A program made the translations under genes and the position numbers. A stretch of DNA of 63,927 bases, filler included, from Craspedostauros australis (Eukaryota), in the NCBI GenBank assembly GCA_030167865.1. It is 9 parts of 9 records of this genome, joined end to end, with 100 filler letters (N's around TTAATTAATTAA, not from the genome) between each part and the next. Parts side by side here need not be neighbours in the genome. Positions count along the whole stretch, not along the records: positions 1 to 16,197 come from JALAGF010004536.1; 8 more parts are not named here. One strand, written 5' to 3'. The notes beneath the pieces were generated by a model, which saw only the letters and a list, made by a program, of their open reading frames with translations, was not told the DNA's origin and ran no database searches. This document shows, in pieces, positions 1 through 63,927 of the stretch (its first letter is position 1; each line of letters opens with the position of its first letter).

Positions 1-557
1 CACAAGTTGTTCCATATGTGTAGTAGCTTCAATACCATGGTCAATGCTGACCGATCCAGGTGGTGCCTTACAGGTCCAGCATTCAAAGATAGAACTCTGA
101 TTGCAAACATCTTCAATGCTATCGATATCATGAATCGCATAGATGTCTCGATTACTTGTTTCCAACGAATAGCCAACCTTGAAGCAGGCATCTCACAATG
201 ACTGACGTGCTTGGTATTCCAGTCAACGATGTCAATTGTTGGAAGATGTGTGAATGTAGCAACGAGAAGGAGGCCATTGATGCTCTTTGCCATCATGTAT
301 ACTCTACAATAAGAAGTTCAGGTGATTTTATGGTGGAGGAACATGCGATGGAAGTATGATCTTAACGTGGAACAGTGCAGTCAAGTGCGTGCCTAAGTAT
401 GATGTACACCTTCGTGCTAATCGAATTCGGGACTGCGTTTTCAGAAGTCTAACTTTGGGTAGACTTCAGGTCGACATTGGTCGTCTGTCGTGCATACGTC
501 AGGTTCTTGAGCATACCGAAGTTTTCGGTGTGATTTCCAACTATACGGCAACCTCCA
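1..557 (-). repeat. Dispersed repeat A, probable DNA-transposon end with decayed ORF (copy 1)
   Basis: Aligns by eye with 40704-41239 in the same orientation. Similarity stops in both after GCAACCTCCA. A minus-strand frame (VHDGKEHQWPPSRCY...) is broken by TGA codons. Confidence 0.75.
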
Positions 558-808
558 CGAACCATGCAAACAAGACAATGACACACCACTCAACCACATA
601 CTTGAGCACATCAACAACAGACATCGAATTGTCACTCATACTCATCACACAGTCCCATGGTACTCATAATACCATAATACCAGCCAGTGCAGCCACCACC
701 ATCGATATCTCTGCCATAGATAGCTCAGACTCCACACTTCCTCGACAGCCAATCCAACGCCCATCGTCCAACGTCCAACGTCCAGCAACCATCGACCATC
801 CTCTCAAA

Positions 809-1570
809 ATGCTGAATGCTACGAATGAACAACTCATTGATGCTGTCTGGGCAGGTGACTTGTCAGGGTTGAAGGAATGGAAGAAGCAGAACGAGACACA
901 GAATGAAAGAGTTAATGTCAACAAGGCCATAGGCTGCATTGGCAACACTCCCCTTCATGAGGCATGCATGTACGGCAAGCTGGAGTGTGTGAAGTACCTC
1001 ATCGAATCATGTGGGGCGAACATCAACTGCAAAAACCACTATGGTCGCACTCCCCTTCATTGGGCATGCTGGAACGGCAACCTGGAGTGTGTGAAGTACC
1101 TCATCGAATCATGTGAGGCGAACATCACGTGTAAAAACTACGATGGTTCCACTCCCCTTCATTGGGCATGCTCCAAGGGCCACCTGGAGTGTGTGAAGTA
1201 CTTCGTCAAATCATGTGGGGCTGACATCAACTGCAAAAACAACGATGGTCTCACTCCCCTTCATGAGGCATGCTACAATGGCGAGCTGGGATGTATGAAG
1301 TACCTCATCGAATCGTCTGGGGCTGACATCAACTGCGAAGACAACAATGGTGACACCCCCCTCCATCGGGCACGCAGCCGTGGCGACCTGGAGTGTGTGA
1401 AGTACCTCATCGAATCAGCCAATGCCGATACCGACATCCAAAACAACAACAACAAAACACCCCTCGATTTGATCAATTCATTCCGGTACACCGAATTCAA
1501 GAGATTGATCATGAGACGTCCCAGTCACCGCAACCCCCAACTGTACCAACGCTTACAACAAAACAAGTAA
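809..1570 (+). CDS. Ankyrin-repeat protein (~5 repeats)
   Basis: Repeated GxTPLHxACxxGxLECVKYL motif with a 102-bp DNA period. The track start at 356 lies inside repeat A, so ATG 809 (MLNATNEQ) is the likelier start. Confidence 0.85.
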   Translation: MLNATNEQLIDAVWAGDLSGLKEWKKQNETQNERVNVNKAIGCIGNTPLHEACMYGKLECVKYLIESCGANINCKNHYGRTPLHWACWNGNLECVKYLIESCEANITCKNYDGSTPLHWACSKGHLECVKYFVKSCGADINCKNNDGLTPLHEACYNGELGCMKYLIESSGADINCEDNNGDTPLHRARSRGDLECVKYLIESANADTDIQNNNNKTPLDLINSFRYTEFKRLIMRRPSHRNPQLYQRLQQNK

Positions 1571-1683
1571 GAGAATGAACAACCACAAGAACAGTTGTAT
1601 CAACAAGTTGAAGCTGAAGGAACCAGAGAATGAACAACCGCAAGAACAGTTGGGACAGCAGTTGGAGCGGAAGAAGCAAGAAA

Positions 1684-2032
1684 ATGAACGCAAACACAGT
1701 ATCCACAAGAGGACCAGCATCAGCATTGGAGAAGACCGGCTCACATCCTTCCAACCGAGAACAGGGCAGGCACATCTTCTTGTGTGGACAGGGCGACGAG
1801 CAGCAACCAATCAAGGCAAACTCCGAAGTCCTCATGATCACCGTCCTATCCATTGAGACATTGATCGACAAGGAATCCAACATCAGCACGTGAAGGAGGG
1901 CACCGAAGATGGCGTGGCCCCTATGTAAGTAACTGTCCCTCTTCCCAACCTTCAACCAAAACACATCCGATACATTTACAACGGCTGATCCTTATTTCCA
2001 ACGAGTTTGGCTTCTGGCACCTCAGGCTTGTT
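1684..2032 (+). pseudogene. 5' half of a BTB/POZ (SPOP-like) gene disrupted by a LINE
   Basis: BTB-like start (HIFLCG..DEQQPIKANSEVL), stop at 1891, then RLILISNEFGFWHLRLV at the junction, which reads on into LEAELTRKHL at 10827 across the TSD. Confidence 0.6.
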
Positions 2033-2151
2033 AATAATAATAATAATAATAATAACTCAAGGATTACATTAGGAATGTGCTCTGTAGGCTTTACCCTCGC
2101 CTCCACTGGCCCCGTGGGACCAAGCTTCGAACGAGCCGTCGAATACCTCAA

Positions 2152-5100
2152 TCATGTCAGGCCTAGCCAGCTACTCATAAGCCGCCTTTCGTTCTGCATG
2201 GTGCGTGCCCGTCGCCGGGCCGTCACCTTGGTTTGAACCTCCTGCACGTTGAGTATCCATTGCTGCATTTGCAGCTCTGTTGCGTACTCCATCTGATACC
2301 CCTCATGGAGGAGTACCACTTCGGACTCCGTCATATCCTGGCTTACGCCGCTGGCCATCCTCCTCACCTGCCTCCTAAGATCCGCAAGTGCAGGGTGCTG
2401 ATCGGCGTCGTGTACTTTCTCATTGCGCGCCCGCCACACGCCCCATGGAACCTTCCAGATCCATCGTACCACCTCTTTCATCCACGCAAGATCATCAGGG
2501 AATCTGCATTCATGTTGCTCCATCCATTGGGCTTGTTGCTTTCGCCAGTCCTTGTGCATGAAACCCAACATCAGCGGGTACCAGCCGACACCTTTCTGGA
2601 TGCCAGACGCCTCTTGACGATGCCTCTTGACGACGCCTCTTGACGACGCCTCCACTTGACCAGACCGATGCGCATGTTGGCCACTAGCCTGGGCGCCGTA
2701 CCAATGGACACCATTCTGTCAATCAGCTCTTCTGTCGCAGTACTCCACGCGGTCTCGTGCTCTTTGCACGGTAGGACATGCCGCGTAGTTTCAGTAGCCC
2801 CACAGAACGCACACCGCTCGCTTTCCTGCTGGCCCATTTGCTTCATTTTCCGGCCCTCTCCGACAAATCCGGACGACCACTTGGTTACGAATTTCGCCAC
2901 ATCGCGATTCTTCTTGGCACCTCGTGCACCTTGGTATCCCTCCCAGTCCACACTGCGAGCAGTCTCCATGTTCCACTCAAATTTCTTGGCCCAATAAGCC
3001 AAGGTGGCTGTGGCTTGGAGAGTTTTGTACACTTCTTGCTGCCCTACGTGAGAATAATGCTCCCCATTGACGACGACAGTCCACCGGTTTGTCACCGACC
3101 GCCACCGTCGCACTCGTCGTCGGGAAGCAGACGTCGCCCAGACGGCTTTGGCGCACTTGTCGCATTCAACGTTCAGTTTCTCGAGCATGGAAAGACTCTT
3201 GCCCGTGCTATCTTGGTGCCCCCGTACCCACTCCCATTTCAAGTTGGCTCGGATGCGCCCTCGTAGTCGATGTATCTCCACAAGAATGTCCCAATCCCGT
3301 TGTCCGGGACGTACGAAGTCCTCTTGGGCTTGTTGAAGGGCCTGGGACCCGTCCAGGGCCAATGTGATTGAGCATCCTTCGTCCAAGCCTGGAACCATAC
3401 CCAACATCTCGAGTGAGGCCCATATGCCTGCCAGTTCGCTCCGATAGGAGCTATGAACTGAGGCTGGTCCTGGCACAAAAGTGTGGCACGCCACGTGTCG
3501 CTGCGTGACTTCGTCGAACATGATAGAACATGAAGTGCCGCGCGCCGACTTGAACGACCTGTCACTCACCAGCAGTAGCGTGTGATTTCTCGCCGCTACC
3601 AGCATTTGATCCCAGGTAGCATCCCCACCCAGGTCTTCCACCGGATCGTACGGTTGCTCGGACTGCTCGGACTCTCGGTCGAGGCTAGTGCGTCCATTCC
3701 AGGAAATCCTGCGCTCCGTAGCCGCCACTACTACTCGATGTATGTGAGTGGGAAGCGAACCCACCGTCCCTCGCAGCCGATATGATGCCGACCGCGTCCG
3801 GCCTTGCCTGATGGGCACGAACACTCGTATCGGGCTGGCATGCGGGTCGTAGATCTCGTTCGATAGCGCCGATTTTCACCACTGCCACGTTCCGTCGTTC
3901 TTGTGCCATTTCCCAAGAGTTGTTTGGAGCAACCGGCCTCGGTAGCAGAGACTACTGCACCACCTTCGCCACTCCTTCCACCACCCACTTGGAAGATTTT
4001 CCGGACGGCATGCCCATGGACGCACTTGAGTCAGGGCGCCCTGACCTTCCATGACGCCAATTGCCAGCGACGTTCCCGCTGCATCCACAATGTCCGACAG
4101 TCTGGAAACCCCGAGCTTCATCCTGCACATGTTCAGGTGATATAACTTCGCACCCTTCACACCGTCGCAGACCCACTGGGTCATGAGGAACTTGTCCCCT
4201 TCGCGTTGTAGCTCTGAAGCCTTCGTGGTCTCCACTATGTTCACTCCCGTGTCTTGCAGCTGCCTCCACAGGCCTTTTACCCAGCAGGGAGTTACACAGT
4301 GGTGGAGTTTCTCATACGGATGATCGAACAAAGAGCCGCCGATCCCCAGTTCCGCTTTGACTGCTTGAATCGAACATCGCAGCATCCGACCCGTGGGCGT
4401 GTCCCCATGGACTTCATCAAACACCAGCTGAATCTGTTGAATCAGTTGCCGGTGCACCGGGTTGGGTACCCCTAGCCCGCCGAGCGAGATAGGAGCGTAG
4501 ACCAGATCTCTTGGAAATGTTCTTGAACACCCCATCATCGGCAATGCTGCAAGCAGTGCAGGCGCCATGATCCTTCTCCATTGGGCTGCAGTGAGCTGAG
4601 TGATCCCCATCACGTATTCGATCGACTTGATGAAGCGTAAAGTAAGGGCACACCTCGCATCTTCTGGGGATAGCTGAGACCTTCGCATTTTCCCGGCGAA
4701 GTCCTTGGCTTTCGCCCTGAGCGTCTGTACCTGTTTCTCCTCGTTCTCATCGAACGACAGGAACACCCCGAGCGTGAATAGTGGCTGGCCCAAGGGTCGG
4801 CGAGGTATCGCGCGACGTGCACCGTCCCCGTCGACAACGACGATCTCTTCTTCCAGGTCCCCGTCTGTCCACTGCCAATGGCCGTCTTCAAACCGAGGGC
4901 TCAGAGACCACCACGCGGATTTGTTGGGGACAATGGCGCCGCCTGTGACGCGTAACAGCCCGCTCCAGTCTTGGACCATACTTGCGAACTGTTCCGCCGA
5001 TACCCTCATATCGCCTCCCAGCATAACCAGGTCCGTATCGTCGACAAACGCAGACCTGAGGACATCAAAGCTTCCGTTGCCACTTAGATAAGCGACTGTC

Positions 5101-7658
5101 TGTTTGTGTCCCCTTTGTTCCATAGCCTTGAACATGACCGAGCTGATGACTGCCCAAATGGCCGGGCCTGCACCGTTGCCCTGTCCAATGCCGTGCATAC
5201 TGCAGTCGTGCCCACTGCCGTACGACCGTTTCGACACTCCAAAAGCCGTACTGATGCAATGTTGAGCGTCGCGGAGCGTACGGAACATACACCTCGTCGC
5301 CGACGGATTCGCCCCTGCAGCCATCATCACGGTCGCCGCGAAATTGGGAACAATCCGATCATAACACGACTTCGCGTCGTTCGAACAGAACCAGATGGGC
5401 ACCTTCTTCTGTTTGCTGACATCGATACTCACTCTCTTGTTGAACGCAGCACTGATTGCTGACCGACCTTTTCTGCTACCAAACTGGAACTCTGAGAGCC
5501 ACCGCCGTTTTTCTGCTGTGACCATCATCTGTCTCCCCAGGCGCTTGTTGTTGAGATTAAACTGTGCGTCCATTAGTTGGATGGTCCGCATTTTCTCAAT
5601 GTTAAAGACTTGCGCCTTCTTCAGGATCTCCACATCGGTAACGCACTGCCATTCACGTGGTGAGTGGCCGGTCTGATACGGTATCTCACATAGGGCCATG
5701 TCGACTTCCGCGAGAACTGCGTTGGCTGCCGCCGCCTTGTAGTGGCCGAAGTGTGGGTTACTGGGCTCGGAGTTGGTGAGCTCTGTCTGCTTCTTCCACG
5801 CTTTCACGTGCTCTTCGACTGTATGCTCGTCAATTTCGCACTCCACGGGTTCAAGGACCTGCATAAGCTGCTGCCAGAGAGGATGATCAAATGTATGGGG
5901 GTGTCTGCCTGCTTGAAGGAGCTCCTGTGCGGTCTGCCGACGCCAAATTTTGTCCATCGTCCTCCTTCCCTGTCCCGACATGCACGGTGTATCTTTTGCT
6001 TGCGAAAACCGTTGTTTATTCTCCACTATGCATGCATCCACTATGTCACCTTGTTTGGTACATTCATGGACCACTCCATCTGCGTCCGTGTAGAGCACTT
6101 TGGTGGTCATCGCTTTCCCTTTACCGAAGACAGTTCGAAGCCTCACCGCTTGCTCTCTTTGCCGCTCCCGATTCAGGAGAGTTTTGATAGCTGTCTCATA
6201 ATCCTGTTCACAACTGTCGTGACGTTGCCGTGCCAGTGTGACGAGGTGTTCCTGTCGTGCCTTCCAGTGCTCCTTCCTGATTTCGTAGTAGGCCTGGTAC
6301 GCTTCGGATTGTGCTGCTGTCGCTTCTTCCAGGGACGCGGCCGCTGGACATCCCGACTGGGCCCTCAACCGTTTCCGCAGTGACGAGCTGGTCTTCACGC
6401 CTTTCCAGTATTTGACTTCGATGCTCCAATACCTCACTTGGTTACGCGCGTGTTGCACTTCCGGAGACCATGACACTTCTCCCATGGCTAGCTTTCTGCT
6501 CTTTTTCTCTGCGAACTTCCGGATTTGGTACACCTGCGTAAGCAGACCGTCGTAGGCCCTTCGCTGTGCCGCGTTGATCTCCCATCCTTGCGCCTTCGCC
6601 TTTTTGAACAGGTTCATGGCACGTTGGTGTATTCGGTGTTTCCCGTACTCTCCAAGGATTGCATCGTTGTATTTTTGGACTACTTTTGGATTGCTGAGGA
6701 CCAGTCGCCTTGGCTGAGAAGACATCACTCGTTGCACACCAGCTCCTAAGATCTGGCTGAACCCGAGATCAATCCACACCGCTCGATGGTCTGACGGGAT
6801 AGCGTCGCCGAACGCCGTGTACCCTGCCCGGATCACCTCCAGTCCTTCCGAAATGTAGATCGCGTCGATAAGGGTATTCGTTCGGTTCCGTTGCTGTGTT
6901 GATCGCCGTGCTTCGTCTCCGACTCGATCAGAGACCGCGTTTTTCAACCCTACTGCTTTTAATGCGTGAGCGGTCTGTCCGTGATCTGTGTCTTCGTTCA
7001 GGTCAACGCCGACCACAATCGCGTCCCCGTCTTCCTTCCATCGCCGCACTTGGTCTTGTAGATCCTTGATCCACGCTTCATGGGGATCCTCTTGCCTTCC
7101 TTGGGTAGTGAGTACTCGCACCTGCTGGCTCCACACTGTGGGGTCACCTTCTGTGGATTTGCATGGCCTGTATGCCGCCACCACTCTCACAGTCTTGTTT
7201 CTCTTACCCTCGATCTTGCACCAGGACCATCTCCCCATGCCGCTGTCGTCGACTCCATATTGGAACGCTCGCGCCGCCATTTGTTCTGTAAGAACGACTC
7301 CGGTTCCTCCGTACTGTCGTGGCTCTCGCCCAAGCTCGTGGACGTTGTAGGAGAACACGTGTTTGGAACGCTTAACCTTGCCCCGCACACGTTCTTCCCA
7401 TTGATCTCTTGGACTGATATGGTCCCACCTCACGTTGGTCTCCGCAAGTGTAAGAACATCGAGTTTTGACCTTTGGATGAAGTCCATGATTTCGTCATTC
7501 TTTTGCTGATACGCGTAGAGCGGGATCTGGGCTGCATTCTGGAAAACCACTCTGACTTCTTCGTTGGTCTTCGACTCCATGACGTTGCCGCAAGCATTGT
7601 TTAGTCTACTTGCTTCCTCCTCTTCTTCTGCCGGATCGCCGGCTGCCGTTGGACTCAT
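2152..7658 (-). pseudogene. LINE ORF2: AP endonuclease, reverse transcriptase, RNase H, C-terminal Cys/His motif
   Basis: APE motifs (VFQNA, LAETN, GVDLN, IDAI, SDHRAV); RT motifs (NDAKSCYD, GIGQGNGAGP, FVDDT); RNase H motifs (SYRSELAG, WVRGHQD, NVECD); CAFC..H..C. In-frame TGA at 3876-3878 (the 2571..3824 ORF is the same frame) and a frameshift from a 13-bp tandem repeat near 2606-2650. Confidence 0.9.
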
Positions 7659-10045
7659 GCTGACTGTATCTCAGCTCCTTCTCGGGGCTGTCGTTTGCTC
7701 TGAGTAACTGGCCTTGCACTGATGTGCTGGGGATTTTGTCTGTGCAATACCCCGCTTGTTGTTGCCGTGTCTGTTGTTATTGTTGTTGTCACCGCTGTTG
7801 CTGTTCTTTTCGTAGTTGTTGTTGCTGTTGTTGTTCTTGTTCTGATTATTGTTATTGTTGTTGTCTTGTGTAATTGCCGTCTTGATTGATGCTGCTGTCG
7901 CTAGCTTCGAGTTTATCCGCTTTTCTCGTCGATGCTTTATCTGTGTGTGTATCCGTCACTTGTCGTATATTTCTCTCTTTCGTTGACCCGGCGTTCCGGT
8001 GTAATTGCTATGGCTGTGGCTGTCGCGGTTCCTACCGCTACTCGCTTGTGGAGGTCTCGTTCGCCCTTGTCCTTCTTCTTTTTATTAACTCTTGTTGTCC
8101 TGCCCGAATCCTGCGGAGTAGCCGCTTACGCAGTTGGTCCTATGGCGTTCTTGGCGATTACGCTTGCACTGTGGCCTCTTCGCCACCGTCGGATTTGTCG
8201 GAGCTTGTGTCCATGTTGACGATCTTGTTGTCGGCCGGCTCATCATCTGTGACCGACCTGTTGCTGCTCGAGCTGTCCTCTTCTTCGTCGTCCCCTTCTG
8301 TCTCTGCGATGGTTTCAGGATGGTCCACGTCGAAGTCCGTCTTGGCCCACGGGTCCGACGCGAAAGCGCCCGGGTTATTGGCCTTGTTGGAGGCCGCATT
8401 AGTGATAGAGTACGCGATGTGGCTGGCCTGTTGGGCCGGTGAGGCTGTCGCGAATGTACCCACTGTGTAGTTGTCCCCGTTCTGCGTCTTCGGGTTGGAT
8501 GTCAATTCCACTTCGAACTGCAGCAGCGGAACCGGCTTCATATTGCCGTGTTCGTCCATGTACCCTTCCCATCCCATTTCGGCTGGGGTCATACCCATCG
8601 CCTCTTTTTCGTCCAGATTCAGGAACTGGGGGCCGGCTTGCACCATCTGCCCCATTTCTTGCTCTTCTCTGCTGAGGACCAGGCCGGACTCCCAATCCAC
8701 ATCGCAGTGCTCGTTCTGCGCCCACGCATGCAGGGTAAACCACCCTTGGCACCTGTAGTCCAATTTCTTGTAACAGAAAAATGGGAGCTTCGAAATGAGC
8801 TCGTGTGCCTCAACTCTCCTCTTTGGATGGAACACAAAGTGAGTCTGGGTCCAGTCACTCCTGTCGGTGTCGACCGATACAAACAGGGAGTAATCCGGGT
8901 CCTCGAAGGACCTGAGATTCATCACGACCTCTCGCAGTGTCAATCTCCAAATGGGAATCTTGACATTCAACTGCAGAATTGAGTGGACCCCTTGTACCTT
9001 CATCACCTTTTCGAACTCCTGTTGGTGGGCCGCCATTTTGCTCAGGTTTGCGAGTTCCGACGGAGGATGTTCGAATCTGGTGTCCAAGGCGTCAGGCATG
9101 AACCTCATTTGTTTTCCCAGCAAGCGGATTGTGTCGGAACAGTTGTTGAAAAGGTCCTTCATGGCCACTCTGCACATGAGGGTCTTCGATTCTCTGCACA
9201 TCACATGTGTGGCTCTGGGCCGGTTTCGAAAGTTGCTGGTGTCCTTTGGTTGGTTCCTCTTGCTGACCAATTGGATTTCCTTTGTACGGAGCTGGACCGC
9301 AAATTTTCCTTTCACAGCCTCCGTTTCGTTGATGGCTTCTGTTAAGTCGTTGTTGTTGGTGGTACTGTGACTACCAAACAGCCATCCTGCTGTCACAATG
9401 TTGTGCTCTTGGATATCCAACTTGGAGAAGAATATCGCTGATGCTCGTAGCGTACCGTTGTCTTCAAACACTTCGGTGTCTGCTTTGTGGGCTACCCAGA
9501 TCCTCGTGTATGTGTTGAAGCCTGTGCGGGCATAAAGACTCTCAACGAACTGCTTGATTGTCTCATGGGATGTCCACGGGACGTCGGATGCCGTCCATGG
9601 TTTCATGTCTTTGCTTCTTCTCCATGCCACAATCTGGGCCTTCGAATCAGCTCTGAAAATGAAGGCTCTGACTTCGTTGAGGCTCAAGATGACCTGGTTG
9701 ATGAGCAGGTCATTGGACTCTCTTGCCATGGGCAGGCGGACGTCAAAGAAGGTTTTGTTGAAATCGCTCAGCACGTTGTTCACGCTGGGTAGATCTGCCT
9801 GTCGCGCTGACTTCCTTGGGAATGCCACAACCTTGCGTTTGGGTTTGCAAGGCTTCTTCTTCTTCTTCGGATTTGGTGAGGTAGTAGTCTCCTCTTCGTC
9901 CTCGAACTTGATGCCTTTGGATTGCATGAAGACGACTCGTGCTGCTACCCACGTGGAAGTTTCGTGGGTGGCCTTGATCCTTCCGGCGTCCCACATATTG
10001 GGGAAGATGTTGGGGGTCGCGACCACCTGTATCATGAGCTCCACC

Positions 10046-10251
10046 TATTAGAGCACTATCGAAAAATCACAAGGGGAGAGCAAAAGCAAAGTACCATGCC
10101 GGGATTCGAACCCGGAACCTCAGTTAGAATTACTGGTGCTCTACCGTTGAGCTACAGGCGATGCGATTGCTGATCCGAACACAAGTGAAATTTATAGATA
10201 GTGGGGGCTACGGGAGTAACGTACTTAGCACTATTCGATTTTGTGCTGATA
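10046..10251 (-). mobile_element. 206-bp tRNA-bearing insertion (solo-LTR/TRIM-like), complete copy
   Basis: Flanked by CCACC at 10041-10045 and 10252-10256; ends TATTAG...CTGATA; a second partial copy at 33532-33613 shares the same terminus. Confidence 0.85.
10091..10164 (-). ncRNA. tRNA-like Pol III unit (not a canonical tRNA)
   Basis: A-box TAGCTCAACGG, D-stem GCTC/GAGC, stem CAGT/ACTG with a 7-nt loop, T-arm CCGGG-TTCGAAT-CCCGG, upstream TATAAA (10191-10196), downstream TTTT. The acceptor stem pairs poorly and U33 is absent. Confidence 0.7.
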
Positions 10252-10808
10252 CCACCAGATTGATGTTTTGTTCAGGCTGAAGCTTGTTGTTGTAAGAAAG
10301 TTGAAATGCCTCCATCCACTCCTCCAGCAATTTTCCAATGTCTCCTTCCTTTGTGTTCTCCTTGATGTGCGCAACAGTTTCGTCGAGTGCGCCCTCCGCC
10401 CCTGTGGCAGCAGTGAAGGGTTGTGCGTCGCGTGTCAACAAATTGCGTTCGCGAAGGATGTCACCCCAAGATTTCTCATGGTCGTGACTCCAGATCCAAC
10501 GGCTGTTGCCCGTCGTGGTGTTGTTTTTTGCCGCTTTCTTCCGTGCGCCTTCCCTGGCCTGTTTTCGGCCCCCTCCTCCTCGTCCTCCCTCGCCATTATC
10601 ACCATTGTGACGGACTCCTCTCCCTTGTCGTCCTGATGCCCTCTGATGAGTGCGGGGTTGCCTTGGGTTGGCTTTGCCAGAGCCGTTTGCTGCGTTGGTG
10701 CGCGCCGTTGTCAGGTTTTTTGTCCTGGTAGTGATTGTACACGTTCTACGTAAAATTTTCAGTACTGGTCCTACATACGTCTTCTCGGTAGAAGGGTCAC
10801 GCGGACTG

Positions 10809-11207
10809 TGGCACCTCAAGCTTGTTCTTGAAGCAGAGTTGACCCGCAAGCATCTCACAGAGGACACCATGATAGATGTGTTGATATTCGCCCATCAGCA
10901 CAACTGCGTGGTGTTGAAGGATATGGCGATGAGAATGGCAGCTGAAAGTGAGAAGGATACGTTCACTCATCTAGATTTAAGCAAACTAATTCTACAACCT
11001 CAACTGATGGGAGGCATTCATGTCCTCCGCAATGGGGGAGCGGAGAGTGATGGTACTGATGATGAGTACAGCCACATGTCCATGATGGACCTGTACAAGG
11101 TTGTAGATGAGGACAAGGGTACAGAACAAATGGATTCATACATGGATCGGGCGACATTGGTGGACTTCGTCCGCTCAATGAGAACCAGCTCTATGAGAGC
11201 CAATTGA
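10809..11207 (+). pseudogene. 3' half of the disrupted BTB gene (BTB end plus BACK-like helices)
   Basis: WHLKLVLEAELTRKHLTEDTMIDVLIFAHQHNCVVLKDMA matches the SPOP-type LK..CE..L / ..VL..A..HNC..LK pattern. Confidence 0.7.
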
Positions 11208-12372
11208 TCCGAAGTGATTGTGGTGGACGGCGCTGCCGAGGAAGAGGCGTGAAGTGTCAGACCATACCAAATCATAACAGAAGTCTTCAAGAAGTGAACG
11301 CATGACAGAATTGAGTCGATGGATAGACATAGTCGTCAGAATAGTCATTAGGATAGTAACTATGTGAAAGGAGCTGGAGCAACTTGAGATCCAATCATTG
11401 AATGGTGCGTCCGGCATGCCTTCACCGTCGCCTTTGGTGATGTGCACAGCATGCTGCTCTGCATGCTGCTCTATCCACTCCCGTATCGTTCGCAGCACGG
11501 CTTGGTTGGGCCGCGAGATGCGCAAGGTCTTCCGTGAATGAATTGCAGATGATCCTGGTTGGCGTAAGGCACGTTGGTGTGCAGCGTCATTGGCCAATGC
11601 GACATGAAGAAGATGTTTCAGCCACCGCTGTCATCGCCGTGATCGTTGTTGCCGATCATATGGTTTCCACGTTCGTTGGTTTCGTGGGTGTGGAAGGAGT
11701 TGTGTGGGAAACGATGGTAGACCCCGCTGGCGTCATGCATGGCTTGTTGGACTCGAATCCAACTTGACGAAGTGGAGCGTATTGCGACAGTACCTTGTTG
11801 TTGTTGGTGGTGGTGGTGCTGCTGCTGCTGCAGTTCGTGCATGATGTCGCGCAGGGCACAAGCGTATGCCAGCAGCTGCATGGTTTTCGATATGGCGGAC
11901 CAAGATGACGAGCCATGGGAGAAGTTGCCAACGTCATTGCACAGGATTTCAATAATGGTGGATCCAAGGAGACAGTGCCTCTGTCTCATCATTTGCGGTT
12001 CGTGGTGGCGACGTATCGCTTCGAGCATCGGTATGAGCAGGAGTGGCTGGTTGTGGTGCGTGTTGTGGGGACTGAGGAACATCTCCAAACTGATGGCTCT
12101 GCAGGTCTCGGGAAAGTCGCTGCGTCCAATCTCACGGATGCATCCGTCCAACATGTGCTGAATCTCCGTTTCAGACAACGCATCGGATGTTTATGTGCGT
12201 GGATGCTGCTGCTGATGACTTGAATCCAGACCGCACCATGGGCCATGCCATGTCTTGCCATTGCTGTTGGTTCTACTGTTGGCGCTGCGATTTCCCATGT
12301 CCCAAGCCTATCTTTACTCCGGAGCAGTTGGTGTGATATCTTCCCTTCGGATGTTTCTGAGCGATGCGGCAC
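11175..12372 (-). CDS. Possible hypothetical gene (fragmented or spliced, poly-Q/H tract)
   Basis: Consecutive protein-like minus-strand ORFs 11989..12372, 11618..12178 and 11175..11597; no recognisable domain. Confidence 0.3.
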
Positions 12373-12707
12373 GTTGGAGATCGCAATTCATCACTGCTCG
12401 CCATTCATCATCAGCGTCATCATCGTTGGTGTCATCACAGTCTCTCGCCATGGTCGCCTTCGTTGATTCTGGTTGGCGTGCCATATTTTGCGCAGCTGCT
12501 TCCTGCTTGATTACTTCATTGCTTCGTTGCTTCGTTGCTTTGTTGGTTGTTGGAGAATGTGTCAGTGTTGGCTGATGCCTCCATCAATGCAAACATAGTC
12601 ATGCCATTTCATCTCTCTCTCTCTCTCTCTTGTTGATGTTGATGTTGTTTGATGAATCATGTGCAAAATCGAAGATTCGTTGTTTCGGGTGGTATCAAGA
12701 ATTGTTG

Positions 12708-15700
12708 GCGCGTTTGGTGGGGCACTCGTCTGTCTGCCATCCGTATTTCAATCAACCAATGACACGCACACGCACTCACAACCAACATCACGAATGCGTT
12801 GTCTTCGTGCAATGCAACTCTGTTCGACGATGACGATGGCGATGGCAACCACTCCAATGACGCCGCATCCCTTCACAATTGGTACCACCACCAACAACAC
12901 AAGCACAAACAAACAGACAAGATGATGAGACATCGACATCCAAGAGGATCTGTGGGAAGGCTCGCCAGTTGCTCCATGCCTTGACCCACCCGTCGTACGA
13001 CTATGAGTATTGCTATGGAACCTTCCATGAGTACGATCTACTCTGGGAGTTGCCACAGCAAAGCGTCCAGCCTGATACTCTGTTCGAGCCTTCATGAGGT
13101 CATGAGGTCATGACGATTGAAGTTTCTGGAAGAGGACGGTTTCAGACTGATAGCAGAGAAGCAAACGGAGACCAAGCAACCGCAACAGACTGACACGAAA
13201 TCGAAGGCGAGCAAGCCCACAAGCGTCGCCAGAGAGGCCAAAGCAGCTGCAAATCAGGTCGTCGTGCGAGTGTCAGCACAGATACACCAAGCAGTGCCAA
13301 TAGAAGGACAGCCAAAGATGCGAAAGCTTCAGCTGTGAAACTATCATGTGCGAAGAGTCTGGACATGCTCAACATGCAAGATCACGACATGTCATTCAGC
13401 TCCCTTGATCCCAGCAAGTTCATCAACAACAAATCCATACAGACGCCAAACACCCCAGGTGGACTCAGCTTCGCCACAACCCCAGCACTCGGCGCGACCC
13501 GCGAACGGAGCAGTCAAGACAAGACGAAGCTTGCCCAGAGTCGGAGATACAGGCCAAGGCCACAAACGAATTCCAACAGAACGACCAGCAGCGCCGAATC
13601 GAGGAGCAAGAGTTTGGAATTCTCGAAGGACGGACGCAACATGCCAGTCACACCAGACACATCAGACATACTAGGCGCGATGAGTACAGCCAGCACCCCC
13701 GCTCTATCTCGAGTTGCGACAACGAAAAAGTCTCGCAGCAAGAGCCCGGAGTCACGCTCCAATCTGCCAAGTCTCCAAGACGACGACGATGGCAGCGTCG
13801 ACGTTGCGACAAGTGCTGCTGCAACGAACGGTGGGAGAAGCTCTGTGGCCCCTGTCACGCCTGGAGGTCGGAGCGCGGCATCTACACCAGCCCCGTTCAG
13901 CCACATACATGAATAGAGACAACAGTCTTTGTCGCCGAACAAGTGCAGGTCAACGTTGGCAAGCATCCTCAAGGCCAAACGATCATCATTACGTGAAGTG
14001 TCGTCAACCAATCCTGCCAAATCGAAGCAACGACCATCTCTCGAATGTCGACCATCGCAATTGGCCGATCTTGCCTTGACTGAAGTATCCGCAAAGGCGC
14101 CATCGCCGTCGCCACCGTCATCATCATCACAGTCCAAATCCAAACTCAATCTTCAACAGTTCGAACGCGAACACGAACACAGAGGTGTCTCGGCCACACA
14201 CCTCAAGCCCCATCCAGTCCTGGAGCCTTGAGTTTGGGAATCGAATTGCAATCGAGCAAGAAGGAACGAGGGGCTCCTTCTCACAACAGATCTGCATGCA
14301 GTTCGTTGCGCCCAAGTGAAGACTCAAAGCAACGACGTTCACGCGGACGAAGCACGGGTGCTCTGGGCGATGAGAAGCGATCAAGGAAAGGAAAGGATCT
14401 CCAAGGTGCTTGGCAATGGGCCCGACATCACCACTCCAGCAAAACATGAGGTGTGTCATCACCATTGATATTACCATCGAGATCACCGTCGCCACGGCAT
14501 CGGCGGAGAAGCGCACAGCACACCAGTGGCAAGCTGCATTCAACATCGTCAAGATCAAAGAGTGTGGAGCATTCGACATCATTGTGTCATCGTCGTGACG
14601 GAGCAATTCACACTTGCTCCTCTGGAAGAAGCCGCTGCTCGTCATCGGCGCAGAGTCGTCGAAGCCTGTCCGATCGCGATCACACAAGACTACGCAACTA
14701 TCGATGGACTCATCGCCATCATCACGGCGACAACGAACATCTGGCAGTTCGGATGATATGAACGCAGCCTCACGTTCACGCCAATCCAACTCAAATGCGC
14801 ACTCCACCGGTACTGGTTTGCACCAACGCAAGGGCTCACCTTCACGAACGCATGCCCGAAGAAGTTCGCGAAGACCAAATCAACGTGGCCATAGCCAATC
14901 GACACCATGTGGCGAAGATCAGCGAAGGAAGTCCTCTGATGAACGATCACCATCGGCGCGACCACGAAGCAGATCAAGAGGATATCGAAATTGCAGTGTC
15001 GAACAGCACAGCGATGAGAGAGATGAAGATGGACGGCATTGCAAACAACAACATGGCCAACAACAGCATGGCAACAGACGTTCGTCATCACGCGGGGCCC
15101 TTCAATCAAATTGTTGGGACAAAGCAGATCATCGACTCGCGATGCTGTCTACCATGAGAAGTTGTCCGGCACAAAGCCACTGCAACTCACACCAAAGAAA
15201 GCGGTCAGGAACAAGAGCGCGTCTCAGTGCCGCCATCCCTTGATGAATGGTACCAAAACTCCCACCCTGTGATGCATCACGACACGATGGGATGGAATGA
15301 GATGGATGGGCCGCTCCGTACTCGTATCATACTCATAGAGGTATGGTAGCTCCACATCCCTGTATGTAATACACCTACGAATAGACTGTAATGCTCTACG
15401 TATGTTTGGAACAGTACCGCATGTACTATATCTGCTTGTGCAATAGAACGCTGTGATGAAGGCACCGGATGTTTCAAGAGATTGAAGGGCTGGATACTGC
15501 TCCCATGCTGCCTCCGCCTTGTCTACGACTAGTCTGGTCCGCTCTCTGCGGTACATACCCACACAGGGATGTTGCCGATGTCATTCACGAGCAGATTGGA
15601 CGTCCGTGGTTCCATCCGCACTCTGCCATCAGCATCGTTGTTGGTTCGTTGCTCAGACAAAGGACGCATGGCAGCAGCAGTATCACAAGCCGTGCGGTCG

Positions 15701-15889
15701 TCACCATGCCACCGGATTCGCACACAGAGCAATCTCCACTCCAAGTTACACTACCAAGCAGATTGGAAGCAACAGTGCCAATGCCAGCCGATCCAAGTTG
15801 CTGGAAGAGGCGATCTACGAAGAGCACATGGCGAACAAGGCAGAGAGAAATGGTGAGAAGCCGCGAGGAGCATGGTTGTTGCACGGTTC
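12708..15889 (+). repeat. 3.2-kb duplicated segment (copy 1) with a broken Ser/Thr/Arg-rich ORF
   Basis: Colinear with the reverse complement of 42217-45398; paralogous ORFs such as 13335..13916 vs 44183..44971 and 14614..15243 vs 42910..43638. Confidence 0.9.
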
Positions 15890-16196
15890 TGCTGATTCCA
15901 GTCCCGCCCGTGACTCGCCTGACCATCGCCAGAACGCTATGCACCTCGCGCCCACTTTTCTGCTAGAGACAGGCAAGCTACGATCAGGAATCCTTTCCGC
16001 AACTCCAGCGCTAATCAATACAATCTCTCATAAATATTAGCGAACAACATTGATTCACTCACTCAGTCCTATTGACAGTTGTTCGCTAATAGCAAGTTCA
16101 CCCAAACATCGGGCACCAAGACCAACACCACCACGATCATCACCATGGCCAACAGCCACGAAAAAATCCTCGCCACATTTCCGCAGGCCGTCGTCA

Positions 16197-16297
16197 ANNN
16201 NNNNNNNNNNNNNNNNNNNNNNNNNNNNNNNNNNNNNNNNNTTAATTAATTAANNNNNNNNNNNNNNNNNNNNNNNNNNNNNNNNNNNNNNNNNNNN
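16197..16297. other. Artificial contig linker N-TTAATTAATTAA-N (also near 22725, 27842, 33105, 40649, 45443, 51963, 57805)
   Basis: The same palindromic six-frame-stop 12-mer embedded in N runs. Confidence 0.97.
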
Positions 16298-16684
16298 CCG
16301 GAGCCAGTGTGGTGCGCAGATTGTGAAAATGCCAGGGATGATAATGATGATCATGGGTGCTGAAGGTAGGGCAGCATGGTGCCATCGAGAATTTTTTGCA
16401 CCCACCACCTGACAGACAGCAAGCCAAAACGACATTAAAAATAAAGTTCATACAAATTTAACTNNNNNNNNNNNNNNNNNNNNNNNNNNNNNNNNNNNNN
16501 NNNNNNNNNNNNNNNNNNNNNNNNNNNNNNNNNNNNNNNNNNNNNNNNNNNNNNNNNNNNNNNNNNNNNNNNNNNNNNNNNNNNNNTTTAGTCTACTTTA
16601 TCACGACTCATCACGAGTAAAACTCAAAAAACACTCCACAACTAGTGTTATCGTGAGTGCATCAACTGCGACCTGGAGGTCGTA
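16298..16684 (-). mobile_element. Terminal region of a Tc1/mariner-like element (gapped copy)
   Basis: Near-identical to 30421-30806; both copies end ...TCG followed by TA, then the flanks diverge. Confidence 0.7.
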
Positions 16685-17085
16685 AGACGTAGAGCTATCA
16701 TGACCGAAGGCTACAGCACAGTCAGGAACAAGGATGTATTCGCAGCTCGCACTTGTAGAGAGCATTGAGGTACGAGTCAACAAGGGGCGGATGGAAGTGG
16801 GCTCGGTGGGACTCAAATGGGATGGACCAACCGAAACGAAGCCAAACACGATTCCAATTCAATCCAGTCGCATTTGTGCAAAATAATGGCTTCAATCACG
16901 AACGTGCTCGTATCTTTGGAAACGTCATGGAGCTCAAATCATCAGCCCACCAACACCCAAAGATCCAAACAAGCAGATCTGCAACTTTCGCCAAGCGGCA
17001 ACTTCGACACGACGACATCGCACTACGTGCATCTATCAGCAACTGACAGCAACTGAGAGTGATTGAGACAACGATAACGACGACG

Positions 17086-17814
17086 ATGACACTCTTCGCT
17101 GCGGTGCTGATCTCATCGGTGCTTCTGTGCCATCAAGTGACGGCATGGCATCAACCACCTCCATTCATCCATAGCGATCAGCAATTCAATATCCACAATC
17201 AGCTGATCAGTCAACATGCGTTGCAGCAACAGCTTTCTCTGCACACGACAGCGCTGAAGATGGCACCGATAACGACACAAACGGTGACATCAACAGCAAC
17301 GCCATCCATGCTGTTGTCTGTCGCACCCGATGATATCGAAACGATAATGAATATGAACGCTCTGCCATCGTCACCCTTGGTCATTGCCATCATTGCGATC
17401 CTGCTTGGAGCTGCCGCACAGACCTTCATCAACCAGATGCTCAAGGGCGATCAAGGGCTGGGCGCATTCCTCAAGGATGGATCGGGATACAACCGATCTG
17501 GCTTCGTTTCCAAACGGAAGAACGGTGGCAAAGAAGAAAGTGGCACTGATGATCCACTGCCGTGGCTGAAGTTGCCGCAGTTGGACTTTGTGGATGTGGC
17601 TGGGCAGGAGAAGCAGGTGATGGCATCGAAGAGCCTCCGTGGCATCGACGGTGGCAATGGTGATGAAGGTGATGTCGTAGGTGAACTGGAATCGCTACGC
17701 AGCGCTATGAATGAGGAGTTGGAGAACGGCAATGTGGCCGAGGCGACTGTGCTGCGCGAGAAGTTGGAGCGGAGGATGAAGGCGAATGGAATGGACTATC
17801 AATCAGACAGCTGA
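17086..17814 (+). CDS. Hypothetical protein with signal peptide (possibly plastid-targeted), one TM helix, C-terminal UVR-like helix pair
   Basis: Hydrophobic N-terminus ending VTA-W, TM segment LVIAIIAILLGAAA, GDQGLGAFLKDGSGY motif, C-terminal ELENGNVAEATVLREKLE. Confidence 0.7.
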   Translation: MTLFAAVLISSVLLCHQVTAWHQPPPFIHSDQQFNIHNQLISQHALQQQLSLHTTALKMAPITTQTVTSTATPSMLLSVAPDDIETIMNMNALPSSPLVIAIIAILLGAAAQTFINQMLKGDQGLGAFLKDGSGYNRSGFVSKRKNGGKEESGTDDPLPWLKLPQLDFVDVAGQEKQVMASKSLRGIDGGNGDEGDVVGELESLRSAMNEELENGNVAEATVLREKLERRMKANGMDYQSDS

Positions 17815-19212
17815 TGCAGACGACATGGCATTTCATGGTACCCTATGTCGTGGCGTGGCGTGGCGTGGCGACGCCTACCAGTCTCAAGGCAACCCTCCCA
17901 TACGTTTCTCACGTTGGAGTGGAGCATCCGGTTCCACCAAAGTTTGAGATGTGTCGAGAGAGGGATGATGAGAGTATGAATGAAAATATTTATTTTCATC
18001 ACGGCCGAACCTTCCGGCGCTGCGAAAGTGGGGAACTGTAAGTTGAAGACACTGTAATTCTTGTTGTCTGCACTGCGGAAATAACAGATAGCGCCGGTTG
18101 AGGTTACACTGGTATCTGCATTTGCGATTGGATACGAAGGCTGTGTGTTGTGCCGAGTTGCAATGGCAGCATCGGTTCAGCGGAGTTACGGGGATGTGGC
18201 AAGCCCCGAGACATGCGCGCAATGGCAGCGTTCATCCTTTTGGTTTTTTCTTGCTACCTGCTCCGTTTGCACAGATTATTGCCGCGGACGGACACGGAGA
18301 CGGAAGCGGAGTCTGAGACTTGGAGCATACTGTTGGATCGCCACCCAGTTTCGGCTGGTGCTAGTGAGAGCTCAGTGTGGGAGTGTATTCCATTGATGCG
18401 GCAATGACTTGGACCGTTCGCAGCGCTCTCCTGGCTTGGGGTTTCCAGGCGATCCTCGTTGCTCAGGCTCTCTCTCTCTCTGGAGCGCTCGCCGCGCCTG
18501 AATCGGATGATTGGTTGCATGAAAGCTCGAGATGTGTTGACGAGCAACATGAGATAGAGTTAATGAATGCAAAATGTGTCTGCACGGCACAGTGAGCCAC
18601 CTGCGGATATGCGAGGTAGTAACCTCGAGTTCGAAAGTCCATGCCGAGCCTGCAACAACCGCAAGTGCGTAGCGTACATATAGAAACATGTTGAGTTTCA
18701 TGGCGCGCCACCGAAGTCATAAAATGTGTCATGCTTTGTGGCAACCGTTGGTACGACCTACGATGCTCTCAACATGCTTTGTATTACTCTGCTGCTGTGC
18801 GGAGCTCGCGTCATGGCTACGGATGCAAAGGAACTCTCCCGTACCACGCCGACCACGAAATGTGCAACTCTTCGAGGGGACATGCTGCAGCGTTCACCTT
18901 TTGCAACATTTTTTGTGAGACTAACTTACCAGTGTGGTACGGCAAAAGCGTGTGGACTCTTTCTATCGAACTATCTATCTTTGATGCAGGCTATGGGAGT
19001 GGACTCAAACGACTTCAATTGTTTTGTTTTGCGTACCAACGCAGGAACACAAAAGAGACACAACTCAATTGAGGCACACAACACTTGTGACACCATGGGC
19101 TCTCCTTCTGCATCATCCCCACAAAGTGCTACTCTGAAGGGAGCAGCTGGAGCCACTCACTTCTGCATCGCCTCTATCAGCCATACACGTTGAACAAGGC
19201 TACGCGGCCAGC

Positions 19213-19833
19213 ATGATATCGGAAGTGATCAACGCGTTGTTTGCAACGTATCTGTACTCCGAGTACCTTCTCAAGAGCCAGAATGACTTCCCATCATCAT
19301 CGTCGTCGTCACGCCCATCACGTGTGTCCCGCTCATCGACAGCAGCCCCTCCGACACTCAGCGGTGGCGCACAGGCGATGGCAGTGCTGACAGAACTGAT
19401 CCCGCAGCGCTCCGTCCTGATCGGTGGCATCCTCGTGGCCATTGTCAACGTCCTGGATCGCGTCACCGGGTCCATCCACGTGGTCACAGAACTCGTGGAA
19501 TCGGCGTTGCATATTCCCAAGGCGATCATCGCGGCGCTCGCTTACATCGCAGCGCTGTACGTCGATGTGCAACGCAAATCATCATTGACGGTGCCATCGT
19601 TCCTGCGAAAGGTGGGGTGGGCATTCCTCCGCGTTCTGCCGGCGTATCCATTTCTGGCCGTGCTGATCAGCTTCGTCTTTCTGTTCGTCATCAATCTGTG
19701 GGAGGCGCTGCATTTGCCGATGGAGTGGCTCAATGCGCCAATCTACTACGGCACGCTGTACGGTCCGTTTGCGTGGGTGTACGTGACAGTCAAGACCCAG
19801 ATTCTTCAAGAGCAGACATCGCTGCCCGTTTGA
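19213..19833 (+). CDS. Hypothetical multi-pass membrane protein
   Basis: 206-aa ORF with coding-like GC3 and 3-4 hydrophobic segments. Confidence 0.7.
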   Translation: MISEVINALFATYLYSEYLLKSQNDFPSSSSSSRPSRVSRSSTAAPPTLSGGAQAMAVLTELIPQRSVLIGGILVAIVNVLDRVTGSIHVVTELVESALHIPKAIIAALAYIAALYVDVQRKSSLTVPSFLRKVGWAFLRVLPAYPFLAVLISFVFLFVINLWEALHLPMEWLNAPIYYGTLYGPFAWVYVTVKTQILQEQTSLPV

Positions 19834-20924
19834 ATCGGCAACATTGGTTGACACAGCTTGACTCAGCATTGAGCTTGAGCACGTGCATACTCTACGCGCG
19901 CATGCTACCACACTGACGAGCATGCAACGCAGCTGAATCTGATCCACAGAGCGCGAAACGGCGCTGTGAAAGCGAAAGCGAAAGCAACAGCAGAACTGAA
20001 AATGATGGATGTTCGGACGACGCCGTCTCGTCCGAAGAGAAACTTTCGTCGCAGTCGCCGACGCTGGATGGCGAAGGACGGAATACACACTTCCTCTCAT
20101 GATGCGGAATCCAGCATTCAAAGCCGCGATAGCCTCCGTACGATCTATTGGCGACCGTCATCCTCGATGCCGTGACGTCATGTATACGTACTGGTCCATG
20201 AAGCAGGCAACAGAAGGACGCCGATTGTCATCAACCGGGGTCGCCTGGATGGCTTATCTCGGTTCTTCTCAACCAGGGATACGGGATCGGACGTCGTAGA
20301 AACAAGTGAATGGAAGTGGTACCATGGGAGAAAGGGAGAGCGAGGGGCATGAATCCTGCACAGACAAGGCCGTACTCGTAGAGTACGACCTATTGAGTTC
20401 CAAACAAGTCGAAACTTTCATCCAATGAACGATTGAAGCAGTTGCAGCTCCTGCATGGCTCTCTATCAATCGAATACGGGCCAATCGGTACCACCGGAAC
20501 AAGACGCAAGCACCGGCGCTTGATTATCAGTCATCCGCGCCAACTCCGGACACGCCCGCGGCTTTCGAGCGGAGTCTTGGCTTGCACACTCCAGGGGGGC
20601 CGCAATCACTCGCAAGAATGGTGGGTTCAGCTTTCGTTTTAATCTCATTTTATTGTGTTGTATTCTATTGGGTTGTGTACGCGTATGGCTTCTTTCTTCT
20701 CGTGCCACGAAAAGCACAGCACAGCGCTGTGGCAGAGTGAGAGGAGGATACTCTGTCTGTCTGGCATGGCGACGCGTGGCGCTGAATGGGAGCTACCGCT
20801 GCACGAATAGCGGTGCCCTGCATCTCCTGGAATTGCGCCATCACTGGTGGTAGGGAACCCAAAATGGCCATGTCGCCGTTGTCCCCTGTGCCAAAAATCG
20901 GAGAAGAAGCAAAATTCAAAATTC

Positions 20925-21671
20925 TCACTGCTTGCCACCATCTCGCGTTTTGAATGCTGCGGCTTTACGCTTTCCGACCCATCTGGCGATGCGCCCAACA
21001 GGGCTCTTGCTACGTGCCTTGCTTGAGGCACCCGCTGCCGCCATCTTCGTCTTCTCTGCCTTCTTCTGTTTGGGCACAGCGCGTCGCTTTCTGCGGAAGA
21101 TGTCTTCCATCATGCTGTCGTTCAGCGCCCTGCAGGATGCGCCGATTCCATTGCTCGATCCCATCTGCTTGACATATTCAATCTGTGTGCGGCTGTAGCC
21201 CGCAAACTTGAGCCACGATTCGCGGATAGACGACGAGATGCGCAAGTCCTTGAAGACTGTGGCGTGGTTCGAACGATGCGTCGATTCATAGTCATCGACG
21301 GTAACTGAGTATGCCTCCGATCGTTTCCACCCGAGCTGGATGGGCGCGCCGATCACCGGCGTTGCTGGCTGGAGGCCCATGACGATGGGATGGACGTGGA
21401 CATGCACGGACCCGAATTGAACGGAACGTCGCGAACGGTTGCTATCGGTCTCTGATTTCAGCGATCCTTCTGGTGTTGCCAGCAGAGTCGCTTGTGCCGA
21501 TTGCATTGACTCCGTGTGCGCTTCGGAAACTGCATCGGTTTCATCGCAGCATTCACTGCGCTCGATCGTATTCTGGCAATCCATCGTGACAGCAGTCGAT
21601 TGCTGTTGTTGCTGCTGCTGCTGTTGATGTTGATGTTGCTCTGATTGTTGGTTGCTGTGAAGTTGTGTCAT
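20925..21671 (-). CDS. Diatom-type hypothetical protein (V.FG.V...H...G..P...G.PI.LGW family)
   Basis: VQFGSVHVHVHPIVMG..P...GAPIQLGW..VDDYE..R..RESWL..GYS, a motif I recognise from an expanded uncharacterised diatom family. Start placed at MTQLHS. Confidence 0.7.
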   Translation of the reverse strand: MTQLHSNQQSEQHQHQQQQQQQQQSTAVTMDCQNTIERSECCDETDAVSEAHTESMQSAQATLLATPEGSLKSETDSNRSRRSVQFGSVHVHVHPIVMGLQPATPVIGAPIQLGWKRSEAYSVTVDDYESTHRSNHATVFKDLRISSSIRESWLKFAGYSRTQIEYVKQMGSSNGIGASCRALNDSMMEDIFRRKRRAVPKQKKAEKTKMAAAGASSKARSKSPVGRIARWVGKRKAAAFKTRDGGKQ

Positions 21672-22781
21672 GGTGCTTCTACGGTTATGATTTGTTTCTG
21701 TTGACGTGTATGTAGAGTATTGTTTTATGGTATGGTGTTGGACTGCGCGATTACTCGTAAGGTATAGTGTGGTATCATGAAACAGTCGACTGCGGAATGT
21801 CGGTTGTTCCAAATTGTGGAAGAGAACGAGCTTTGATACATACATAGTATTCCTCCGTTGTGAAATGATTTCCACTTATCTTTTTTGCGACATGTGTTGA
21901 GACACCAACGACGTCATCAAAAGTGGGGGTTGCGGTAACCAAATTGCCTGTTTTTAGTGACTCTTCCTTCCTTCGAAACTCGCTCGCTCGCCACTGGTCT
22001 CTGACAGTGCCAGGTACCACGACAGCAGAATGCGATACCATTCTGTGTGTCGATCCGACAGGTTTTTATCCACGGTGCGTTCCGTCCCTCCCCTCTGTTC
22101 GTGGATGTCTTCCCGCAATTCTGTGTCGTGACGTCACATCAGGTGTTCGAAAGCGTTCATAATTGTTAATTTTCTTATGTTTTAGATGATGCAGCTGTCA
22201 GAAATGTGCCAAAATACAGATTCTGATAGCGCGAATTGGTCGAAGATGGCGTATTTTGTGTCTTTTTGGTTGACTTTGTTGTGTTCAGCTTTCGCAAACC
22301 AGCTTCTGTTGGCATACGTGCTTCCGGATGATGACAGATGCTGATGGAGGCACCTCGGCTGCCACAGACCTTGATCATCACATCTCCAATACTCTAAATC
22401 CACCATTAGTACCATCTCAAACACACCACACTCGCACAATAGTGACAAGTGATGGCTTTTTCACGTGTCACGTGAATCNNNNNNNNNNNNNNNNNNNNNN
22501 NNNNNNNNNNNNNNNNNNNNNNNNNTTGCATTCACAGTATCTTCCCTCAACGTCTTTGCCCATGCTCTCCATTCTTGCTTCCTTCTTCCTTCCATCATGG
22601 CTGTCAACAATGGTAGCGCCATGCTCTTGTTGATGCCTCCCTCATCTCTGCGTGGCTCAGTTGGACGTGGTTCCCCTCATNNNNNNNNNNNNNNNNNNNN
22701 NNNNNNNNNNNNNNNNNNNNNNNNTTAATTAATTAANNNNNNNNNNNNNNNNNNNNNNNNNNNNNNNNNNNNNNNNNNNNC

Positions 22782-25700
22782 GACATCCTCGAGGAGATCA
22801 CCACACTCAAACAACAACTCAGCGACGGACATGACATCGATCATGATGCGCTCTACGAAGCTCAGCTCATCCTGAAGCACCTCCGAGACGACGATCTCGA
22901 CGAAGACGAACTGTACGAAGTTGATCTGTTTCAACGACGGAGAGAAGGCGAGGATCTCGCCGATGAGGATCTGGAGGAGCTTGAGATGTTGAGGATGGAG
23001 CGTGAGGAGAGGCGTGCGGCTCAGAGAGCAACTGAGCAGCTGTTGGAGGCTACAGCAAAGCAAGCATTGGAAACAGATGAAGCTCGCGATCTGGTCGACG
23101 GGATCGATGATGCCTCGAGTGATGGTGAAGGATTCGATGGTAGCAGCCATGTAGATGGCGTTAGCATTGACGAAGGGACGGATAGTGGCGGCGTGGATGC
23201 GGATGCGGACATAGATATGGATATGGATTTGGATATGCGTGAGGGTGTGGATGATGGACGAAAGTGCGACCCAGATGACAGCAGTCATGGTGGATCAATC
23301 GAGGCACCTGTTGATGAAGTCAGTCAGGACGATGGGCACGACGATGGAGACCGCAACGATCTTGTCGCGAACGCTGAGGAAAGTGAGTCAGGTATGCCTG
23401 ACAATCAAGTGATACCGACGAGCATTGCGGATGCAGCAGACGAACCTCACCACGACATCGCCATCAACGACAAGCCCGATACAACGACCACGCAAGCTCA
23501 CAGTCATGACGAAACCAACGATGATGCAGATGACGCTGCAGATGACATTGCCCATGCCGAAACAGGCGCGGTTACTCCAGAATGGATCAACACACTCAAG
23601 GATCTCAGATCACAACAGCAACAAGGTCACAACATCAACCTCCCAGATCTATTCGAACTCGAACTACTCGAAGACGATCACAACGGCAACGACATGCACG
23701 AAGATGACCTCATCATCCTCGATATCATCCACAAGAAGCACAACGGAGACGATCTCACTGACGAAGACCTGGATGAACTCGATCACTTCACAAGATCTAA
23801 ATTCGATGTGCTCACACAGAATCAGCTCACGGACTTGCACAAGATGCAGGATGCAGGCGAGAGTATCGATGAAGATCGCTTGTACGAGCTGGAGCTGTTC
23901 GAGAAGCGCCGAGCAGGCGAGGAGTTGAACGAGGATGAGGAGTACGAGGTTGTGCTGTTCGAGCGTCGCCTGTTGGGCGAGGAGCTGCAAGACGATGAGC
24001 TGGATGAGCTTGACATGCTGAGAGAGGAGCGCCGCGGGCTTGCCTCTACCCGCGAGGAGACTGATGTTGATGAAGATGAGGATGAAGATGAAGATGAGGA
24101 ATCTGGTGAAGATAGCCAAGCGCAAGACGAAAGCCATGACCATCAATCCAGCCTTGATGAACACGTCAGCATTGGGCGAAGCAGCCATGAACAAGCAGAA
24201 AAACAAGAACTGCCGACCGACCAACGAAAGAATGAAGCTGCAGACCAACCAGATCAACCTGGCGACCACAGCAATGCATCAATCTCTGATGGCGCCGACC
24301 AAGCGGAAGTGGAAGCGCCTCCGCCACTTGCGCTGCCCGCTGAAAGTGCAACAAATACTCCAGAAGATTCACTAGCACAAGATGCACCACAACCAGATCA
24401 ACCAACAACTGGAAAGCCATGGTTCAGCCGCTTTGGCTGGCGGAAGAAAGGCAGCCACGCATCCCACGAAGGGCAAGGAGATCATGATCACTCCAACCCA
24501 GCCGAAGATGATGACAACACCGACCACGATGATGTATTGGACGACGACGAGCTACAGGCACGTGTAGAAGCCGAAGTCGTCACACTCAGATACCAACTCG
24601 ATGACGGATACGAAATCGACCACGCAGCGCTCTATGAAGCCGAACTCATCCAAAAACACTTTCGAGGTGACGATCTCGACGAAGATCAACTGATCGAAGT
24701 CGACCTCTTCAAGAGGCGCAGACGTGGTGAGGTGCTGTCAGAAAGCGAGATCGAAGATCTGGAGATGCTGCAGATGGAGCGTGAAGAGAAGCTTGCGGCT
24801 CAGCAGGAGATCGAGAGGCTGTTGCAGATGCAAAAGCAGGAGAGTGGCGATCCGGTCGGAAACGGTGATGGTGATGGAATTGGCGATAATGATACTGGCG
24901 GCGATACCGCCAGTGTTGATGCCAACGACGATGTCGCCGGTGCAGATGATTCGCCCACCAACGCAACCACAGATATAGAACCCATCAACACCGCAGACGA
25001 CGATACTAACGCTGACGCTGCTCCTCCAGCATGGATCAACACACTCAAGGATCTCAGATTGCAACAGGAACAAGGTCACAACATCAACCTCCCCGATCTT
25101 TTCGAACTCGAGCTACTCGAAGACGATCACAACGGCAACGACATGCACGAAGACGACCTCATCATCCTCGACATCATCCACAAGAAGCACAACGGAGACG
25201 ACCTCACTGACGAAGACCTGGATGAACTCGATCACTTCACAAGATCTAAATTCGATGTGCTCACACAGAATCAGCTCACGGACTTGCACAAGATGCAGGA
25301 TGCAGGCGAGAGTATCGATGAAGATCGCTTGTACGAGCTGGAGCTGTTCGAGAAGCGCCGGGCAGGAGAGGAGTTGAATGAGGATGAGGAGTACGAGGTT
25401 GTGCTGTTCGAGCGTCGCCTGTTGGGCGAGGAGCTACAAGACGATGAGCTGGATGAGCTCGATATGCTGCGGTTGAATCGTCACCGTTCGGAGGCATCAA
25501 GTCGTGGTGCTTTCGATGACACCAATGGGCATGATGACAACAGCCAAGGATTTGATCACGAAGGCAGCAGTGATGACGGGGGTGGTCAAAGAAATGGTGA
25601 AGACGATGCATCACAACAAGCCAAGCAACGCGCAATCAGCCTTGATCACGCAGACTTTCCTGATGAGAGCACGCAATACGAGCGCCATCTTTTCGAGCGG

Positions 25701-27797
25701 GCTAATGCAGGCGAAGATCTGACTGATGACGAGTTGTTTGAGCTGGATTGCTTCGCAAGGAGGCGACAAGGTGTAGAGCTTGATGAGGATGAGCTCGACG
25801 ATTTGGAAATACTGAAACGAAAGAGGAAATCAGCAGACGATGCTGATGCTTGGCTCCAAAACAATGGCAACGACACCAAACCCATGCCAGACATCGAGTT
25901 CGATGATGGAACCGACGATATGAGGGAACAGCGGGAAGCTGGTCAAGACGATGAGGGAGGCGACGACTTTCAGGATCAACATGTTTCAGTCATGGAACGG
26001 GATGACAGCTCGTCACAGTCGCTACAACAGATCGACGATGAACAGCCAACGGACGGAAACGGTGCCGTGTTGGAAGAGAGGGATGAAGAACATTCATTCT
26101 CCATCCTCTGTGATGACGAGCCCTCCGAGGAAGGCGAAGGAGGGCGAAGTATCATCCCAGACGACAGATGGTGTTCTCAAAACGGCAGCTTGCATGTGAT
26201 CGAAGAAGAGAGCCTCGCAGGTACCGACAGTGACTCGTTCGAAACATCTCAGGATGTTGAGGCCAAGTCCCAAGACGCCAAACGGCACGAGTATTCCCAC
26301 CGCAGCGCAACATGCCAGATCGACCATGACAACAAAGAAGCTTGGCAGACTCGCCCCGAACACATGGAAGACTCGAAGAATCCAAACGAACACCACTTTG
26401 GTTCCAATGGTGACGCGTTTCACGATAAATTCGCATCATCGAATGACAGTCAATCTCCGCCAACCTTGGCATCGCCGGAGGCCGTAAAAGACAAGAGCCT
26501 GTCGATGCAGTTTGGTGACTTCGGTCAGTTCGGCACGAATCAGAAGGATGGCCGAGACGATGACGTTGACGACTTCAGTACACTTCGTGTCACAAGTTCT
26601 GACAACGAAGGATCCACTTTTCTTGACGACGATCACGCGGATGATAATCCAGAAGCCTTCGATTCATCATTCCATGACAACATTATTGGTGATCACCACA
26701 CTGATTCTCAACAAACAGACAAGCACGAGCACGAGCACAAGCACGACGACAACGACAACGACAAGTCGTCGATGGCATTCGAAGATTCAGCCTTTGAATC
26801 AAGCGCATTCCTCGAACCCATCGGTGAAGTCAGCGAATCAAATGATTCTGACACCACGGCATCACTGCAGGCGATGGGCATGTCGGGTCAACTTTCGCAA
26901 TCTGATCCAATTGCCACCAATGCCATCAATGAAGACTTGGAATCGGACGAGGCAGATGCGGTGGGACACACGAGCGCTAATGCCATAAACGCCGAACTAG
27001 AGGGAGGAAATGATGGCAACGGCCTTGAAGAAAGCGCCAGTCAGCGTGCAGAAGCTGCCCTCAAGAAGGAAGATATGGAGCAAGATATCGGACAGGAACA
27101 CATAGTTGACGATGATGGGTCCCTCTCGTCGCGCCAATCGCACAACACGAACGCATCGCCAAGCGCTGCATCAGACGCACTGAACAGTCCAATGTCGCCC
27201 AACAGTCAACAACCTGAAGACGATAACTCACTTCTGTCAACCGACAAGCACCTCGAAAGCGACATCCTCGAGGAGATCACCACACTCAAACAACAACTCA
27301 GCGACGGACATGACATCGATCATGATGCGCTCTACGAAGCTCAGCTCATCCTGAAGCACCTCCGAGACGACGATCTCGACGAAGACGAACTGTACGAAGT
27401 TGATCTGTTTCAACGACGGAGAGAAGGCGAGGATCTCGCCGATGAGGATCTGGAGGAGCTTGAGATGTTGAGGATGGAGCGTGAGGAGAGGCGTGCGGCT
27501 CAGAGAGCAACTGAGCAGCTGTTGGAGGCTACAGCAAAGCAAGCATTGGAAACAGATGAAGCTCGCGATCTGGTCGACGGGATCGATGATGCCTCGAGTG
27601 ATGGTGAAGGATTCGATGGTAGCAGCCATGTAGATGGCGTTAGCATTGACGAAGGGACGGATAGTGGCGGCGTGGATGCGGATGCGGACATAGATATGGA
27701 TATGGATTTGGATATGCGTGAGGGTGTGGATGATGGACGAAAGTGCGACCCAGATGACAGCAGTCATGGTGGATCAATCGAGGCACCTGTTGATGAA
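22782..27797 (+). CDS. Very large acidic protein with blocks of 20-aa helical repeats (partial at both ends)
   Basis: Open frame across the whole 5-kb contig, D/E-rich, with repeated G-x-x-[LI]-x-x-[DE]-x-L-x-E-L-x-L units. Confidence 0.85.
27260..27797 (+). repeat. Apparently exact internal duplication of 22781-23318
   Basis: The contig starts and ends with the same ~538-bp sequence; identical antisense ORFs appear in the track (22725..23288 and 27237..27767). About 23580-24020 is also repeated at about 25030-25470. Confidence 0.9.
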
Positions 27798-27897
27798 NNN
27801 NNNNNNNNNNNNNNNNNNNNNNNNNNNNNNNNNNNNNNNNNTTAATTAATTAANNNNNNNNNNNNNNNNNNNNNNNNNNNNNNNNNNNNNNNNNNNN

Positions 27898-27979
27898 GGA
27901 ACGGAAAAGGTAAGAAAAGTGGAGATTTCTGATTGGTCGACGGGTGTCGCTATTGTTAGAGATTTAGCGTGCGCTAATA
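27898..27979 (+). mobile_element. End of repeat family B (CTGATTGG...TTAGCGTGCGCTAATA)
   Basis: Nearly identical to 33450-33531 with the same end point; it truncates the mariner transposase. Confidence 0.75.
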
Positions 27980-28560
27980 TTGCGCTTTGCTGTAGTGGTG
28001 CCATTGATCATAGGGAGTATTGTTGTAGAACGGTACTCGCTGCCTTCCAATCCCATGACAAAGTTGCGAATACTCTTCAGACCAACGACTTGCGGGTTTC
28101 CGCTGCCTGCCAGTTTCCAAGCAATTCTGTCCCACGAGATTGCGCCGTTGCACCGTCGCAACACATCCTGGAGCTCAAATTGCAGGAAAGGGACCACGCT
28201 CCAACCACAACTCAGACAGGGCTTTTGCGGATGCCAGTTCGTCAGGCAAAGCAGAGGCATAGGCAGAAGCGATTTCGTCATTCTCGAACTGTTGGCCTGG
28301 ATGTTTAAGACGTAGTTGTTTCGCAAAGGCTGTACGCTGTGTGAAATGCTGTCGTTGTTTGGTGGGGCAGGTGAAGATGCTGCTGCCTGTGTCACTTCGC
28401 TTCTTGCATTTGAGCGTCTCCGTTTGGAATTTCACAATGTTGCGCCCCACTGTGGTGCGGTGGATACCCCATGCATGGGCGACCAACTCTGCATGTGCTG
28501 GAATCCCACCCAAATTGAAATAGAGAACAGTGTAGTTCCGATTGTCTTCTTTGTCAAGGC
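27980..28560 (-). pseudogene. Tc1/mariner transposase N-terminal part (HTH), frameshifted and truncated before the DDD domain
   Basis: AWGIHRTTVGR helix-turn-helix, KKRSDTG, then NGAISWDRIA...SIRNFV...TILPMIN..TAKR, the segment that normally precedes the first catalytic Asp. Confidence 0.65.
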
Positions 28561-30806
28561 ATTTGCTAGGATTACCAGGCTTAGCAATACTACGCCCTCC
28601 ATCCTTTTGTTTTCGCGCCTTTCTTCATCTGCTTCGTGAGCTGGGCGATTGCTGTTGCTTTCTGACGCCGCGAGACCTCGAGAAAAGCGGCGATTTTGGC
28701 TTCTTGCGATTCTGTGGTAGTTGGGGATGGTGTGGTGGGCTTAGCCTTGTTGTTGACATGCACGGCAGCGGCGGAGTGATGCTGGGGAGAAAGGAGGGAA
28801 GGCTTAGGAAGGACACCAGCATTGCGAGTCCGTGCGAAGGTAGCGAGGCTGTGTGGTGTGCACAGATCCTCGCGAACAACATACATTCGGCTCTGCCCCA
28901 TCACTGGGGTCACCATGACCATTGCCACCTCTCCTGGTGCAAGAGGCCCATCACGTTTGACTGTAGCGCTGTCCGTGGTCTGCTTCATTGCAAAATCAAC
29001 ATGACATACGCCCAGGTCATGGACCCTGCCGCTTGAGCTCTGGTGGGATGCCACCTTCACACAGTCACCAGCGCGCAGCATGCTTGCAAGGTGAAGAGTT
29101 CAGTGGTTGCAGGATGGTGTGTACTGTGTTAATGGAGGCTGCAGTGTAGTTCAAAGGCGCATTGCAACACACACCAGAAACACGAAGACAGCAAGACAGC
29201 GCATCGCATCACCAGCCATCAACGCACAGCACAGCGCAGCGCATCACAAGGGGCATGGGCAACATTGGATGGTCACAAGGTGCATCGTATCGTCCACTCT
29301 CTCCGATGTGGAGGGTCACAGTCATTGTACATTGTTGTACAAGCAATGGCTACAAGCAGCAGAGAATCAACAGCCGGTCGTCCCAGATGCGCAATGTTTC
29401 CGTTGTCCATTTTGTGAGGTCAGTTTTGTTGTTGTGGAATGGAGGCGCAATTCGGGACTCGAAAAGTGTTCTCATTGATGGGCACATTCAGTAGAATTGT
29501 GGTTAATCTCCATGGCCCCCAACAGCAAAAACTGGTTGAGAACACCAAACACAACACAACAACACGACAATGGAGAAACACAACAAAACTCCTCAAGCGC
29601 CGTCGAACGGAATCATCGGCACTGCGGCAACCAGCGGTCCAGTGCAAGATCTGAGGGCATAGGCGGAACCGCCATGGAAAGTTTGGTAGATGAGCGAGAG
29701 GGGGATGCCGGAGTGGTTGATTTGGGACCGTGGCAGGCCTACGCGCACACGACACGATTCGGAGGAACATCTGCTCATTGGATATGGTCTCTGCCTGGAA
29801 CGCACAGGCCATTCCAACGACCATGGATGGGCAAGATGCATCCAAGAGGATGTTATGAAGATGCACACGAAGTTTGAGGGTCGGGGGTGGCCTGGAAGGT
29901 GCCCTCCGCAAGAAACAAGTGGAGGGCAAGAGTTTTTTGGTGGGTGGCAGTGGACACATCACGTGACTTTGCTGGTGATGGGTGCCATTGACAAGTCACC
30001 CAGATCGCCAAGCCACCCACTCAAGATGTGTTCAGAATCAAATCAGGAACAAGTATATGGAGGAGATTCCGAGTAGGATTGTCTGGAAGAGGCTGCAAGG
30101 TGGGATGCACACAAAAGGGATTTTTTTGGGTGTCGGAAAAACTCCATGGTGGCATCAGCACATGGAGATGTACCTTTGGAGGTATGAACGCCCCACCCAT
30201 TCTGAACACATCAGTGTGTCGCCAGAGAATGTGGTAACGCATGAGGGGCATGTGGAGGAGCTGCAAGGGTCCTATTGATGAGATACGGATCCAAATCCGA
30301 ACAGCATCCACGTCGGAATCGGGTGTTCGAAATTTCTGTGTTTCAGTGCAGGGAGGCTTTGGGGTGTGCAATGCACATCGGACTTGGAGCGCTTCATGGG
30401 GTGGATAGATGGGAGGTATTCGGAGCCAATGTGGTGCGCAGATTGTGAAAATGCCAGGGATGATAATGATGATCATGGGTGCTGAAGGTAGGGCAGCATG
30501 GTGGCACCCCGAATTTTTCGCACCCACCACCTGACAGACAGCAAGCCAAAACGACATTAAAAATAAAGTTCATACAAATTTAACTTCGATATTCAGAATA
30601 AGCGATAGCCAAGCGTCCGAATGCACTGTCTATTTTAAATTTTAAACTATATGGTGTCGAGATATAACATCATAAGCAGTTGTTTGGATGGTTTTGGGTG
30701 TGCTCTATTTTAGTCTACTTTATCACGACTCATCACGAGTAAAACTCAAAAAACACTCCACAACTAGTGTTATCGCGAGTGCATCAACTACGATCTGGAG
30801 CTCGTA
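27980..30806 (-). mobile_element. Truncated Tc1/mariner-like element
   Basis: Multi-copy terminus TA|CGAG at 30806-30801 lies upstream of the transposase remnant on the same strand. Confidence 0.55.
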
Positions 30807-31424
30807 CCACCTCCATTTATTCACAAGAAAGAAAAAGGCGCCGCGTATCTCAGACGCGATGGGGAATGAATAGTATCATTTGGGGGCCAATTCAATCGAC
30901 GAGTGATCCTCTCCTTGATTTACGATCTCTCCAATGTTTGCTTGGATCCAATAAAGGACTTTCGCGCTGACTCATTCCAGTGGCGGACGTGTGCGTTTGG
31001 GCAAAAGCAAGACCACAACGTGCGGCACCCATTCCTCCGAAACCAGTAATTGTAAACCTGACGACAATCACAGAAGACCCGAAAAGACATCGCGCCGGAA
31101 GGCCCCAGATGCGGCGGGAACGGCTGAAGACGATAAGCCCGACAAATTCCCATGGAAGCGCAACTTATCCTCAAGGGGGGCATGCCTATTTCTCAAGATG
31201 AAGACAGGTCACAGACATTTGTATCCACGCGCGCCGATCGCGAGTGGATTGCATACTCGTAGGAATGTGAATTGGCACCTTGTGCTCTGACGAGACGAGT
31301 GGGACCTGACGAGGGGGATGTGTCCTCGTCATCCGAAAAAGACCAAGTCCAAATCGAGCTCACAAACTCAACTTCCACCGGCAAGTGATGCAGCACCACC
31401 AACACGATCAACGCCAACAAGAAC

Positions 31425-33060
31425 ATGAACATGATGACAGGAACAAGCCGATCCCAAACCGACGGAATGAAGCAGAGATTGGTGGGCGACATGTTCGGTA
31501 GACATGCCGAGATCAAGCTCCTCTTCGACGCATTTGACACCATTGTCACCAAACAACAACGGCAGCCTCGGCAGCAGCAGCACAAGGAAAGACGACGCCC
31601 ATCCAAGCTCGGAAAGTCTGCGCAATCTGCAGACCCAGCCAGGCCTTCCACTCAGCCAGCAGGAACAACACAAGCCAATGCCAGCGCCGGTATTGGCGAC
31701 GGCTCGAACCATCCTCAACGCCGTCCCAAGGCCAATCGCCCGATTCCTGCCGTCTTCGTATCCGGCGTGAGTGGAACAGGCAAGTCGAATCTCCTCGAAG
31801 AGTTTTTTGACGATCTCAAGATCAAGCTGCGAGTGCATCCGAAACAGAGCCAGTGTCGTGAGGACACAGCGGCTGCCAAAGCCAACGAGCAGCATCATGA
31901 GCATCACGAACACCACGAACACCACGACGATCAAGTGTACATCCTGAGGGGCAAGCTCGACGAGTACAGCGGCATGAACAACCCATACGTCGCCCTTGTC
32001 CAAGCAATCACCAGCTTCGTCCAGCAGCTGGAACAAGGCCCGGCACGCATGATGGAGTACTTTCAGCACAAGCTCGCGGCTGGACTGTCCACCGATGACT
32101 GCAAGGTGCTCACCAAGGTCATCCCGCCACTGGCGGTACTCCTGCCTTCCCATGCCGCCGCTCGCCCCACCGATGCCACGCGACACCATCACGAAGATAT
32201 CGCCACCAATGCTGGCGACACATGGAAGAGCGTCCAATACCTCTTCGTTCAGCTCATCAAAATCATCTCGTCAGAAGTAGACGCTGAAGCAGACGCTACG
32301 GCAGACGCTGCAGTTACGACAACAGCGGCAACAACGGCAACAGCGGAAGCTGCACCATCGATCATCCTGTTCCTTGATGACCTGCAGTGGGCCTCGTCCG
32401 CCACCCTCACCTTGCTCTCTCGCCTTCTCATGGACCCATCCATCACCAACTTCATGCTCATTGGGACCGTGAGAGAGGATGAGATCGACAATCGTCATCA
32501 TGACGACGAGGATCACATCGACATCGATGATTCCGCATGCTTCCATGAACAAGACGACCCAGACCAGCACGCCATCAACCTCCCGCCCTCAAATCCGTTC
32601 ATGCAGATGGTTGCCACGCTCGAGGAACTGCCGCGCTACGATCCCACCATGTCCCAGGTGAAGCTTCGGAACCTGACGTTGGCAGAGGTCACCCAATGGA
32701 TGTCATCTCTGCTCGACTCGCCGACCAAGATCATCCGGTCCTTGTCATTCAAGCTACACTACAAGACACTGGGCAACCCATTCTACATTGTCCAAGCCTT
32801 GGAGGCGCTGCAGCGAGAAAATCGCATCATCTACGATGACATTCTTTGCACGTGGAGATGGGGAGCAGATGGGCACGACACCAGGCCAAGCCCAGGATCT
32901 GACGCTGACGCCAACAGCAGCGTCGGGATCGACGACGACGAACGATCGCTCCTGACCGTGTCCGTTGGTGGAAACATCGAGGATCTCATCACCTCCAAGA
33001 TGAAGTACCTCCCCAAGACCCTGCAGCAGCTGCTCACAGTGGCATCCTACATCCAGTCCC
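31425..33060 (+). CDS. AAA_16/STAND-class ATPase (COG3899-like), 3'-partial
   Basis: MFGRHAE start motif, Walker A GVSGTGKS, GKLDEY..PY..LVQA, Walker B IILFLDDLQWA, GNPFY. Confidence 0.85.
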
Positions 33061-33160
33061 NNNNNNNNNNNNNNNNNNNNNNNNNNNNNNNNNNNNNNNN
33101 NNNNTTAATTAATTAANNNNNNNNNNNNNNNNNNNNNNNNNNNNNNNNNNNNNNNNNNNN

Positions 33161-33531
33161 GTCAATGAACAAAAACACCGCGATAGCCCGTGTTGTAAAT
33201 TACGTCTTCTCACGATGTTGCTAGTAGTACGATCACACGATTGACCGTATTCACTTGAGAAGGTCAGGGCAAGATTCGCACGTGTCACACCCAAGATCCA
33301 AGTCTGTCCTGATTGGGCAGATTGGCTCATCTTGGCAAGAAATCAATTTCCACGACATTTTTGGATCTGTGATTGAGGGAAAANNNNNNNNNNNNNNNNN
33401 NNNNNNNNNNNNNNNNNNNNNNNNNNNNNNTCGACCAAAATTTCCGTTCGGAACGGAAAAGGTAAGAAAAGTGAAGATTTCTGATTGGTCGACGGGTGTC
33501 GCTATTGTTAGAGATTTAGCGTGCGCTAATA
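33161..33531 (+). mobile_element. Repeat family B terminal region (gapped)
   Basis: Matches 27898-27979 and, more divergently and inverted, 34440-34820. Confidence 0.75.
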
Positions 33532-33613
33532 CTAACTGAGGTTCCGGGTTCGAATCCCGGCAAGGTACTTTGCTTTTGCTCTCCCCTCGTGATTTTTCGA
33601 TAGTGGTCTAATA
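33532..33613 (+). mobile_element. Partial second copy of the tRNA-bearing 206-bp element
   Basis: 82 bp matching the reverse complement of 10046-10127 with three substitutions; ends at the same CTAATA terminus; 5' part cut off by repeat B. Confidence 0.85.
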
Positions 33614-34439
33614 AGCAGGAGCTGCTCCACATCAAGTCAGGACTGGGCAGCAAGGTTGTTGAGATCCCGTCTCAGCCTTTTCATTCACCTGAAGAGCTCG
33701 AAGGTTGGGTCATCACCAACATGAGTTCGGGGCACCATCCTTTCTTTGGCTTGATGTCATGTCCATGCTGGAGTCACTGAAGGACGTGGGGGTTGGCTCC
33801 ACCAAGGCAATCACCAACCAAGGGCCGGCAAAGAAGGGCGGCTATGCTGACATTGCACAGGCCCGCATCCTCAGCTCCTTCCGGACAGCAATCCTGTCTG
33901 TCTTCAAGTCGTCCAACAGTGGACAGGATGACTTGCAGTCCATGAGCGCTCCAAAGCTGTTTGATGCCCAAGACGGAAGGACAGGCCTTGTCTACAACCT
34001 GGGAGTATGATTGCAGCTCTGGCAAAACCAACAGGTCAAGGCCATTGCCGTCCAATTCCCGCAGTCGACTGAGCTGGCCGCTCAATCCCTCGCCATCGTG
34101 CTTGTCACCAAGTCTCTGGCCTTCTGGGATGGCCTCAGGGACTGGATGACCTCCTTCTTCCATCGACAAGTCTTCCTTGGTTGACCACACCGGCCAGCTC
34201 TTTGGAAGCCATTCAAGAAGCAGAGAAGGCTCAAACTTCCATGGAAACTGGGGCCTGGGACTTGGTGCTCAAGGTGGTCCGAGACAGTTTTGATGAGATC
34301 GCGTCTCGTCGCTCCATGGGAGCAGCTGCTGAGTCTGCCATGACGGAGTCCCTCAAAAGTGCAATTGTGCTTTATGCCACTCTGCGTGCGCACAAGTTCA
34401 TGGATGAGGTGTTGGAAAAGCGTGTTGAGCGCCACCCAG
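33614..34439 (+). pseudogene. Decayed TE-associated ORF (possibly ORF1 of a tyrosine-recombinase retrotransposon)
   Basis: Frameshifted protein-like frames ending WDLVLKVVRDSFDEI...LYATLRAHKFMDE...HP, which resembles diatom repeat-borne ORFs; family assignment is from memory only. Confidence 0.35.
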
Positions 34440-34820
34440 TACTAGTGCAATGCTATATTCCTAACAATAGTGACACCCATCAACCAATCAGAAATCTTCA
34501 CAATTTTCACATTTCCGTTCGAAACGGGAATTTTGGTCAAAATTCCATTGTGTCAAATTTGTGTCACACTTCGTGTCGCAAGAACCATTTTTCCTCCATT
34601 CACAGATTTCGGATGTCACGGAAACAATTTCTTGCCCATCCTGAATTCTGAGAAGGTACCTCCATCCAATCAGGACAGACTCCGGTCTTGGGTCCGATAA
34701 ATATGGCACCGTCCCCGACCTTCTCAAGTGAATACGATCAATCGTGTCATCGTTATACTTGCAACATCGTGAGGAGTTGCACCCCTACAACATGGCGTAT
34801 CGCGGTGTTTGTTTTCTGAC
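34440..34820 (-). mobile_element. Diverged repeat family B terminal region, inverted
   Basis: Reverse complement reads ...TTCTGATTGGTTGATGGGTGTCACTATTGTTAG...CACTAGTA and shares CTTCTCAAGTGAATACG and ATCGCGGTGTTT blocks with 33161-33383. Confidence 0.7.
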
Positions 34821-36446
34821 TTTTGCAAATCTGAACCCACATGTTGGCAAGTTCCGCTCACGGTGACCTACGATCGTGGAAGATGGTGTTGGTTGATAGT
34901 CGTTCGTTTGCTATTTCATTACTTGGCTACTCCGATCCTCTCAGTGTACGCCCGTTCTCTTGCCCGATGCTCTCGATGCTTCAATCTGTTTCGTAGATTC
35001 GGTCTCCGACTATGAGTCGGTACGCGAGATGCTCTCTCGCTCCTCTCTGTATTCTCTCTCTCTCAATATCGTGTACTCATGCTACACGATACTCCGTGTT
35101 TGACGCATACTCCACGTTCGACACTTTGTTCATTCACTACTGGTTCTTACTCCATGAGTACTTACCATTTGAAGTTCATCTCCCGTATCCATGATCTTGA
35201 TGCCCTTCAGTCATCCAATCTTTGTCTCCTGCTCTGACTTGGAGACAGATGTCGACGTGGTGACACGATGACATCCTGTCGACATCAGTAGGCGTCCTTC
35301 TGCTCTCCAGATGTCACATTCCATTGGTGATGCAGCAGTCTGTCAGATGATATCGTTATCTGAGGTTTAGTTGGGAAGTACCTCGAGATTCTCTTGGTAC
35401 CATTGATGGATGGACGGACGATCTTCTAATTCTCTCAGAAATCGTCGATTGCAAATTTCCTACAGAAATTCTGCTCATTTTCGTGTGTTCCATTTCCACT
35501 GTAATTCTGACGAATCACAGTATATTATTGACACGAATGTAGTTATACCGTCCAAGTGCGTATGAGAGAATAACGGGTGAACGATGCACATATACACGTA
35601 CATCTCGACATATACTCACATGTACATCTCGACACCCACACAGTAACACGCAGATTTGTCATGTTGTCTCCACGTTGTATTCCATCTGCAATCGCATGAG
35701 ACCTGCAAGTTGCCTCTCATGCTCACGGTTCCAAGATCTCAATCTTTGGAGCTCGACAGTCTGCATCTACTCATTCAAAGAACACGCTACTCAAAAAATC
35801 ATCCTAAACCAACTACGAATTGATCACTCTACGTTTTCGGTGCGGTACCCTACGCATCTTTGATTTCGTTCTAACACAGGGTATCGCTGTGTTCCCGGAT
35901 GCTTCCCTCTGTGTTCATCATACCTTGCTCATGCATCTTCATATGTTTTTCTTCATGTCCTCGTCTCGACATCTCATCGTTTGTATCTGCGTGCTTGTAT
36001 CCATCTACATTTGCATGGTATAAATCTGCAGTCCTGCATGCTTGCCTGTCACATGTTTTGATCCTCAATCCTGTGGCACCTCACCTTATGATTGGTGTCA
36101 CCCTTGGTGATGTTCCAAACCTGCAGCTGTTCTTGTCCACAAGAGGGGTGCGTGCTGCTTCCCAGATGGGGTGCATCACTTGCCCACGGCCCTGCTGTGG
36201 TTCTGGCTGACGTCGCCGTCTGTGTAGTTGCCATGGTTTGGTGTTGCAACCTCCTGTTCTGCTGTTGGCAAGGTTCTTGTACTATCCAAGGACAGGCTAC
36301 CCTTTCTTCTTGGTAGGACTGAGATCAGTCACGTTTGTCTTTGTTCGTGGGTGTGATGAATAGTAGTCAAAGGTATGCTGAATAGTGTTCAAAGGTGTGA
36401 TGAATAATGATAGGAGGTGCGGCAATCATGGGTATCTTGACAAAAG

Positions 36447-36981
36447 TTGTACCCTCGATTCCTAACAAACGTCACGATCCGGAGAATGCCGGTCGAGGAA
36501 CAGCTCGCTTGGGTGCGGCATGTTGCAGTGGCACGGGTCGGGGCAGCAACCAGCCGGGTGAGAAGAGCGAGGCCAGGCAGCGGAGTGGTGCTCGATGCAG
36601 ATGCGGTAAGACAGCACAGGAAGCAAGGGGTGGATAGCAGCGAAAGGAGGAGGCAGAAGAGGAAGCGCGGGCGCAGGTCCAAGTCTCAGGAGGCGGCGCG
36701 CAAGCAAGCTGGGAGGAGGAGACGCGAGAATACATGATTTAGGTGAAGTGCACAACGGATGTGGAATCGGGTGCCCAGTGCGGTATGTTCAATGTGACCT
36801 GCAGAGATGGTAATCTGCAGAAGATAAGGAAGTGAGAGCCTTATAACAGTCGTTCTTGCGCGGTTGGCCTTTGCGGCTCGCCGTATGCAGGCGACTATGA
36901 AACTTTCGAGGCAACCTTGTGTGCAAGGGATAGTCAGTGAGTTATTATTATTCCCATTATTATTATTATTATTATTATTAT
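36447..36981 (+). mobile_element. Probable 5'-truncated 3' end of another Ambal-like LINE
   Basis: EEQLAWVRHVAVAR resembles the ORF2 C-terminus (LQMQQWILNV); it ends in GAG(TTA)n like the LINE tail at 2033-2058. No TSD found. Confidence 0.4.
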
Positions 36982-37790
36982 AGTTGAGATTCAATAAGGG
37001 ACAGACTATTACCGGACACGGTATGAAACCGATGGGAGAAATTCTTGTTTTGGCGCGAAATCTTCCGACTTGATTGACCACCAAATCTGTTCTCCTCCTT
37101 TCTCTCCTCCATTCACGAATCCATCATGACTCAAGCATGACCGACCTGACTCACACCTTACCTTGGGAACTATATGCTCCTCAGATCCTCTTACTACAAC
37201 ATACCTCGATTCCCTCCATGCTGATAACCACTACACTACCGCTGTGGCCCTGAAGTGTGTATCCAACCTGCTTCAACTCAAGCAATGGAATCCGAAGGTC
37301 AGCTCCAGCCACAGCCACTGCTTCATGACCGTCACTACCAGGTGTCATGATCTACACTGCAGTGTGTCTATGTGTACGGAGAGCAAGGCACTGTAATGAT
37401 CGCCTATCCTGTTGCACTGAATCAAGTACATCAGTGCTGGGTCTCGCCAAGTTGTGTGGCATCGTTTCTTCACCCTACTAACACTATAAGCTAACTCATA
37501 ATAAACAGACAAGGATTAGCTACAAAGCACTCATCTACTCATCGTTACAGTAACAACTCTTCAAACAGTACACCTCTCTTGAACTGCATCACACGGCTAT
37601 CCCGAAGCCGGCAGATCCAAGAGGCATCCTCCACCGATTCGCGCCGTCTACGAGCCGAATCCTAACTATAATAATTAGTATTATTATACGTCATTGTCAC
37701 AGAGTACTCTGCTTTGCAAGCACAAAGTAGGAAAATTGAGATAGAGTACGAGCTAGAGCATGCTGGTATGTGTGGCTATGTATGTGATGG

Positions 37791-40571
37791 TTAGAGTTCT
37801 TCGCAGGCAGATTGGAATGGCCCAGGGCAATCCATGGTCGCGTCGTCGATCACGTACGTTTCTGTGTCTGACGCACACAATGGTCCTTGAGCGCAACTGC
37901 TGCAGGTGGCGGCTGTCGTGCACACTCCTGCTCTGATGATGATGTCATTGGTTGCACTGTCAACGTTGCCAAGATTTTCGCACGTATTCGCGCCTGAGCA
38001 GGCACCGTCTTCGATGATTACGTCTCCGACCAATTTATCCCCGTCATGCAATCGAGAGCAAGCGGAATCCCCTTGGCACGCATTCTTTCCGATGAAGACA
38101 CTTGCCACAATCCGTGTCGTGGTTGTAGACCTTTGAGGACCGTGGGAAGCAATGCTACTGCATGCAAATGCTGTATCGCATGCTCCTTCTTCCGCTCGTA
38201 TGTTGCCATAGATATTTCTTCCAAGAAGATTGCAACTCTCCTCTGCAAGGCAAGCTCTTGGTCCGATCACCCTGAATCCGACTTCGACACCAGCATCTGG
38301 CTCACCTTTGGAAAAACCGCCTAACCTATGGCAGGCATATGTGCCTTTGCAACTGTCAAGTATGATTGCATTGGGACGTATGGATATGCAGGCATCAGAC
38401 CTGGTACACGACCCCGAGCTCACCGTTATCACATCGTCATCATCAGAGTCAATGGTGCAAGCATCGTTGCCACTACAGCATCTGTCATTGCACGCATTCG
38501 TCACCACAGACGCGCTGCCAGTGAAGAGCTTCTTGTCCTCGGTCGCGAATGCCAACAATGTTTTGGTCACACTTTCTTCGTTCTTGATCTTATCAAAGCG
38601 TTCCTGCGCCACCTCCAACGCCACAGGCCGTGGAGGGTCTGCACCATTACATCCAAAGATGCTTTTGACCATCTTTCGCTTCCCCTCATCAGTCAGAGCA
38701 TCAACCATGGAGACGAATTCCGCACATGTGCCTGTTGAACCATCGCATAATACGTCACCATCGACGAGATTGAACACTGATGTGTCGTTACCCGGTGTTG
38801 AGAGACATCCGACAGTCAAGGATGCTGGGGGGAGAGTTGGGGTGGATGTTGGAGCTGCTGTGGGACGTGATGTGACAGGTGTGGGGAAAGGGGTGGGGGA
38901 AAAGGTTGGACAGTCTGTGGGCAAAGTGTTCTTGCCAATACAGTACTCCTCCACCTTGTCACCAGTAGGATTGCCACCGGAGCTGCTGTCTCCCTTTGGG
39001 CAGGCCTCATCNACATCGCTGATGAAGTAGAATTCATCGGGGCTGCACTCTGTCTTTGTCATACAGCCTCTGCAGACTTCGACACTGCTGCATCCACCAG
39101 GAGGGACAAGGAGGTCAGTTTTCATCCTGTCACTGAAGCCCATCTTCTCGCATGACCCATCGGCAGTGCAACCACCAGTACCAATGGTCAGGCTGCCTGT
39201 CAGCTTGCCAGCAGTACCATGGTTGACAGTTGAATGGGCATCCTTGCAGGCGTTGCTGCCAACGCACGCATTCGCCCCGATGTCGATGTGGCTGCGGAAG
39301 CGATATGATGGTGCCTTCTGCACAACGCGGCGGCCGGCTGAGTTGCATGCGTCTGATCCGATGCATGCGCCGGTCTGGATGGTGACATCACCATGGGAGC
39401 GGCGTCCCACTCCCTCACAAGATTGAGGGGTGGTCCATGCCATCTCACCGACGAAGGTGATTCCCGTGATGAAGGGATTGATCTCGTTCTCATTCATCAA
39501 CTCGCATGCACTTGTGCCAGTGCAGGAGGAATCGAGAATGAGGGGATTGGGGCCCATATCTTTGCATGCGCTGTCGCCGGTGCAGGCAGTGATGGCGATG
39601 GTCATGAATGGAGAGGATTTGGAGGCGGAACCGGTGACTGAGGTGCATCCCAAGGGTCCTTGGCAGCATGGGGTGGCGACGAGAGGTGGCCGGGCCATTC
39701 CGATGGTCATGCACGCCTCCTTCATTGCATCTGGTCGTTCGGTGACGAGGAGCGGCTTGGTAGCAGCGATCAGGACCAATTGGCCAGCGAGCATGTCGTC
39801 CGATGCGTACTTGTTGAATAGCTTGCGTGCAGCTCCTTCGCCGAGGTCTCCTGCGCACCCAAAGAAGTTTTGCAGTTGCTCGGATTCCTTGACGGCGGTG
39901 ATGGCCTCGCGGCAGGATGGCTTGTTCGCATCGCAGATGATGGTCTTGGCGGTCGCCTCTTCTGGTGTGAGGACGGTCACACCATCCGGCTTGCAAACGA
40001 CTTCGATGTTGGAATCGAAGATGGCTGGGGGAGCTGATGGCTTGGCAGTTGGTAGGAGGGTTGGCTGGGAGGTTGGTGAAGAGGTTGGTTGGGTGACAGG
40101 GCGCGTTGAGGGCGTTGAGGGCGTGCCAGACGGCGACGCAGTTGTTGGAGGAGTCTCTTTGTCGGTAGGTGAAGAGGTCGGGATGAGAGCAATGGAGGTT
40201 GAAGGTATGAGCGTCGGACGGGCGGATTCATCCACAACGCCGCAACCATCGCAACCATCGCCGTCGTCGCCTCTGTCGTTGGCGTTGGTGTTCTTGTTCA
40301 TCTTCGTGGACTTGGTTTCACCTTCATCGAAGTTACCATCGTTGTTGAGAACGGAGGCCTTGAGCATGCGGTTGACCCACAAGGCGAGATGCATCTCGTC
40401 GCTTGCGTCCATGGCCTCGGCAGTGGCCTCATCCGTGGTCCCATCTGTGACCGTATCCGCGTACTTCTTCGCCTGATTCTCCGCGTGCTTGTCTCCTCGG
40501 AGACCAGCTTCGGCCATTGCCGAGTTGGAGATGATGGCGGCGCTGATGATGACTGCTTTGATGTACATCAT
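37791..40571 (-). CDS. Secreted Cys-rich protein with two modules of C-x-G-x-x-[AS]-C repeats and Pro/Thr linkers
   Basis: Signal peptide, GLRG and RML motifs, PTxxP tracts, repeats such as ACTGDSAC, SCTGTSAC, ACIGSDAC, ACVGSNAC. Confidence 0.85.
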   Translation of the reverse strand: MMYIKAVIISAAIISNSAMAEAGLRGDKHAENQAKKYADTVTDGTTDEATAEAMDASDEMHLALWVNRMLKASVLNNDGNFDEGETKSTKMNKNTNANDRGDDGDGCDGCGVVDESARPTLIPSTSIALIPTSSPTDKETPPTTASPSGTPSTPSTRPVTQPTSSPTSQPTLLPTAKPSAPPAIFDSNIEVVCKPDGVTVLTPEEATAKTIICDANKPSCREAITAVKESEQLQNFFGCAGDLGEGAARKLFNKYASDDMLAGQLVLIAATKPLLVTERPDAMKEACMTIGMARPPLVATPCCQGPLGCTSVTGSASKSSPFMTIAITACTGDSACKDMGPNPLILDSSCTGTSACELMNENEINPFITGITFVGEMAWTTPQSCEGVGRRSHGDVTIQTGACIGSDACNSAGRRVVQKAPSYRFRSHIDIGANACVGSNACKDAHSTVNHGTAGKLTGSLTIGTGGCTADGSCEKMGFSDRMKTDLLVPPGGCSSVEVCRGCMTKTECSPDEFYFISDXDEACPKGDSSSGGNPTGDKVEEYCIGKNTLPTDCPTFSPTPFPTPVTSRPTAAPTSTPTLPPASLTVGCLSTPGNDTSVFNLVDGDVLCDGSTGTCAEFVSMVDALTDEGKRKMVKSIFGCNGADPPRPVALEVAQERFDKIKNEESVTKTLLAFATEDKKLFTGSASVVTNACNDRCCSGNDACTIDSDDDDVITVSSGSCTRSDACISIRPNAIILDSCKGTYACHRLGGFSKGEPDAGVEVGFRVIGPRACLAEESCNLLGRNIYGNIRAEEGACDTAFACSSIASHGPQRSTTTTRIVASVFIGKNACQGDSACSRLHDGDKLVGDVIIEDGACSGANTCENLGNVDSATNDIIIRAGVCTTAATCSSCAQGPLCASDTETYVIDDATMDCPGPFQSACEEL

Positions 40572-40703
40572 GGTTGCTCGATGTTTCTTGGTTGTTGATT
40601 GTTGNNNNNNNNNNNNNNNNNNNNNNNNNNNNNNNNNNNNNNNNNNNNTTAATTAATTAANNNNNNNNNNNNNNNNNNNNNNNNNNNNNNNNNNNNNNNN
40701 NNN

Positions 40704-41239
40704 NGTAGATTCAATACCATGATCAATGCTGACCGATCCGGGTGGTGCCTTACATGTCCAGCATTCGAAGATAGAACTCTGATTGCAAGCATCTTCAATG
40801 CTATCGATACCATGAATCGCATAGATGTCTCGATTACTTGTTTTCGACGAATAGCCAACCTTAAAGCAGGCATCTCACAATGACTGGCGTGCTTGTTATT
40901 CCATTCAACGATGTCAATTGTTGGAAGAAGTGTGAATGTAGCAACGAGAAGGAGGCCATTGATGCTCTTTGCCATCAAGTATACTCTACAATAAGCAGTT
41001 CAGGTGATTTTATGGTGGAGGAACATGCGATAGAAGTATGACCTTAACTTGGAACAGTGCAACCGAGTGTGTGCCTAAGTATGATGTACACTATTGTGCC
41101 AATCAAACTCAGGACTGCGTTTTCAGAAGTCTAACTTTGTGTCTACTTTGGGTAGACATTGGTCGTCTGTCGTGCATACGTCGGATTTTTGTGCGCACCG
41201 AAGTCTGCGGTGCGATTTCCAACAATACCGCAACCTCCA
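40704..41239 (-). repeat. Dispersed repeat A (copy 2)
   Basis: Diverged direct copy of 1-557 with the same end point. Confidence 0.75.
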
Positions 41240-42216
41240 AGAGAGTTCTCTTTTGGCCACAATCAACCCAACACCAATCCGAAGCAAACAACGTAAAAGT
41301 CTTCGGAAACACAGAGAGCTGTCATCGTCGCCACCACCATGTGCACTATGACCCACGCTTGCTTGCGTCATCGTGGCATCTGCAAGACCGCTGACCCCCG
41401 TCCGCCTGCCATCGCAAGCACCAACTTGAGGTGTGAGCCAATGCCTCGAACAACCATGAAGCCACCAATGTGACTGCCTTGGTTGGTTTCAACCCATCTC
41501 ATTTGGATTTGGCTGGTTGCCATCCCACCGCATTGCAACAATCACCATCCGCGCAGGCAACAAGAGTCCTCAACATCCAACCAACACCACATTGCGTATT
41601 GGGATGAGTTGGCATGTTCGGCAAGCATCAGGCGGAGCGATACCGTGCCGCCTCCACTGTTCCTGCTGCATGGACCACCAACATACAATACCATGCGCGT
41701 TCTATCCACAGGCAGAAGCACCGCCGTCTTGGCTCGTGACTCCCAGAGCATCGATGCTCAACCGAGGTGATCGACAGGAACATCCGTCTCATCAACGAAG
41801 TTGGGATCACCACAAAGGAGGATATGTGGGTATACGGTGCGCGCATGGGCCATGGATCGCTGGCCGTGTGCTTCTTGTGCTGTATGGAACTCTGTGTCAA
41901 CCATGATCCGCAATACAGTACTCGCACTCTGCATGGGGTTGCTTGTTGGTTGGTTGATTCGTTGGTTTCTTCTGTTGCTCGTCAAGCTCTCTGGATGCTT
42001 GGACTGCACTGTCTTGTCGGTTCTTGTCTTTCCGCCACGCTGGCACTGCTCGCTTCGAAGATTGGAATGGATGGTGGCCCTGGCAATTGTTGCTGTAACC
42101 GCGAGTGATCGCTCCTCTTCGGACTTGGCAAGGGTCTCGATTGCAGTTTTGGCGCAATGGGAGGAGCGCAACTCATGGAAAGATGAGGACAATAGCGTGA
42201 TACCGGACAGTCGATG

Positions 42217-45200
42217 GAACCGTGCAGCAACCATGCTCCTCACGGCTTCTCACCATTTCTCTCTGCCTTGTTCGCCATGGGCTCTTCGTAGATCGTCTCT
42301 TCCAGCAACTTGGATCGACTGGCATTGGCACTGTCGCTTTGAATCTGCTTGGCAGTGTGACTTGGAGTGGAGTGCTCTGTGTGTGAATCCGGCGGCATGG
42401 TGACAACCGCACAGCTTGTGATAATGCTGCTGCCATGCGTCCATTGTCTGCGCAACGAACCAACAACGATGCTGATGGCGGAGTGCGGATGGAACCACAG
42501 ATGTCCAATCTGCTTGTGAATGACATTGGCAACACCCCTGCGTGCGTATGTATCGCAGAGAGCAGACCAGACTAGTCGTAGACAAGGTGGAGGCAGCGTG
42601 GGAGCAGTGTCCAGCCCTTCAATCTCTAGAGACGTCCGGTGACTTCATCACAGCGTTCTATTGCATCAGCAGATATAGTGCATGCGGTACTGTTCCAAAC
42701 ATACGTAGAGAAGTGCAGTTTATTCGTAGGTGTATTACATACAGGGATGTGGATCTACCATACCTCTATGAGTATGATACGAGTACGGAGCGGCCCCTCC
42801 ATCTCATTCCATCCCATCGTGTCGTGATGCATCACGGGGTGGGAGTTTTGGTACCATTCATCAAGGGATGGTGGCACTGAGACGCGCTCTTTCTCCTGAC
42901 CACTTTCTTTTATGTGAGTTGCAGTGGTTTTGTGCCAGACAGCTTCTCATGGTAGACAGCATCGCGAGTTGACGATCTGCTTCGTCCACGGCGATTTGAT
43001 TGAAGGGCCCCGCGTGATGATGAACGTTTGTTGGCATGTTGTTGTTCGCCATGCCATCCATTCTCATCTCGCTCATTGCTGTGCTGTTCGACACTGTAAT
43101 TTCGATATCCTCTTGATCTGCTTCGTGGTCGCGCCGATGGTGATCGTTCATGGGAGGACTTCCTTCGCTGATCTTCGGCACGTGGTATCAATTGGCTACG
43201 GCCACGTTGATTTGGCCTTTGCGAACTTCTTCGGTCGTGCTTTCGGGAAGGTGAGCCCTTGCGCCATTGCAAACCAGTACCGGTGGAGTGCGCATTTGAG
43301 TTGGCTTCGCGTGAACGTGAGGCTGCGTTCGCGTCATCCGAACTGCCAGATGTTCCTTGTCGCCGTGATGATGGCGATGAGTCCATCGATACTTGCGCAG
43401 TTCTTCTGCGGCCGCGGTCGGACGGGCTTCGACGACTCCACGCTGATGACGAGCAGCGGCTTCTTCCAGAGGAGGAAGTGTGAATTGCTCCGTCACGACG
43501 ATGGCGCAATGATGTCGAATGCTCCACACTCTTTGATCTTGACAATGTTGAATGCAGCTTGCCACTGGTGTGCTGTGCGCTTCTCCGCCAATGCCGTGGC
43601 GACGGTGATCTCGATGGTAATATCAATGGTGATGACACACTTCATGTTTTGCTGGAGTGGTGACGTCGGGGCCCATTGCCAAGCACCTTGGAGATCCTTT
43701 CCTTCATCTCATCGCGCAGAGCACCCGTGCTTCGTCCACATGAACGTCGTTGCTTTGGGTCTTCGCTTGGGCGCAACGAACTGCATGCAGATCTGTTGCG
43801 AGAAGGAGCCCCTCGTTCCTTCTTGCTCGATTGCAATTCGATTCCCAAACTCAAGGCTCCAGGACTGGATGGGGCTTGGGGTTGTGGCCGAGACACCTCC
43901 ATGTTCGTGGTTGCGTTCGAACTGTTGAAGATTGAGTTTGGATTTGGACTGTGATGATGATGACGGTGGCGACGGCGATGATGATGGCGACGATGATGGT
44001 GCCTTTGCGGATGCTTCAGTCAAGGCAAGATCGGCAAATTGCGATGGTCGACATTCGAGAGATGGTCGCTGCTTCGATTTGGCAGGATTGATCGACGCCA
44101 CTTCACGTAATGATGATCGTTTGACCTTGAGGATGCTTGCCAACATCGACCTGCGCTTGTTCAACGACCAAGACTGCTGTCTCTATTCATGTGTGCGGGC
44201 TGAAGGGGCTGGTGTAGATGCCGCGCTCCGACCTTCAGGCGTGACAGGGGCCGCGGAGCTTCTCCCATCGCTCGTTGCAGCAGCACTTGGCGCAACGTCG
44301 ACGCTGTCATCGTCGTGGAGACTTGGCAGATTGGAGAGTGACTCCAGGCTCTTGCTGCGTATCTTTTTCGTTGTTGCAACTCGAGGTAGAGCCGGGGTGC
44401 TGGCTGTACTCATCGCGCCTGGTGTGTCTGTTGTGTATGTTGTGCCTGGCATGTGGTGTCCGTCCTTCGAGAATTCCAAACTCTTGTTCCTCGATTTGTC
44501 GCTACTGGTCGTTCCGTTGGAATTCGTTCTTGGCCTTGGCCTGCTTCTCCGACTCTGGGCAAGCTTCGTCTTGTCTTGACTGCTCCGTTCGCGGGTTGCG
44601 CCAAGTGCTGGGGCTGTGGCGAAGCTGAGTCCACCTGGGGTGTTTGGCGTCTGTATGGATTCATTGTTGTTGAACTTGCTGGGATCAAGGTAGCTGAATG
44701 ACATCTCGTGAGCTTGCATGTTGAGCATGTCCAGACTCTTCGCACGTGATGGTTTCACAGCTGAAGCTTTCGCATCTTTCGCTGTACTTCTATTGGCACT
44801 GCTTGGTGTATCTGTGCTGACACTGGCACGACAACCTGATTTTGCAGCTGCTTTGGCCTCTTTTGCAACGCTGGTGGGCTTGCTCGCCTTCGATTTCGTG
44901 TCGGCCTGTTGCGGTTGCTTGGTCTCCGTTTGTTTCTCTGCTATCAGTCTGACACCGTCCTCTTCCAGCAACTTCGATCGTCATGATCACATGACCGCAC
45001 GGGCTGGACGAAGGTTCGAACAGAGTATCTATAAGGCTGGACGCTTTGCTGTGACAACTCCCAGAGTAGATCGTACTCATGGAAGGTTCCATAGTAATAC
45101 TCATAGTCGTACGACGAGTGGATCAAGGTGCGGAGCAACTGGCGAGCCTTCCCACAGTTCCTCTTGGATGTCGATGACTCATCATCTTGTCTGATTGTTT

Positions 45201-45398
45201 GTGTTGGTGTTTGCGTCGGTGGTACCAATTGTGAAGGGATACGGCACTGTTGGAGGGGTTGCCATCGCCATCATCATCGTCAAACAGAGTTGCATTGCGC
45301 GAAGACAACAGCGAGGTGATGTTCGTTGTGAGTGTTTGTGTGCGTCACTGGTTGAATGAACAACGGATGGCAGACAGACGAGTACTCAACAAACGCGC
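42217..45398 (-). repeat. 3.2-kb duplicated segment (copy 2, inverted)
   Basis: Reverse-complement match to 12708-15889; runs into a gap at 45399. Confidence 0.9.
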
Positions 45399-45497
45399 NN
45401 NNNNNNNNNNNNNNNNNNNNNNNNNNNNNNNNNNNNNNNNNNTTAATTAATTAANNNNNNNNNNNNNNNNNNNNNNNNNNNNNNNNNNNNNNNNNNN

Positions 45498-45689
45498 NGT
45501 TGAGAGTTGAGCATGGATTGCCACGCAAGAAACCAACGCTCCTCCTCGTTGCCAACAACGCGAATAGACCACAGATCAAAGTGTGAGAGTCTGTGTCAGA
45601 TGGAGAAACAGAGGATTTATGAGGTTGTTCTGCTGTTGTGGAGAAGGCAGACACAGCTGTGCCAGACTGACGTCGGCCAGACTATGACA
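45498..45689 (-). repeat. 3' LTR (partial) of the copia element
   Basis: Begins TGTCA directly after polypurine tract GTGGGGGGG (45698-45690), about 65 nt past the pol stop; cut by a gap. Confidence 0.75.
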
Positions 45690-45756
45690 CCCCCCCACGG
45701 TCGCTGGGTGGAAAACCCAGTGACCGGAACAACTCGATTAAATGTATNATGTAAAA

Positions 45757-48700
45757 CTAGGCCTCAAGCCTAGCAGCAGACCACACCGGCACGAGTGCAC
45801 CGGAAACGTTGTCCCAGTGCCTAAAGAACGTGGGCGGAGCCGTCTGCTTGGTGCCCATGTCGGCAGCATTCACAGTTGTGTCGATGTCCATGAACGCGAT
45901 GAGTTCGTTTTCGACCCACTGCTGTACGGCAAAATGCCGAATCTCAACATGTCGCGTGCGTCTTGAGGGCTGCCCAGCATTCGCTATCATGAGGGCCCCT
46001 TGGTTGTCTTCGTACAGGACAGTTGCCCGCACTTGTGGCACACCGAGCTCTTCCAGCGTACATCGCAGGCACAGGGCCATGCGACCCGCATCAGAGGCGC
46101 AGAGCAATTCAGCCTCAGTGCTGGACATTGCCACTGTAGGCTGCACTCTCGCTTTCCACGCGACCGTGGCGCCTGCCAGCTTGAAGACGATGCTGGAAAC
46201 GGACCTGCGATGCCGAGTATCGGTGGCCCAGTCGCTATCGGCGTACCCGTAGAGGACAGAAGGATCTTCATCGGGATGGCGATGAAAGACACCATCCTGA
46301 ACCGCAACGGCGGCCGGCAAAGGAAGGTCCGGAAGGTCCACGACCCGCCTAGTGCGATGGTACGTGACCCCGCGATCCATCGTGCCATGAAGATACCGGA
46401 AGATTCGCTTGACCGCCGTAAAGTGCAAAGCTGAAGGCCGTGCTGAGAACTGCGAGAGCTTGACCACGGGGAAAGTGATGTCTGGACGACAAGTCACCAT
46501 GGGCCAGATAAGCTCACCAATAGCCTGCCGATATGACCCAAACTTGGCTTGTATCTTGCGAAGCTCACCAGATTCGAGTGCCTCCGCATCATCCAGAGCC
46601 TTGACATGAGCGTTGCTGGCCGCCATGGGAAGTTCAGTGTCATGCATGTCGTCCCAATCATGACGCCGGAATACCTTGCCGAGGTAGGTGGCGTTGTGCA
46701 TGGTGATATGCGTGGATGTTTGAATGATGTCGGCCCCATTGAAGTGCTGGAGTAAACCGAAACGTTTCATGGGCACGAAGAGAAACCCATCAAGTTCATC
46801 ACAGATCGCCCCAAACGTGTCAGCACTGTCGCATGCGATGGCGAAGTCGTCAACTTGTCTGAGGAACAGAACATCGCGCCCGTTGTATGTGGCCCTGTAA
46901 AGGCACGGTGCATGCGTGGTCGGCTTGAACCCCATGCGCTGCAGTTGAGCATCGATGTGTCTTGCCCACTGTTGGGGCGCCTCAGGATGTCCTTGAAGGT
47001 TCTTGCAGATGGGAATGACATGTCCCTTCGGAATGGGTGGCTTGCCTTTCGACTTCCACCAGTTGGCGAATGGTATGTCCACGTGCATGAAGTANNNNNN
47101 NNNNNNNNNNNNNNNNNNNNNNNNNNNNNNNNNNACATCGGCGCCGTAGATTTTCTTGTTTTCCAAAGCCGAGATGGCCACAAAAAGTCGAAAATCCGTA
47201 GCATCCGGTGTCGCAGTGAAGGTGTGCCCAGTGACGACGGCCTTGCCTGCGCGAGGAGATCCATCGCACACTGCGCGAGCCTTGCGCCGCGTCTCAGTGG
47301 GATTCTGTTTGAGCACGTAGACCCAGACCCAATGGAACACTTGATCACCGCCCTGAGCAGCCACTGGGTTGCCGAACATGCCCTGGTCGTCGTATTGCTG
47401 GAGCTGTTGAAACTCAGATTGCTCCCAAAGCTCCCAGTCGTCTTGACCACGCAACGCTCGTCGTGTGAGCTTGAGCGCCACTCGATGACGTGAAGATGAG
47501 TCGTCACCGCCGTCGTCTTTGGCGGCACGGCACAGCGCCCGGATGTCTCGCCACTGGTCGAAGTACAGTTGTACCAGACCACGAGCGGACAGAGTGTTGC
47601 GGATGGCGTCAAAAGCGAACGTGAAGGTGGCTTGAGTCTCACCAAGTCCTCGAGCGTCACGGACGACCGCCTCAAGTTCCGGCAGGTCGCATACTGGTAG
47701 GCCATTGACCGCTAGCAAGTATGCGCCGCGAAGCCGTGATTTCCACTGGGGTACACGCCGTGCGCGCTGCCCAGAAGAAATGTCGAAGAGTCGAAGCCTC
47801 TCACGGTGATTTTTCGAGTTCCACTCGATGCCCGCATGCGGATGGTTGCCGAATAACGGTATGTCCACGTCGAAAGACTTGTCATACGGATGGCCGGACA
47901 TGTCCAGCATCATGACGTCGTTCATGGGTGGTTTGGCATGCACGGTTGCAGCAGACGCAGCCGGCGCGATGTGGAATCCATCACGGAGAGGTAGCGGAAC
48001 GAAACTTGCACCTTGAATCCCAGGCAGGACTTTGAGCTTGTCCAGTGTTGGTTGAACGGCGAAAGGTGGACCATCAACTTCTGGCTCCGCAGCCGCATCT
48101 TTGACAGGTGCCTCAACCTGTTCAGCACCCAGGTCGAAGAGAAGTTGGGCTGAGGGTGGACGATCCGTGCACATGTAGTGCGCCTCATCGAACACCACGG
48201 AACCACCAACCTTGACAGTGCCGGAGTCCAGATCGATGTACCGAATATTGACTCCATCGCCCATGAATCCAAGGAAGATCCCGCTGTATGTGTGCACATC
48301 CAGCTTTCGGATGGCTTTGTCCGGCTTGCGAACCGTGACGCGAGATCCAAATACCCTCAAATGTGCAATATCGGGGATATTGCTGTTGAGCGCTTCGTAC
48401 GGCGTTTTGCCAATGGCAGCATGCCACATGCGATTGCGCAGATACGCAGCATGTAGCAGCGCGGCCGACCAATACTGCGGTGGCAGACCAGCCCCATACA
48501 GCATGGCACGAACCATGACCGCGTATACGCGATTGAGTCTCTCAGCCTTGCCATTTCGATGATGTACACCGGCGCCCGTTGGTTCGAGGACGTACCCAGC
48601 ATCACGAATCATTTCCGCGAATGCTCGGGACGTGTACAGCTCACCACCATGGTCCACTCGAATGGCACGGTAGCCGTCCTTCCGACCGAACCGTTGGAGG

Positions 48701-49833
48701 TGCGTACGCACCACATCGACTGGAGTGCTCTTGCCTTCGGTGTTAAACACCCACGCGTATCTCGAGTATGCATCCACGATGAGTAGATATGCAGTACATC
48801 GGTCAAAGGATTCCACCACTGCCGGCATGTTCTTGACTTTGGCGTACTGAGACGAGCTCGCACGCATGTAGCCGAAGTCCATATGGAATCGGGAACCAAC
48901 TGCCAGAGCGGAAACGTCAGCAGTAGGACCTCTCGGTTGTCGCTGTGCACGGGCCTCCATGCACGTGGTGCACATGCGGACCGGATGTTGACCGGCTGCA
49001 ACCTTGGCGGGGATGCCCACAGAGTGTTGTGGAAGGTGCACCATCTGATGATGCCCAGGATGTCCGAGGCGCTGATGCCACAGCTCGTAGGTGAGGGCCT
49101 TGTTTCCAGTAGACGCCGTCACGCTGTGTACAGAGTACAGAGCCATGAAAAAGTAGAGGTCGTTGATCCTCACCATGGATGCGCGCTTGGAGAACTTGTT
49201 TGCGTTGCCATAGAACCTGACATGGGGGTCATGACGATCCCTGCACACCACATCGAAGGTGTCATACACCGCTGAGTGCTCACATATGAGCTGTGGAGAG
49301 AGAAGAGTGGCCGAGACGTGTTGGCAGAAGTACATCGGGATGGGAATGACATCGCCATCGTCGAGTCTGAATGGAAAGACACCACGGTGTGTGCACACCA
49401 TAGCACCTGACCTGACGTCGGCGCCGGATAGGTCGAGTGGAAGGTCGAGTGGAGTCACGTCCGCAAGGACGTGTTTGGCATTGGTGACTGAGATGTTGGC
49501 ACCCAAGTCGCACTGCTGGCGGGCAGCGCTGTTGAATCCGCCAACCGGTGTCACATGATGGAGCAGGGGAACGCTGTTTATGCGTTCATGACCACCGCTC
49601 GCCTCATGGGCAATGACACATGCGATTCTTGGCCCTTCAGGCACGAGCATGTGCCACTCAGTCGGCTGTGCGGGTGGCTTTGGAAGCACCTGCGAGGTCG
49701 ACTGAGTACCATGGGCCTGTGATGGCGCAGGCAGTATGCCAACGGAGTTGGCTGGCCCTGAATCTACCGCGCATTCATGTGTGATAAGCCGTTCACCAGC
49801 AGAAGGATGTGCTGGCCGGCTTAGGAAAAATCC
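45757..49833 (-). CDS. pol: Copia Pol: protease, integrase, PDZ-like insert, RT, RNase H
   Basis: CDLGANISV; WHQRLGH...CTTC; HMDF/RVDHG/KAER; KARAVCDG; RQVDDF; YADSDWA; SSTEAE; RHVEIRH. The frame is open upstream to the gag stop region. Confidence 0.92.
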   Translation of the reverse strand, partial: GFFLSRPAHPSAGERLITHECAVDSGPANSVGILPAPSQAHGTQSTSQVLPKPPAQPTEWHMLVPEGPRIACVIAHEASGGHERINSVPLLHHVTPVGGFNSAARQQCDLGANISVTNAKHVLADVTPLDLPLDLSGADVRSGAMVCTHRGVFPFRLDDGDVIPIPMYFCQHVSATLLSPQLICEHSAVYDTFDVVCRDRHDPHVRFYGNANKFSKRASMVRINDLYFFMALYSVHSVTASTGNKALTYELWHQRLGHPGHHQMVHLPQHSVGIPAKVAAGQHPVRMCTTCMEARAQRQPRGPTADVSALAVGSRFHMDFGYMRASSSQYAKVKNMPAVVESFDRCTAYLLIVDAYSRYAWVFNTEGKSTPVDVVRTHLQRFGRKDGYRAIRVDHGGELYTSRAFAEMIRDAGYVLEPTGAGVHHRNGKAERLNRVYAVMVRAMLYGAGLPPQYWSAALLHAAYLRNRMWHAAIGKTPYEALNSNIPDIAHLRVFGSRVTVRKPDKAIRKLDVHTYSGIFLGFMGDGVNIRYIDLDSGTVKVGGSVVFDEAHYMCTDRPPSAQLLFDLGAEQVEAPVKDAAAEPEVDGPPFAVQPTLDKLKVLPGIQGASFVPLPLRDGFHIAPAASAATVHAKPPMNDVMMLDMSGHPYDKSFDVDIPLFGNHPHAGIEWNSKNHRERLRLFDISSGQRARRVPQWKSRLRGAYLLAVNGLPVCDLPELEAVVRDARGLGETQATFTFAFDAIRNTLSARGLVQLYFDQWRDIRALCRAAKDDGGDDSSSRHRVALKLTRRALRGQDDWELWEQSEFQQLQQYDDQGMFGNPVAAQGGDQVFHWVWVYVLKQNPTETRRKARAVCDGSPRAGKAVVTGHTFTATPDATDFRLFVAISALENKKIYGADXXXXXXXXXXXXXXYFMHVDIPFANWWKSKGKPPIPKGHVIPICKNLQGHPEAPQQWARHIDAQLQRMGFKPTTHAPCLYRATYNGRDVLFLRQVDDFAIACDSADTFGAICDELDGFLFVPMKRFGLLQHFNGADIIQTSTHITMHNATYLGKVFRRHDWDDMHDTELPMAASNAHVKALDDAEALESGELRKIQAKFGSYRQAIGELIWPMVTCRPDITFPVVKLSQFSARPSALHFTAVKRIFRYLHGTMDRGVTYHRTRRVVDLPDLPLPAAVAVQDGVFHRHPDEDPSVLYGYADSDWATDTRHRRSVSSIVFKLAGATVAWKARVQPTVAMSSTEAELLCASDAGRMALCLRCTLEELGVPQVRATVLYEDNQGALMIANAGQPSRRTRHVEIRHFAVQQWVENELIAFMDIDTTVNAADMGTKQTAPPTFFRHWDNVSGALVPVWSAARLEA
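49788..49833 (-). promoter_or_regulatory. Predicted -1 ribosomal frameshift signal
   Basis: G GAT TTT heptamer, 6-nt spacer TCCTAA, then hairpin GCCG-G-CCAGCA-(8 nt)-TGCTGG-TGAA-CGGC; pol is in the -1 frame. Confidence 0.7.
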
Positions 49834-51918
49834 TGCCCGAACTGGAGCACGGACATGAGAAGGTCGTCGTCGTCGACATCGGACCCATCATCATCATTCG
49901 CCCTGGTTTGAAGCACCCTTGCAACGGCCTTGCGCCCATCGGGCGTGGCCATCTTCATGAGGGTGTTGCCCAGCTTCTCGGCCAGCTTCATGTTCTTCTC
50001 GCGGAAGCTGGCAAGATTTTGGTGGCGAGCAAGGAACACGCAACTGGTGCTCTCGTGCCCTCCACGGCCGCAAGCGGCGCAGATGGCGCCCTTGACTGGC
50101 TTGCGGAAGTCGTCGCGGCGAGTGCGGAAGTCTTGATTGACCCCATCATCACCGTCGTCGCTCGCACGATCGCGATTCCCGCGACCGCGGCTCTGGCCAT
50201 GTGGACCGCCTTGGCGTCGCTGGGACCGAGTTACGGCATGTGCGGTCTTGGTGTCGCCCGCACTGTCAGCGAGCTTGACAGCCAGTTCCCCAACGTGTAG
50301 GGTATGAGGAAAGCTGGAGTCATCTTCGCGTGCGAGAACCAGCTCCTTGTACTGATTGACGTTGTGTCCGGCACTCTGCATCTCATCCAAAAAATGAATG
50401 GATGCTCGACGCGGACTGAACTGATGCAGGGACCCATGTTGGTCGACGAAAGTCATGAGGGACGTCGCGAAAGAGATGACGCCTTGCTTCCCATCAAACC
50501 TTGGTGGCATGGGAATGCCTGCAGCCGCCGGCGCTGTTACCGTGCACTGTAGGACGCGATGCAGAAAGTGAAATGCGTTGAGCATTTCAAAGCTTCGCGT
50601 CTGCAGGAAGCGCTGGTAGTGGATGGCAAGCTTCGTGTCAGGCTTGACCTCGAGCACCCCTGGCGACAGCAGCTTCATGGCGTGCGCCGCGTTGATAGCA
50701 GCGACCGTGCTGCTGGTGAGGAAGGATGGAAACACGACGCAGTCGACCCTGTAGAAGGAAAGGGGAATGATGTACACGCCGTACTGCTCCGCCACCATCT
50801 GGTAGTGCTCATACCATGTACGGACATGGTGAGGTTCTAGACTGCTGAGAGGAGTGACATGGGCATCAAGGAAGCCTCGCTTGTCAACTTGAATGCGCGA
50901 GTTGGCTTGATATTGCCACGTGGGATGTTTCTTGAGGTCGACACCATAAGGCGCGGAATCGTGGTACCTGGCGCGGTGCGCCGAGTCTTCACGCATGATG
51001 TCGTCGAAGAAGTCGTACCCACTGGAGCCGTCCACGTGAGTGCGCGCGTCGGCAGCAGCACCACGTTGGTTGGCACCGGTAGGAGCCCCGCGATTGCCAT
51101 GGCGAGGCGTGCGGAAGTCGGGCGTGGGAATGCCACGCTCGAACATGTCCACGAGTTCGGGGTCGTCGACCACGGATCGGTCGAATGCAACGCCATCGTC
51201 ATCGCGCTCGCGAGTGACGGCGTCGTTCGCAGGTGCGTCGGCATGCGTTGCAGTCCTGGACCGACTACCGCGGGCGTCAAGTCTTGGAGTAGAGTCCCGT
51301 CGTGGTGTGAGCACCACTGTAGGGTGCGTCGCGACAGGCGGACCGGCCGCAGGGCGAGCCGAAGGCGCCCCCAACGATGGAATGTTCACGGACGTATCGG
51401 AGGCGATGGGATCACCACCCCGATAGAGAGCTGCGGAGAAGCTCGACCACTGGAAGCCATCCGGCAACGTGGATTGTTGGTACCACTCGCGCAGTGTCTT
51501 GAGCTCGTTGAGGTCAGGCTTGCTGATGGACCCGTACAGATTGACCTGCGCGGCAGCGCGCTGGTCACTGGAGATGCGAAGAAGATTGTGGAACCGCCCC
51601 CACACTGAAGGTTCGTCGAGGCAGTTGGTGAAGTACTTGGCCACCGTGGCGGCACCGGCTGGAGAAAGGTAAGCCACGCGAAGAATGGGTTGCACGAGTG
51701 TGCCAGGATCGAAGCTTGCTGGCAGCGCACCGTCGTCGAGCGCCGCAGTGTTGTCGTTGGCATCGCCGGTGACACCTCCGCCGCGAACGTTGGTACTGCC
51801 CCCGTCGCCACGAGAGTCACCCACGCCGTCGCCGGGCACAGCATTGTCAGCACCAGTGCCAAGCGCGTCATCGCCAGTAAGGCTGGATTGGTGGGTGGTG
51901 GTGGAGTCGGTTGTGTTG
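49821..51918 (-). CDS. gag: Copia Gag (5'-partial)
   Basis: Long ORF directly upstream of pol with zinc knuckle CAACGRGGHESTSC (C-x2-C-x4-H-x4-C). Confidence 0.85.
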
Positions 51919-54077
51919 NNNNNNNNNNNNNNNNNNNNNNNNNNNNNNNNNNNNNNNNNNNNTTAATTAATTAANNNNNNNNNNNNNNNNNNNNNNNNNN
52001 NNNNNNNNNNNNNNNNNNCAAGAGCAGAGCATGTTTGCGATTGCTGCGGCGCGGCAATCAGTGGGGATGTCGATGGCATCAAGAGGCGTGGAAACATTAA
52101 CTCTAGTGTCTCATGGCTTGAAGGGAGGCCATTTTTGGTGACCATTGGTAACATTTGGTATTATATTTAGTTGTATGAGTCATTTTCTCTGTAGACGCTG
52201 TTCCATTTTGTACGTCAGTCCCGCGTGTAGCAGCCCAAAACCATCTTTTCTGCCACGAACCTCCTCGGCAAGTCCATTCCGCTCCGTCCGTTTGAGCTCT
52301 CCTTTCGTGATCACTCTCAAGTGTGGCTTTTCATCACCCTCTCTAACTTTGGTGGTGATTGGTTGGGTGGTTGTCGAGATCTGCTCGTTTCTCTGGGGCC
52401 ACCACTCGATATTGTCATTCACGAATGCCAATCACCGCGCTGTATCGTGGCGAATTTCTGTGTGCCCCACCGCGTGTTAACACGCGGTGGAAATGATCAC
52501 AAAACATTGTGGTGCCAACCGATGTGTTCCTCGCATGCTATGATCAGTTCTTTATATCCTGATGTCATCTATTGTGGCTTCGTTCATCGTATAGCATTGT
52601 AGTTGATGATATGGTTTATAAGTTCTGCAATAGTGTTTCAGTTCTACTCCAGAAGACCGTATACCAGCAACTGTCTTGGAAACAGCAACTTGGATTCATG
52701 TATATCGTTGCGTCCATCCTGTTTGGAGGAGCAATGATCCCTTGGGGAGCATTGGCACACAAGAGCAGTCCAGAATGTATCGCATGCGAAATGTAGAGGC
52801 AAGTGTTCTATTATTGGCCGTAGCGGCGCTGAAGATCAGGAGAGAACATCAGGCTTCCTCCACAGAACGGTTCGAACATGGTTTGATGGAGCACGAACAG
52901 CGACTGTGTCAACAACCCCACCCATCGCATGAGCGAGAGATAAGTGACTACTCTTTGCGAGGATGTAGCAACCGGCGTCAACGAATACAGTTGTGGTGCG
53001 TGATCAGGAAGCGGTGTTTCCTCGCAAGCATAGCACACGGTAAAGCGACGAAAAGAGCTTGCAGTTGGTATATCTCTGGAGGAAGTGAGATTCGAAGACT
53101 AGGACTACATGGTCAGGTGCAGGGGAGGATACTGTGTCGATTGAAAGCAACAGCACGATGATCCAACGTCAGGCCGATGCACAACCTCGCATAAAGTAGC
53201 CAGACTCAGGTGAAGAGTACAGTCAGAATCTACAACACGCAAAACCACACGATAATTTTTGGCGCGAACTCTTGTTTGTTGACGAATTGATGATCATGGC
53301 TGTCATGAGCATTAGTGACTGACTTCAAACACCCACAGCAACACACACAAACATTCTGGAGTACTGACCAGCACACCACCTGAAGCAGAATGAAGCGACG
53401 AACGCAACCATGCCATCCACTTGAGCAATAGACGCAACAGAATTGGATGCGGATCTTTGGGAGGTTGTTGGTAGAGATTGGACGAAAAAGCAACCAATTT
53501 CTGTACCAGAATGCCGTAGACTCTACGCGGCTACCAATGGTTACCAAAGAAAAAATCCCGGATTCGTGTCCGTACGTCGTCCGTATGAAAAGGCCGATAA
53601 AGGGTAAAAAGAGGCATCAAGATGAACATGAAGCGGAGACCGTTTCCCTACAATGAGCACATCCATAGAGAGCTCTCGCTCTCTTCTTTCTAATGATGTG
53701 AAGATGTCAGACAACGGCCATCAACTCATTGAATGGCAGCTTGTGCCGTCGGCGATAGGCCAATGGTCTCCAATAAACACCAACAAGCGCCAAAAAACGG
53801 AAATTAGCCAGCCACGTCAAAACGTCAACCAATCGAGATTGGGCTCGGTACCTCAGGCAAACCCTGCACACTCCACATGGTGGTTCTCGTCCTCTGACCC
53901 TCGCTCACTCACATTCATTGCTGCCTTGCCTTCCTTCTCTCTTGGCATGATTCTCTCATTTTCGGAATAAGTTGGGACGGAAGGATCCACTTCAAGAGCA
54001 GCTCGTGCGTATTCATGAGTCTTCATACTTTGTCCTCTACTTCGCCCTCTACTTCACATTCCAATAGACAGACACAA

Positions 54078-54150
54078 ACACACTCTATCGCACACACTCT
54101 ATCGCACACACTGTATCGCACACACTGTATCGCACACACTGTATCGCACA
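54078..54150. repeat. 14-bp minisatellite, about 5 units
   Basis: CACACACT(C/G)TATCG repeated head to tail. Confidence 0.9.
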
Positions 54151-54563
54151 AATAGTTGAAGGTCAACAACGAAAGGATGCATGTAAAACTAGTGTCGCAT
54201 ACTCTGGTGTAGCCAAGTAATTAGTGTTGTTATGGTATGTATGTACGTGTGGTACGTTTGCGAGGTGCTTGCTATGCTCTGGTCGAAGAATAGAGACCTT
54301 CCGAGGCAGGTGGTGGTGGTGGTGATGGTGATAGACACGTACGTAGCACCTCCATGTGCCATCCGTACCATCCACTCGTTTCGGTTATCAATCCATTCAT
54401 CAATAGCGAGTGTGCGATGAGAATGATTGGGGAGACCATCAAGCTCAAGCAGGGTGATCAACCATCAGAGCACTATCCTCTCAATGACTGAGCATTCGAG
54501 ATGGTGCTCTTTTTGAGCCGTTGCTGGGCGTCTCTTCCTGCACACGCCTTCACTGTGAACACC

Positions 54564-55763
54564 TCAAGAGCATGCATCTGGGTTTGGCCCTGGGCAGCCA
54601 AAACTTGGATAACGGATGGTATAGGTAGAGTTGGGGGATCCGGAACACATATTCGTGTTGACACAGTCTTGGCATTTGTTGTTCCCAAAGCAACTAATTC
54701 GAGCAATGACAAGGTCATGAATGGCATCGTCACTGTTAGCGACACCATTGCAGCTATTGTCCCCCGTGCACGCATTGTTCCCAATAAAAAGGCTTCCAAG
54801 ATGCTTGGAATCACCTCTGTGGGCATTCTTGCATGCATTTTCTCCTCTACATGCGAAGTCTTCGATGATGATGTCGGCGATGACGGGCGGGGACTCGTCC
54901 TCTTCCTGGTTGGAACGGCGTCCGAGATTCATGCAGCTGCGCAACCCAAAGCATGCATGGGATTTAACTCGGATAGAACCGTAGATGTTCCTTCCAAGAT
55001 TCTGGCAGCTGGAAGTATCGGTGCATGCCCATAGTTCAATAATCTTGCTACCGATGACAGCGTTACCATCCGGGTGACGTGGGCGGAACTGTCCAAAGTT
55101 TCTGCAGGAGTTCTCCCCAGTGCAGCTCTCGAAGATCATGACGTTGGGAGCGACGTTGGTGCAAGAGCCAACTGATGTGCAGGAATATGGGGTGATGGTG
55201 AACGATCCACCGTTGGATAAGCAACCTTTGGGTGGACAGCATGAGTATCCTTCGGCACTGCATGCTGCGGTGAGTGCGTCGCCCCGTCCGGTCATGATGA
55301 TCCCGCTGCCTCGGACAGCATTCAAGATGAGGGCAATGGCGTCGTCATCATTCTTCACACGGTCGAAGCGTGTCTGAGAGATGCCTTGCGTGTTTGCCCG
55401 GTTTTGTCCGTTGCATGCGAAGATGCTCTTGACAAGCCTGCCCTTTTTGCCTGGGAGTCTCTTGATGGCCCTCACAAAGTTGGCGCATGTACCATCGACC
55501 TCGTCGCAAACAACTCTGGACGGACGCCTTCTTTTGTGGAAGGTGCTGTCGACATCCCCTGGCGTTTCGAGGCAACCGACGAGCATGGAAGGTAGAACAG
55601 GGGTCTCAGTCGGCTCCTCTGATGGCATCGACGACGGCGGTACATCTTCATTCAACGATCTTTGCGGAGCGAACACCGAATCTTCAGCTGGATCCAAAGC
55701 CAGCGTCATTGCCATGCTGGCAAAGACGAGAGCGCCGATAATAGATGCCTTGATCTTGAACAT
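54564..55763 (-). CDS. Secreted Cys-rich protein, single-module paralog of 37791..40571
   Basis: Signal peptide, RSL motif, PSxxP linker; shares VGCL.TPG, CD...GTCA.FV, VKSIF.CNG, RFD..KN and LGRNIYG.IR with the second module of the larger protein. Confidence 0.85.
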   Translation of the reverse strand: MFKIKASIIGALVFASMAMTLALDPAEDSVFAPQRSLNEDVPPSSMPSEEPTETPVLPSMLVGCLETPGDVDSTFHKRRRPSRVVCDEVDGTCANFVRAIKRLPGKKGRLVKSIFACNGQNRANTQGISQTRFDRVKNDDDAIALILNAVRGSGIIMTGRGDALTAACSAEGYSCCPPKGCLSNGGSFTITPYSCTSVGSCTNVAPNVMIFESCTGENSCRNFGQFRPRHPDGNAVIGSKIIELWACTDTSSCQNLGRNIYGSIRVKSHACFGLRSCMNLGRRSNQEEDESPPVIADIIIEDFACRGENACKNAHRGDSKHLGSLFIGNNACTGDNSCNGVANSDDAIHDLVIARISCFGNNKCQDCVNTNMCSGSPNSTYTIRYPSFGCPGPNPDACS

Positions 55764-56446
55764 GGTTGCTATCGGTTGGTTGGTTTGTCAGTGTACGTCG
55801 TTGTCTGCATGGAACGAAACAGTGCGCACGCAGATGCAGATCCAGATGCAGATCCAGATGGGTCGCAGACGTGTTGTACCATGCGAAGAATAGGTGGAAA
55901 CAAACCACGACATTGGCCGCAGCCAGATCAGACAGGAGTCAAGATGCAATCCATCCAGCGATTTGTTTGTTGAGAGAAGCGTCGTGGTTGTGGATGGGCG
56001 AACAAGTGGGCGATGTGATGAGCGTGTGATGAGCGAGGATGTGATATGAGGGAGAACGAGAACGAAGTCTGATCTTGCTGGGAGTGGGGGTATAGAGGAG
56101 TGGCATGGCATCCCCTTGCCACATTGTGACATCGGTGGACCGCCATGAGAACAGTTCGCAGGTAGAGCAGAGGACGATTCCGAGAGTGTGTAGATGACTG
56201 GCAAGCTGGACCTGGAAGCGTCTGTTCACGCCAGTCACAATGGCGCGTGGGCACCTGCTGCGTCATGCCATGGTGTTGTCATGGTCACGGCCATGATGCA
56301 CACAAATGAACGTACCGTTTGCTTCGTTCTGTTTCGGTTTTCGATCAGTTGGTGTGTTTCGGGATGGCTGTGGTTTTGTTTTCCTTGCGCTTGTCTCGCT
56401 TGCAGTTAGGTGTTGTGCACTACTTTTATAGAATATAAGTTATCGC

Positions 56447-56584
<138 letters not shown>

Positions 56585-57254
56585 GAGACAGTTGTTTTTA
56601 TGAGATGTGAAAAGGGATCCAAGATGGTTCGAAGTGAGTATGGGTACTTTCATGTGGAGAAGCATGGTACAGTGCACAGGAAGAGGATGATGGCTCTGCA
56701 CAACACGTCCATGATAGGTGACATGCCTCACGTCCATGTTGGTTGCTGAGAGGTAGCAATCTTCGTTGGTTCTTGAGGGTTCCGCAAGGTGAATGTGTGT
56801 TCAATTACGTGTTGTGTGACTGCAAAGAACAAAAACAGGAACAACCGCAATAAATCTCACTGTTTTCTTCTCGATGAGAAACACGGAAAACTGCATGGGA
56901 TCGTTGGGGTGACCCGACAGAACGTGAACTTGGCATTCTGCTCCATACACAGTTTGGCCGCCAAGACTGCACATAACACGAAAGGAGGAGAAGGGACACG
57001 GATAAACATTTTGAGCACGATCAAAAAGACCTATCACATTAAATAAACAACAAATGAAGAGACATCTGACATTTCATTGGTTATCACATCTGTATTGATA
57101 AACTATTGCTATCATGTGAAATTGTCTGGAATGTCGTGGAGTATATCTGTTGCGTTTCATGGCATTCTAAAGGGAGCAATTGACGACCACATCGACAATT
57201 ATGCATGATCGAAGCATAACATCATGATGCAATTGTACGTATAATTGGTATCGG

Positions 57255-57659
57255 TTGAAACGAATCCGGACTTCTGCCGAGTGTCCCAAAGACTCATGCG
57301 TGTCGTACCCCAAGTTCTGTGCGCCCCTCTATTCCGAATACCTCAAGCCCAACGGCGGGTACGGAGGACTGATGTCCATCCACCTCAACTCGCACATGTG
57401 CCAGCGGACGTTCTACGATGTGCTCGACGTCGCGAAGGGTCCGTCGTTGGGGACCAATTTCACGCTGGTGTGTCCCTACACGCTGCTGGCGCATTATCAT
57501 GAGTTGGATTTTGCCATGAGCTACGACGTCTCGCCCAACCTCATCCGCATCGCTGTGGGATTGGAGGACTTTGATACGCTGCGCGATAAGTTCAACGAAG
57601 CCTTGAAGACGTGCGAGTTGTATCCCAAGCTGTCGTCCAGCAGTGGTTACGGCAAATGA
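57255..57659 (+). pseudogene. C-terminal part of a cystathionine gamma-synthase (fungal Str2-type, Cys/Met metabolism PLP family)
   Basis: YPK...GGYGGL...FYD.L...KGPSLGTNFTL.CPY.LLAHY.EL...LIRIAVGLED; no upstream coding part is visible. Confidence 0.7.
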
Positions 57660-58502
57660 ACTGGACTGGGACGTTGGTGAAAGGGAAGCAATCGCATGCA
57701 CTTGCACGCTTGTGTTTCTCCGCACAACTGCATTGTATTATGATGTGGTTTCATATTACGNNNNNNNNNNNNNNNNNNNNNNNNNNNNNNNNNNNNNNNN
57801 NNNNTTAATTAATTAANNNNNNNNNNNNNNNNNNNNNNNNNNNNNNNNNNNNNNNNNNNNAACCATGGGCGCCAATTCTGCAACGGACAATGACATGTCG
57901 TGTTGGACTAGCTTCCCACTTTTTCAAACACTGATTGTCGAACGAGAACCCCAATCTTTCCCGAAATCCACACTCAAAAGTATCAAAACAGTGACGTCTG
58001 TACGTCGCCTCCAAATTAGTTGTAGCCTTTCCTCAAAACTAAAATTAAAATAACTTCTGAACTAAAGGAGATAGGGGGGGGTCTTGAGGGTTGTGTAGGG
58101 TCCTCACATATAGGGCTATCGATGTGTGAAGTTTAAGAGGCAGCAATTTGGAATCATCGGGGAATATCCATCGATCCTGTTGAACCCGGGTCTTACAAGA
58201 AAGAAGAAAGGAACGAAGAAGATGGATGCAGAAAGAACGATGACACGAGACAAAAACATGGATGGGAAACATCATGGCGATCACACACACAGACACGACA
58301 AAGAACAAGATCTTTGGGTCTCCGCGGATCGTGCGAAAGAAGAAACGCAACGACCGCGAAGAGGAGTTGAGATACCAACGCCAATCATAAAACAGAAGCA
58401 AACCTTGCGGAGACACCAACACCAAGAGAGAATAGGACAGGATTACCAACAAGACGCCACTCATACCCTACTTAGAACAACGTTAGACAGAAGCCACCCA
58501 CC

Positions 58503-60464
58503 ATGATCTTCAAGATGACCGCCTCCGTTCTTGCATCTGCGGTGCTCCTTGCCACAGCTTCCGTATCCACCGTCGCGGGTGAACGGTTCAATGAGATCAG
58601 GGTGAGTGAAGTCGTGTGGGTGCTGGCAACCGCTGCAATGACTGGGAGGGCAGGGGGGCGGTGTTGAGTCTATTCTACTTTCCATGAGCACACACACGCC
58701 ACTGCGCCATTGATGTGCCTCGTGCATGATGGCGAAGCAGCATCGTCTTGCTCTGCGTACGTGTCTCTCTTCGTACGTATCTGTCCTCATATCTCTCACC
58801 CACCATCATGACTGCGGTTGTCGGCGCCACTTTCGCTGCCTCCCACCCTTCCAATACGACTACGACTACTTGGCATAACATCACCATCGCCGCCTCGACC
58901 ACTTCTACCATCCGATGACGGACGCAAAACACTTATAGATCCCGGACCATGCCGTCCACAGCAAGATCAAGTCCGCGTTGCCGCACACGTACGTTGAGAA
59001 GAATGATCTGCCAGATTCCTTCAGCTGGTCCGACGTCGATGGCGTCTCGTACTTGACAAAGAGCCTCAACCAGCACATTCCACAGGTAGGTTCGTTTACT
59101 TCGTCCTTGCTGTTGTTGCATCATGGATCGATGGGTGTGCCGCCACATTCATCACTGTGCCGCACTTTGCACTCCATGTAATGCTGGCACACATCCACAC
59201 ACCTTTCATACCAATCGCAGCTGCATGACAGTGGCGATTGCAGATCATTGCCGCATCCCATGCCTAAAATTTTGCTGTTCCTCTGATTATGCTCTCAAAA
59301 TGCCATTCCATGATTCCGGCTCCTCTCCTCGTGCTCTCTGCTTCGAAACTGCAACCTGCAGTACTGTGGAAGCTGCTGGGCGCACGGAGCGCTGAGTTCT
59401 TTGGCGGACCGTATCAAGATCGCGCGCAAGGGACAGGGCGACGACATCAATCTCTCCATCCAGTTCATTCTCAACTGCGGTACTGAAGCGGCCGGTTCTT
59501 GCCACGGCGGATACCATACAAGCACCTACCAGTTCATCATGGACACTGGATACGTACCATACGATACATGCCTGCCATACATCGCCTGTTCAGACGAATC
59601 CACAGACGGCATTTGCCCAAATGTCGACACCACCTGCTCTGCCATCAATACATGCAAGACCTGCAATACCTTCTCTGGAATGGGAGGAGCTTGCACAGAG
59701 ATCGACGTCTTCCCAAATGCCACAGTCCAGGAATACGGGCTCATCGACTACGACGATGACAACAAGGACAAGGTGGTCCACGAGATCATGTCGGAGATTT
59801 ATGTGCGCGGACGTAAGTGGAACAAACGCTTTGCCAACAGGTTGCCTTGCAGAGAACATTCGATCTAGATCAGAACTCTGTGATGGTCTGTGATCTCGTT
59901 GACATCTACTTTGCTGCAATACTCTTGAAGTCGCAAACCCGCCTCACCGAAAACCACCCGATACACGTACGGCCATGTACCTTCCATCCTTGCCGTTGCG
60001 CCTTTGCATCAACACCGCTACTTGCATCTTTCATCCTCCTCTACGCAGCTGTTGCCGCCACCATCAACGCCGAGCCAATCGTGAAGTACACCGGCGGCGT
60101 CTTCACCGATGACAGTTTCGATCAGGACACCAACCACATCGTTTCCATCGTTGGCTGGGCCAGAGACCAAGACAGCGGCATCCAGTACTGGATCGTTCGC
60201 AACTCCTGGGGACAGTACTGGGGCGAGATGGGATACATGCGACTGGAGGTCGGAAAGAATTTGCTGGGAATCGAGGGCGAAGTGGCCTGGGCAACTCCAG
60301 GAGCTTTCACTGTCTCCAACTACCCATGCTATGAAAATGGATCCAACTGCGTGTTCCAGCAAAAATACGCCGATCCATCGAAGGATATTGACTCCGTCCA
60401 GCTGCGTCTGAACAAGCACAAGAAGGAAGCCCTGGCCAAGAACATCCGCGGCAAGAACGAGTAA
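58503..60464 (+). CDS. Cathepsin X/Z-like papain-family (C1A) cysteine peptidase, 4 exons (58503-58601, 58939-59085, 59362-59812, 60049-60464), 370 aa
   Basis: GT-AG introns keep the frame; signal peptide; NQHIPQYCGSCW cathepsin X signature; NHIVSIVGW (catalytic His); RNSWG (Asn). Confidence 0.92.
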
Positions 60465-61488
60465 CCGATGGTCGATGCATTTATTGGATTTATCCACTGA
60501 GAGATCACCGAACCAGACCCGTTCAAACCACACTTCCGTGAGGGCCTTCCGCACCTCGTACAGAGTATGCCATTTTCCATGAAAGAACGAGATCTTCTTC
60601 ACTTTGGAGTCTCACTGCGCGTACCCTTGCGACTTGGAAGATGTCCGCATTCGGCCGATGCATGCAGGATGGGTTTGCTTTGGATGGAAAGTGGAATCGT
60701 CGTGCTTTTCACATCTGATCATGTACTGCTGTGCCGAATTGTTTGCTGCTCGTAGAATAGTACACGAACAATATAATAGTACGATGGGTCCACTACACGA
60801 CTGTTTGCTCCAGTCCACGGGGGTGCTCCGTTGCGCTGATGCAGCAAGCCTCCAACACAATGTGCGAGGAACCTGTTGTTTGGCGAACGTCGACCAAATG
60901 GACTAAATCGTTTCCGCGGAAGAGGTGAGCAAACACACAAACAAAACGCGTGGAAAATGATCGTGGATTGGTTGTCCATTTCTGTCGCGAAAGAATGGAA
61001 GACTGGAGAGAAGCAAGAGAGAGGAAGCAACAACAAGAGCATCCCCGCCGCTCGTGTTCACTCCGTTGCTTTGCGTCATTCCACTCTTGCAGGATCCTCG
61101 ATCGTCTCCACGTTCCAAGAATGTTGGTATTACACAATGATGACTTCCGACGCCAGTGCCAACGATCAACTCTCTCCTTCTGTGGCTGGCCACATTGGCG
61201 CCAAAGTTGATGGGGCGATCACAGCAGCACCGTGGGAACAATGCGAAATGACGAACATCATCAACCAGTAATCAACGCAATGTCATGCACGCTGGGTGAA
61301 ACGGAGCACGGGACACCACCGCCGACGACCATGAAACAGAACATGATCGCTTCATAAAAAGCAGACACAGATGCGGTCAAGGGACGACGATCAGCCAAGC
61401 AATCATTCAATCACATCGAACAAGCCCGTCGCATTGATCTGATTTCAGCAACAAGTGTCATCCCTTTACGACACATACCAGCTCCATC

Positions 61489-63927
61489 ATGGTCTTCATC
61501 CTCCCCCAACTCGTTGTGATGTTCGCCTCACCATTGCGCAACCACAACCATCACGTCTGGGCATCACTATCCACGGCCTCACCGTCTCTCCTTCCGCTCA
61601 AGTCGACCCCTGGTGATGCACCCCCGCCAACCATCACCAACCAGAATCTCCTGCGCGCCGCAGAACGAGGAGATGTGGACACCCTCACCGCGTGGAGGAC
61701 ATCATTTCCACAAACCTCCATCGACACGATCAAGGACGACCGTGACAAGACTGCACTCCACCTCGCATGCTCCAACGGCCAGCTTGACGTGATCAAGCAG
61801 TTGATGGAGTCATGTGGAGCAAACATCAATGCCCAATCAATGAATGGAGAGACTGCGCTACACTATGCATGCGCACAGGGCAACGTCGACGTTGTGGAAT
61901 ACCTAGCCGGGGCGCATGCTGCAGATGTCAACCTCCAGGACAACTTCGGCAAGGTGGCACTCCACGACGCATGCACCGAGGGGCATATGGCCATCGTGAA
62001 GACTCTGATCAAGGTGGATTCTGCAAGCGCTCTCGTGCAAGATGAGAAGGGTGAGAATGCCCTCCATGCCGCGTGTCTTCATGGACACTTGGATGTTGTG
62101 GAGTACCTCGTTGGATCATGCGGAGTCGACATCAATGTGCAAGATGATTTCGGCAATACTGCGATCCACGATGTGTGTCTGAAGGGTCATCTTGAAGTTT
62201 TGAAGTATGTGATGGAGAGTCGCACTGTGTCCATCAACGTTCAGAACAATGACGGCGATACCGCACTTCGTGTTGCTTACAGAAATGGTCATTTGGATGT
62301 TGCAGAGTACCTGGTGAAGTCGTGCAAGGCAGATATTCATGTTGAGAATGACACTGGTGGCGCGGCTCTTCAGTCTGCATATTCCAAAGGTCATCTGGAT
62401 GTTGTGAGATGGTTGGTGGAGTCAGGTCAGGTGGACGTCAATGCCAAAGACCAAAATGGTGACACTGCCCTTCACCGCGCAAGTGCTGGAGGCCATCTGG
62501 ATGTGGTGGAGTATTTGTTGAAGTCAGATGACCTGAAGGTGGATGGTAACGCCAAGAACAAGGCTGGCAACACTGCCCTTCACTGCGCAAGTGTTGGAGG
62601 TCACCTGGATTTGGTGAAGCATTTGTTGGACTCAGGCAACGCCAACATCGATGTCAGCGCCGAGAACAAGACTGGCAACACTGCACTCCATCTCGCAAGT
62701 GGCGATGACCATCTCGATGTTGTGAAGCAGCTGGTTGAATCCGGTAAGGCCAATATCAACGCTGAGAACGACGAGTGCGAGACTCCACTCCACAAGGCAT
62801 CGTTCAACAACCACTTCGATGTTGTCAAGTATCTCATCGGAACACCAAACATATATCCCAACGCCCGAGACGAGGATGGCAACACTGCGCTCCATCTGGC
62901 AAGTGGCGATGGCCATCTCGATGTTGTGAAGCAGCTGGTTGAATCCGGTAAGGCCAATATCAATGCTGAGAATCACGAGTGTGAGACTCCACTCCACAAG
63001 GCATCGTTCAACAACCACTTCGATGTTGTCAAGTATCTCATCGGAACACCCAATGCTGATTTGAACGTAAAAGACGAGGATGGCAACACCGTGCTCCATC
63101 TCGCAAGTGGCGATGGCCATCTCGATGTTGTGAAGCAGCTGGCTGAATCCGGTAAGGCCAATATCAACGCTGAGAACGACGAACACGAGACTCCACTCTA
63201 CAAGGCATATTGCCACAACCACTTCGATGTTGCCAAGTATCTCATCGGAACACCAAGCATACATCCCAACGCGCAAGACGAGGATGGCAACACCGTGCTC
63301 CATCTCGCAAGTGGCGATGGCCATCTCGATGTTGTGAAGCAGCTGGCTGAATCCGGTAAGGCCAATATCAACGCTGAGAATGACGAACACGAGACTCCAC
63401 TCTACAAGGCATATTGCCACAACCACTTCGATGTTGCCAAGTATCTCATCGGAACACCAAACATATATCCTAACTTCCGACACAAGGATGGCAACACCGT
63501 GCTCCATCTCGCAAGTGGCGATGGCCATCTCGATGTTGTGAAGCAGCTGGTTGAATCCGGTAAGGCCAATATCAACGCTGTGAACGACACATACGAGACT
63601 CCACTCTACAAGGCATATCACAACAATCATTTCGACATTTTCAAGTATCTGGTCGCAGCACCAAATGCTGATTTGAACGTAAAAGACGAGAAAGGCAAAA
63701 CCATCCTCCATCGCGCAAGCGCTAATGGTCATCTCGACGTTGTGAAGTCGTTGGTTGAACAAGGCAAGGTAGATGTCAACATCAAAACCAGCAATCATGG
63801 CAACACAGCAATGCACTTTGCGAGCATCAATGGCAGATTGGAAGTCATGAAGTATTTGGTGGAAGTCTGCAACGCAAAAATCAACATTCGGAACAAGTAT
63901 GGCGGAACTGCACTTCGGTTGGCAAGT
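61489..63927 (+). CDS. Long ankyrin-repeat protein (3'-partial; missing from the ORF track because it has no stop in the window)
   Basis: Open frame from ATG 61489 to the window end with about 20 G.T.LH.A...GH.DVVK.L repeats. Confidence 0.9.
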   Translation, partial: MVFILPQLVVMFASPLRNHNHHVWASLSTASPSLLPLKSTPGDAPPPTITNQNLLRAAERGDVDTLTAWRTSFPQTSIDTIKDDRDKTALHLACSNGQLDVIKQLMESCGANINAQSMNGETALHYACAQGNVDVVEYLAGAHAADVNLQDNFGKVALHDACTEGHMAIVKTLIKVDSASALVQDEKGENALHAACLHGHLDVVEYLVGSCGVDINVQDDFGNTAIHDVCLKGHLEVLKYVMESRTVSINVQNNDGDTALRVAYRNGHLDVAEYLVKSCKADIHVENDTGGAALQSAYSKGHLDVVRWLVESGQVDVNAKDQNGDTALHRASAGGHLDVVEYLLKSDDLKVDGNAKNKAGNTALHCASVGGHLDLVKHLLDSGNANIDVSAENKTGNTALHLASGDDHLDVVKQLVESGKANINAENDECETPLHKASFNNHFDVVKYLIGTPNIYPNARDEDGNTALHLASGDGHLDVVKQLVESGKANINAENHECETPLHKASFNNHFDVVKYLIGTPNADLNVKDEDGNTVLHLASGDGHLDVVKQLAESGKANINAENDEHETPLYKAYCHNHFDVAKYLIGTPSIHPNAQDEDGNTVLHLASGDGHLDVVKQLAESGKANINAENDEHETPLYKAYCHNHFDVAKYLIGTPNIYPNFRHKDGNTVLHLASGDGHLDVVKQLVESGKANINAVNDTYETPLYKAYHNNHFDIFKYLVAAPNADLNVKDEKGKTILHRASANGHLDVVKSLVEQGKVDVNIKTSNHGNTAMHFASINGRLEVMKYLVEVCNAKINIRNKYGGTALRLAS
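62674..63693 (+). repeat. Five tandem 204-bp units (two ankyrins each)
   Basis: GGCAACAC unit starts at 62674, 62878, 63082, 63286 and 63490. Confidence 0.92.

Follow-up and report, generated by a model that had tools for sequence, protein, structure and literature searches.

The host LINE and the limits of the insert

The window, by which we mean the whole stretch of 63,927 nucleotides of the diatom Craspedostauros australis that was analyzed, contains on its minus strand a LINE whose upstream open reading frame (ORF1, 8158..10894) is split by a short insertion, here called E. The downstream frame (ORF2, 3876..7670, minus strand) encodes 1264 amino acids, in which Pfam identified an endonuclease (Exo_endo_phos, 2e-09) and a reverse transcriptase (RVT_1, 6.8e-08). 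This pair of domains marks the host as a LINE of the APE type, in which the split frame is the upstream ORF. ORF1 matched no Pfam family; its piece at 8161-10044 gave no protein match at an E-value of 1e-5 or below among 3704 candidates, and a tblastn search of the window with the restored ORF1 found no second copy. The LINE probably ends at its 3' side in a (TTA)n run at 2032..2055 (minus strand), and E carries no such tail. All 75 ORFs of at least 150 amino acids in the window were scanned, yielding no LTR-retrotransposon integrase, gag or protease domain and no transposase.

The initial annotation had described a 206-bp insert bounded by an exact CCACC target site duplication (TSD), removal of which would restore ORF1 in frame, and both points held. 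The two copies of CCACC lie at 10041..10045 and 10252..10256, and because the bases adjoining them are unlike on either side, the TSD is exactly 5 bp long and the insert occupies 10046..10251. Frame arithmetic fixes the same limits. On the minus strand, a frame of 228 codons (10894..10208) and one of 628 codons (10044..8158) can be joined only by a deletion whose length is 1 mod 3; deleting 211 bp, that is E plus one TSD copy, produces a single open frame of 842 codons, and removing the 206 bp alone leaves the two frames unjoined. A TA duplication of the Tc1/mariner type was also considered and rejected, as the 204-bp removal that it implies does not join the frames either. These observations support E as a genuine mobile insert with fixed ends. 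Since the long frames of the LINE copy that received E remain open, the family of E may have been active recently. A possible target preference, GAGC..CC, can be noted a few bases beyond the TATTAG end of the insert.

A tRNA-derived core with Pol III-like signals

E takes its strand (minus) from a tRNA-derived core near its middle. The Rfam tRNA model (RF00005) matched 10156..10097 with 35.4 bits, against a gathering score of 29, and no other tRNA match with an E-value of at most 0.1 occurs in the 64 kb. The alignment covers the D, anticodon and T arms, spanning only positions 6-65 of the 71 in the model, so the acceptor stem is absent; the predicted fold likewise comprises three hairpins without an acceptor stem (z = 0.11). 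ARAGORN called no tRNA in the window at default thresholds and only spurious ones at relaxed thresholds, and Rfam found no 5S rRNA match in the window.

Around this core, signals of the kind used by RNA polymerase III can be read from the sequence. We take TAGCTCAACGG (10144..10154, minus strand) to be an A-box-like and GGTTCGAATCC (10102..10112, minus strand) a B-box-like element, both agreeing with the general consensus; the latter is identical in a second copy of E described below. A TATAAA at 10191..10196 on the same strand lies 30-35 nt upstream of tRNA position 1, as that position is placed by the Rfam alignment, and is part of a 90-nt leader that precedes the tRNA-like part within E. 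Downstream of the tRNA-like part, and still inside E, are a T4 run (10085..10082) and a T5 run (10066..10062) on the minus strand, which are possible Pol III terminators. This arrangement, which the initial annotation had listed as a central tRNA-like unit with both boxes, TATAAA, TTTT and a broken acceptor stem, shows E to contain the decayed copy of a tRNA gene whose Pol III promoter looks intact, and the unit may be transcribed by Pol III. The antisense end of the tRNA was also considered as a PBS-like sequence and discarded; no TGG precedes it, and its position relative to the ends of E is wrong.

An internal promoter of tRNA origin in a short, non-coding element recalls tRNA-derived SINEs (SINE2), and E might be an ordinary member of that class that a LINE retroposed by target-primed reverse transcription, a process able to yield short TSDs. 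Both boxes of the core and the LINE-bearing surroundings agree with such an origin. However, the tRNA-like part lies 90 nt inside E instead of at its 5' terminus, and a transcript started from an internal promoter could not include the leader or the TATAAA. The T4 and T5 runs, moreover, precede the 3' end, and that end (...GTGCTCTAATA) lacks an A-rich or simple-repeat tail and resembles neither the LINE 3' region nor (TTA)n. The exact 5-bp TSD and the inverted ends, which recur in a repeat family unrelated to E (see below), are further differences from SINE2. We therefore regard an ordinary SINE as a very doubtful explanation, in agreement with the initial annotation, which had set E apart from that class.

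A second copy, repeat family X and a common terminus

E is known from one complete and one partial copy, which stand unpaired in the window, and CCACC is its single known TSD. The partial copy (33532..33613, plus strand) comprises element positions 125-206 and, as had been claimed, ends at the same base as E; 33527-33613 and element positions 120-206 are 95.4% identical. On the left, at 33531/33532, it is bounded by the terminus of another repeat, X, and not by a truncation of E. Because this copy is cut by X, it says nothing about 5' truncation, which removes what could have passed for a 5'-truncated SINE copy. The X copy in question (33161..33531, plus strand) contains an N gap and is itself cut by a contig start; its terminus, ...GCGCTAATA, abuts and interrupts the partial copy of E. 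Another X terminus at 27898..27979 (plus strand) is 98.8% identical to 33450-33531 and then continues into a different flank.

A diverged copy of X, designated X2 (34440..34834, plus strand), is probably a whole unit of ~396 bp, its right boundary being placed by inference. Shifting that boundary by one base puts ACCCA on both sides of X2, a candidate 5-bp TSD, both the boundary and ACCCA having been picked post hoc among 15 five-base matches.

The terminal 11 nt of X and of E match at 10 of 11 positions, at termini that were defined independently of each other, and all five occurrences of TAT[CT]AG.{0,2}CAC in the window are E or X termini. Beyond the termini E and X are not significantly similar, as Smith-Waterman scores were reached by 211, 145, 234 and 63 of 1000 shuffles. 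Inspection of the alignment by eye had suggested a decayed tRNA core in X homologous to that of E, an idea we rejected when the Smith-Waterman scores did not rise above those of the shuffles.

Recurrence of the ends was also seen outside the window. A 226-letter contig of sequencing run X1 covers 10102-10252 with 2 letters different, and its other 75 letters match nothing in the stretch; taken together with the partial copy, it shows that both ends of E recur, the 3' end (in the sense of the tRNA) in the partial copy and the opposite end in the contig. In the same run (share 0.09), depth was 245.8 in the bin 10033-10139 versus 37 in 10140-10246, and the bins up to 10032 and those spanning 10354-10781 had no cover, values that are unfit to judge copy number, expression or absence, because the run consists of contigs only and real tRNAs could map on the T-arm. 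Exact-pattern scans of metagenome, viral and genome contig collections with four short stretches of E returned no match.

That the insert is not mobile but filler DNA, taken from a tRNA locus in the course of break repair and bordered by CCACC as a chance microhomology, is hardly credible in the face of these ends. The insert does resemble a genomic tRNA locus with its flanks. However, its ends are found again at two other loci whose flanks are different, the TSD is exactly 5 bp long, and the terminal motif is common to X.

Terminal repeats and a possible DNA-transposon origin

On the plus strand E reads TATTAG...CTGATA, an imperfect and very short terminal inverted repeat (TIR) in which TATTAG and TATCAG agree at 5 of 6 positions, as the initial annotation had it. 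Local alignment of the 30-nt ends gave E a score that was reached by 411 of 5000 random pairs, while the corresponding score for X2 was reached by 2730 of 5000. Neither E nor X2 has TIRs of ~10 bp or more, the length by which MITEs and TIR DNA transposons are recognized. The terminal motif does recur subterminally in E as a direct repeat (positions 13-25 versus 190-200; 69 of 5000 random pairs reach its score).

These termini bear on a possible, though rather unlikely, alternative, namely that E and X belong to the non-autonomous, MITE-like DNA transposons and move by cut-and-paste, with a transposase that binds the common terminal motif and generates 5-bp TSDs, and that the tRNA pseudogene with its flanks is a captured passenger. 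Several features speak for it. E and X are alike only at their termini, as MITE families served by one transposase would be, and the terminal motif is repeated subterminally in E. What appears to be a whole Pol III gene with both flanks travels easily as DNA but would be hard to regenerate from an RNA copy, and every end that could be judged belongs to a single unit without a primer binding site (PBS) or polypurine tract (PPT). E also shares with the MITEs and MULE of diatoms its shortness, its lack of coding capacity and a fixed TSD.

Against this reading, the TIRs are weak in E and absent from X2, and none of the 75 ORFs of the window encodes a transposase. We know of no diatom DNA-transposon superfamily with 5-bp TSDs; piggyBac uses TTAA and Harbinger 3 bp. 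The diatom MULE (bioRxiv 10.1101/2023.01.02.522487) has 9-bp TSDs and TIRs of ~200 bp, whereas E is almost without a TIR. Ends as short and weak as those of E are like LTR ends and unlike the TIRs of typical MITEs.

A tRNA-bearing LTR element as the preferred reading

Our best reading, offered tentatively and with no great conviction, is that E is a solo LTR left by a small LTR retrotransposon, non-autonomous and of the Helenus (TRIMp3) type; a solo LTR had also been proposed in the initial annotation. E is a short non-autonomous element that inserted into ORF1 of the APE/RT LINE, according to this proposal by means of an enzyme that makes 5-bp staggered cuts and recognizes the short terminal motif TATTAG(N)GCAC. 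Its decayed tRNA copy has kept what Pol III would need, namely the A box, the B box, the upstream TATAAA and the downstream T runs, and recombination between two LTRs would have left the solo state. Mobilization in trans could have been the work of a Copia-like integrase accepting TA...TA in place of TG...CA, and X would then represent the LTR of a related element that depends on this integrase as well. The LTR nature of E, the integrase and the passage through reverse transcription are all parts of this model that we infer.

The exact 5-bp TSD and the restoration of the frame by the 211-bp removal alone are direct observations in its favor. At the level of sequence, so are the recurring ends and the 11-nt terminus held in common with the otherwise dissimilar X, whose copy X2 has a candidate TSD. 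The lengths of 206 and ~396 bp, and a solo state with a TSD, also fit an LTR.

Other observations count against it. A second LTR, an internal region, a PBS and a PPT were all unseen in the window, and no LTR-retrotransposon domains occur among its 75 ORFs. From reading the sequence, a PBS- or PPT-like tract adjoins none of the five ends in the window (two of E and three of X), although solo LTRs would lack both anyway. E begins and ends in TA...TA and not in the TG...CA of LTR retrotransposons. LTR integrases nearly always need TG...CA ends; non-canonical LTR ends are known in plants. Furthermore, because the tRNA-like part is separated from the end of E by the T4 and T5 runs, a Pol III transcript starting in a 5' LTR should stop before the internal region, so the tRNA unit looks self-contained and not like the driver of a full-length retro-transcript.

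Among described systems, Helenus offers the closest parallel in kind. In the account of Kojima (2024; PMC10886601), Helenus elements are non-autonomous LTR retrotransposons with tRNA-like sequence in their LTRs and conserved A and B boxes; those of fungi and plants have 5-bp TSDs, and many are present as solo LTRs with 5-bp TSDs. E resembles them in its non-functional tRNA-derived stretch, its A and B boxes, a unit of terminal-repeat size, a 5-bp TSD and its solo state, and the 4-5 bp TSD of Helenus is matched by CCACC in E and by the candidate ACCCA in X2. It differs in its TA...TA ends, in a tRNA unit that has a TATAAA of its own upstream and T runs downstream, inside E, and in that neither paired LTRs nor a PBS or PPT could be seen, the likeness being drawn from the published description of Helenus. 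In the same paper Helenus is known from fungi, animals and Selaginella, and diatoms are absent from its Table 1 (PMC10886601).

The initial annotation had named Ajax as the tRNA-bearing analogue and had called E possibly undescribed. The first of these was mistaken, since in that paper Ajax, from nemerteans, carries 5S rRNA, and the tRNA-bearing TRIMs are Helenus (PMC10886601). The second stands in part: with Helenus already described, the kind itself is not new, and any novelty would lie in the lineage and the TA...TA ends alone. Cassandra and Ajax do share with E the relic of a Pol III small-RNA gene in an LTR-sized unit, and the TSDs of Ajax are 5 bp long; the relic is 5S rRNA in their case, whereas Rfam finds only tRNA in E.

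The Copia-like (CoDi) elements of diatoms and their solo LTRs would be a likely source of the integrase, and the size range of their LTRs accommodates E. The ends of E resemble the copia-type end motif TGTTAG...CTAACA, except that A replaces G as the second base and T replaces C as the penultimate one. Copia-type LTR elements are reported as by far the main class of transposable element in diatoms (PMC5859163, Table 2; PMC2806351), which also speaks for the preferred reading.

The same unusual ends invite an improbable alternative in which E is an undescribed single unit moved by an integrase, a stand-alone Pol III gene cassette bounded by att-like TA ends and never paired as LTRs, or else a retro-element with an undescribed mechanism. 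TA...TA ends fit canonical LTRs as little as they fit known TIR families, the Pol III unit is self-contained within E, terminators included, and no pair was seen in the window. However, this proposal has no positive evidence of its own, the data are too thin to set the known classes aside, and a lack of pairs among five ends means little. Slightly less probable again is a broader version, in which E and X would form an undescribed diatom group of short elements that owe their movement to an enzyme of the integrase type working on TA-3' ends, E being a mobile small-RNA gene with promoter, tRNA-like body and terminator, without an LTR pair, and neither SINE nor TRIM.

Should E prove to be merely a MITE or an odd SINE, it would be an ordinary repeat. 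If it is instead a Helenus-type LTR, tRNA-bearing TRIMs, so far found in fungi, animals and one lycophyte, would be extended to stramenopile algae, and an LTR integrase would be seen to act on TA...TA ends. E would then give annotators of diatom genomes a concrete case behind vague classes such as 'putative SINE' and 'putative TRIM/LARD', and it would serve as a warning that tRNA-like matches in such genomes can be transposon relics. Given its possible recent activity, E may also find use as a marker, or as a tool for studying Pol III units on mobile DNA.

The insertion and its host LINE

The mobile element E, 206 bp at 10046-10251 (plus strand TATTAG...CTGATA; tRNA-like part on the minus strand), is directly flanked by CCACC at 10041-10045 and 10252-10256. 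As the bases beside CCACC differ, the duplication is exactly 5 bp, as the initial annotation had claimed. On the minus strand, a frame of 228 codons (10894..10208) enters E and another, of 628 codons (10044..8158), emerges from it; their phases can be joined only by deleting a number of bases equal to 1 mod 3. Taking out 211 bp (E plus one CCACC) generated a single 842-codon frame, bearing out the earlier claim that excision restores ORF1 of the host retrotransposon, and the frame was not rejoined by removing 204 or 206 bp. A TA duplication at the ends of E was ruled out, since the 204-bp removal leaves the ORF1 pieces unjoined. No ORF1 relative for checking the junction was found by tblastn of the restored frame against the window or among 3704 candidate proteins (E<=1e-5, piece 8161-10044).

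The next minus-strand ORF, ORF2 (7670..3879, 1264 aa), matches the Pfam families Exo_endo_phos and RVT_1, which identifies the host as an APE-type LINE and the split frame as its upstream ORF. The (TTA)n run at ~2032-2055 is probably the LINE 3' end. Directly after the ORF2 stop, in another frame, lies a 434-codon open frame (2574-3875, minus) with a Cys/His-rich stretch and no Pfam family, either a third LINE ORF or a C-terminal part severed by frameshift. Pfam also gave a DUF7640 match within the window; the Atlas neighbour cluster of ORF2 has one member with known phylum, Bacillariophyta, and a neighbour cluster at score 0.76 carries DUF7640, a domain commonest in Bacillariophyta. These three leads point weakly to a diatom as the organism. 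Most of the 282 contigs placed from one public sequencing run (X1) fall on 10782-11200, as many variants of 80-99% likeness, and a plus-strand ORF at 10650-11204 has a weak BACK-domain match (E 0.0048, below the Pfam cut-off); 10782-11200 may represent a large gene family or another repeat beside the LINE 5' end.

The tRNA-like unit

The Rfam tRNA model scored 35.4 bits on 10156..10097 (minus; gathering score 29), the sole match in the window at E<=0.1, in an alignment covering only model positions 6-65 of 71. ARAGORN reported no tRNA in the window, and relaxed thresholds yielded spurious calls only. When folded, this part formed three hairpins without an acceptor stem, at an energy no better than shuffles. 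Reading the minus strand, we located an A-box-like TAGCTCAACGG (10154..10144) and a B-box-like GGTTCGAATCC (10112..10102), both agreeing with the respective consensus, as well as TATAAA (10196..10191), ending 30 nt upstream of the inferred tRNA position 1, and T4 (10085..10082) and T5 (10066..10062) runs downstream. The model score, motifs and fold uphold the earlier description of a mid-element tRNA-like part with A and B boxes, TATAAA about 30 nt upstream, TTTT downstream and a broken acceptor stem. In the tRNA sense, E comprises a 90-nt leader with the TATA motif, a tRNA relic of ~70 nt and a trailer of ~45 nt with the T runs; its sequence suggests a small flanked Pol III gene, not a copied Pol III transcript.

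Other copies, a second repeat family and shared termini

BLAST identified one further E match in the window, 33527-33613 (plus; element positions 120-206, 95.4% identity). This confirms the second copy previously noted at 33532-33613, which ends at the same base as E; 3 of 82 bases differ across positions 125-206, counted by eye. Upstream of it, 82 bp (33450-33531) match 27898-27979 at 98.8% identity; both belong to a second repeat family, X, with copies at 33161-33531, 27898-27979 and 34440-34834 (X2), the last a diverged inverted copy beginning at 34440. Three X termini occur in the window; beyond each lies a different flank, and one of them adjoins the E fragment. Because 33450-33531 is an X terminus recurring elsewhere, the left limit of copy 2 is not a truncation; most simply, X would have inserted into copy 2. 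In a 226-letter X1 contig, letters 1-151 align with 10102-10252 apart from 2 differing letters and the remaining 75 match nothing in the window, which indicates a further locus sharing the E end on that side. With copy 2, each end of E is thus observed twice, and this recurrence at other loci makes it scarcely credible that E is filler DNA that does not move.

X is ~396 bp and non-coding, with a repeated CCAATCAG motif and a small palindrome, CCGTTCGGAACGG. That two of the three copies open a contig points to a high-copy repeat at which the assembly breaks off. ACCCA precedes position 34440, with an offset of one base, and recurs at 34835, the expected limit of similarity to the other X copy, suggesting that X2 is a unit of ~396 bp with a 5-bp TSD, a candidate only, as ACCCA was one pick out of 15 five-base matches over five offsets. 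Small unplaced contigs make up the window from 16198 onwards, strung together every 5-7.5 kb by the six-frame stop linker N44-TTAATTAATTAA-N44 (at 16198, 22681, 27798, 33061, 40605, 45399, 51919 and 57761); neighbourhood across a linker is therefore meaningless. The window also holds a 3.2-kb inverted repeat (12708-15889 and 42217-45398; 90% identity, one copy running up to a contig end) whose ORFs matched no Pfam family, a perfect 6-bp tandem array (56447-56584), and repeats with periods of ~100 and 200 bp within ankyrin-repeat ORFs at the two ends of the window (946-1417 and 62429-63759).

On the plus strand, X starts with TATTAGCGCAC and E with TATTAGAGCAC, identical at 10 of 11 bases between independently defined termini; the other end of E reads TATCAGCAC in reverse complement. 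All five matches to TAT[CT]AG.{0,2}CAC in 64 kb are E and X termini. Beyond the ends, E and X showed no significant similarity (scores as high as those observed arose in 211, 145, 234 and 63 of 1000 shuffles), and a decayed tRNA core seen by eye in X was dropped, its alignment scores not exceeding shuffles. The terminal inverted repeat of E is 6 nt with 5 matching, in accord with the imperfect TATTAG...CTGATA ends first described; local alignment of its 30-nt ends gave a score equalled by 411 of 5000 random pairs, and a direct repeat (positions 13-25 versus 190-200) one reached by 69 of 5000. Inverted ends are absent from X2, where 2730 of 5000 random pairs score as well. Both E copies have AGCTCC in the flank beyond their TATTAG end, at a distance of 3-4 nt, and X2 has AGCGCC at 6 nt (GAGCTCCACC, GAGCAGCTCCTGCT and GAGCGCCACCCAG, flanking 10046, 33613 and 34440), with neither at the two remaining X ends; this may be a target-site preference, noted post hoc with n=5.

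These features bear on whether E is an ordinary tRNA-derived SINE. The tRNA part starts 90 nt inside E, the T4 and T5 runs precede its 3' end, it has no tail and no similarity to the LINE 3' region, the supposedly truncated copy 2 is actually cut by X, and a terminus is common to the unrelated family X. Together they make a SINE very unlikely, as had been argued before.

Class of the element

Tentatively, at somewhat less than even confidence, we read E as a solo LTR of a Helenus-type TRIM. Its ends resemble the copia-type motif TGTTAG...CTAACA, with G>A at the second base and C>T at the penultimate. The 5-bp TSD, the very short inverted ends, the LTR-like sizes of E and X, and the solo state of E with a TSD favour this reading, as does the dominance of Copia-type LTR elements among diatom repeats reported in PMC5859163 (Table 2) and the accessible text of PMC2806351. 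Against it, the ends are TA...TA, no pair, PBS or PPT was read by eye at any of the 5 ends in the window, the putative terminators within the unit would halt a Pol III transcript before it left a 5' LTR, and none of the 75 window ORFs of at least 150 aa carries an LTR-retrotransposon protein domain.

A MITE-like DNA element, an unlikely reading, would account for E and X sharing termini only and for the carriage of a whole Pol III gene with flanks; however, TIRs are nearly absent, and no DNA transposon with 5-bp TSDs is known to us from diatoms. The diatom MULE described in the accessible part of bioRxiv 10.1101/2023.01.02.522487 has 9-bp TSDs and ~200-bp TIRs. An undescribed integrase-moved unit is more doubtful still, and only a very slight probability falls outside the five readings named.

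To return to the solo LTR, Helenus (TRIMp3) elements are TRIMs with a tRNA-like sequence in their LTRs and conserved A and B boxes, known from fungi, six animal phyla and Selaginella; TSD length is 5 bp for the fungal and plant elements and 4 bp for the animal ones, PBS and PPT are present, and many occur as solo LTRs (Kojima 2024, PMC10886601, in the sections accessible). Ajax, previously cited as the tRNA-bearing analogue, is instead the 5S-bearing counterpart from nemerteans (PMC10886601). Table 1 of that paper contains no stramenopile, and, judged by titles among the 15 of 24 matches listed, it was the only literature from 2024 on naming Helenus or TRIMp3 that is about these elements; four more, by their titles on transposons or rDNA, mention the name. 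For P. tricornutum, the accessible text of PMC5859163 gives 13 copies of a 'putative SINE' and 27 of a 'putative TRIM/LARD' without description. E is like Helenus in its tRNA-derived A and B boxes and 5-bp TSD, and unlike canonical LTR elements in lacking the canonical ends. The earlier reading of a retroelement unit, possibly undescribed, stands in part: E is a real mobile unit of integrase style that bears a tRNA-derived, Pol III-like gene and was probably active recently; its kind already has a described counterpart, Helenus.
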